This document shows, in pieces, positions 1-64,000 of a stretch of 64,000 nucleotides of DNA. Within the stretch, counting starts at the first letter, position 1; each line of letters starts with the position of its first letter. Under the pieces are notes generated by a model that searched no databases, was not told the DNA's origin, and saw nothing but the letters and a program-made list of their open reading frames with translations. The stretch is from Microbotryum violaceum (lineage: Eukaryota). Position numbers and translations under genes: made by a program. The stretch spans positions 1,178,001 to 1,242,000 of the forward strand of contig CDLV01000004.1 in assembly GCA_001244265.2 (NCBI GenBank), read 5' to 3'.

Positions 1-360
1 CAGGAAGTCTTTCGGCAGGCCAACACGCCCACGCTTGCATTTCAAAGTGAGTGTGTGCTCCAAGTTTGCACAAGAAGTGTTCACTTTTCAAGACTGACCA
101 TCAGTTCCTTTCTCGATGATGATGGACTCGATCATTTCACAGATATGAACCAGCGGATGTCGTTCTGGGAGAAACAGAACGAGATCATTCTCCCGCAGTA
201 CAGGAAAGTCGGCGCAAAGCAGCTGCGCAATATGTTCAGGGCAAAAGGTCGACAGAACGCGCAGCATGGATCCTCCTTGTACTCGCTAGCGCGCATGGCT
301 GAGCTGAGACCGTTCACCCTTCAAAATGCAACGGAGCCCGAGACACGTGGAGTGGCCTAG
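1..360 (+). CDS. 3' end of an unidentified intron-containing gene (or TE gene)
   Basis: Intron-like segment GTGAGT(47)...CTGAC...CAG(103) followed by an open frame to TAG at 358-360; no recognisable domain. Confidence 0.3.
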   Translation, partial: QEVFRQANTPTLAFQSECVLQVCTRSVHFSRLTISSFLDDDGLDHFTDMNQRMSFWEKQNEIILPQYRKVGAKQLRNMFRAKGRQNAQHGSSLYSLARMAELRPFTLQNATEPETRGVA

Positions 361-629
361 TGAGTGATCACGATCTAAGCTGCTTGCCGATCTGATGAGC
401 TAACAAGCGACGGAGGTATTTACCCTTGTCAGCTTTCAACCTTTTAATGAGAAAACGAAGCAGCCGTTGATCTGCGTCCTTGCGTCCTTCCACTCCATCG
501 ACGTGTTGATGTCCTTCGCCACAGTTGGGAACGATTCAGGCGATTGGTTGCGGTTTGTTGGACTTGACTCAAGCTGGCGATACCTGAACGAGAACCGCGC
601 CCCCTCACCGCCGGTCAAAAGGGTATTAC

Positions 630-883
630 TGTTTCATCCCACTTAGAATAGTTTAGTATCTAGTTGTTGATATTAGCCGCGCGCCTCTAGCCTTCCAAGT
701 GCGCGCGCCCTGAGCTCTTCTCTCTCTTCTCCAACTATCTTTACTACCATCTTCGGCTCTCATACTTACGTACCTCGTGCCTCGTGCCTCAGGTTAGTCT
801 TGCAATACTTCCAACTATCTTTACTACCATCTTCGGCTCTCGTACTTACGTACCTCGTGCCTCGGGCCTCAGATGTGCTAAAA
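630..883 (+). repeat. copia 5' LTR with internal ~62-bp direct repeat and GTTAGT..CAG intron-like segment (793-872)
   Basis: CCAACTATCTTTAC...GCCTCAG occurs twice (731-792, 811-872); the first copy is followed directly by GTTAGT. Confidence 0.8.
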
Positions 884-2132
884 GGTTATGAGCCACACCG
901 ATCTACCAGCCAACATCGCCCTTCCCGACAGCGACGACGAAAACAGCATGGCCGGCAACGATGAGACGGGCACACCGCCCCTCCACCTTCGCCATTGTCG
1001 AGCCAACCCAACATAGTCGTCCCTCCCATGCACGTTCTACTCACACGCGAGCAATTCGACGACCTCGTCAAGAAACGCCGCTCTGTCGATGACGACGACG
1101 TGTCCAAGCGGAACCTGCTGCCGCCCACGAGCCCTCCGGCATTCCCCGACGAGTCCAAACTCTCGGACAATAACTACGTCGACTGGGACCTCACCATGTC
1201 TCTTACCGCGCCTCGCGATGTATGCCTATACTTGCGCATCGGTTGCCACGACAAAGCCTGGCTGCCCGAACTGCACTCGCGATGGGAGGATTACGCGGCC
1301 CGTGTGCTCGCCAGCTCGCTGACGACCGTCGCGAAGGGCACGATAGGCCCCGTCGCTCAGAAGGGCGGAAATGCCCACGCCTGCTGGGTCGCCCTCACGA
1401 AACGCTACGCTCCCAGTGACGCGCAATCACACTCCACGCTGATCCGTGACTCCTTCAACATGCCGAAATTTCCTTCGACCTGGGCCGGCTTCAACGAGTG
1501 GACGAACCGAGCCATGGTTCTGATCAATCACGCTCGAATGGCCCAACTCGATCTTGAACAAGTCATATTGGCCCGTATGATCGACGACTTACCTCCACTC
1601 TACAATAGCTGGCGCAGCACGTTCTACTCGCTTCAGCCAAACAAAAGCAAGCTTCCAGTCGTTGAAGAGATCTTCGCGTCAATGGAATTGGTTGCTCATA
1701 CACTTCGCAACGAGTCTACTCCAGCTCTAGTGGCCCAAACGCCGAGTTCGACGACGAAAGCGGGCCAGAATAGAAAGGGTTGATGGGATAGGTCGGGTCC
1801 TCCGCCGGGTAACTGTCCTGCATGCCAACAAGGCAAGCACTGGGTCAAGAAGTGTCCCGACATCTCCAGGCGTACCAAGTACCTCGAGCTGAAGGCTGCA
1901 TTGAAGGAGCTTAAGGGCGTCTCTCCTCCCTCCGCTCCGGCCCTCGCCGCAACTGACGACAACGCGTACATGGCCTTCTTCGCTGCGCCCGCCTTCGTGA
2001 ATCTCAACAAGTCTGCGAATCTTCTCTTGGACTCAGCGTCCGCGTACCACGCGCGACGCCGTTGATCGCCGAGCCTGTCGAACAGCTCCCGCCGCCGAAC
2101 GACGAACTTCCGGCACCGGATGACGAAGCCGC
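630..2132 (+). mobile_element. 5' fragment of a Ty1/copia LTR retrotransposon (5' LTR, PBS, gag, start of protease)
   Basis: LTR starts TG at 630 and ends ~883; PBS GGTTATGAGCC at 884-894; gag ORF 995-1783 continues past a TGA into zinc knuckle [14 protein letters not shown] and protease motif LLDSAS (~2025-2040); truncated by the LTR at 2133. Confidence 0.85.
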
Positions 2133-9722
<7,590 letters not shown>

Positions 9723-11095
9723 CGGTGCTGGATCAAGCTGTTCAGATCAAGTGCAAGCTGACGAGATCCGTGACGCAGAAGGGATGGGAGCCGAATAATC
9801 TGAGCCTGTGAAAGAATGCTGGTTCCATTCAGTGTTGCTACACGGAACCAATTGCTTAGATGAACCTACACGACCCGGCAAGCTTTCATTTCACAATGAC
9901 GTTGAGCAGGAAGTGTTTCTCTGCTTGAGCATCGGCCTCGTCATAGGCCTGCTAAATGGCAAGCCTAGAATTGGAAGAGATGAGTGATCAGCTCAGAGAA
10001 GATTGGTACAGGTCTCATGGCACTCAACTTACGGTGCAGCATCATTGTTAAGGCCAAGAGCAGCTAAAGAGCGAACAGCGTTTTCAACCAACTTCCGCTC
10101 TTTTGGGTCCAGCACGACAAGACCTTTCTCCAAGCCATGCTGTCCCTAGGAAAAGCACGAAAAATAATCCCAATCAATCCACGCCATCGAACAGACGAAC
10201 AATTTGGCTGCTTCCCAACGAAATTGAGCAGCGTGTGCAAAGACGCGCTACACCCGAGGATCCTTGAGGGAGTATATTGCTCCTCTATGAGCAGTGACGA
10301 CAGCACCTCCAGAGCCTTCACGATGAGATGCTGACTTTTGATGTCGACACCCACATAAATTTCCATCCACTTTTGGCTGCTGATAACGATCGAACGCATG
10401 CGCTCGGCGTAATCTATATGCCGCCAGATCCTTCGACACCAAAAGGCAGCCGGTGCCCAGCAATAGCAATTGACCGGTAACCTTGCTCACGCGCCGCAGT
10501 AATTGCTCCACAATCCTTGAACTTGTCCGTCCAAGCATCGAGCGGCCTAGGAAGAGTATCACACTCGAGAGGCTCGTCTGTCGACCATGAAAGCTGTATC
10601 TGGGTTATCTGGGTGTCTGCAGTGGGCTGTCAAAGCGGAAGGCGAGAAGCTCGATATCCGGATTGTCTAGATACATTTCGTCGAAGCTGGCGAAGCGAAA
10701 ACGTAGGATAATGATGATGATGGCACAGACAACGCGACGCGGCGGGGGAGGCAAGAGACGGCGCACTCAGATGAGACGGCTCGTTCAACCAGCCAAGAGG
10801 CTTCTAATTGCAGAATCGAACCATTAGAGCCCTTGTTGTGAATTCGGTACAGGCCAGTGTTTCGCGCGCGCTCCGCATGTTCTTGAGGGTCGGCAAACTC
10901 TGGCGCACCAAGCCGAATGTGGCTGAAATGGGTCCAGATTTGTCCACTGGCACCTACGGGCCTAGGACCCCACCCGCACCGGCGCACCCTGATTTGTCCA
11001 CCCCCGACTACGCGCCTTCGCAATTTTGGCCCATCTGAGGCCCACAATTTGTCCAGTCGGGCACTACGCGCCTCAGGCCGGGCTTTCAGGGGTCC

Positions 11096-12171
11096 TGGCG
11101 GAGCTGCTCCTCGGCGTCAAAAACCGGAGCAATTGCGGCAACCCGCGCGGCGGCGCACGGCTGGGACGACAGCAGCAGCAGGTCTATAGAGTGTACGTGG
11201 TTGGCTTTGCAGGTGAGGTGTGGCTGAGGGAAGAGGCCGAGCTCCATCTTGTGCCGATAGATGAAGTTGCCTCCCAAGATAATCTCAAGGTCCTTCCCGA
11301 GGGGCGCTACCTCGGCGTACGTGGGTCCTGCGGCCCAGAGCCCATTGGCCAGCTCGAGCGGGACTCGAACAAAGTGCGTGCAGGTGAAGACAGTGGAGAC
11401 TTGGTTTTGCATTGCAAGGGTGTACTTCGAGTGCTGTTCCAGGGCGCGCCTTTCCAAACCCAATCGCTGAACAAGCTCCTCATTGAGAAACGTTTGAGGC
11501 GATCCCGAATTGACTAGGGCGGAGGCAAGGAGAGTACCATGAGCGCCGAGTAGGGAGACGGGTAAGGGGGAAAGGGATGCGGTGTGTACGAAGGATCATT
11601 GTCGTCCTCCGAGTCGCTGCTGAGGCCGGCAAACACGGTTGAATTGCCAGTTTCTTGGAAGGTCCGAATGGCCGCCACCATACGGGGCCCGGGGCGAGGC
11701 GCAGGAGCGGTCGACGTTGGCGTCGACGGAGTGGCGGACACTCCCATAGGTGACAAGTAGCGGGGGCAGTTGCGCGAGATGTGGTCGGCGTTGAGAGTGC
11801 GGCAGCGATAGCATCCGTGGTTCTGGTCCAGGTACGCGCGCTCGTCGGCGGTGAGTTGGGCGACGGGGCGGGGCCACCCGCGCTCGGGAATGGCCGGTAG
11901 CAGCTGTCGCAACTTGAGTTGCAGCTGAGACTGCAGCGGGTCTCGAGTACGTGGGGCGCTGTTGTAGCGCACTGACCTGGGTCGCAATGGCTTGGCGTCG
12001 CTGTGCGATGACGCTCCATTCCTCGCAACCAATCGTCTCAAAGACTTGGTAATCGAACTCGAGAGGTTGGTTCGTGTGTGCGTCACTAAAAACCTCGGCG
12101 GCCTCCGGACTCGTAGGGACCACCGGAGCGTCGAGGGCAAGCTTCTCGAGCGAGAGGTCCGACCAGCCAGC
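11096..12171 (-). pseudogene. gypsy gag-protease fragment (same clade as element C)
   Basis: FDYQVF, LTADERAYLDQNHGCYRCRTLNADHISRNC knuckle, protease ALVNSGS (catalytic D mutated) and IILGGNF. Confidence 0.8.
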
Positions 12172-12711
12172 TGTCACAAACGGGATCTTGCGACTTGTGC
12201 CCTTGGCTCACGTGATCTCACTCGGACCACGTGACCTCGGCTCGCTTCCAGTACGGGTCCTCACTTCAGTATCGCACGTGATCACGTCTTGATCACATGA
12301 TCTCGCTTCGCTTACATCATCAGCTCACTTGGTCACATGGTCTCGCTTCGGGTACATCTATTGTACACGTGTTCTCGCCTGGTCCATGTGGTCTTGCCTG
12401 GTCCACGTGATCTGGCTCGGTCACATGACTCCGTTTGGCTCTTATCATCTCGCTTGATGCACATGACTTCGTTTCATGGGCACGTGTTCCTTTGCATTCT
12501 ATCCTGTGCATAAAAAGTGACCAGTGTGATAGCTTGTTTCTCTTTCTCTTTTCTGCAACTCGAATCTCGCAAAAGGTCACATCCTTGCTCTCGTCCCTCG
12601 TCCTCGCCTCTCTCGGGAAGTCCTTGGAACATCTCTCGACTCGTCCCTCGTCCCTCGCCTCGAGCCCCTACGTCCGGCTCACCTCCCCTATCTCTTTGCC
12701 CCTTCGTGATA
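12172..12711 (+). repeat. solo LTR rich in CACGTG/CACATG motifs
   Basis: Imperfect terminal inverted ends TGTCACAAA...TTCGTGATA; TATA-like CATAAAA ~12509; gypsy coding sequence stops and resumes at its two edges. Confidence 0.65.
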
Positions 12712-14120
12712 GCTCCAATGCGCACTTCTGGGCCAAGATTGACATGACCAACTCCTTTCAGACCAAGATGGCGGAGGAGGACATCCCTAAGACGGCCGTG
12801 TCCACACCTTGGGGTTCGTACAAGTGGACCGTCATGCCCATGGGCCTCTGCAATGCCCCTGCCACCCACCAACGACGTGTCAACGAGGCACTCCAAGGCC
12901 TGCTTGGCACCATCTGCTTCGTCTACCTCGACGACATCACCATCTTTGCGGACACACTGGAGGAGCACGAGGCCCGTGTTCGCCAAGTCCTGGAAGCGCT
13001 GCGCCGTGCCGAACTCTACTGCTCGCCAACCAAAACCAACCTTGCCACTGCGGAGTGTTCGTTCCTTGGCCACATCATCAACCGCGCCGGGGTGCATGCT
13101 GATCCCAAGAAGATCCAGCGCATAGAAGACTGGGCACTACCCAAGATGGTCAAGGAACTCAGGGGTTTCCTCGGGCTGGTGCAGTATCTTCCGCAAGTTC
13201 ATCCCTGGCCTCGCTGAGCACACCGCCACGCTGACTCCCTTGACACGCCAAGGACTCTCATCTATTGCCACACTCTGGACACCCAACGAGGTCCGCCACT
13301 TCAAAGCCATCAAGGCCATCGTCACCTCACTCGACTGCCTTCGGCCGCCCAACCACTCCGCCGACGCCGCTCCGTTCTGGGTGATGACTGATGCAAGCAA
13401 TCAGGGAATTGGTGGTGTCCTACTCCAGGGTCAGGAGTGGAAGATGGCGCGCCCCATTGCGTACTGGTCCAGGCAATACATACCCGCTGAACGCAACTAC
13501 CCCACTCACGAGCAGGAACTCCTTGCCATTGTCGAAGCACTCAAGGAATGGCGCATCGACTTGCTTGGCGGTCACTTCCACATCCTCACTGATCACTCCA
13601 CACTCTAGTACTTCCAGACCCAGCGCACCGTTCTCTCTCGCCGACAAGCCTGTTGGCTGGACACCCTGGCCGAATTTGATTACGACCTTCGGTACCTGCC
13701 CGGCGAGGACAACATCGTAGCCGACGCCATGAGTCGATACTCCTTCACCGATCCACTGCCCACACTAGTGGCCTCTGTCCCCCATGTCAAGCTTTCGGAT
13801 GCTGTCAAGCAGCAGATCCTCGACGCGTACGAGACCGACCCATTCTGCCAGCAAGCCATGGCTAACATTGGCTCAGTCACATCGAACTTCAAGATTGTTG
13901 ATGCATTGCTGTATTTACAGGGCCAGCTTATCATTCCATCACTAGCCCCGCTCCGTGAGTCCATCCTTCACGATGCTCATGATGTGCAGGGGCACTTAGG
14001 TGATATGAAAACGTACCGGACCGTTCAGCGGGCATACTTCTGGCCAAACATGTCCCGGGACATCAAGCACTACGTCCAACAATGTGATTCTTGTCAGCGG
14101 ACCAAAGCTCGTACCACTCG
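12712..14120 (+). pseudogene. gypsy RT-RNase H-integrase zinc-finger fragment
   Basis: [29 protein letters not shown]...CDSC; stops and frameshifts; ends abruptly at 14120. Confidence 0.9.
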
Positions 14121-14471
14121 TAATAGAGCTTGGTTGATGATCACGTAAGAGTCGGGGGCGAGAGGGTTGTGAGTGTGTAGTTGGAGGAGAAGAAAGCAGT
14201 GCAGGTGCCGAAGCGGGGAGAGGAGGTCCGAGGCGCGGGAAGGCCGAGGTCACGCGGATGACGAGAGTGCTGAGAGGCCGAACTCGGAGTGGCGAACTTC
14301 CATTCGTGGCACATCGCCACCTCGAGCTCGGGACACCCGAAGTTTTGATGCTAAATACCCTCCCAAAGCGATCACATGCTCACAAGTTACAGTCAACTGG
14401 TCGTTCCAGATGTCCACAACATTCTGGATATTCCATGCCGGTGTGATCTCCATTTCTCAAAATAGCACCTG

Positions 14472-14550
14472 CCTAAGCTCAACTAAGCCCTCCCTCTGGG
14501 AGGGGCTTATGAGTTATCGGCGCGCTTGGCCCAGATGCCCTCCGAAATTT
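14472..14550 (+). repeat. left subterminal inverted repeat (partner 20833-20909)
   Basis: GGGAGGGGCTTATGAGTTATCGGCGCGCTTGGCCCAGATGCCCTCCGA is the near-perfect reverse complement of 20838-20885; each copy contains a CCCTCCC-nnn-GGGAGGG hairpin. Confidence 0.9.
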
Positions 14551-15099
14551 CACAGCCATTTTGGGGTGGTTTTCTGTAACTTGGCAAATACTTACATTCA
14601 TGCAAAAGTGAGGGCCCCTATTTTTCTTTATGCTCTAAAAATGACATACCCCAAGTGGCGAGAGCTTTCATGAGCTGTGGGTGGAGCTACAGCGATCCGA
14701 AGTCTGCGATTTCGGTCGATCGGGCCTCAGATGGTCCGAGCGCATCGTGTAATTGGCGCTCTCATCATCGGCGAGCCTGCTCCGTTCGGCTTGATCCCCT
14801 TGCGTACGCTTCACTGTTCTCCTCTTTTCACGATCACCGTCATCCACGTCAAGCGCGACAATATTTAAAACCAAAAATGACCCGAACAAGCAGACACCAT
14901 ACCACGTCAACTCGCCAGAACACCCGCCGCGAGGCGGATCTATTCGCTGAATTTCGTAGCCGCGATCTTTTGCTGTGTCAATACCTGTCGTGATACTTCA
15001 GCCCTTCCACACGCTTTGAAGGCGTTCAAACACACCGATCAAAGCTTTTCAACAGCAACTGGTCCAGCCTCAAGCTTGTGCTTGATCTGATTCTACGAC

Positions 15100-17775
15100 T
15101 TGCACGTGAGGATGGCGCAGAGTCAAGCAGCCGAATCAATGACTGGATCGCCGAGCAGGTGGGCAACACTTCGTACTTCTCGGATTGATTCTCCGGATTC
15201 GAAAAAGCTACTGAATACTTGCCTTATCCGCGTGCAGGCCGACTCGATCATCTTTAAAGAGATGAAGCGAACCAAGTCCGCCTTCGTCGCTAGCCATGAC
15301 TTGACTCCCGAAGTCCTCGCATCCGATTACATCGACGCCCGGCTCGATGCAATCGCCGAAGACAACCCTTTTATCAGCGGACGGATTCGTAACTTGCTAT
15401 CACAATGCGGAGACCCACCACCGGCTGAGCCAATCAACTGTGACAAGGACCCAACAGCCTCCACTGATGTCGAGATGGAAGAAGCCACCCGGAGAATGCT
15501 TCCGATCCAGAGCAAGAGCAAGAGCCTGGTCACGAATAAAGACGTAACGAGTTCGTGGGTGTTTCTGACCCTAGCTCGGCTGGGTATCGCAGCGAATTGA
15601 CACCAAAAATCAACACGCTGGCCGCAGCTTTACCGCAGTGTCATGGGACAGATCGCATTCGCTTGCAACCGAAGGAACAACGTCATGCAGCATCGCAACG
15701 GTCTAATGACTCTCGCATGTGGAGCGAACGACCGATTGACAACATGTCTGTACGATTGCGGCTTGACAACATCTCGCTGGGCGACGCTCCAGGCAGCTGC
15801 GAGCTTGACGAAGGCGAATTCGCTGAAACTGAAGGAGATTGGCTCGAACAAGTACCTTCATTGACAACATCGACGTCACACATCACATCAACGATCGGCA
15901 ATTGGATCGACGAACCGAGCTGCTTCATGGAACTTTTGGTTACGCCCACATTCAGAACGGAGATATTGCCGGCGCTTACAACCTTCGAGCCTACTCTGCA
16001 CATCAAGCGTCTTTGCCACGAGTCAATCTCCAGCATCTCCTCCCAACTTCCCAATTCGACTCGTCATCTACAACTGGGATCAAAGCCCAGATATATCGAG
16101 CGCTTGCTCGACTGGTCCCTCATCTTGGCCTCAGTCTTCGCGATCCTCGATGCACACCACCCCCTGTGGAACAACTGGACGTCAAAATGCCCGACATCAA
16201 TTTGCTTCAAATGATGGACGAGTCGGATACCTCCACCGCGGATGTGCCACAAGTTATCAACAGGCTGAGACTACAGCGCGGTCTTTCAGAGACAGAATGG
16301 GCAGAGTCTCTACGGATACTTGAATGCGATGGAGGAACTTCAATGCTCGTCGAGTCACTCCGCAAGAATCGTTACCCTTTTCGGAAACTCTACGATGGGC
16401 TGGGCACTGTGATCACAGTGCCAGGGGTTGCTCATCTTCAGTGGTGCATTGGCGCGGCAACCTATCGACGATATTTCGGGGACCCAGCGCTGGGATCGAA
16501 CTACCGAGGGTCACTCTATATCACTGCCACTTTACTTGGTCGCAAAAAACTGGACCCCAAGGAAGTCAAGGATTTCAACCAGATGGAACGGCTTCTTCGA
16601 GACACAGCACAGCTAGAGCTGTTGGATTGTTTCCTGTCAGTCACTTCGCTCCAGCTGATGATTTTCAGCACTCTGCCCCAAGTCTCTTAGAATCTGACAG
16701 CACTCCCACTTTTTGATACAGACAAGAACTCAGACTGAAGACGATCGACGAGCAAAGACCAACCCACCTTACCGGACTTGATGTGGTGATTGAAAGGGTC
16801 ATCCGCAGGTATCTCTCTGCCAATGCCATTGAACAAGCGAAAGCCAACAAGAGTAAGGCCCCGGCGTTTTACGAGTCACTACTTCGGTTGCGCGACTTGG
16901 TCGACTTCGAGGAGGGCTACTTCGCAACCTTGCAAGGGGACATCGGTCGAGTAATCCACTGGTGGGAGCGGATGTCGCCCTTCCTTCAGGCCGCAGAAGG
17001 TGTCTCCCACTACCGCAGCCATCTGCCACATCTACTTCTACTCCTCAAGTCGGACCTACCGACCCAGCTCACGCGCCTTGTTCGGCGAGGCTTGCTGATA
17101 TGTCCTAGCGGTCGGCGTGGGAAGTTTTGCGGGAAGGATTTTTATTTGGAGACGCTAAATTACTGGCTGAAGTATTTTTTTCTCGGTCAAGGTGAGTCTC
17201 AAAAAGTATGGGGCTTTGCTTGTTGTATAGAAGATTAGTACTGATACCCTTCGACAGGGTGCTGGTTGTTCCTTTGACAAGATGCGCGACGTCATATCAT
17301 CCAACATTCTTCTGGTCAGCCGGAGCCCCTCTTCAGAAGCATTTGTGCAACACCTTTGACCTGACATCTTGAGAACGGGTTGGTGATCAGCAGTTTCGAC
17401 AACTGATGTGCGATATGAAAACAATCATCGGACGCAAAAGCCTTTCTCGAAACCATATCAGCACCATCAGCCCAGCAAGCGTGCGGGTTGCCACTGGACG
17501 ACATGCGCCGCAACAAGATCCATCGTCCATGCGACAACACTTCAGGACTCTGGGACCTCAAGCGCAGACCTATCGTGGACAAGAAGGAAGAAGGCACCCA
17601 GAAGCTCGTGTGCATGACACAGAGCGAGTTGGATCTATTTCGCTATGGACCCAGTCTTCCACCCCAAGCTTCCCTTTCTCAGGAGTCGCAGGAAGACGAA
17701 GATCCTCTGATTGATGTATCGGAGGAGTTGGCTCAGGAGTTCAGAGAGAACATGGAGGCGATGATTTTCGATTGA
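15100..17775 (+). pseudogene. DUF6589-type (Academ) transposase, intron-containing, disrupted
   Basis: Motifs AFACNRRNN, FIDNID...HGTFGYAH, ECDGGT, GDIGRV, CPSGRRGKFCGKDFYLETLNYWLKYF; introns 16636-16690 and ~17192-17257; stop at 15598-15600 and frameshift near 15850. Confidence 0.75.
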
Positions 17776-17931
17776 GACAAGATTAGTGCTTAAGCTTTTA
17801 TTTCACGGAACGTTGATAGACTTGGGGGCCAATGCAATCCTTTTGCGAGGAGTCTTAACTTTGTCACCAGAGGGAGATGATCGTTTTTGCGAAGGCCCGG
17901 CCAGTCCAATCCTCCCTTCCGTCTCAACGTG

Positions 17932-20524
17932 CTACGCTTCTACCTCGCCGCCCTTTCTCCTTGCTTGTTCTTGTCCGGTCTTCTCACTTTCTTGCCCGCG
18001 CTGCCTGACTTCCGCATTCACTTTCTTCCACTGCGTCATGACTTGCTTCCGCTCTTTCAGACGCTCGCGCCTACGCTTCAGGACTGCCCTGACCAGCTTC
18101 TTCCGCTGCTGCTGAATCCCCTTTTGCTCCCGAGCTTCCGCCTTTCTGACCTCTTCCGCTTTAAGCACATTTTGTTGCTCGATTAGGAAGTCGCGCTGCT
18201 CACGGACAACAGGAAAGAGAGCTTTCCACATGCCCGGAAGGGGTTCGGTGAAATCGTTGAGACGAAAGGCATCTTCGGAATCGAGCAGCGCGATCTCCTT
18301 GGCAACACGTTGCGCAATGATAGGAGGGAAGCGCCACAGGAGGTTCTCAGTCGGTCCATAATTCAGGTCCTGAGTATATTGCCTGTACTCAATAGAAGTT
18401 TCTCGACAAATTCGGCTCGTTGTTGGGACTTCATACGCCACGGATTGTGCCCTCTCGTCTGTCGATTGACTGACTGCGTTGCGCGTTCATCGGCCGAGTC
18501 CTCCAAGTCGTCCTCGGCATTCTCGACCTGCGAGTTTTGTGTGGGTTGGCTCATCTTGTCTGCTTCGATGGTTGCCCCGTCGTAGCTTGAAAAGTCGTGG
18601 TAGCTTTCCTCTGTGGTGTACCTCAGGTGTTCGATGATGTACTTGGCGCCTTGAGGATCACATCGAGAACACTGGCAAGATCTGCCGGTGATGTTTCCTT
18701 GACGCTCCATTTCAGCAACGATGAGAGGATCGTCCGCCTTCAGCGGAAGCTCGCCTTGCCTGCATGTTTCCATAGTATGAGGGATTAGATTACCTATGGC
18801 CGTGCGTCCTGACAGGTTCAACTCACGTGTATAGGACGATGGCCAGAGCGTGCAAGCACGCCTTCGACTCGTAGAAAAAACGGATTGAGAGTTCGTTCTC
18901 AGTGAGTAGCTCGAGTCGTGGACGGTCGCCATGCACACCGGAAGTCGAGATCTCGTCTGGAATTGTGTCGTCTTGCTCCGGATTGCTCGCTGCAGATTTT
19001 TTACGTGCGTCGTTCCGGGGCTCCAAACAAGTGATCCCAATTGATCGCTGCCCACTACGCCCTCCTCGACCCTTGCGCTGAATATCGTCCTCAACAGTGG
19101 TCCGACCGTATTGAGTCACAGTCCGAACACCAGGCCAATGTATCCCAAGACCCAGGGCAGATGTCGTTGAGAAGAACGGGAATAACCCTTTCTCAAAGTC
19201 CTTGATGTCCTCCGACTTGTCAAATTCGCCTCGAACCGCGTTGAACTTGCGCGCAAGGGGGGAGTCAACGGTGATCGGGAGCCCGAACTGTTCGTGGAGA
19301 GCGAGGAGGGCGTTGGCCGTCTCGATTCGGCTATTAAAGTACAGGATTGACTGGGGAAAAGTACTGGGATCTGACCGCTTGTCGAGAAGATCCCTGATGC
19401 TTCCCATAGCACTTTTCGTTCTTGGTTTCATCTCGACTACGATGTTACGTAGGTTTGGTCGGAAAAGGTCTGCTTTGGCGAAGAACGTTCTGGATCGTGC
19501 GAGACTGGAGACCTTCAGAATCCGGTCGATCTTGTAAGGGGGAGCGCCGGCCGTGAGGAAGAGTGTCTGACAACCAAGGGTCAGACGTCGCTCCGCAACT
19601 TGGCCATATACGGGACGAAAGGCCGTTAATCCTTCGATGGTGTGGCTCATGGATCCAGCGCGGTCGGCGCTGCCTGCGAGTCCCCACTCGGCGATCTTGA
19701 TTGCCTCGTCATAGACGAGCAACTTGACGCGCTCTCGAAAGGACTCGTTAGAGATCAACTTTGCCCAATCTGCATTGTTGATGTGCATTTCAGGAGACTT
19801 GACACGCAGCAAACAGGAAGGAAAATCAACACATCTGCACTTCACTCAAACAGGAGGTTAATCGGCACATACGATCAGAATGCCATGGAGATCGTGTGAC
19901 TGGGGTCGTCCAACTGCCTGTACAGCTCGCCATCTCTCCAGGTCTCCTTAGATACCACAACCGCTTTCTTTCCCTTTCGATTGAGATTGGCAGCCTGAAA
20001 GAAGCATATGACTGCGGAAATCAGCACGGATGTCGGTCCAGCAAGCCCAGTCGGCAGAAAAACTCACCTGATGATTGCTCAGTGCATTCAGTGGACTGAC
20101 AACAATGGTGACGGCCCGGCGTCCATAAATGAGATACATTGCTTCGAAAATAACACTTTTGCCTGAACCTGTTGGCGCTGTGACGAACACAGCGTCATAT
20201 CGATCCCGGTTCGCAAATTGATCGAGTTCGAAAAGTGCAGCAATGGCCTCGATCTGCACAGGCCGGGGGGTAGAGTCCTCGCCAAGATTTTCGCCCGCCC
20301 CGAATAACTTTGATCTTCTTGCGTAATTCGCTGGAATCTCGTCGGTCCTCCTGAGTCAAACGTGGCCTCCAGTGACCGAGAACGGTTGTCGGTTTGGTTG
20401 AATGATTCGGTGCTGGGGTCGTAGGACTGGCCCTTGAAGCTGATCGCAAGGGAGACGCCCTGAACTCAATTGACGGATGTCGACGGGGCGGTCCCCTAAC
20501 CGGCCTGGGTGTTTGTACCGACAT
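17932..20524 (-). pseudogene. RecQ-like superfamily 2 helicase
   Basis: Motif I APTGSGKS, Ia VVSPLNAL, II LLVYDEAI, III LTAG, V STTSALGLGI, VI QRKGRGGRSG, C-terminal CQCSRC; introns and a likely frameshift near 20260. Confidence 0.85.
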
Positions 20525-20832
20525 GGCTCATCATGAGGGGAGGTGCGATGTTGAGTGGAGGAGAGAGAGGATGCGTGAGGCGCGGCCGGGCTTGAGTGAC
20601 CTGGATCTATGCATCCTTCGACGCGGACTGGACTACGACTGGTCCGTGCGCCGACCTGCGTCTCGTTCGGAATCAGTTCATTCAAGCTGCTGTAGCGAGA
20701 TGATCAAGCGTTCCTAGACTTCAACCTTCGGTGAAGCATCATCAATAATAATGAAGTAAAGAAGTATCCCTCCAGTTTTCAGATAGCACCAATATATGCC
20801 ATGCTACAGCAAGGGGGCACTTTTCAGGGCCA

Positions 20833-20909
20833 AAATCTCGGAGGGCAACTGGGCCAAGCGCGCCGATAACTCACAAGCCCCTCCCAAAGGGAGGGGCGTC
20901 GAGCTTAAG
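20833..20909 (-). repeat. right subterminal inverted repeat (partner 14472-14550)
   Basis: Reverse complement of 14472-14550 with few mismatches. Confidence 0.9.
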
Positions 20910-21311
20910 TATGCCCACCTCGATGTCGAGCTACCGAGACGTTCACTCCCACTACAACTCGGTGGAAAACCTAGAAACAAAGGCACAGTCGGCGAATAAT
21001 AGTGCATTCGGATTTTTGCATATTTTTTGAGAGTTACTATTGTCCTCTGCAAGCTGAACAAGAGCTCTACCTCGAACATGTGGTTCGGCACGGGTCGCGC
21101 GGAACAATTGGGGCCGGGACTGGCCGGGACGTCGACGCGTCACGACTCTTCTGCTTTGCCCAAGCGCCCCCTACTACGTAGTTGAAGTAACGAACTATAC
21201 AATGAGCATGCGTCACCTTGCGACAGTCTGAAATGAACGCCCACTTCGAAACGCCGGGTCAATCATACTTCTGCTGCTCCTATCATAATGAGTCAATCCA
21301 ATCAACTTGAC

Positions 21312-24300
21312 TATGATGTTAAGCAACGCACAGACCTGCTCAAGCAGTGGTAAGTCTCTGATCGACGGACCAAAGGAGACCAGACCAAGAAGTTGCTTAA
21401 CACACCTGCTCAAGCAGTGGTAAGTCTCTGATCGACGGACCAAAGGAGACCAGACCAAGAAGTTGCTTGAGCAGGAGAGAGAGAGGCGCGCAGGACCAGC
21501 TAGTTGGGGGCAAGTGCGCGCGTCTGGCCAGAAGACGGAAGATAGACGGCAAAGGCCGGGTCTAAAGGAGAATAAAGGTAGAGACACAGGGGCCATGATG
21601 CTAGAAGGAAATAGGAGAGAATTAAAGTACTTTGAGAATCTCACACCCCCCGACTTCGAGCATCAGGGAGAGCAGATGCCAAGGCGGCCACGGTGACGCG
21701 CAAAGAGGTCGCGGGCTAGAGCCTTAGTGAAAATGTCGGCGGTCATGTCGGCCGTGTTGATGTACTGGACAGCGACATCACCAAGGGCGACCATGTCGCG
21801 GACGAAGTGCTCGCGAAGCCGGATGTGGCGGGTGCGGGCATGGAAAACCGGGTTCCGAGTGAGAGCGTTGGCGCCTTGGTTGTCGCCAAGCACGAGAGTC
21901 GGAGCAGAAGAGGGGAGACCCAACTCACCAAAGAGTTGACGCAGGAAAACGGCTTCCTTGCCGGCATGCGAGAGGGCCAGGTATTCGGCGTCGCAAGTGG
22001 AGTCGGCCACGCGAGACTGGAGGCGCGAGGACCACGAGATGGCGCCACCAGCATAGAGGAAAGCATAGCCCATGGTCGACTTGGAGGAGAGCACACAGGC
22101 ACCCCAGTTGCAATCGGAGTAGCCAATTACGGGAGCAGAGTCGCCGTGGGAATAGCACAGGCCGTGCGAGAGTGTTCCAGCAAGGTAACGGAAAACGTGT
22201 TTGATAGCACCCCAGGCAGCTTCGGATGGGGACCGGGAGAATCGAGCCAAGTAACCGACAGCGTAGGCCAGATCGGGGCGAGTGCCAGTGGATGCGTACA
22301 TGAGCGAGCCAACGGCCTGAAGATAGCGGGTGCGGTCCGCAAATGGGGTAGGGTTGGTCTCAATCTCAAGGTGGAGGTCGGATTTCATCGGGGTGGCAAC
22401 CGGGTGGGCGTTCGACATGCCAAAACGAGCGAGGATGTCCTTGAGGTACTGCTCCTGGCTTAGCGTGATCGAGCCATCGGAGGAACGCCGGATTTGGATG
22501 CCCAGGACATATTCCGCTTCACCAAGACGCTTGACACCGTAACATCGTTCAAGGCCCTGGAGGGTGCGCTCAATTTCGGGTAGGGAGGGACCAATCATGA
22601 GGAGGTCGTCGACGTAAAGCGCGATGTAGTGGTGGACGTCCCCAACGGTTTTGACGTAGACGCAGTGGTCGGACTCAGTGGCAATATAACCCAGCCCAAG
22701 GAGGGTAGAGTCAATTTCGTCGTTCCAGATGCGACCAGCCTGGCGTAAGCCGTAGAGGGAACGGTGCAATTGTAGAACTTGACCGGGCAGGGCAATGCCC
22801 TCGGGGACACGCATGTACAAAGGCTTGTCGAGCTTCCCATGAAGATACGCTTTGTCGATGTCAGCCTGGTGAACGTGGTAGCCTCGGGCAGCAGACAGGG
22901 CCAGCAGAGCACGAATTGAAGTGAACTTGGCAACGGGCGCAAAGGTCTCGTCGAAATCGATACCGGATCGTTGGGAATCACCGCGGGCGACAAGGCGGCC
23001 TTTGTATGACTTGACCTTCCCGAACTGGTCGCGTTTGGTGCGGAAAACGAAGCGAGAGCCGATGATTTTGGCGTCGGCGGGGACGAGGGATTGGTCGATG
23101 GGCGTGAAAGCGGAGAAATCGCGAGAGAGTGAGTCAAATTCATCACGAGCCGCAAGACGCCACTCATCTGCCTGTGGTGAAGCCATAGCAGCACGCCAGT
23201 GGGGTGGGTCGCGCGCAGGGGCAACAAGCTCAGCGGGGTCGACGGTAGAAGTGTCCAGAAGGGCGGCAGCGGCGTCCGCAAGGTAGCACACAGGCGCAGG
23301 GGAGTGAAGGGCGTCATCAACATCATCGGAGAACTCCGGGGCAAGGCATAGGGCGGAGAAATCATAGGAGCTGGGCCGGAGTCGAGGAGAGGGACAAGGC
23401 GTAGAAAAAGCCGAGTCAGGGCTGCCCTGGTCAGGGGCGCCGCCTTGGTCAGAGGCGAAGGGTGCGGGCAATGCCTGGTCAGGGACATTACGAGCAAGGG
23501 CCGGCGAGCCTTGGTCAGAGGCATCAGGTGCCGGGATAAGCTGCTCAGCGCGAGGCACAGGGGAGCGGGGGGGACAGGAAGCAACGGCTGGGGGGGTCAG
23601 CCTGGTCAGGGCGTGACGCAACAACATCTGGGAGAGGGTTGGCCGGAGAGAACAAGGCGGGAGTCGGTGTCGAGGCGGGGAACTCGGATTCACGGAAAAG
23701 GACGTTCCGACTGAGGAGCACCTTGCGAGTAGTCGGATGGAACAGGCGGTAGGCCTTTGAATGGTCGTCGAGACCAACGAAGATGAGCGGTATGGCCTTA
23801 GGGTCGAGGGCAGAGCGGGACGTCGAAGGAAGGCAATGCCAGGCACGGCAGCCGAAGGTGCGAAGGGAGGAAATATCCGGCGCGTAACCATACCAACGAG
23901 CGTCGGGAATGTCGCCATTGATGCCGGCATGGGGTGTCATGTTCTTGCATCGGACAAAGTACATAGCAGCTTCACCCCAGAGTCGCGAGTCGACACCGGC
24001 CGAGTAGGCAAGGGCAAGGATGCCCTCCTTGATGGTGCGGTTGGGGCGCTCAACCCGGCCGTTCTGCTGGGGCGTGTAGGGTATTGTGAGTTCCCGACGA
24101 ATACCCTTGCTGCAGCAGAAATCGACGAAACTGCGCAGCGTGAATTCACCGCCATTGTCGGAGCGAATGGTCTTTACGCTGTCGCCGGTCGCTCGCTCAA
24201 CCTCAAGGATCCAATCACGAAGACGCGGGAAGGTGTCGCTCTTGCGTGCAAGGAGGATACACCAGTGCTTGCGGGTGTGGTCGTCAACAATCACAAGCAT

Positions 24301-26350
24301 GTAACGATGGCCGCCGAAGCTAACGTGTGGCATCTGGGCAAGGTCGACATGGATCAGGCCGAGGCGCTGGGAGGCAATCGACGTGGAGCGGGCGAATGGA
24401 AGGGCATGCGCTTTGGAAGCGAGACATGCATTGCAATGGAAGGTCCTACACTCCTCGTCCGAGTAATCCCACGCCACACCAGTAACCATCCCTTTTTGAA
24501 CGATTTTCTTGAGAAGGAGGACGGGGAGGTGCGCAAGGCGGTTGTGTAGGGTAAGCAAGGACACGTGGGAGGGCGAAGCGAGCAGAGCGTGGGGCCTACA
24601 AGGTGCAGGAGTGAGGTCCAGAGTGTAGAGGTCATTGGCGATGGCCCGAGCGGTGGCGACAGCGGTACCAGCGGCGTTGCGGATGGTGGCGACGTTGGAA
24701 CCGAACGAGACCGTGAAACCGAGGCGGTCGAGGCGTCGAACGGACAACAAGTTGCAAGGCAACGAGGGCACATGAAGAACGTCAGCAACGGCGATGCGAC
24801 CGGAAGTCGTGTCGAGCGCCACGGAGCCGGAACCGGTGGATGGTAGGGAGCCCGCAACACCAGCAACGTGCGGTCCCTTGACGGGCTGCAAGTGCGTAAA
24901 GAGGCGAACGTCGTTGGCCATATGCCGATTGGCGCCGGAGTCCAGGAGCCAGGCCCCCTTGTCGAACGGGGAGGAGGCCGAGAGAAAGCAGGCGGAGTAG
25001 ATCGCAGGTGAGAGGTGCTCGTCGGCGACAGATGGCGCGGCAGCGGGAGAGGCAGCGGGCTGGGAAGGCTTGCGTTCGCCGGCGGGCTTGTTACTGTTCT
25101 CGATGGCACGACGCGCGCGGAAGGAGGCTGCCCAAGCGGTGTCGGGGCAGTCCCTGAGCCAATGCATCTTGCGACACTTTGGGTTGGGGCACGGGGTTCG
25201 AGGAGCGCGGGTGTCGCGAGCGGAGGATCGAGCAAGCGCCGCGGTGGGAGCGTCGACTGGACGAGCGCGAATGTCGCGTAGGAGGCGATCGAAAATCGCC
25301 GAGACAGACGGCAGGGTTGTCGAATCACCCTGGTCGTTGACGAAGGTCGAGCGCCACGACTCGAGCGATGGCGGTAGCCGGGAGAGGAGGTGCGAGGCGA
25401 CGAGAGAGTCGACAGTGACCTTCGACGAGGTGAGCAGACGAAGCTGATTCTCGAAACCGTCACGGAACTGGAGGAACGAGTCCGTGGTGGCGGGGAGCTC
25501 CTCGGTGCTGAAGAGCGTGACTACGGCCGGAAGGAGGTCAACAGCCGAGGTGGCGCCGTAACGAGAACGGAGAGCCTGCCAGATCTTCGGCGCGCCGTCG
25601 CTATCGTCGAGGAAGGTCGACAAACCGGGGAGGACCAAGCGAGGGTCGACAGACGAGCAGAGCGAGGAAAGGGCGTAGTGGTCCCATAACGGGACGAGCG
25701 AGGGGGGCCACGAAGTGCATGGCTCACCGCTCTCCAGGTACCGGAGGACACCGGCCGGCAAACGCGAGCGGACGACAAGGAGCCAATCCTGGTAGCCCGC
25801 CGAGTCGCGGAGGAGTTCCGTTGCAGCAAACGAGGCTGGCTGCTGCGGCGGACGAGCGACGATAGGGGCGATAGCGGCTTCAAGGGAGGTGCCGGGCTGG
25901 GGCGTAGCGCCGGGCGCGGACTTGGGAGGCATAGCGGGGCGGCGCGAGCGTGCGAAGAAAAAAAACGAAACGGACGCGAAAGCGACCGTGCTGGTAGATC
26001 GTGTGGGCTTATAACCTATGATGTTAAGCAACGCACAGACCTGCTCAAGCAGTGGTAAGTCTCTGATCGACGGACCAAAGGAGACCAGACCAAGAAGTTG
26101 CTTAACACACCTGCTCAAGCAGTGGTAAGTCTCTGATCGACGGACCAAAGGAGACCAGACCAAGAAGTTGCTTGAGCAGGAGAGAGAGAGGCGCGCAGGA
26201 CCAGCTAGTTGGGGGCAAGTGCGCGCGTCTGGCCAGAAGACGGAAGATAGACGGCAAAGGCCGGGTCTAAAGGAGAATAAAGGTAGAGACACAGGGGCCA
26301 TGATGCTAGAAGGAAATAGGAGAGAATTAAAGTACTTTGAGAATCTCACA
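21312..26350 (-). mobile_element. Full-length, young Ty1/copia element
   Basis: 334-bp LTRs 21312-21645 and 26017-26350 identical by eye; perfect TSD TTGAC; PBS GGTTATAAGCCC (26005-26016); G-rich PPT 21646-21651; order gag-PR-IN-RT-RH. Confidence 0.97.
21663..25932 (-). CDS. copia gag-pol polyprotein, single frameshift near 23590
   Basis: ATG 25932 (MPPKSAPG); knuckle CPNPKCRKMHWLRDC, WLLDSGA, IRSDNGGEF, QQNGRVER, LYVDDLL, YSDCNWG, ADIFTKAL; the two ORFs join if one base is removed from the G7 run 23590-23596. Confidence 0.9.
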
Positions 26351-28512
26351 TTGACCACCTCCCGAATCGCAGCCAACGTTCTGCGCTCCGGCGATGAACA
26401 GCAGTATGTTTGCCGCCGATCGACACGGGTGCTCTGCCTGGACTACCGGCTCACGATCACATCTGACACATAGGTTCATATGCTGCCTCTAGGTACGAGT
26501 CGTGCACCTTGCCTTGGACTCCCTATCAGTCCGCATATAACGACTATTCGGGTCCGTGGGTGGCCGTCGCGTCGATCGCGTACAGCATCGGTCTGTTCTG
26601 ACGTTACACCGTCGTGCACCCGATCCAGCGCCCACTTTCGCTGGCGTAACGGCCATCTCGAATCCTGCGTCGTACACCTATCAATCGTCGCCGGGATCTG
26701 CTTCGTCCAACCAACCAGTTTACCGTCCCAACGTTCCCCGATCAGGACGCATCGATGGCCCGTATCTAGCTCCGCCAGCAAGCATCAATCTCGCAAGCAT
26801 CGCAAGCATGGTCGAACAAGGAGGGAACAATCCTGGCGGCACGGGTGACGCAGCAGGTTTGCCAAATACTGCACTTCCGCTCGCGATCGTCAAAAGTTGC
26901 GGGCCGCACAAGTTTCCCAAGACGAGGAGGGAGGCCGCGCATCAGGAGGGAGGGATGTATCAGCGAATGTCTGCGCACAGCTTGGCACGCACCCGTGGCC
27001 GACAAAAAACGTTGAGACCAAATGCCAATGGTACAACATCATCCTCAAGGACCTGTTCCGTGAGTACAAGAAGTGCAGCCTGCCTACTCTTCCATACAAG
27101 GTGCCTAATTTTGACCCGGCTCGCTGTCTTCAGAGTCCGCGCTACGCCAACGCTCCGTGCTGGACGGCGAGAAGATCCAATTGCCCAAGTTCGTCTATGA
27201 CGTAAAGGCCCTCAGGGACAACGCCAGAATCATCGTTCAGCGCGGCGCGCTCCTTCGCAAAGCGGATTTCCGAAGCCCGAGTAGCAAGCTCAAGTTGTTG
27301 GGACGACCTGGATCGGATCATCCAATTGCTGCGTGCAGGCGAGCTGAGCTTCAGCCTGGAGGAAGAGGTAATCGGGTCAAGTGCAGACCAGGCAATGGCC
27401 GACGGCGATTAGGGCGGTGACAGCGATGCTGACCGGCGGACTCGGAACACGAGCTCCGACGAGTACAGCGAGTGAGGTGACGATGGCCGAGCTTTCAGCG
27501 CCAGCCGGACTCGTCGACGCGCATGCGGTGCGAAGATCTTGGCTGTTGAAGGGCCAGAATTCGTTGAACACAGGCCACCACAATCGTTCTTTTATATTTT
27601 TGCTTCATATGCATCCGGCTCTTGGTGACTAGAGGAGGAGAGGGTGATTGCTCGTTGCCCTTCGTACCTAATCTTCCCCTGGGCCGCTCGAGACCGACCT
27701 CTCCTTGTTGACGTGGGATGTGCCAGGGACGTAACCCTGCTCACAAACATTATCCTTCTTGTTCTGCTGGGTTGTTCTCGAAGTACTATGTAGAGTTGAA
27801 TTGCCCAGTGAGAATGGAGTGCTCCCTGATCCGTGGACCAGACGGAGCGTCTGCTTTCCGGAAGTGACTCTTTGAGCAAAAGAATGAATGAACAGAATCC
27901 GCAAGGCGCTTCCACTAATTGCAGTGTATGTTAGCATCTTTTTATAATCTATTAGCACTAAAGTGAACGGGCAAGGGTTGCATCTGGCCGGGCTCGGTCT
28001 TCGCCAAAGTGCCAATCAGAGCTGCTGGGTCACGGTGACGCCCCCCGGCCGGCTGACTTCAAGCGGCGCGCGCTCCCAGAAGAAGGCGAACTGATCTGAG
28101 CCCCTGAATTCTGAACGCGCAAGCGGAGCGGAACACGTAGGTAATCACTCGTAATTTGCGAAGTAGCGACAAAGTACGTGCTTGATGAGAGGTGGATCGA
28201 ACTCGATGATAGGTTCGGTGAAAACATGGAAGGTTTAGGCTTGTAACAGGCTCTTGGAGCGAGAACTGAGCTCAATTGACTCCGCAATGGTCGCTCATAC
28301 CTACCTCTTGCTTGAAGAAACACTCCTTCTCATCAATGAGGTAGGCCGCTAATCCTCAGGCCCCACAGTGAGTGCTCAAAGCAGAGAGAATTCTTGCATT
28401 CGCCACACTAAAATAAATTGTCAGCACTTCTGCCCCCGTCAAGCATAAACTAAACTAGAGCTTGAGATCTTGACACTAAGCTCTTCTTAAAACAGGCGCA
28501 AGTCTCAGTAGC

Positions 28513-28669
28513 TGTTGGAATCAACGATGATCCCGAAATGATCAACAAAAGAAGAAGAACGGCTGGACCAGGAGTCGAACCTGGGTCGCTTCCATTCATT
28601 GGAAAAGCTTTGACCAACTAAGCTATCCGGCCCCTGATATCAGTGCAAGGTCTACTAACACCTTCAACA
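28513..28669 (-). mobile_element. 157-bp solo LTR containing a tRNA-like Pol III cassette
   Basis: TGTTGG...TCAACA ends, perfect TSD GTAGC; homologous to 41041-41196. Confidence 0.9.
28561..28632 (-). ncRNA. tRNA-like sequence inside LTR (not a canonical tRNA)
   Basis: GGCCGGA/TCCAGCC acceptor-like stem, A box TAGCTTAGTTGG, B box GGTTCGACTCC, downstream TTTT; anticodon arm aberrant (TTCCA-ATGAA-TGGAA). Confidence 0.8.
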
Positions 28670-28792
28670 GTAGCAGGGATCGGGATCGGTGCAAAGGATT
28701 TTCTACAAAACAAAAAAAAGTCTTTTGCCGCGCCATGGCAGGAAGTCGAATCCTTCGAGCGGGAATCCTCATAGAGAGAGCCGCCCAGTCAT

Positions 28793-29134
28793 ACGCACAT
28801 GCCAACTTTGCTATTCAACCCTGTCCGAAGGTAGGAGATACATTCTCTATACTGACCAAACCCAATCACCCATTTTCACGTGGTCGACATTATAGGTACT
28901 CGAGCAATTGCATGCGCTTTCATTGAAAAGTCACCCGGCACTGGTATGGGAAACCGCCGAGCCATCTTCTTCGGAAGAAGGGCTTGCACGCATATGCCAA
29001 CTTTGCTATTCAACCCTGTCCGAAGGTAAGAGATACATTCTCTATATTGATCAAATCCACTCGCCTATTTTCACGTGGAAGACATTCTAGGTACTCGAGC
29101 AGTTGCATGCACTTTGATTGAAAAGTCACCCGGC
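28793..29134. repeat. two ~147-bp direct repeats, period 195 bp (probably subterminal repeats of the KDZ element)
   Basis: GCCAACTTTGCTATTCAACCCTGTCCGAAGGTA...GAAAAGTCACCCGGC at 28793-28939 and 28988-29134. Confidence 0.85.
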
Positions 29135-30940
29135 CAGTCACCCGGCGGGAGCCTAGTAAGGCAGGCGTAGCCCAGAGATTAGGTCTGACCATATTTCTTC
29201 CTATAAGACGGTGTTATTACTCTCACCTACCGCAATTGAGACGACTTAGTTTGCAAACACCATGTCCATTGTTTCAACATTAAGTTGCTCCACTAATTCA
29301 ATCTACATCAGAAGCTGGTCTAAACGCCCGACAAGTATTCGTCTTCCTGACCAGCGAATTCATCGCCGTAGCTTTCACCTGAAGAGCTGCCCATCTCACC
29401 GTCCTGCTCGAGGAGTTATGCGGAGAAAGGCCCCACCTCCTTTGCGAGTTGAGTCTCGTCGCTCATATCCATCCGCGCCTGAATGACCCGCACTTGCTGA
29501 ACGTCACGGGCCAGCGGTGCAGGCCGCGCCGAGTCGAGGCCAGATGTCTCCATAGGACCGCGTGTTCCCGATCGATTATGTGCAGGTAACTTGTGATGTT
29601 TCGCCTTCTCGACAATCCTTCCCGTCGCGTTCAATCGCTGATGTAAACCACGAAATTCTGACAGTGCAGGATGCATGGGCTCGGAATCGCTCTCTGACTG
29701 CCCGCGAGTGTCGAGCCAAACATTGAACAAAATGGTCGTTCTGGGACCAAGAACATTCGCGCAGCTGAAGAAGCTCCACCCGGCGATCCAGTATAATGAG
29801 CGCGCGGTCTCAGATCTCTTCAACATCTTCAGCGCTGAATATGGACTCGGCATCAGCTGGGTCGATCGATTCAGGAAGGGTATCTGTTGGGATGGTTTGA
29901 AAGATGTCAGGGCGACATAAGAGGTGATATGGAGCACGCTGTATCGAAAACTTACCCGACATGTTAGTCCAAAGTGTTTGGAATCTAGTGCTACGAGTCT
30001 TTTCGTCTTCGATCCAAGCCAAAGCTTACCGCACCTCGGCGCCGATCCACGCTTTCTCCTCACCGACTCGATCCTTGGCGCGCACAGCTGCTACTCCTCG
30101 GAATGAGCGACCGTAGCCCGCTCACAGCCCTCTCCATCAGTCAACCCGAAGTTCGGAATGAGGCGGGGGTTGAACTCGACTTGGCAGGACCAGATATGGG
30201 CGTATGCATGGAAGACGCTCGTGGCGAACTCCAGTCGCTTGAAAAGCTTTGGCAGGAGCTGCCTCTGGTGACAAATGATTAGAAAGTAGGCACATTTGGT
30301 CTGTGCCAACGAGACTAAGGAGGAAGGGACGCGTCGTGATCGAAGCATACCTTTTCAATATGGTGCTTAAAGTTACAAGCAATGTCGTATAAGACTCCGA
30401 TCTTGGCATTTTCAGGAAGGCGCTCTGAGATGTGCTTGAGGATGGCAAGCGCATAATACGATCTGAGTGGCCGGAGCAGCTCCGTCGTCGGCAGCCTTCT
30501 ACGACTCTGTGCACGCCTACGAGGGTGGGTGGGTGTAGAGGTAAGCGATCCCATTAAGGCAAATGCAAAAAGCGGCATTACTCACCTTTTTGGTCGGCCG
30601 CACCGAAGCTTTAACCTCGGCCTTCATCGCCTGAACCTCTTCCTCACCCAAGAAAGTGTCCGGAACAATCTGGTCGTGGTTCGAGTTTTTCTCACGCGTT
30701 TGCTGAAAGTTGCCGTCGTATGCAAGCACGCAATCCAATGTGACGTCGTGACAAGGTTGATTAAGTCACGTTGGCCCGAAGCACGCGGAACACTTGTTGG
30801 AACGAATCGACGGTGCCTACGAGAAGATCCCCGCTGTCCTTCTCGCATATTTCGAGAGCGCGGTACTCGTCGATCGCGTTGCTTCCGAAGGTCTTTGTCC
30901 TGTATGCGCGGAAGGCAGGCTTTAAGCATGTGCCCATGAA

Positions 30941-31000
30941 ACGATGGCGGCGTCCACGATGGCGGCGTCCACGATGGCGGCGTCCACGATGGCGGCGTCC
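30941..31000. repeat. 15-bp tandem repeat x4 (ACGATGGCGGCGTCC)
   Basis: Four exact copies; a frame-preserving expansion inside the KDZ gene. Confidence 0.9.
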
Positions 31001-31282
31001 AAAATCACTCAAGGATGTCCCGTAAAGTGACCCCGACCCCACCCACAACGGGAGTAATATACTCTTTGAGGCCGTCCGCATAGCCGGTGATAGCGCGGGG
31101 GCTGACCTTCCAGCTCGCGTGGGCCTGCTCGACCAGTTGAAATGAGAAGGCGGTCATCGGCATTGAAGCGGTCGAAGAGATGAACCCTAGTTGGGCCAAG
31201 CGTTCAACATCCGTAGCACACCGCGACTCGGAGGCACAGAAGGTGACCTGCAATTTGTAGACCGACGGTTTGGACTTGTATC

Positions 31283-31756
31283 TATGATGTTAAGCAACGC
31301 ACAGACCTGCTCAAGCAGTGGTAAGTCTCTGATCGACGGACCAAAGGAGACCAGACCAAGAAGTTGCTTGACACACCTGCTCAAGCAGTGGTAAGTCTCT
31401 GATCGACGGACCAAAGGAGACCAGACCAAGAAGTTGCTTGACACACCTATCCAACAACTACAGGGAAGCTATCACGACTAGTGGTATTGGAGTTGGTAGT
31501 GATGTGTAGTACTCACCTGCTCAAGCAGTGGTAAGTCTCTGATCGACGGACCAAAGGAGACCAGACCAAGAAGTTGCTTGAGCAGGAGAGAGAGAGGCGC
31601 GCAGGACCAGCTAGTTGGGGGCAAGTGCGCGCGTCTGGCCAGAAGACGGAAGATAGACGGCAAAGGCCGGGTCTAAAGGAGAATAAAGGTAGAGACACAG
31701 GGGCCATGATGCTAGAAGGAAATAGGAGAGAATTAAAGTACTTTGAGAATCTCACA
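31283..31756 (-). mobile_element. 474-bp solo LTR of the 21312-26350 copia family
   Basis: Same ends as the 334-bp LTR, perfect TSD GTATC; carries one extra 70-bp unit and a 70-bp GTGAGT...TAG insert (31447-31516). Confidence 0.95.
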
Positions 31757-34513
31757 GTATCTTCTCTTCGGCGGCATGGCGACGCCGAGTCAAGTGCATG
31801 AGCAAGAGGACGAACGCGAGCCGTGGGGTCTGTACAGTCGATGGCGACGCTACAATGAGCTGTAGCGAAAGCAACGAGGTGAGGCGGCGAGTCAAGTGGA
31901 AGGTCCTTCGCGTGTTGCGCTAGGCCTCCGCGCGCGTGGCCGACTGCCGACTGCCGTCAACGCGTGTGCTCGGACCCTTCGATCTCGAGGTACACGAGAC
32001 TCACGCGGGAAAACAAAAAGGCAAAGAGAGACAAGAGACAGAGGAAAAAAGGAAAAAAAACGACTGCGCAAGGTCTCGGTCATGACTCATGACTCATGGC
32101 ATGGCATGACTTGCCTCCAACCCAGTGGACAGAGAAAGGTCTCTTGAATCTCATTTGGAGCCATCAGCTCTTCTGCACCCACCTAGCTGAGCCTGCTGCT
32201 GTTACTGCTGCAGCGCTGCAGCGCTGCTTATTGTGCTTAACCCTGAGGCCGGCCTCGAGTTCCGCCTGGATTTGCCTCTTTTCCTCTTGCCACTGTCTGC
32301 CCCTCGCCTCTCCTAATAAACATGAACGGATCGACATCTGGCTCGACCGACGATTTGTTCAGCTTGGCCTTGAATTCCGATATGGCCTCTTATTTTGGCG
32401 CTGCAACTGCTGGCGATGCACCCCTTTTGGTACAACAACGTATCGAGCGCGTGCTGGGGCGAGCGCCCGACTGTTCTTAGGCCCATTCGCGCCCTCAACC
32501 TCAAGCTCCACTCACTCCAGCTCAACAGCTCGAAATGATGAACATGATGATAACGCTCCACAAGATAAACAACAACTTGCTGCCATGGCTGCCAAAATCG
32601 AAGCTCGCCGAGCCGATCTACGCTCAATTGAACAACGCGCGATGGCTTTCGGCAAGACGGAAGCTAGGGTCGCGGCTGACAAACGAGGTCCAGCAGCAAA
32701 TCTGGAGCTGATCAACTCTCACCACCTGGGTCTAGAGGAAACAGGTCAGTCTCGTCGATTCACGTTGGCCGTTTGCCGTCCCTTGTTCCGTGTCCCATTG
32801 CTGATCTCTCGGCTCTCGCTTTCGTAGACTAGATCCGGGACAATGTGCCTTAGGCTTACGTTAACGACTGGTCATCCCTTCAAATCCGGCTCGACTCTTT
32901 CCACATCCTCAAGTCGTCCCTCGTCTACCCCTCGGGTTCGAGCTCAACTCTTTTGCAGTCTTCGAGTCGCGCCTCGACCACCCGTCATCCAGCTCCCGCC
33001 GCGCCATTGCCCGACCCGGCTTTTAGCCGATCGACCTCGAGCGACGCAAGGACATCGCGATCATCTCCGGTACATGCGAATGATCGCAATGGGGGTGGGC
33101 TCTTGACACCAGCGGCACGCTCGGCGCGTGGCTGGCTGAGTGGCGCTCAGCTAGGGCTCGATAAATCCTCTTCGCACGCCCCCTCCCCCTCCCCGCCGAA
33201 GCGATGCACTTGATGCCCGCTAGTAAGGAGGAGAGCAGGAAGGGCAAGGGCGTGCAAAGATTCGCAAGTGGGGAGCAAGCAGAAGAAGAGGAAGACTGGG
33301 GGAAGAGCGCAAGTGTTGATCTGCCAGGACGACGACGACAACAAAGCGAGCGAGGATGAATCACCTTCGTCGGGACTTTCGGAATCGAGTGCGGAGAGGC
33401 GTCAAGTTCGGGACATCCTTGCGGGGAAGCAAAGGATTCAGGAGATGATTCTAAGTTCGGATCCGAAGAGGGATCAGAGGAGAAAACGTTACCTCCGCCA
33501 CCGAACTTTGGTCCGGAGCGACAGCCAAGGCAGGTGATTGAGCAGCAGATGCAATCACTTGCCGACTCAAGGGAACCTGCTACCGCTAGCTCTTCGACCG
33601 AAACTCCAGAAGATCTCACTCGCCTTGCTACCCCGCCTTGTCGAACGCGCCTTCGGAGATTTTTCCCCCTCGACGCTTGGAACGAACCTCTCGTCCCCGC
33701 GGCCACGAGACTAACCATGCGTTGTAGACTAGCGAGTTCGGATTGAAACTATAGACATTAATTTGTAACATGTACCAAATTTTGACTCTTGTGCGAGACA
33801 GAGACGATCGGCGCATCGGCGACACTGCGCGGCTGTCACTTTGTCACTCGGACGAGGCCCAGCTTGGACCATCAACTCCAGCTAGCGAGCGATAGGGTAT
33901 AATTTGAAAAGCTGTCACATTGCAAGGTTCTCTTCCGACCATCGAACAGCCACCAAATACTTCCGCTGCGCCTCCTCAACCTCAAGAGCATTAGATTGGA
34001 AATGAACTCGAATCTCTTCGAATAGGGCTGTCTTGGCTTCTTCGTCCAGCCGTCCAGCAGTTCGTGGCCGATTTTCGTTCCTAGGGCATGCTGATCGCCG
34101 TCTTAAAGGTGGGTGAGAACAGGCAGCAACGTAGCCATCTCGGGGCGTTGGGCACTCAAGGGGACCGAAGCAGACGAAGACTCGTCACCTCTCAGCCACT
34201 CGGCGACTCAGAGCTTCAGAGCTCCCGACTGCTCCCGACTGCTCCTCCCGACTGCTCCCGAGGGGCAACGTCCGAGTCGAGGCCTTTTTTTTTTCTTTTT
34301 TCTTTTTTTTTTCTCGCGCGACGCGCAGGTTTCTTTTTTCTTTTTTCAGCGGCGCTCGTGTTAGCAAAGGCGCCTCATACAAAGGCGCCTCATACCTGGC
34401 TGGGCGGGGAGAAAGCGCGCGTCACTCTTTGAGACAAGTCCTGGCGCTCACTTACTGTGAGCTTATCGACTCTCGTCGTGTGCGCTCGCCTCAGATACAG
34501 GATCAGGTCCATC

Positions 34514-36575
34514 ATGTCCGTAGCAAGCTCCTCCCTGAGGACAACACGGAGGCTCTTGGTCGATACGAGGTCAGTCTAGTGCATCGATCTCCACACGTTC
34601 TACCTCCGCAAGGCTCGATTCGTACGGGGAAAAATCTCCGATCCAGCATCCAATTACATCGATCCGCACACGCACCAGAGTGGATCGCCGTTCTCTTCCG
34701 CCCAGTTATATGAGCTCATGTGATCTGAGACGCTCTACAAGCTCTACAACGCCTCCCCTCGAGCCGTCCACCGCTTCGCAGCCCATCGAGCTCACACACG
34801 TCTTGCGTCTCCCGATCCACTACAGGACACTGACGCATCACCTGACTCGATCGTCCACAGTTTGGCCCATGCTTCATACTCTGCGATCACCTCAACGAGC
34901 TCGCTCTTCCTCGCTCGACCCCTCGTCAGGTATGTCTCGTCTTCCCCTTGCGGGCTCAGTCCTGCTTGACGACGAGTTCCCAGCCGTGAGCCCTTGCTGA
35001 CCTGGAGGTCGCACCCTTTTTTCCAGATCCTTCTCCGCGTCTACCTCATCCTCCTCAACGCGAGCACTTGTCATCTCAGGTCGAAGGAATTGGGAACCGT
35101 TGAGCAAAGCCGGCATCTCGGCTCGTCGAGGATTCGCATCCAGCTCCATCAGTGCAGGTTGGATTCCTTCGTTTCAGTGGCGTAGCAATCCTGCGGCCAC
35201 CGAAGTGACATCAGCGAGTAACGGTACTGGTTTCGTTCCCGAGCATTCTGCGGCTGTACCCACACCAGGTGCCGTCGACATCGTTACGCCGTCCCCGGCG
35301 ATACCTTCGACAACGACGCCCGCGGAGCCTTCCGTTTTAGCAGCGGCTACAGCCCCACCACAGACAGCATCTACCGCCGCCGAAGCCGTCAACACATCCG
35401 CAGATGCTGCTGCGACTGCGACCGAGCCCACCTTCTATCTCCCTGGCGACTCGCACATCTTTTCCGGAACGCTTGATCTCACTTCCCTGGCTGGATCATG
35501 GGGTCCCCACCCTATCCAGCGTCTCCAATCTATGTTCCTCCACCTCCACGAATCGTTTCCCTTGATCGCACCAACGACCGGTCTCCCATGGTACATCCTC
35601 ATCCCGACGGTGACGATCGGTTTGCGCATGCTCCTCTTTTGGTTCCAAGTCCGCGCCAACGCCAACGCCGCTCGTCTGGCCATCATTCAACCCCAGCTGT
35701 TGGCCGGGATGGAAAAGGTCAAACAGGCCAAAGCTCGCAACGACATGACTAGTGCTCAAGCCGCGCAAATGGAGACGGCGGCGTTGATGAAGAGGCACAA
35801 GCTCAACCCGATCAAGAATCTCGTCTTCCCTTTGACGCAGGGCACGGTCTTTATGGTCATGTTCTTTGCTTTGAAGGGCTTGGCGAATGCCGGTTTGCCC
35901 TCGATGGCACAGGAGGGTTTCGGATGGGTGCAGGACCTGACGCAGCGTGATCCGACGTGGGCGCTGCCGATCGCTTCGAGTGCTCTGACGTTGGCAACCC
36001 TGGAACTAGGCGTCGACAAGACGATGACGGTGCAAACGACGACGACCAAGAACATGAAGATGGTGTTCCGCTTCTTGCTCGTTATCTCGATTCCCTTCAT
36101 CGGTTACTTCCCCGCCGCACTCTTGTTGTTCTGGTGCACCAACAACTCCATCTCGTTGCTCCAATCCCAAATCCTTAAACTCGAACCCGTCAGAGCCTTC
36201 TTCAACATCCCAACACCGCCTCCCAAGGCTTTACCTGGTCAAAAGGGTTACATCAAAGAACCTTCTTTCTCTGAAGCGTTCAAAAACATGCAAACTGCGA
36301 CCAAGGAGATGTCGGAGCAAGCGGCTGAGAAATCGAGGGCCCATAAGGAGTCCAAGAACAAAGACGGGCAACAGCTCCCCAGGGCCGAAATGTACGTCCC
36401 GACGAACCATAGCAGCAAAATTGGTAAGGTTGAGGAGATCGCGAGGAGTTTGACGCCCGATGGGGCGCTCAAGGGTGCCAAGGGCGTGACCAGGGCCGAG
36501 TCGCTTATTGAATTGCAGGATGAGAAGATCAGGAGGGTGCAGGCTGCGAGGGAACGCAGGCACAAGATGAAGTAG
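34514..36575 (+). CDS. OXA1: mitochondrial inner-membrane insertase Oxa1 (YidC/Oxa1/Alb3 family)
   Basis: Predicted exons 34514-34569, 34861-34929, 35027-36575 give an open frame with an R/S-rich presequence (MSVASSSLRTTRRLL); GLPWYILIPTVTIGLRMLL, GFGWVQDLTQRDPTWALP, PAALLLFWCTNN; basic C-terminal tail. Confidence 0.92.
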
Positions 36576-39379
36576 TAGATATGGCCCTATCGAACGACAC
36601 GAAATGTATCCACTTTCATAATTACTAGTCCAGGCAAAACGACTCGTGCTGTGGCGTGGCAAATACCTAGTTCCCCGCGTTTGTCAAGGCGGGAGGGAGA
36701 CATGTCCCTCAGGCGCAGTCAGACCTGACAAGTCCCAAACTAGTCCTGGTGTATTCGTCTAAGAGCACGGGCCGAACAACTGGTCACAAAATCCTAACGA
36801 AGCCTGCTTATTTTCATGCCCTTGTCTTTACTCTCGACCTTGCATTTGCCTCAACTTCCCGCATGAATTCGGACTCGCCGCTGCCGCCTCGAGCGCGCTA
36901 CATATTTAAACTCGAGAGAAACTTTGACGCCGACGAGTCTACCGCGTCGGTTTTCTCTGGAACTACCGTTCATCAACCTAAACAAGGCGCAAATCATCGG
37001 TGAGGTGATCCTGGATGGGGTATGGACGGCCTGTGTCCACTACAGCTCGAGCTGGCGCACATGCTCTCCGCCTCGCAATTTCAATGCCTCGAGAGCAGCG
37101 ATCGACAGGCAGTCGTCGCTACTAGGTCGAGGAGCGAAGGAGGGCCAGCCCTATTTGAGGTGGGCAGGGCACTTTCATCCGGCTTTTCGGAACACGCTCA
37201 GCCATGGGCTAAGTCTCGTTCAGGTCGCTGGACGGGAATTGTGGGGGTTCCCGCGGTAGAAGTCTTACGTACCCGCGAAGATCCGCTCGAATTTGGATAT
37301 GTGACGTACCCGGATCATGACGGGCTTGCAGGGTAGTACGCGGCTGTCCGTTAGAGGTGACCACTGATATGCAAGGTAGATGAGTGCGTCAACTCGGTAG
37401 AGAAGAGGAGGAAGGGCTGGAGGGAGGCGCTCGCTGTGATCGCGTCGTTTTGAACAGCGAGAGCGTAATGATAGGAGGACCCGGGAAAGCTCAGCCCAAT
37501 GTGCGTCTCGAAAAACGACGATTTTTGGCCGATTTGTACCTCGGGATGAGGTGTCTGAGGGGTCGATTTGTACGGATTTTCGGTCGCACCTTGAAAGAGT
37601 TCCGAAAACATGAAAAATTCAATGTGTGAAATTGCCCAAAAATCGCTCTCCAACAGCCAGAAATACGAAAAATCGCTCTGACGACCCGGTACTAATGTCG
37701 CGTCCGCTTTGACAGCCGGCCGCTTGGACCTGCGAAGATCCCGACCGCTTATCGGCTTGGCTCCCTCCGTCTGCATAATACCCCTCTCCTCGCCAGCATG
37801 CGCAAGTCCCTTACGAATCGGGGCCAACGACGCTGCAAGAACCCCTTTGAAGCTTTTCAGCTGGTAATATCGCGCTTGCGCCTGTGGGTCCAGGACTCGC
37901 CAAGTGTGGCCGTCGAAGCCAAAACCAGCTGGGGGCTCAGCGGTCTGCATGCTCGAGTTGTAGGTGTCAAGGCAGCTGACGACCCGGTGACCATTCAAGA
38001 AGAAGATTCGAGGTTGGCCGCGGCTGTTGCAATTGGTGCAGACTCCGGAACTGGCTTGCGTAGGAAAGAGCTCCTGAATCACGATGTTGGAGACGAGCCC
38101 GAGGGATCCGGTGCTCTCAACACTGCAGTGAGGCCTTGCTGGTGACAGCTTTGTGTAAATATAGCGCACTGTGGTGCATGCAGACGCCGACATGATGAGC
38201 AACTTTTCTCAATTGCAGTGAGGGGTTCGAAATGCAACAAGCAAGGCGTTTGTGAGACTCACCATATCCGAGGGCAAGTCCCTCTCCGTTGCGAATCTTG
38301 AGGTCAAGTTCACACAGCTTTGTGTGTGATGTAGTCCAAAGACAACTAAGGAGCCGATCTTCAATGGATTCTTGGCCGATACGGAGCCATTGCTTGCGCC
38401 GAGGTGTGGATGTTGCTGGTCGAGCTGTCGGTAGCGAACGGCCCGAGCTCCTATCCCTTTCTATTCAACATCGCAGCAAGATGTTAATTCAGAAAAAGGC
38501 AGAATTCTGCATACATGTGATCTTGCGTCCTGCGTGTTTTGCCTTGTTTCGACTTCGTGTTCGGTCATCTCTCGACCGGCCGTTCCACCCCGGGTCCAAC
38601 GGACATTCCGAGACATTCCCGTGAGTTTCCGCCAACGCTCATCATTTGTGGATTCAAGGAGACCGCACAAAATAGCCGAATGAACAGCAGCATGTGATCC
38701 TTGAGGCGATTGATTCGATCCGTTGGAGTCAGAAGCTGTGGATGATAACGCGGCGGATTGCCGATCTCTTTTGTAAAATGGCTTTGAGATGGTCGCATTA
38801 GTGAGCATTCCGATGAGCCTTAAGTTGATCGAGCAATAACTCGGCTCCGCGCTGGCTTCGTTGTGCTAGACCACCTCAAGGTAGCATATCGACCTGAAGA
38901 TAGTGGGCAATGAGAACAATAATCTCAGTCCCCAAAATCGACCATGCAGTGGCCACAGGCACCCGTTAATAATTTACCTTGGCTTTTTCGTGCAAGCCCG
39001 CAGGTTGGAACTCAGCATAGTACTGGTTGAATTTTTCCTGCACCTTGTTCCCCTCCTCCGCCTCTGCTTTTTGCTGGCGAGCTTGGTCATAATGAGTCCG
39101 AATTGAGTCCCTGCAGAAAGGTCAGTTGTTCAGTCAGCTTCAAAGTTGACTTTAGCAAGACTCTTGACTGTCAGCTCACAGCATATCCTCAACATCAATG
39201 TTAACAGCTGTCAATGCGCAGATTGCGCTTTCAACTGCAGCTTGTTCCTCCAATTGAAGGGTGACCCTATCACAGGTAGTTCCGTTTCGAATTTGATCCA
39301 GTGCACGATCGACAAGCTCCGCCGGACTGGGGTCGTTGACGAATAAATCATGCGCATCTGATATATAATAGGCTGTGTG

Positions 39380-40670
39380 TCATTCACTACAGTGATTAGG
39401 AAGATACTTTGCAGACGACAGTTTCACTCTCACCTTCATCACCATGATGTCCTCTTGAAGATGATTTGGTGGGCGCGCTCCAGCCTTGACCAAGTTTGGC
39501 CACATCTTCGTCGCTTCGAGTAGATCACGAGCTAGTCGCGCGGCTTCTCGGCTTGCTTGTATGATCTGTGCATCCGAAGGATACGAGCCAAGAGCCGAAA
39601 GACCGATTGCGGTTGTGTCGTCATACGAGGCATTCACTTGAAGCGAGAAGTCCATGAGCAACAAAAGTTTGAATGCTGCCTGCACAGTAGAATAGCCTAG
39701 GGAGATTAGATCTGATCTCACAACAAAAGAATGATCAGCTCAGAGCGCGTCCCCTCACTTGAAGAAAATCTAGGGCGTCAAATTCCGGGACAATCTTCCG
39801 TAGGCTGTCGAAAAAGTGCTCGACCATCTCCGTGCCATGGCGCCAGGGTAGAAAAACTTCGAATGGCCAATAATCGCGATAGTTGCGAATGAGTGCGATC
39901 CAGCAATTGACCACCTTGTAGACGCCATCCAGAGTCGCTGCGCTGAGGAAATGATCACCAGAGTACTCGGGGAAGACTCTGACAAACTTGGACCACCTTT
40001 CAAATGCATAGAAAACGGTGAGAAGCATCTTCACCCTTTCTAGTGGTTGTAAAGAGCGGTTCTGTATGGCGTCATGTAGCTCTCCACAGAGGAAAAGGAA
40101 GACGACTGCATCTTGGTCCAGATTGCCGGTGTTGCACTCGTCCGCAGCCAGTTCGAGAGTAGCAGCTGAGAAGGCTCTGTGAGCGGCGTTGTTGTCTTGT
40201 CGATCACGTTTCTCCACGTCACGGTTGTATAGTGTCTTTCGACTCGAATCTTCGACCCTGATGAGCGTCAAGAAGTCTTGATGCCCGACGCAGCCGGTTC
40301 CTCCAATAATGGCCCGCCCTCCGGAATTGGAAGAGTTGAGGAGATTCTTGCCAACGACCCATAGCAGTTGGGGTGGTTCCGATCCAAAGCGATGAGATCT
40401 CCACGGGGGAGAAAACAGATGACGACAAAGAGGGTGGTGGGATCTTCCAGGCTGCCTGTTGGTTCGACGACTTCCGCTCAAAGATTGCGGCGACCTCACG
40501 CTGAATGTCACCTTCTGTTGCCGCGCCATCTGCCGATATGGAAGCCAGCATGTCCGAAAGCTTGCATCTTTCGATCGTTTACAATATATCAACCATCTGC
40601 GCCACGCTTGCAGATGTACCAACCTTGTTGCCAATGACAAATGCGGCGAATAATCGAGCTCGTGCTCCAA
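39380..40670 (-). pseudogene. putative P-element/THAP9-like DDE transposase, fungal type, partial
   Basis: LYNRDVEKRDRQDNNAAHRAFS, FLCGELHDAIQNR, LPWRHGTEMVEHFFDSLRK resemble the A..LFS and E.FF...R blocks of P-type transposases; intron near 39690-39758; possible terminus with short repeats (GATTTGTAC x2, AAAATCGCTCT x2) at ~37475-37700. Confidence 0.55.
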
Positions 40671-40798
40671 GTTGGTTTGGGACTACCATATAAACTCGAA
40701 TCTGTAGTACTAGCAAAGAACGTCAGAGAGATAGCTGAAGCCGGGCGGGAGAAAGCACCGTCCGCCCACCTTTGTGCCTGCCACGGGAGGATCGGCCC

Positions 40799-40987
40799 TG
40801 TTAGAAGTGGGGTCTGAGAGCCTAACTCATTTCTATTAGTATTGGTTGATACTTTATTCTGCGCGCGCACCTATCTTTGTCTTTGCGTCTTTTTTCCTTC
40901 TGGGTTCCTTCTCCACGCTATTCTCATCATCTCACTCGTGTATCTCAGAGCTGAGTCGTGGAGTACCTCTTAGTCCTTGTTGCAACA
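40799..40987 (+). mobile_element. 189-bp solo LTR of the 50884-55661 copia family (short form)
   Basis: TGTTAG...GCAACA, perfect TSD GGCCC; matches 55473-55661. Confidence 0.95.
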
Positions 40988-41040
40988 GGCCCCACCAAAG
41001 AGGGCTTGAAGAGCCTCAGACGTATCGTAGGGAATGGGAT

Positions 41041-41196
41041 TGTTGGGATCAGCAATGATCCCGAAATGATCAACTAAAGAAGAAGAACGGCTGGACCAGG
41101 AGTCGAACCTGGGTCGCTTCCATTAATTGGAAATGCTTTGACCACTAAGCTATCCGGCCCCCAATATCAGTGCAAGGTCTACTAACACCTCCAACA
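41041..41196 (-). mobile_element. 156-bp solo LTR containing a tRNA-like Pol III cassette (second copy)
   Basis: TGTTGG...CCAACA ends, perfect TSD GGGAT; tRNA-like part 41089-41159 with A box TAGCTTAGTGG and B box GGTTCGACTCC. Confidence 0.9.
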
Positions 41197-41284
41197 GGGA
41201 TTGCCTTCCATACCAACCAGCTCGTCGAAATCGCGCCACCCGCCACCTTTGAAGCTACAAGTGATACATCAGCCTACATTAGCA

Positions 41285-41919
41285 TGGAGACCGGCGACAC
41301 CGGCCCACCCCCACCATCGGCGTCCGCGGCGACGAGCGTCCCGATTGGGACAAAGGAGACGCAAGTCCCTATTGCCGCCACGACCTACGCCACCGCTGCG
41401 ATTCAAAAGACCAAGCAAACTCCCGAGCAGCAGACCCAACAACAACACCGTGCCAAGGCTTTGACCCAAATGTTCGAAGTCATGGGTGCTGTACCGGGCA
41501 ATCGCACCAACCGGTGGTTGCAAGCCACCTTTGCCACAGACGAGTACCCTGTCGCTACCGCTACATCGCTCAAGTATTCGGCTCTCAACGCCAATCGATC
41601 CATTCGAAACATCTTCGACTTTGCTCTCGACGTCACTTTGACCGTCCAAGGCGCCTCGAAGGCCTCTCCCGCGGACAAGGCCGATCTGCTCGGTTGCGTC
41701 ACGAGTCTGCTCTCCCCGCAATCGCCCCTGTGCTTCGACACCGAGGTCACCCTTCCCGAGCACCTTGCGGCGTTTGCGCCCCAGATTAGAGGTATCCAAT
41801 ACTCGTCTTTTGTCAGGGCCGGTGTGGTCAACCACCGTATCTCTGTGGGATTTGTTTCGGCGAAGGCACGTGACTCGGCGCTTATGGCCCCACTGGCGCT
41901 TACTTGGGGTGACGAGTAG
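41285..41919 (+). pseudogene. LINE ORF1-like fragment (second family)
   Basis: RAKALTQMFEVMGAVPGNRTNRWL resembles KAFQNACRVLQIVPSSKLTRRL of the ORF1 at 42368 and 59355. Confidence 0.45.
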
Positions 41920-42348
41920 CTGGGGCTTGGCTGCGGCCTGTTAGTCCCTGGGGACCTCTACCTCCGGCTTCGACCCCCTCCCTTGGCCCCTCGGGTGTGT
42001 TCCCCTCCTCTCTTTCTTAGTATTCCTGGTTTTCCATATCCCCAGTCGTGACTTTCTGTATACTCTCCCCCTTCTTTCTCTAGGCGCTCTTGCCTGGTTT
42101 TTGAGTATCTTTGCTCCCGCTCTTGGGATGTGAAGCGGCAGCAGTACTCACCACCTGTTGGAGTCCGTGTTAGGTGCTCGGCGGGCTTTGATCTGTGCAG
42201 CACTGTTTGCGCGCAGGGGTTTGACTTTCACCCAACTGCTTGCCGTCATTGCTTTATAACCTCCTTTAGCTCTTTTTGTAGCGGTCCCAGCCAGCCTGAA
42301 GGATAGCAATTTATGAGCCCCAGTCAAAAAACCCCCCCCCCCCCCCCC

Positions 42349-44040
42349 ACACACACACACGCAAAGTGTGTACAGTTGCCCACCAACCGCTTCAAGAGCT
42401 ACAGGACGACTACAAGAAGTGATGCCGGATCCGCCCGGCCCACCCTCGCACCCCCCCAACGCTCCGTGGGCTGGTGACGTGTTGAGAGATGAATCACTCA
42501 ACACGGAAACCCGTGAGATGTTCACTGGAGGAACCAATAATCCTCCAGCCTGGTCCGCCGTGGCAACTCAGTCCAGAGCTGATCTTGGGAAAGCTTTTCA
42601 GAATGCCTGCAGGGTACTCCAGATCGTACCTTCTAGCAAACTGACCCGGCGACTGGTGGTGCTTGTGCACAATCCCTCGACGCCGGCTTCGCAAGCTCCA
42701 ACTCTTGCACGAGCCGCAAACCGACTGGTATGGAACGATGCGACTCCGGCCTCCAACAGCATCCATGTCATTATGGACACCCCCAGCTCACCCGTTTGGG
42801 CCGTCCAGACCGCAATCCGTAACCACTTTGGGATGGCTGAGACACTGTTGATGTTTGCGCGGCCCGAGGGGACGGTGCTCAAGCCCGAGGTCAAGAAGTT
42901 CTTCTTGAAATGTGTCAAGCTGAACTTTGTGGTGACAAAAGCCACCAAGAGGTTTCCCATCTCTTGCCACATGTACGAGCTCGTCTTTGAATCTGACCAG
43001 GCCTGTCTTGAAGCCACTGCAGCAGGTCCCTTCTACTATCATGGAAAGGAGATGGTCACCAAGCTCACGAGCACCTCCCTTTTGGACCGCATTGTTCAGA
43101 TGTGATTCACCCTCCCTCCTCAGTTCACGGCAATGCCCACCTCTGTTCTCCGCAAATCTCTCGATGACGCAGTCAATGCTTCGCTTGGTTGCGCTGGTCG
43201 TACGCAAGGTCATACCCTGATGCAATTACAGCGGGGCCTCGCGACCAATCCGACCGATCTGATGGCCATGACCGAAGATGGGTACCACTGCGCGTACCTT
43301 CGCTTACCTGCTGACCTCTTCCAAGGTTCGGCCGAGACGCAAAAGGCGGCACTCAACACCGCATTGCCCCACAAAATTGCGATCCTCGGTACCAAGTTCG
43401 GCTTGCGACACGAATTTGAGACGCACTACTGCGGCCTATGCAGTCGCGCTGGCCACAAATGGGGCACCTGCAGGAAGCCAGCGCTGACATCGGTCTCCGG
43501 CCCCTCTGCCCCTGTTCCAGGGGCCCGCACCTCGACTTTGACTCCGACTCCCACAGGCAGTTTCCGAGTCGCCGGAAAGAATGGAAAGCACGGCGGGCCT
43601 ACACCTCTGACCTCTCGTGCCTCCGGTACCAACATGATCCAGTTGGGTCCCCACACTAACCCTGCCACTGACCTAGCAAGCGCCAACAATACCAATGAGG
43701 ACAACAATATTGACGGCGCATCGGTTGCTTCCACCAAACTGGAGGGCAACAACACTGGAGACGCCACCTTGACAAACGCCACCGCTGGATCAGTGAACAG
43801 GACACAGACAACGGCGCAGGCGCCTGTTGCGAGCCCGGTTTTGACTTTGACTTCGTCTATGACGCCGCCCTCACCCTCGCCAATGGCTACGGGATCAACA
43901 CCGTCTTCGCCTTCAACCTCAACCTCGACATTGAGCCCAATTTTGACTTTGACTTTGTCTTTGCCTTTGTCTGGTGGCACATCAAGAACATTGCCAACCA
44001 CGACCTCCACAAGTCCAAGACGCCCCGCAACAGTTCGTTC
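42349..44040 (+). mobile_element. 5' part (ORF1) of L1/Tx1-like LINE, inverted near-identical copy of ~58384-60107
   Basis: ORFs 42368-43105 and 43133-44119 in the same frame; CGLCSRAGHKWGTC knuckle; cut at 44040 by a copia LTR. Confidence 0.85.
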
Positions 44041-45561
44041 TGTAGACTCGTACTCCTCAAGGGAGACTGGATCGGCAACCAGTAAGTATACGAGACAGAG
44101 TACGGTTGTAAGGGAGTAGTTTTGAGCGTTAGGGGGAAGACTAAAGAGGCGCGCAGTGCAAGTGTGCAAAATATCTCTAAGTCCAAAGAGAGGTCCAAGC
44201 GTTGCAGCCGGCTAGGCCCGGCGCAGATTGGAGATTGATCTAAGCAAGAGTGTATGGAATTTAACACCCCCCCCCTTGCTCGAAGCTTACTTAGCCTCGG
44301 AGACCCAGGTTCTCACAATGAACCTTGAACACTAAAGGCCCAAGTGCCTTGGTGAAGATGTTGGCAACCATGGTTTTTGTGTCCACATAGTCGACTCAAA
44401 TGGTGCCCAGCCTGACTTGGTCGCATACAAAATGCTTGCGGATGCGGATGTGGCGGGACCGGTGGTGGAGGGTGGGGTTCTTGGCAAGACCCAGTGCCCC
44501 TTGGTTGTCGCCATAAAGTTGGATGGGAGCTTGGGTGTCAATGCCAAGCTCCAAAAGAAGTTCTTGGAGGTGCCCAGCTTCCTTTGAGGCATGCGAGAGG
44601 GTACTCGGTGTCTGTGGTGGAGTCAGCCACTCGGTTTTGCACCTTGGAGGACCAGGAGATGTCAGACCCGGCGAGGTGGAAGCTGTATCCCATGGTCGAT
44701 CGAGACAATGTGGTGCAGGCACCCCAGTCGGCATCGGAGTAGCCCGAGAATCCCCAGAACTTGCCTTGCTCAGAGGTGTAGTGGAGGCCCAGGGTTGTGG
44801 TTCCGCGCAGGTATTGGAAGACGGTCTTGATGGCAGTCCAATGTTTGGGTGTGGGATGGGCAGAGAATTGTGCCAGGTAGCCGACGGCGTAAGAGATGTC
44901 CGGGCGAGTTTTGACGGTTCCGCAAGCAATGGTTCAAGCTGGCGGTTTGGGGCCATGGGTGCGGAGGCGGTGCTGCTGTTGGACATACCAAATTGGTTGA
45001 GGATGCTTGTGATGTATGCCTCCTGCGACAGGATGATGGACTTGTTGGCCTGTCGTTTGATCTGGATGCCTAAGATGTACTGGGCTGGACCAAGTTGCTT
45101 GATGCCGTACTTTTGCTCCAGGCCGTGGAGGGTGCATTTGATCTCATCCTCAGAGGGGCTGACCATCAACAAGTCGTCAACATAAAGGGCGATGTAATGA
45201 TATTGGTCGCCGTCGCGTTGCACATATATGCAGTGGTCCTTGGCTTTGGCGCGGTAATCAAGACTTTTCAGTGTTAAGTCGATATGTTTGTTCCAGACTT
45301 GGCCGGCCTGCTTGAGGCCGTAGATTGATCGATGGAGCTTAAGGACTTTACCGGGCATGTCAATGCCTTGTGGTATGCGCACGTAGAGATCTTCTTTGAG
45401 TTCACCATGGAGGTATGCCTTGTCAACGTTGGCCTGATGGACATGGAGTTTCTTGGTGGCGGCCAGGGCAATGAGAGCGCGGATTGAGGTGAACTTTGCG
45501 ACAGGGGCAAAGGTCTCATCGTAATCAATACCTGGGCGCTGGGAGAATCCTTGTGCGAGCT
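44041..45561 (-). mobile_element. 3' fragment of a copia element (3' LTR 44041-44266, PPT, RT-RNase H)
   Basis: TG...CA LTR, C9 run (G-rich PPT on minus strand), AQGFSQRPG, LYVDDLL, GDNQGAL; frameshifted. Confidence 0.9.
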
Positions 45562-45880
45562 TATCTTATAAGACGATCACCACGACTGTCAGGAGAGGCT
45601 GAAAGTCAAACAGAAGTGATGAGAAGGGAGCTAAGAAACAAAAAGGGGGCCCGCGCTGGGATAGGCCCAGCCGCGGGTGAAATCGCTGGCGCGCTGAGGC
45701 AGTCGCGCGCGTCTAAGTCCCCACCACAAGGGGGCGGCCTAGCGGGCGTGCACCCGAATCCGCCGGCACCGGCACGCTGAGGCAGTCGCGCACATCTAAG
45801 TCCTCACCGCAAGGGGGCGGGCTAGCGGGCTCGCGCAACGACCGAGGCGCCCCTGTCGAGCTGAGAGTGGACTCTTCACA
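45562..45880 (-). repeat. probable solo LTR (TG...TA) with ~85-bp internal tandem duplication
   Basis: Minus strand TGTGAAGAG...ATAAGATA; GCTGAGGCAGTCGCGC...CTAGCGGGC twice; separates two oppositely oriented copia fragments; no TSD. Confidence 0.6.
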
Positions 45881-49772
<3,892 letters not shown>

Positions 49773-49775
<3 letters not shown>

Positions 49776-52700
49776 GGGGGGGGGGGGGGGGGAAAGGAGA
49801 GGGGAAAACTTCACAAAGCCTCCAACGCAAAGACTATTGGACTTAACTTGGTCATCACACCTCCCAATCTCGAGCCCCAGGCACAAAGCCCGCTCGAGAG
49901 AGAAAATCTTGCTCAAACGCTCTGAGTGCACCGGGGAGCAAGGGAGGGGCCACGACCTTGTCCAGCTCAAACCGCTGATGAACACGCCAGCGGAGCAGGT
50001 GCAGCCGCTGGAAGCCGATCGCGCAAGCCAGCCAAACCCACATCCATTTTGAGGTCGTTCTCCCACGACCCCGCAAAAAGGGGAGCCCCATAGTCAGCTG
50101 CTCCGGAGTGAACATCAACGGATCGACATTGTTATCCTCAATGCTCAGCTTGTCAAACAGAATGCAAAGCACCCCGCCCCAGAAGCTGGTCGAGTACGCG
50201 CACTCGAAAAAGTAGTGCGACACCGTCTCAATGACCGCTGCATTGTTGCCGCAGAACAGACACGTCGGCAAAGAGGCATGACCCTGAGTATGCTGCCTCT
50301 TGCACATCGGCGTCACGTCATACACGAGCCGCCAGTGGGTATCCTGCTCCACAGCAGACGCAAACCGGTCATGAAGCCATCTCCAAAAGCGCTTCCTATC
50401 GCTTTGAGAAGTCCCATCACGGAAACGCTTGACGCAATCCTCCCTCCCTGGGAACCGAACCACGTTCACAAGCCGACAAAGCTTGCAAATAGTGAATGGT
50501 TGGGTGAGCCCAAAGAAGTTGAAGCACCGAGGACGGGGAGCCTCCTTGAGAGGTATCCGAGCAGGTCGCAACGCGGTCTTGGGCAGCAAGGCTTTTGCCT
50601 TGAGCAACTGACCCACGCGCGACCACACGTGCTCGTGCTGTAGGGCGGGTTCCTTAGAGTGCTGCCAGAACCCGCGTCAATGACCAACCAGAGCCCAGCC
50701 CTTCCCTTTGTCCCTCCAGTACAGGTCCGCAATCTGCACAAACTTTGCCACTGCGTCCGCATTGTCATACGCGTACTTGACATCTTTGGCATAGAGTGAA
50801 GGGAGGTAAGGCGGAAGCGAGAGCAATTCGGGGAGGGTAAGGAGTTCGGACTTGATGGTTGGTAAGGTGACCCTGGCCGCTGCTGTTAGAAGTGGGGTCT
50901 GAGAGCCTAACTCATTGCTATTAGTCTTGGTTAATACTTTATTCTGCGCGCGCGCCTATCTTTGTCTTTGCGTCTTTTTTCCTTCTGGGTTCCTTCTCCA
51001 CGCTATTCTCATCATCTCACTCGTGTATCTCGGAGCTGAGTCGTGGAGTACCTCTTAGGTTAGTTACTGCAAAGCCACGCTATTCTCATCATCTCACTCG
51101 TGTATCTCGGAGCTGAGTCATGGAGTACCTCTTAGTCCTTGTTGCAACAGGTTATGAGCTCAACGGGCAAATCCGACTTCCCCAACGGGTCGGGCAATCA
51201 CTTGTATCTCAAGGACACACAAGGGTACAAGAGCTGGTCACAACATGCGTTTATCAATCTTCGAGCCGACAAAGTATGGGATGTCGTCAATCAATCCATC
51301 GACTCCCTTGTCGCGGACTATCGGTCCACGCTTGTTATCGCACATGCATCTGCGTCCGTCGCGCCAGTTGAACCAGCCTCCTCCGGCTTTAGCAGGCTTG
51401 GGGGGGGGGGGCTCTGGTTCTGCGCACTCGGACGCCTCGCCCAGGCTCACCAGCGTTCTAGTTGCGGACAAGGTCGCGGAATATCGCGAACGGGCCATCC
51501 GCCGCAACAATTTGGCATGCAAGTACATCGCCAATTCGATCTCTGAGGAACAGATGTCTCACTTGATTCATCTTACCTCGACGTACGAGATGTGGGACAC
51601 CCTCCGTGGTCTCCACTCTCACAGTCGCCCGAGTCGCACTATGGACCTCCTCAACACTCTAGCGCAACCTTACTCTGGGGATATTCCTTTTAAGGAATTC
51701 GTCAACAAGGTCAAGATTGCCATGACCGATTTTCAGAACCTCGGAGCTCCGCTTCCGCATTGGCTGTTTGCAGGCATGCTCCTTCAGTCGCTCCCAGCCC
51801 AGTATGACTCGATCGTTGGGAACCTTGCCTCTGACATCGACATCCACATGGATTGGAACACGTTCTATCCGAAACTCCTGATGAACGTCGAAATGGCTGA
51901 TTCCCGAAACAAACAAAAAGAATCGTTATCCGCTCGGATCGTTGACGATACTAGCCTCGTCGCCCGTATTTCCACCACGGCGCAAAAGGACTACTCCAAG
52001 TCGTATTGTTCGCGCTGCATAGCACTGGGACACGAGCGTGGGTGGCGTCTCCGTCCAAGCAGGAACAAGGATGCGAGCGCTCCCGCTTCCTCGGACTCAA
52101 ATTCGAACGTAGCTGCCATTGGTGTAGATGAATCTGCATTGATGACCTACACTTTCCCCTATTCGCGAACGATGCCACGTTTTCCATGGATCATTGACTC
52201 GGGTGCTAAGGTCCATTGCGTTGGAGACAAGTCGGTCCTATCGGACATTGTCTCTGAGCCTCTCAAAATTTCTGTCGCCGATCAATCTCAAATCGAATCT
52301 CCCGGTCATGGCTCAGTGACGTTTCTTACCTCATATGGCGCTTGTATCACCATTAAGAGGGTCTACTACATGCCCGGTGCTCAATGCGGTTTTATCTCCA
52401 TCAACCGTCTGTTGGAATCGATGACATACGCTGCTGGTCCCCAAAGCAATCTCATTTTCAGCATCCGCGGCAAGTCAATTCTGCGCTCGCTTCCTGGTCG
52501 GGGGTTTGTCATGGATGCAGCTCCCGTTCAGCCTATCATTTCATCCTCACCGCCTTCAATGGTCGGAGCCAATTGTCTCACTGGAACCTGTACGTTGATG
52601 GAAGCACATCGGAAGTTGGGCCATCAATCTCCTGCGGCGATTGTTTTGGCCGTCAAATCCGGGGCTATCACTGGCATCACTCTGAAGGACGAAAAGGTCA

Positions 52701-55700
52701 CTCCTTGCTTCTCGTGCATCCAGGCCAAGTCAAAGCGATCACCCTTCTCCAACAAGAGTACCGAAGCGCCTCATGCACTCTACCGCGTCTTCATTGATCT
52801 CGGGTTTGTTGAACATCCCAATCACCATGGCGATACTATCTATCTCGCTATCGTGGATCAGTATTCGACGGCTAAATGGACGATCGTGCTAAAGGACAAG
52901 AGGGCTGAGACAATTATCGAAGCATGGTCGAAATTTCAAGCCGAGTCCGAGCGTCAAACAGGTCAGAAAATCAAGAGGGTCAGATCGGACAATGGTCGTG
53001 AATTCAACAACTCATTGTTCCGGACTCTTCTTGAAAAGCAGGGCATCATTGTGGAATTCACGGCCCCCTATACTCCGGAGCAAAATGGTCAAGTAGAGCG
53101 ACTCAATGGATCTCTCATGGGTCTCTTTGGATCAATGCTCCTCGACTCCGGTCTTCCCATGCGATTCTGGACAGATGCTCTGGCCGTTGCGACATTTGTT
53201 CTCAATTGTCGACCACATCCTTGTATTCAAGGAAAAACGGCAATCGAAGTTCTTCTCAGCAAGAAGCCTAGTCTTGCTCATCTTCAACCATTCGGATCTA
53301 CGGCGTTTGTCCACGTTCCCAAGGAGCGTCGCTCCAAGCTTGCACCTCGCTCCATTCAGGGAGTTTTCATCAGGTACTCCGGTGAATACAACTACCGTGT
53401 CTGGGTCCAATCGTCGAAACAGGTCTACGTTTCGCGTCACGTCACATTCCTTGAGACTCCTTCCGTCGTCACTTCGTCTCAAGATCGCGCGGACGCTTCT
53501 GATCCCGTTCATCATTCTCAACCTCCTCATCCTCCTCATCCTCCGCCAGATGTGTTGCCGTCTACACCAACTTCACCTGTTGTGGATCCAACTTTGCCGG
53601 ATCCACAGCCTCCTCCGGTGGTTCCAATTGGAGTTGGTCAACAGGGGGGGTATCTTGCAGTCGTTCTTCAAGAACCACTCAATGGTGAGGCGGAAGTCGC
53701 TCTCGCTCCTCGTGAAGGTTACGCCATCGTTCGCACTGGTCCAAATCCTGGCCAATTTGAGAATGTTGATCCTTCCTGCTGGTTCTCGTCGTCAACCTCA
53801 ACCTCCGGAAAATATACTTCCCATCATTTTGGCTATCATGGTCGATGTCTTGGATACTCCACCCATGTTCCACGACAAGCTTTCCTACGATGCCTACTGT
53901 GCTGCCATGTTCGCCGAAGAAGACATCGAGATACCCAAGACATTCGAGGAAGCCATGAAGTCACCCTATCGCAACCATTGGAGTGCGGCAATGGTCTCAG
54001 AACTTCTACAATTCGATCATCATGGAGTCTTTCAGGAAGTCAAGTGGCACGAAGGAATTTGGGTACTCGGCACAATCTGGGTCTACAGTATCAAGCGCGA
54101 TGCAAACGGCAAAATCATTCGTTTCAAAGCTCGTCTCGTTGCTCAAGGATTTGCTCAACGCCCAGGCATCGACTACCATGACACCTACGCTCCTGTCGCT
54201 CGTTCTTCGACGATTTTGTTCTTGATTGCTCTGGCTGCTGCTCAGGGCCTGTATCTCGAACAGTTCGATTTCGACTGCGCCTTTCTCAACGGCAAGATGA
54301 CCGAGGATGTCTATGTTCGATACCCAAAAGGATGGAATCATCCTCAATCCCCTGGCAAGTGCCTCAAGCTCGTGGGTTCCATGTATGTCACCAAACAGGC
54401 GCCCCGTGAATGGTATCGAGCCGTCAACAATCTCATGGTGTCTCAAGGCTACATGAGGGCAACTGCCGATGCTTGCCTCTACATCAAACATTCGGGCACT
54501 TCGTTTGCTATCATCACTCTCTATGTTGACGACGGTCTCATCGCGTCCAACAATCAGTCCTTCTTGGACTCCGAGCTCGGATCGCTTCACAAGGCCTTCC
54601 AGCTCAAGCGTCTCGGACCCGTCTCCTACTTCCTGGGCTTTGAAATTCATCGCACCAAAGATTACATCCTCGTTCACCAAAGCAAGTATGTCCGCACTAT
54701 GCTCGGGAAGTTCGATTTCGCTTCTCCATCCAAGCGCCATGCAATCACGCCCATGGACGATCACCCCTCGCTTCGAATCAATGCTACTCCGTTTGCCGAT
54801 GTGTCATTGTACCAATCGGCTGTGGGTTCCCTGCAGTACGCGTCCACTCGATGTTGACCCGATATCGCAATTGCTGTTTGTGCCGTTGCTGAAAAGAACT
54901 CCTGTCCAACTGTCGACGATTGGGCTGCGGTCAAGCGTATATTTCGCTACCTCAACAGCACCATTGATTTGGGAATTCTTTATCGAAACAGTTCCACAAC
55001 TCGATTGATGGTCTACTCCGATGCCTCGTTTGCCGATGACCCGGAATCTTGCAGATCGGTGGGAGCCTATGCATCAATGCTCTCTGGCGGCGTTATCTCC
55101 TGGCAGTCAAAGCAACAATCTATGATTGCTACATCCACTACCGAAGCCAAAATCCTCTCTGCATCCTCAGCCACTCGTGAAGCAATCTGGCTCCGTCATT
55201 TGGCTGGTGATGTCGGCATTACACAAGCACAGCCTACTATCATTCAAGAGGACAACGCCGCATGCATCCAGATCGCCAAGGATCCGGTCGATCACATGCG
55301 AACCAAGCACTTTGACATTGCTCATTTGTTCGTTCGAGAACGGGTTGCTTGAATACTGCCCTACCCACGTCAATGCCGCGGATATTATGACGAAGCCTTT
55401 GGGATTTCAACGCTTTGATCAACTTCGTGCGCTACTTGGAATGGTCTCGTTAGTCTCTTTGACCGGTGGGAGTGTTAGAAGTGGGGTCTGAGAGCCTAAC
55501 TCATTGCTATTAGTCTTGGTTAATACTTTATTCTGCGCGCGCGCCTATCTTTGTCTTTGCGTCTTTTTTCCTTCTGGGTTCCTTCTCCATGCTATTCTCA
55601 TCATCTCACTCGTGTATCTCGGAGCTGAGTCGTGGAGTACCTCTTAGTCCTTGTTGCAACAGCTGCAACAACTGCCCCCCAGCGCGTCGAGTCGCGATAC

Positions 55701-58700
55701 AGCTTCTTGAGCCGAGCCGTGCTGCTGAAGAACCCCCACGGACTGAAATCACGGGTCGCAGCAACGAGGGACCTCCAGCTCTTGCGAGCTAGGGGCGCCC
55801 AGATCGCCTCGTTCAAGCCCGCCACAGCATCCCAAAATTGAAGGGTCACTTGAAGCTCCCCCCCTCCTGCACCGTTGGCAGCGCCTGCGCAGTCTTGTCC
55901 AGAAGCCAGTTCGGTCCGAGTGGTAGCACCAGCGTCTTGTCCGTGTTGGTCTTCCCGTTGGTTGCCTTGTACCACGTCTGCGACAGCGTTTGCAGCTTTG
56001 ACAATACCGCCGGTGACTCCACCACCACCACAGCATTGTCGGCAAACGCAAGATGCGTAAGCTGCGCACGCGGCCCCCGTGGCCACACCTTCTGCAGGTC
56101 GAGCGCAATGCCGCGCCGAACGAGGGCGTTGAGGAAGGGCTGGAACGTGATGTTCCAAACCGGGCACAAGAGGGGATCCCCCTGACCGAGACCACACAGC
56201 ATCCGCACCAAGTCCGTGGGGAACCCCTTGACAAGGTAGCGCACACCCAGAGTCTCGGGATTGTAGAGAGCACGCAGCAGCGAGATGAAACGCTCACCGA
56301 ACCCAAAGGCCTCAAAAACCTCAAAGATCCAGGCGTGATTGACCCAATTGTACGCGCTCTGCTGATCCAAAGACAAGAGGGCGCCCTCGGGGAAAACTTC
56401 AGTGCCTAGCGACTTGAGTTTTTTGAGAAGGAGAGTGAGATGACTTCCCGCGTCTGCTGAACATCTTGATGACATGAAACCGTGTTGCGCCGGCGGCAAA
56501 AGCTTGCCGAGCACCCCATTGAGTCGCGCCACCAAGACCTTGCTGAGGACCTTGTAGGTCGTCTCGTGCAGTGTGATCGGTCGATATGCCCCCAGTGATT
56601 TCAGATTGGCCCCCGGTTTGTTCTTGGGCAAAAGCCGCACCAGCCCCTCTGCCAAGGACACCGTCATTTTACCCCCCTCCCAAATCAAGTTGAACAAGTC
56701 CAACAGCTTGGGAGCAAAGGCAGCGCCTTGAAGAGCTCATACGGAATGCTCCAGGGCCCCGGTGATCGCCCCGAATCCGTCTTCTTCAACGCCGCTTCAA
56801 CATCAAGGAGGGTGAAGGGCTCGTCAAGCGCCACTGCGCAAATAGGGTCGAGCAGGGACCGACGTGCGTTCGTCGGGTCGCCACGAGCTGGGTCCGGCGT
56901 GAAGAGCGACTGTGCGTGCCGTGAAGCAATGCCCAGCGCCTCCTGCATGTCAATGGTCTCGGTGCCATCCACATCCTCCAGTGAGACGATGCTTGTCTGA
57001 CGACTCCGGCGGTTGAGACGCGTGCAAATGCTTGCCGATTGACCTTCCCTTGAGTCGACTGACGGCACATGCGCACAAATGCGCAGCCACTGAGCCTCCT
57101 TTACCGCCAACTGGTCCAACCGCAACTTGGCAAAAGCATACGCATCGCGCTTAGCCTCATTCATGTGCTCACCGCTGCCTCCAGAGCCTCCATGACGGAT
57201 TGGCTCTTAGCCCGCAGTCGGCGCATGTCGGCACGAGTCGAGCAGTATTGTGCATGGCCAACAACTGCAACTGCCCGCAGAGCGGCGTCATAGATGTCAC
57301 CGAGCGGAGCGGTCCCCTCAAGCCTTCGATAGACCTCGTCGACAACCCCGGGAATCGATGTGACAAAGTCTTGATTGTCAAAGACTGTTGGGTTGAGCCT
57401 CGAAATGAAATTGCTCATAGACGGAAGAGAAAGGGGGGCTTCGGCATCAGCGTTCGATGTAGGCAATGCGAAAGTCGCATTACAGGTCTGTGGTCCGAAC
57501 AGGGCGCGTCGAAGAGCATAGAAGCGCTCAACCACCGGTTTGCCCAACTGCATTGGACAAGAATATAGTCGATCCACGACCACGAGCAAATCTTTTGCTC
57601 CTCCCCTCTACCACGGTAGTGAGGACGAGTGAATGCGGGGGTGCAAGAATGGACATGTCGGACCGTGTCAAGTGCCTTGAACGCGATCTTTGACAGCAAG
57701 GTCTGCCAGTGCAATACAGGAGTCCAAGCGTGATCGGTGATGGCCACTCAATTGACCAATACATCCGGATAATTGTTGAGATCGCCGGCCAAGATCCGAA
57801 GAGTCTTGGGCCTCGGAGCGTTGAAGTGCAGAAGCCCGTAGAAATTGCGACGTTCTTCCCCCTTGACCGGCGCATACATATTGATGATCTCGACATCAAG
57901 CTTGTCAAGACGAAACACCGAGCGCAGGATCCGACCGTTGAACTGAGGGGCTTCTGCAAAAACGATTGGGGTAGAGGAGTGGAGACGGCCCACCAAAGGT
58001 GAGCCATCGGGTATCAAAGTAAGGACATGGGAAGTGAAACGAATACAACCCCCTGGCCAAGCACTCTCGAAGCCTTTGCGCAACGCGTTGAAGCTGAGAT
58101 GGTGCTCTTGAAGGAGGATGGCCGCAGGAGCCGGCCATAAGGATTTGAGGTAGCGGATGATTTTGACTTGATCGACTGCGTTCTTAATTGATTGGACATT
58201 GAACGTCAACACAGTGAGAGACTCAATCATGATTAAATCAGATCAGCGCCGCCCCCCACGAGGTTGCCAGCCCCGGACCTGGAACCCCCTGAATTGTCGC
58301 CCCCAGGACCGTCTCCCCCCAAGGAACTGTGGATCATGGCGGATCCCGCCCGGGTGACACGTCGGTTGCCGGGTGCCGAGGTTGAACGAACTGTCGCGGG
58401 GCGTCTCGGACTCGTGGAGGTCGTGGTTGCCAATGTTCCCGACATGCCACCGGACAAAGGCAAAGACAAAGTCGAAGTCAAAATCGGGCTTGATGTCGAG
58501 GTTGAGGTCAAAGGCGAAGACGGCGTCGATCCCGTAGCCGTCGGCGAGGGTGAGGGCGGCGTCATAGACGAAGTTGAAGTCAAAACCTGGCTCGATGTCG
58601 AGGTCAAAGTCGAGGTTGAAACCGGGCTCGCAACGGGCGCCGCCGCCGTTGTCTGTGTCCTGTTCACTGATCCAGCGGTGGCGTTTGTCGAGGTGGCGTC

Positions 58701-60107
58701 TCCAGTGTCGTTGCCCTCCAGTTTGGTGGAAGCAACCGATGCGCCGTCAATATTATTGTCCTCATTGGTATTGTTGGCGCTTGCTAGGTCAGTGGCAGGG
58801 TTAGTGCGGGGACCCAACTAGATCATGTTGGTACCGGAGGCACGAGAGGTCAGGGGTGTAGGCCCGCCGTGCTTTCCGTTCTTTCCGGCGACTCGGAAAC
58901 CACCTGTCGGAGTCGGAGTCAAAGTCGAGGTGCGGGCCCCTGGAACAGGGACAGAGGGGCCGGAGACCAATGTCAACGCTGGCTTCCTGCAGGTGCCCCA
59001 TTTGTGGCCGGCGCGATTGCATAGGCCGCAGTAGTGCGTCTCAAATTCGTGTCGCAAGCCGAATTTGGTACCGAGGATCGCAATTTTGTGGGGCAATGCG
59101 GTGTTGAGTGCCGCCTTTTGCGTCTCGGCCGAACCTTGGAAGAGGTCAGCAGGTAAGCGAAGGTACGCGCAGTGGTACCCATCTTCGGTCATGGCCATCA
59201 GATCGGTCGGATTGGTCGCGAGGCCCCGCTGTAATTGCATCAGGGTATGACCTTGCGTACGACCAGCGCAACCAAGCGAAGCATTGACTGCGTCATCGAG
59301 AGATTTGCGGAGAACAGAGGTGGGCATTGCCGTGAACTGAGGAGGGAGGGTGAATCACATCTGAACAATGCGGTCCAAAAGGGAGGTGCTCGTGAGCTTG
59401 GTGACCATCTCCTTTCCATGATAGTAGAAGGGACCTGCTGCAGTGGCTTCAAGACAGGCCTGGTCAGATTCAAAGACGAGCTCGTACATGTGGCAAGAGA
59501 TGGGAAACCTCTTGGTGGCTTTTGTCACCACAAAGTTCAGCTTGACACATTTCAAGAAGAACTTCTTGACCTCGGGCTTGAGCACCGTCCCCTCGGGCCG
59601 CGCAAACATCAACAGTGTCTCAGCCATCCCAAAGTGGTTACGGATTGCGGTCTGGACGGCCCAAACGGGTGAGCTGGGGGTGTCCATAATGACATGGATG
59701 CTGTTGGAGGCCGGAGTCGCATCGTTCCATACCAGTCGGTTTGCGGCTCGTGCAAGAGTTGGAGCTTGCGAAGCCGGCGTCGAGGGATTGTGCACAAGCA
59801 CCACCAGTCGCCGGGTCAGTTTGCTAGAAGGTACGATCTGGAGTACCCTGCAGGCATTCTGAAAAGCTTTCCCAAGATCAGCTCTGGACTGAGTTGCCAC
59901 GGCGGACCAGGCTGGAGGATTATTGGTTCCTCCAGTGAACATCTCACGGGTTTCCGTGTTGAGTGATTCATCTCTCAACACGTCACCAGCCCACGGAGCG
60001 TTGGGGGGTGCGAGGGTGGGCCGGGCGGATCCGGCATCACTTCTTGTAGTTGTCCTGTAGATCTTGAAGTGGTTGGTGGGCAACTGTACACACTTTGCGT
60101 GTGTGTG
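49773..60107 (-). mobile_element. near full-length L1/Tx1-like non-LTR retrotransposon, degenerate, interrupted by a copia element
   Basis: ORF1 with CCHC knuckle (~60040-58233); ORF2 AP endonuclease (TFNVQS, LQEHH, AGDLN, IDY, SDH), RT (YRPITL, GQGDPL, AFADN), C-terminal CLFC...ETVSHYFFEC; ends in a C20 run on the minus strand. Confidence 0.92.
50884..55661 (+). mobile_element. complete but decayed Ty1/copia element inserted in the LINE ORF2
   Basis: 5' LTR 50884-51149 (266 bp), 3' LTR 55473-55661 (189 bp), perfect TSD GCTGC, PBS GGTTATGAGCTC 51150-51161; WIIDSGA, RSDNG, LYVDDG, YSDAS; frameshifts and a TGA at 54855-54857. Confidence 0.96.
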
Positions 60108-60398
60108 CTTTTTTTTTTGTAGAAAACGTTCATCATATTGCCCCCAGTTCCTGTTCCCCCTGTTTTGGCTTACGGAAAAACTAGATGGAAGACTACAATG
60201 ATAACACAAACCGCCCACAAAAGTGCAAGAAACGAGCCAAGTCCACCAATCCGAGATTCAGATTCAAATACCCTAGCCAAGCGGTTGCTCCCCCCCAGGA
60301 GACTAATGAGAGAGAGAAAGAGAGATGAAGAGAAAAAGAAAGAAAAGAAATGTACTAACAACAGAAGGCCCACCCCACAGCCACTTCCCACTCGGTCA

Positions 60399-60630
<232 letters not shown>

Positions 60631-60908
60631 CCATGCTCCAAGTCTCTGCTCAGTCACAACAAAACGCGGTGAAGGTCCCTCAAAACCTCCCCCATTGGCA
60701 GTCCCTGGCCCCTCAAAGCCGACTTTCTGCCTGTGTCCGCTGATCCCTTCCTTGACTCAGAACCCCGAAGCCAAAGAGCGCCAGCCACACCGAGTCAACG
60801 CCAAATTGCAAGATGGTCCATGATCCGCAACGGTGAACCTGTAACAAATGAAAGATGAAAGCAATCTATTTAGTGTACAGTAGGAGAAAATGATGTCACA
60901 AGAATTTG

Positions 60909-62878
60909 GTGTGTGTGTGTGGTGGTGGTGGGGGAAAGTTGAACCCAGCCTCTACTGCCCTCTCCTCCCCAAGCTCCTCCCGCCCTCAGCTTCAAGCTCT
61001 CCTCCAAGATGATCCTCCTCCTCCCAACACCCTCCATCCTCGTCCCCCACCTCCCGCTGCTGATCATCTCCAAGATCAGCCCGGTGAATATTTCAATTGT
61101 CCTCCCCGCTCCTTCATCGCGCAGACTGGCCTTGAGCTTCGGATGTGTCAAGCCCCAGTGCATTGCAGAGCACGCTCCTTGCCGCGATCCAAACGTTCCC
61201 AGAGTCAACACAGTCAAAGAAGTAGTGCTCCCGATCGTCCTTGGGCGCTCCACAGACGAGGCACGCGGGCGAGTTGTCGTGCTTTTGATGAAACTGCAGA
61301 CTCCAAGTCGGGGTGAAGTTTCTGATGAGCTTGAGCCACACCTCGCGTTCCCTCGCCGTCAATGCCTTCGAGTTGACCCCTTTCCAGAATCCCTTGATAT
61401 CGTCGGGCTGCAGCGAGTCCCTGAAACCGATCGTGTCGGTGAAGGCCTTTGCATTCAAGACTCGGCGGACGCGACGGATGGCGTATGGACGATCCATGCT
61501 GAGCAAGTTGTATTGTGTTGATTGGTTTGGGAGAGCCGGTCTTGGAAGGCGCTGCGGCGGGTCGATCAGATGGGGCAGGATCGACTCGAGCGGCGTGGTG
61601 GGCGGACCTCGGATCTGGGGCGGACTTGGGGAGGCCCATTGATTTGTACTGCCGCCACCGGTTGAGCTATTGGTGTGAACCTTAATCGATTGATCGCATG
61701 TCGGTACCATGCCACAATGTGCTCTCATTGTGGGCGGCCCCGTTGATTGTATTCGCTGTTGCTGACGACCACATCCATTGGCGGCGTCCAGAGATGAAAG
61801 CCCCCGCCCGGGTACAGCTCGTGTTGAAACAGGTCCGCTACCTTGGCGTAAATGGAAAACGCAGCATAGTCGGCGTCGTAGGGTGATTGCGACACAGCTG
61901 GTGCTCCCAGTAGGTAGTGAAGGGTGTGCAACTTGATCGGAAGGGCAAGAAGATTTGCGAGTGTCAACGTCCTCGGCTTGACTTGCGCATTGTGCGTCGA
62001 TGGTACCTTCAGCACGGCCTGCCATCTTGGGTGTAGATCGGTTCGGATCGGAGTGTAGTCGCAAGGCCACACATCAGTTGCCAAGTCAAAGTCGGGGGTG
62101 GGATGGGCTCGTACAATTGCTGTGCGCGCAAGTCCCTGCCAGATCGCATCCGAACCGCCAAGAAGCACATCCCAGACGCGTGCCGCAACCGAGTCGACAA
62201 CGTCCTGCATCCGCATGACCCCAAGACCCCCTTGAACCTCGGTGTGAAGACGATGTCCTTGCCATAGCACGACCTCCTCTTGCCGCCGCGGACAAAGTCA
62301 ACGAGAATGCGATCAAGCTCCTTGACGACCTCAAGCGATGGGATGTCGGCGGAGAGGATGTGCAGAATCTTGGGAATGGCGTATCAGTTGACGTAGAACG
62401 CTCGGGTGTGGTGTGTGAGCCCCCGGTCCCGTGCCGAATCGAGCACCGCTTCGAGCCGTGCGACAAGATTCACGTTGGCAAGTTTGGTGTTGCCGGCGGG
62501 GTCAAAAGATAGGCCAATCCACTCGAGCGACTCACCCTCGGCCTTGACGACGAGCGGACAATCGCCAGCCTCCCAGCGACACCCGATGGGTAGTACGACG
62601 GTCTTGTCGGTGTTGAGCCGGCCATTGGTTGCGAGCCTCCAGTCGAGCGCCAGGTCGTCGAGCAAGGTGAGTGACTCCGAGCCCGCGACGGCAACAACGA
62701 CGTCATTGGCAAACGCAAGAGATGTAATGGCGTGGCTCTGTGGGTAGGGGTGAATGGTAGGAAGCAAGAGGTTCAGCGCGATGCCTCGACGGTGCAGAGC
62801 ATCCAGGAACGGCTGGAACACAACATCCCAGACCGACGACAACACCGGGTCCCCTTGGCCGAGCCCACACATCAGCCG
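60909..62878 (-). mobile_element. 3' part of a second L1/Tx1-like LINE (RT end, zinc finger, C/CA-rich tail)
   Basis: MCGLGQGDP, LAFANDVV, CLVCGAPKDDREHYFFDC; tail CCCCC(ACC)3(AC)n at 60909-60934; interrupted at 62879. Confidence 0.88.
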
Positions 62879-64000
62879 TGTTGAAGTAAATTACTCTTGC
62901 CTTAAATCCGCACTACGCGCGTCTCCACTTTATATTAGTTGCGCGCGCGATTCGCATCTTTGTCTCCTCTTCTTCACTTGATTACGAACTCATTGGCTCG
63001 TCCCTGCCGCCAACTCGTTCAGCACATTGCTGTTCAGTTTCAATAGGTTACGAGCCCAACCGAGCGGCCAGCCAATTTGAGTCATCAAGACATGAGCACT
63101 CCTCTCATGGTCACAGGGGGAACAACCCCTATTGTCCTCGTCAAACCACGCGATGTTGACCCATCATGCCATCTGCGAAACGCTGGGGGCTGGTTGCAAT
63201 GGATCGACGACGTGCGAGGCGCCCTTGGCGGCGACTATTGGAACTGCACCCTTGCGACACCCGTCCAATCACCCAACATGCGCACGGATCTCGATCATGC
63301 CAATTTCCAAGCGGCCGCGCTGCTGATGCGTTCTGTTTCACCGGACATCCGAAAACACATAAAGGATGGTTACGACCACACTCCTGCGGAAGTCTTACAG
63401 ATGATCAAGAAGGCGGTCGGTACCGGCACGGTGGCTGACATTCTCATCCGTCTCCAAGCGTTGCTCGACATGGGACCCCCTCCCACCGGCATGGACGCCT
63501 TTGCAAAGTACCAAGCGACGACCATTGAGCTATTTAACACGCTCTTGGGACACGAGCTTACTTTCGAGCAGATTGTGTCGTTCTGCCTTGTCCACTTTGG
63601 CAAGGATCTGTACCGTGAATACTACACGCAAACACTTCGGCAAGGATTGGATAGGCTACCAAGCCCAACGGAGGTCCTCCAGTCGCTCCACACGCAGGCG
63701 GATCAGACGCCAGCTCCCAAACCCGTTGCCATGGTGGTAAGCCCAATTGCGACAGCGGACAAGTCTACCGCGCCTACTTTCTCCCCGTGCCACCACTGCG
63801 GAGGTCCGCACTGGAATTGCAAGTGCCCGGACAACAAGGCTGGGTCCAAGGGGAAGAAGACAAAGGCTCCTTCAGCGCCTTCCGCCTCGCTCGTCACTGC
63901 GCCTGATGTCTCGATGCTGGTTGACGGTCCTGTGCTTGGCTACCTCACAGCCACGATGTCCACCTTGGCCAGGCCCTCCATCATCCTGGACAGTGGGGCA
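62879..64000 (+). mobile_element. 5' part of a copia element (LTR 62879-63045, PBS, gag, protease start), runs off the window
   Basis: TGTTGAA...TTCAATA LTR, PBS GGTTACGAGCCC 63046-63057, knuckle CHHCGGPHWNCKC, IILDSGA at the window end. Confidence 0.88.

Follow-up and report, generated by a model that had tools for sequence, protein, structure and literature searches.

A tRNA-bearing LTR-type unit in Microbotryum violaceum with a plan like that of the Helenus elements of rust fungi

Introduction

Helenus (TRIMp3) elements are TRIMs of rust fungi with tRNA-like sequence inside their LTRs (Kojima 2024, PMC10886601). That paper gives full lengths of 311 to 1263 bp, with two LTRs enclosing a short interior that holds a PBS and a PPT. 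The LTR lengths in its DataS1 file, which covers 113 fungal Helenus families, include 112 and 274 bp, and Helenus-9_PSt combines an LTR of 112 bp with a full element of 321 bp. In the DataS1 consensus sequences compared here, fungal Helenus LTRs start with TGTTG or TGTTA, most LTRs end in ACA, the tRNA-like unit lies in sense orientation in the 3' half, and the trailer is T-rich and usually includes a T4 run. The tRNA-like unit contains a box A (TRGCY...YGG) and a box B (GGTTC), and tRNA finders label it Thr-AGT, Ser-TGA, Ser-AGA, Ala, Pro or a suppressor tRNA. The target-site duplication (TSD) of fungal Helenus elements is 5 bp, a value that Table S1 gives in three fungal rows, and the elements, which are linked to Copia, frequently persist as solo LTRs.

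The same paper proposes an age of about 130 million years for Helenus and its restriction to the Pucciniales, and section 3.2 reports that none turned up outside that order, "including Microbotryum, Leucosporidium, and Rhodotorula." As described in section 2.1, the search relied on similarity to known Helenus consensus sequences, so a diverged Helenus family could escape it. Section 3.1 adds that "not a few" LTRs in Repbase hold tRNA-like sequence and that only some of these belong to TRIMs. The plant TRIMs called Cassandra follow a similar plan, in that the gene of a small RNA, with its own internal promoter for Pol III, sits in both LTRs of a short non-autonomous element and the transcripts arise from that promoter; the Cassandra LTRs differ in carrying 5S rRNA sequence rather than a tRNA, and their hosts are plants (PMC10886601). 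In Microbotryum, the account of the M. lychnidis-dioicae genome lists 0 SINE copies in its Table 2, along with 134 nuclear tRNAs and an unclassified share of 41.6% of the TE space (PMC4469406). Our search of the full-text literature found no report of a tRNA-bearing LTR element in Microbotryum; two later papers merely cite Helenus.

Here we analyse a 64-kb stretch of M. violaceum DNA (the window). A sequence-only reading had proposed that a 157-bp segment of it is a miniature LTR built around a tRNA-like Pol III promoter, and had noted that tRNA-bearing non-autonomous LTR elements have been named Helenus and that Cassandra LTRs contain 5S rRNA sequence. Both statements agree with PMC10886601.

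Results

Two LTR-type units, each with its own target-site duplication

The segment in question, copy 1, occupies 28513-28669 (157 bp) and runs TGTTGGAATC...CTTCAACA on the plus strand, starting with TGTTGG and ending with CAACA, which gives a terminal inverted repeat of 5 bp. Its tRNA-like part is read from the minus strand, on which the unit reads TGTTGAAGG...GATTCCAACA. Perfect 5-bp duplications of GTAGC flank it at 28508-28512 and 28670-28674, so the length, ends and TSD are as the sequence-only reading had given them. A second unit of the same build, copy 2, lies at 41041-41196 in the same orientation; it is 156 bp long and has a terminal inverted repeat of 6 bp, and its TSD, GGGAT, occupies 41036-41040 and 41197-41201. 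Termini of the LTR type (TG...CA forming a short inverted repeat, here TGTTG...CAACA) and a perfect 5-bp TSD are therefore found in 2/2 copies.

The two copies share 93.6% identity over 157 columns (blastn), and when 20 bases of flank are included in the alignment the likeness is bounded exactly by TGTTGG and CAACA. They differ at ten positions: three in the leader, four in the trailer and three in the tRNA-like part, where the differences are a D-loop indel, position 26 and the middle base of the anticodon. With the borders preset by the alignment, two perfect 5-bp TSDs would be expected by chance with a probability of about (1/1024)^2. Because each copy has its own perfect TSD, copies 1 and 2 represent two separate insertions and not the ends of a single 12.7-kb element. 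No third copy was found in the 64-kb window, in which blastn returned the two full matches and 14 chance matches of at most 22 nt, and nhmmer, run with a profile built from both copies, returned two matches with E<1e-56 and four others with E>=1. By both searches the window contains the unit as solo copies only, and not in a two-LTR arrangement with a PBS and a PPT.

Copy 2 also lies near a candidate gene: an ATG-started open frame without a Pfam match (41285-41919, plus strand) begins about 90 bp away, so copy 2 may sit in the upstream region of a gene.

A decayed tRNA gene with A and B boxes

In the tRNA sense, copy 1 is made up of a 37-nt leader that starts from TGTTGAAGG (28633-28669, minus strand), a 73-nt tRNA-like unit (28560-28632) and a T-rich trailer of 47 nt (28513-28559), which includes TTTT at 28547-28550 and ends in CCAACA. 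The tRNA-like sequence of copy 2 is 72 nt long (41088-41159, minus strand). Both exceed the gathering score of the Rfam tRNA model RF00005 (29), with 48.9 bits for copy 1 and 52.4 bits for copy 2, and they are the only Rfam matches in the whole 64 kb. The tRNA-like share of copy 1, 73 of its 157 bases, bears out the earlier estimate of about half. ARAGORN labels the two parts Ser(tga) and Stop(tta).

The B box, GGTTCGACTCC, is the same letter for letter in copy 1 (28571-28581, minus strand) and copy 2 (41099-41109, minus strand). Upstream of it on the tRNA-sense strand, copy 1 has the A-box-like sequence TAGCTTAGTTGG (28614-28625) and copy 2 the A box TAGCTTAGTGG (41142-41152), as judged from the general consensus and from section 3.5 of PMC10886601; the two differ by a one-base indel in the D loop, a T. 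A T run lies 10 nt beyond the end of the tRNA-like part, four Ts long in copy 1 and three in copy 2, and copy 1 has a second TTTT inside the tRNA-like part (28603-28606). Both boxes and the downstream T tract described in the sequence-only reading are present. As that reading had noted, the anticodon changes between the copies (TGA in copy 1, TTA in copy 2); the B box does not, and the A box differs by the single T. If Pol III starts near the 5' end of the tRNA-like part, the 37-nt leader would correspond to U3 and the start of R. The TTTT at 28547-28550 may act as a weak Pol III terminator, and the internal TTTT of copy 1 could cause an early Pol III stop.

A uridine at position 33 is near-universal in tRNAs. 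The anticodon loops of copies 1 and 2 are AAUGAAU and AAUUAAU, with A in place of U at position 33. The acceptor stem has one mismatch (C4.A69), the "Ser" anticodon is paired with a short variable loop, and the TTA anticodon of copy 2 reads a stop codon. The cloverleaf is otherwise regular, and the anticodon stem has five pairs, one of them U.G; the anticodon arm, which had been described as abnormal, is so in its loop and not in its stem. Neither tRNA-like part has the U33 and the isotype consistency that are canonical in functional tRNAs. On the strength of A33, C4.A69, the short variable loop beside a Ser anticodon and the stop-reading copy 2, the tRNA-like part is a decayed tRNA gene and not a working tRNA.

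Copia elements of the window share the terminal signature of the unit

Copia element A (50884-55661, plus strand; TGTTAG...GCAACA) has LTRs of 266 bp and 189 bp, a TSD of GCTGC and the PBS GGTTATGAGCTC directly after the LTR. The longer, 5' LTR (50884-51149) contains a 77-bp tandem duplication that is present neither in the 3' LTR (55473-55661) nor in a solo LTR of this element at 40799-40987 (plus strand; TSD GGCCC). That solo LTR and copy 2 are 53 bp apart, with the LTR downstream of the tRNA-like part, an adjacency that could be due to chance in a TE-rich stretch or to copia integration being drawn to Pol III-type sites. Copia element B (21312-26350, minus strand) has 334-bp LTRs, a TSD of TTGAC and the PBS GGTTATAAGCCC. 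Its LTRs show 100% identity in the 300 nt that were compared, its gag-pol ORFs measure 965 and 757 aa from stop to stop, and it looks like a very recent insertion. Copia element C runs from 62879, starts with TGTTGAAGTAAAT and has an LTR of 167 bp and the PBS GGTTACGAGCCC, and a fourth copia LTR ends at 883 and is followed by GGTTATGAGCCA. All four PBSs (at 884, 26005, 51150 and 63046) are of the GGTTAYRAGCYC type, which makes four matches in the window, compared with 0.57 expected by chance. This type of PBS corresponds to priming by the anticodon loop of the initiator tRNA-Met, according to PMC10886601.

The window copia LTRs resemble the tRNA-bearing unit in their short length, in their starts (TGTTAG, TGTTGAAG and TGTGAG), in their ends (ACA or ATA) and in the 5-bp TSDs that are present wherever both ends fall in the window, that is, in element A, its solo LTR and element B. 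Such starts, ends and duplications are what the copia integrases of this genome leave behind, and the 157-bp unit bears the same signature. The copia LTRs are unlike the unit in that they have no tRNA-like part (ARAGORN, Rfam) and flank gag-pol ORFs, and the four of them show no similarity to it beyond the terminal bases (blastn, nhmmer). Since copia LTRs in the window measure 167, 189 and 334 bp, size alone is no argument for a miniature non-autonomous element or TRIM; the label "miniature" is apt insofar as the unit, at 157 bp, is the shortest LTR, and loses its force beside autonomous copias with LTRs hardly longer. The orientation of the unit cannot be read from its terminal bases, because both of its ends resemble copia and Helenus 5' ends.

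The window as a whole is very rich in mobile elements, with several copia elements, a chromodomain gypsy, LINE-type fragments and a DUF6589 ORF. The gypsy-type element (2979-9723, minus strand) encodes a chromodomain integrase and has LTR segments of 244 nt that are 99% identical (4452-4695 and 9480-9723). Fragments with LINE-type RVT_1 and zf-RVT matches, at 12429-13217, 49855-50676, 55846-56736 and 61114-62073, indicate that non-LTR retrotransposons are also present in the region. The ORF at 15833-16690 (plus strand), which adjoins other TE fragments, matches DUF6589 with an E value of 1e-25, a domain linked with large fungal transposons. There is also an intact Oxa1-type ORF at 35001-36575, 96% identical to a Microbotryum saponariae protein and 85% identical to an M. 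intermedium protein, which places the window in a Microbotryum species.

A dispersed family with fixed ends in related Microbotryum genomes

Parts of 28000-29200 are shared by 20 public sequencing runs from four organisms, none of which has more than 0.46 of the sampled words. We aligned the Logan contigs of four of these runs (X1, X2, X13 and X16, from three organisms) to 28213-28969 at 80% likeness, which placed 121, 126, 102 and 117 contigs per run. In all four runs the summed contig depth over 28513-28669 exceeded that of the neighbouring bins by a factor of 15 to 150; in X2, for example, it was 1731 in 28525-28550 and 28.5 and 11.5 in the flanking bins. Set against the depth of long single-copy contigs, these values very roughly suggest about a hundred LTR copies per genome, depth in itself being no copy number.

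The ends of the unit are the same from site to site. At the left junction, the contigs with loose ends that set in exactly at 28512/28513 number 8+14, 7+15, 4+17 and 7+15 in the four runs, or 21-22 per run. At the right junction, loose ends begin at 28669 in 6, 4 and 7 contigs of three runs among the 24 of 110 entries listed. The agreement among loose ends with their consensus is 0.38-0.56, and simulated random flanks in groups of 4-17 agree at 0.38-0.53. Agreement at the random level implies that the flanks are unrelated and that the same two ends occur at many independent insertion sites. The unit thus belongs to a dispersed family with fixed ends in related strains, which is the behaviour of neither a SINE nor a tRNA gene. 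Together with the termini, the 5-bp TSDs and the similar starts of the window copias, these fixed ends at many unrelated sites uphold the earlier classification of the unit as LTR-type. They also bear on the test that the sequence-only reading had set for a SINE, namely variable ends and an A-tail; the ends do not vary and the A-tail is absent, which disfavours a SINE.

Contigs of 1659-4290 nt each contain one full solo copy with 13-15 differences from copy 1. In three long contigs from three runs the copy stands at the same contig position, and these probably represent one shared locus. None of the 32 contig pieces listed (of 477) has two copies; the assemblies, built from 31-letter words, are unable to span a pair of identical LTRs. 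In each of two runs, one contig matches from 28668 onward and has 16-17 unmatched letters ahead of that point, and a left-flank contig stops at 28512, so these contig ends could mark an empty site in those two strains.

Variants with a share of one tenth or more of the depth lie at 28597, the middle anticodon base (listed as tRNA position 36), where the change gives TTA as in copy 2; at 28600 (position 33); at 28608 (position 25); at 28616 (position 17, in the D loop); and at 28635, in the leader 3 nt upstream of the tRNA-like part. No variant in the B box is among the common variants listed for the contigs of the four runs. This pattern fits a promoter that is kept while the anticodon drifts free, and it could be owed in part to the young age of the copies.

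The sequence around copy 1 is itself repetitive in these genomes. Its flanks at 28213-28512 and 28785-29134 are repeated, as seen from variant contigs and raised depth, and the right-hand one includes a 147-nt direct repeat (28793-28939 and 28988-29134, 90% identity). At this repeat, contigs of 4/4 runs have a joint that goes back by 176, from which we conclude that the number of repeat units probably varies. We also considered whether the consensus left of 28512 might be a PBS complementary to a tRNA 3' end and rejected this reading, because its agreement of 0.44-0.56 (4-8 contigs) is that of random flanks, shared loci account for the likeness across runs and the motif does not occur in the window even when up to 3 mismatches are allowed. 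Conserved stretches of the element, used as exact patterns in two scans of metagenome contigs, matched nothing in either.

Discussion

The copia-like ends and duplications of the two units, combined with a decayed tRNA gene, make it very probable that the unit is the LTR of a copia-type element that carries a tRNA-derived module. More specifically, and by analogy with the described systems, we propose at a probability of roughly 0.6 that both units are solo LTRs of a Helenus-type, non-autonomous element that was inserted by a copia-type integrase and has a decayed tRNA gene in its LTR. Like the Microbotryum unit, Helenus has a TGTTG start, an ACA end, a 5-bp TSD and, in sense, a tRNA-like part that includes A and B boxes. 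Read in the tRNA sense, the two also share a T-rich trailer in which a short T run occurs and the tendency to be called as Ser-TGA or suppressor tRNAs, and solo LTRs with 5-bp TSDs are common in Helenus. The differences lie in the host, since Helenus occurs in rusts and Microbotryum belongs to the Microbotryomycetes within the Pucciniomycotina, and in the anticodon region, where the Microbotryum unit lacks the intron-like insert of Helenus; moreover, the Microbotryum element is known here from solo LTRs alone. Compared by eye with the sequences in the PMC10886601 supplement, the D arm, the T arm and the acceptor 3' strand of the unit come closest to Helenus-4_PGr/PSt and Helenus-12_PHor, which are of the Thr-AGT type. 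This likeness is limited to the tRNA-like part and serves as a lead only, because sequences from the same parent tRNA would look alike. When four short motifs were searched in that supplement, three had 0 matches and one had 5.

The main rival to this Helenus-type reading is that copies 1 and 2 are solo LTRs of an ordinary autonomous copia family, transcribed by Pol II, in which the tRNA-derived sequence is a captured passenger. The window copias, with their 167-, 189- and 334-bp LTRs, similar ends and 5-bp TSDs, lend this some weight, as does the presence of tRNA-like sequence in Repbase LTRs of which only some belong to TRIMs (PMC10886601, section 3.1). We nevertheless consider it unlikely, since none of the four window copia LTRs resembles the unit past the first few bases, the variation among copies avoids the B box (among the variants listed), and a complete tRNA-like unit with both boxes and then a T run is the plan of the Helenus LTRs that are classed as TRIMs in DataS1 of that paper. 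A MITE, a miniature DNA transposon whose terminal inverted repeats are very short and whose duplications are 5 bp, would likewise be small and dispersed and have fixed ends, and TGTTG and CAACA do form an inverted repeat. MITEs, however, have inverted repeats of some 10 bp or longer at their termini and a TSD typical of their superfamily. The repeat here spans just 5-6 bp, the TG...CA ends and 5-bp TSDs are also those of the window copia LTRs, and a transposase-type partner that has such ends was not found in the window, which leaves this origin improbable.

The readings that start from the tRNA itself fare worse. A tRNA-derived SINE moved by a LINE would account for the tRNA-like core with its A and B boxes, and LINE-type reverse transcriptase fragments (RVT_1, zf-RVT) are in the window; SINE2 elements also resemble the unit in being small and present in many copies with a tRNA-derived head. 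The unit differs from them in its LTR-type ends, in the conserved 37-nt leader ahead of the tRNA-like part, in a TSD of exactly 5 bp in 2/2 copies and in having no poly(A), simple-repeat or LINE-derived tail. Both of its ends are fixed, the left one at 21-22 contigs per run, and the count of 0 SINE copies for M. lychnidis-dioicae in Table 2 of PMC4469406 points the same way. Taken together, these observations make a SINE very improbable. Least probable of all is that the copies are functional tRNA genes, or simple tRNA pseudogenes with flanks that are alike by duplication. Both tRNA-like parts do fold into cloverleafs and pass the Rfam gathering score, but the A at position 33, C4.A69, the short variable loop that accompanies a Ser anticodon, the stop-reading copy 2 and the many copies with TSDs all speak against this reading.

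For the Helenus-type element that we favour, the Cassandra and Helenus examples suggest how it would have moved. The A and B boxes in the 5' LTR of a full element would serve TFIIIC and Pol III, with the start close to the 5' end of the tRNA-like part. Transcription would then pass the weak T3-T4 run, the PBS, the short non-coding interior and the PPT and would end in the 3' LTR. The reverse transcriptase and integrase of a copia, acting in trans, would copy and insert the element, producing the 5-bp duplications; copia A could be an example of the integrase type able to move such a family. Recombination of one inserted element's two LTRs with each other would leave solo LTRs such as copies 1 and 2. 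These copies would now be immobile and would serve at most as stray sites for Pol III and TFIIIC.

What is new is the presence of a tRNA-bearing LTR unit in Microbotryum, a genus for which section 3.2 of PMC10886601 reports no Helenus; the kind of element is already known, and the mechanism is not a new one. If our reading is true, it extends a kind of element described in 2024, in which an LTR has captured a tRNA promoter, to another class of fungi, and the extension to the Microbotryomycetes bears on the age of this kind and on how often it has arisen. For annotation, copies that are called as tRNA-Ser or suppressor tRNA genes could inflate or distort tRNA counts, and copies could stay unclassified in the TE catalogues of Microbotryum, which is a model for TE build-up on mating-type chromosomes. 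The finding should interest specialists in mobile elements and be useful for the annotation of both tRNAs and TEs in this genus.

A bolder possibility, which we put forward as speculative and regard as doubtful, is that Microbotryum contains a sizeable Helenus-type family of about a hundred LTRs per genome with the same Thr-like module as Helenus-4 of rusts, that its lineage is older than the rusts, and that its solo LTRs seed stray Pol III/TFIIIC sites. If this were true, Helenus would be older than the rust order and would reach back toward the common ancestor of the Pucciniomycotina, as opposed to the age of about 130 million years and the restriction to the Pucciniales that PMC10886601 proposes. 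The solo LTRs would then seed the Microbotryum genome, including the TE-rich non-recombining regions that make the genus an object of study, with stray sites for Pol III and TFIIIC.
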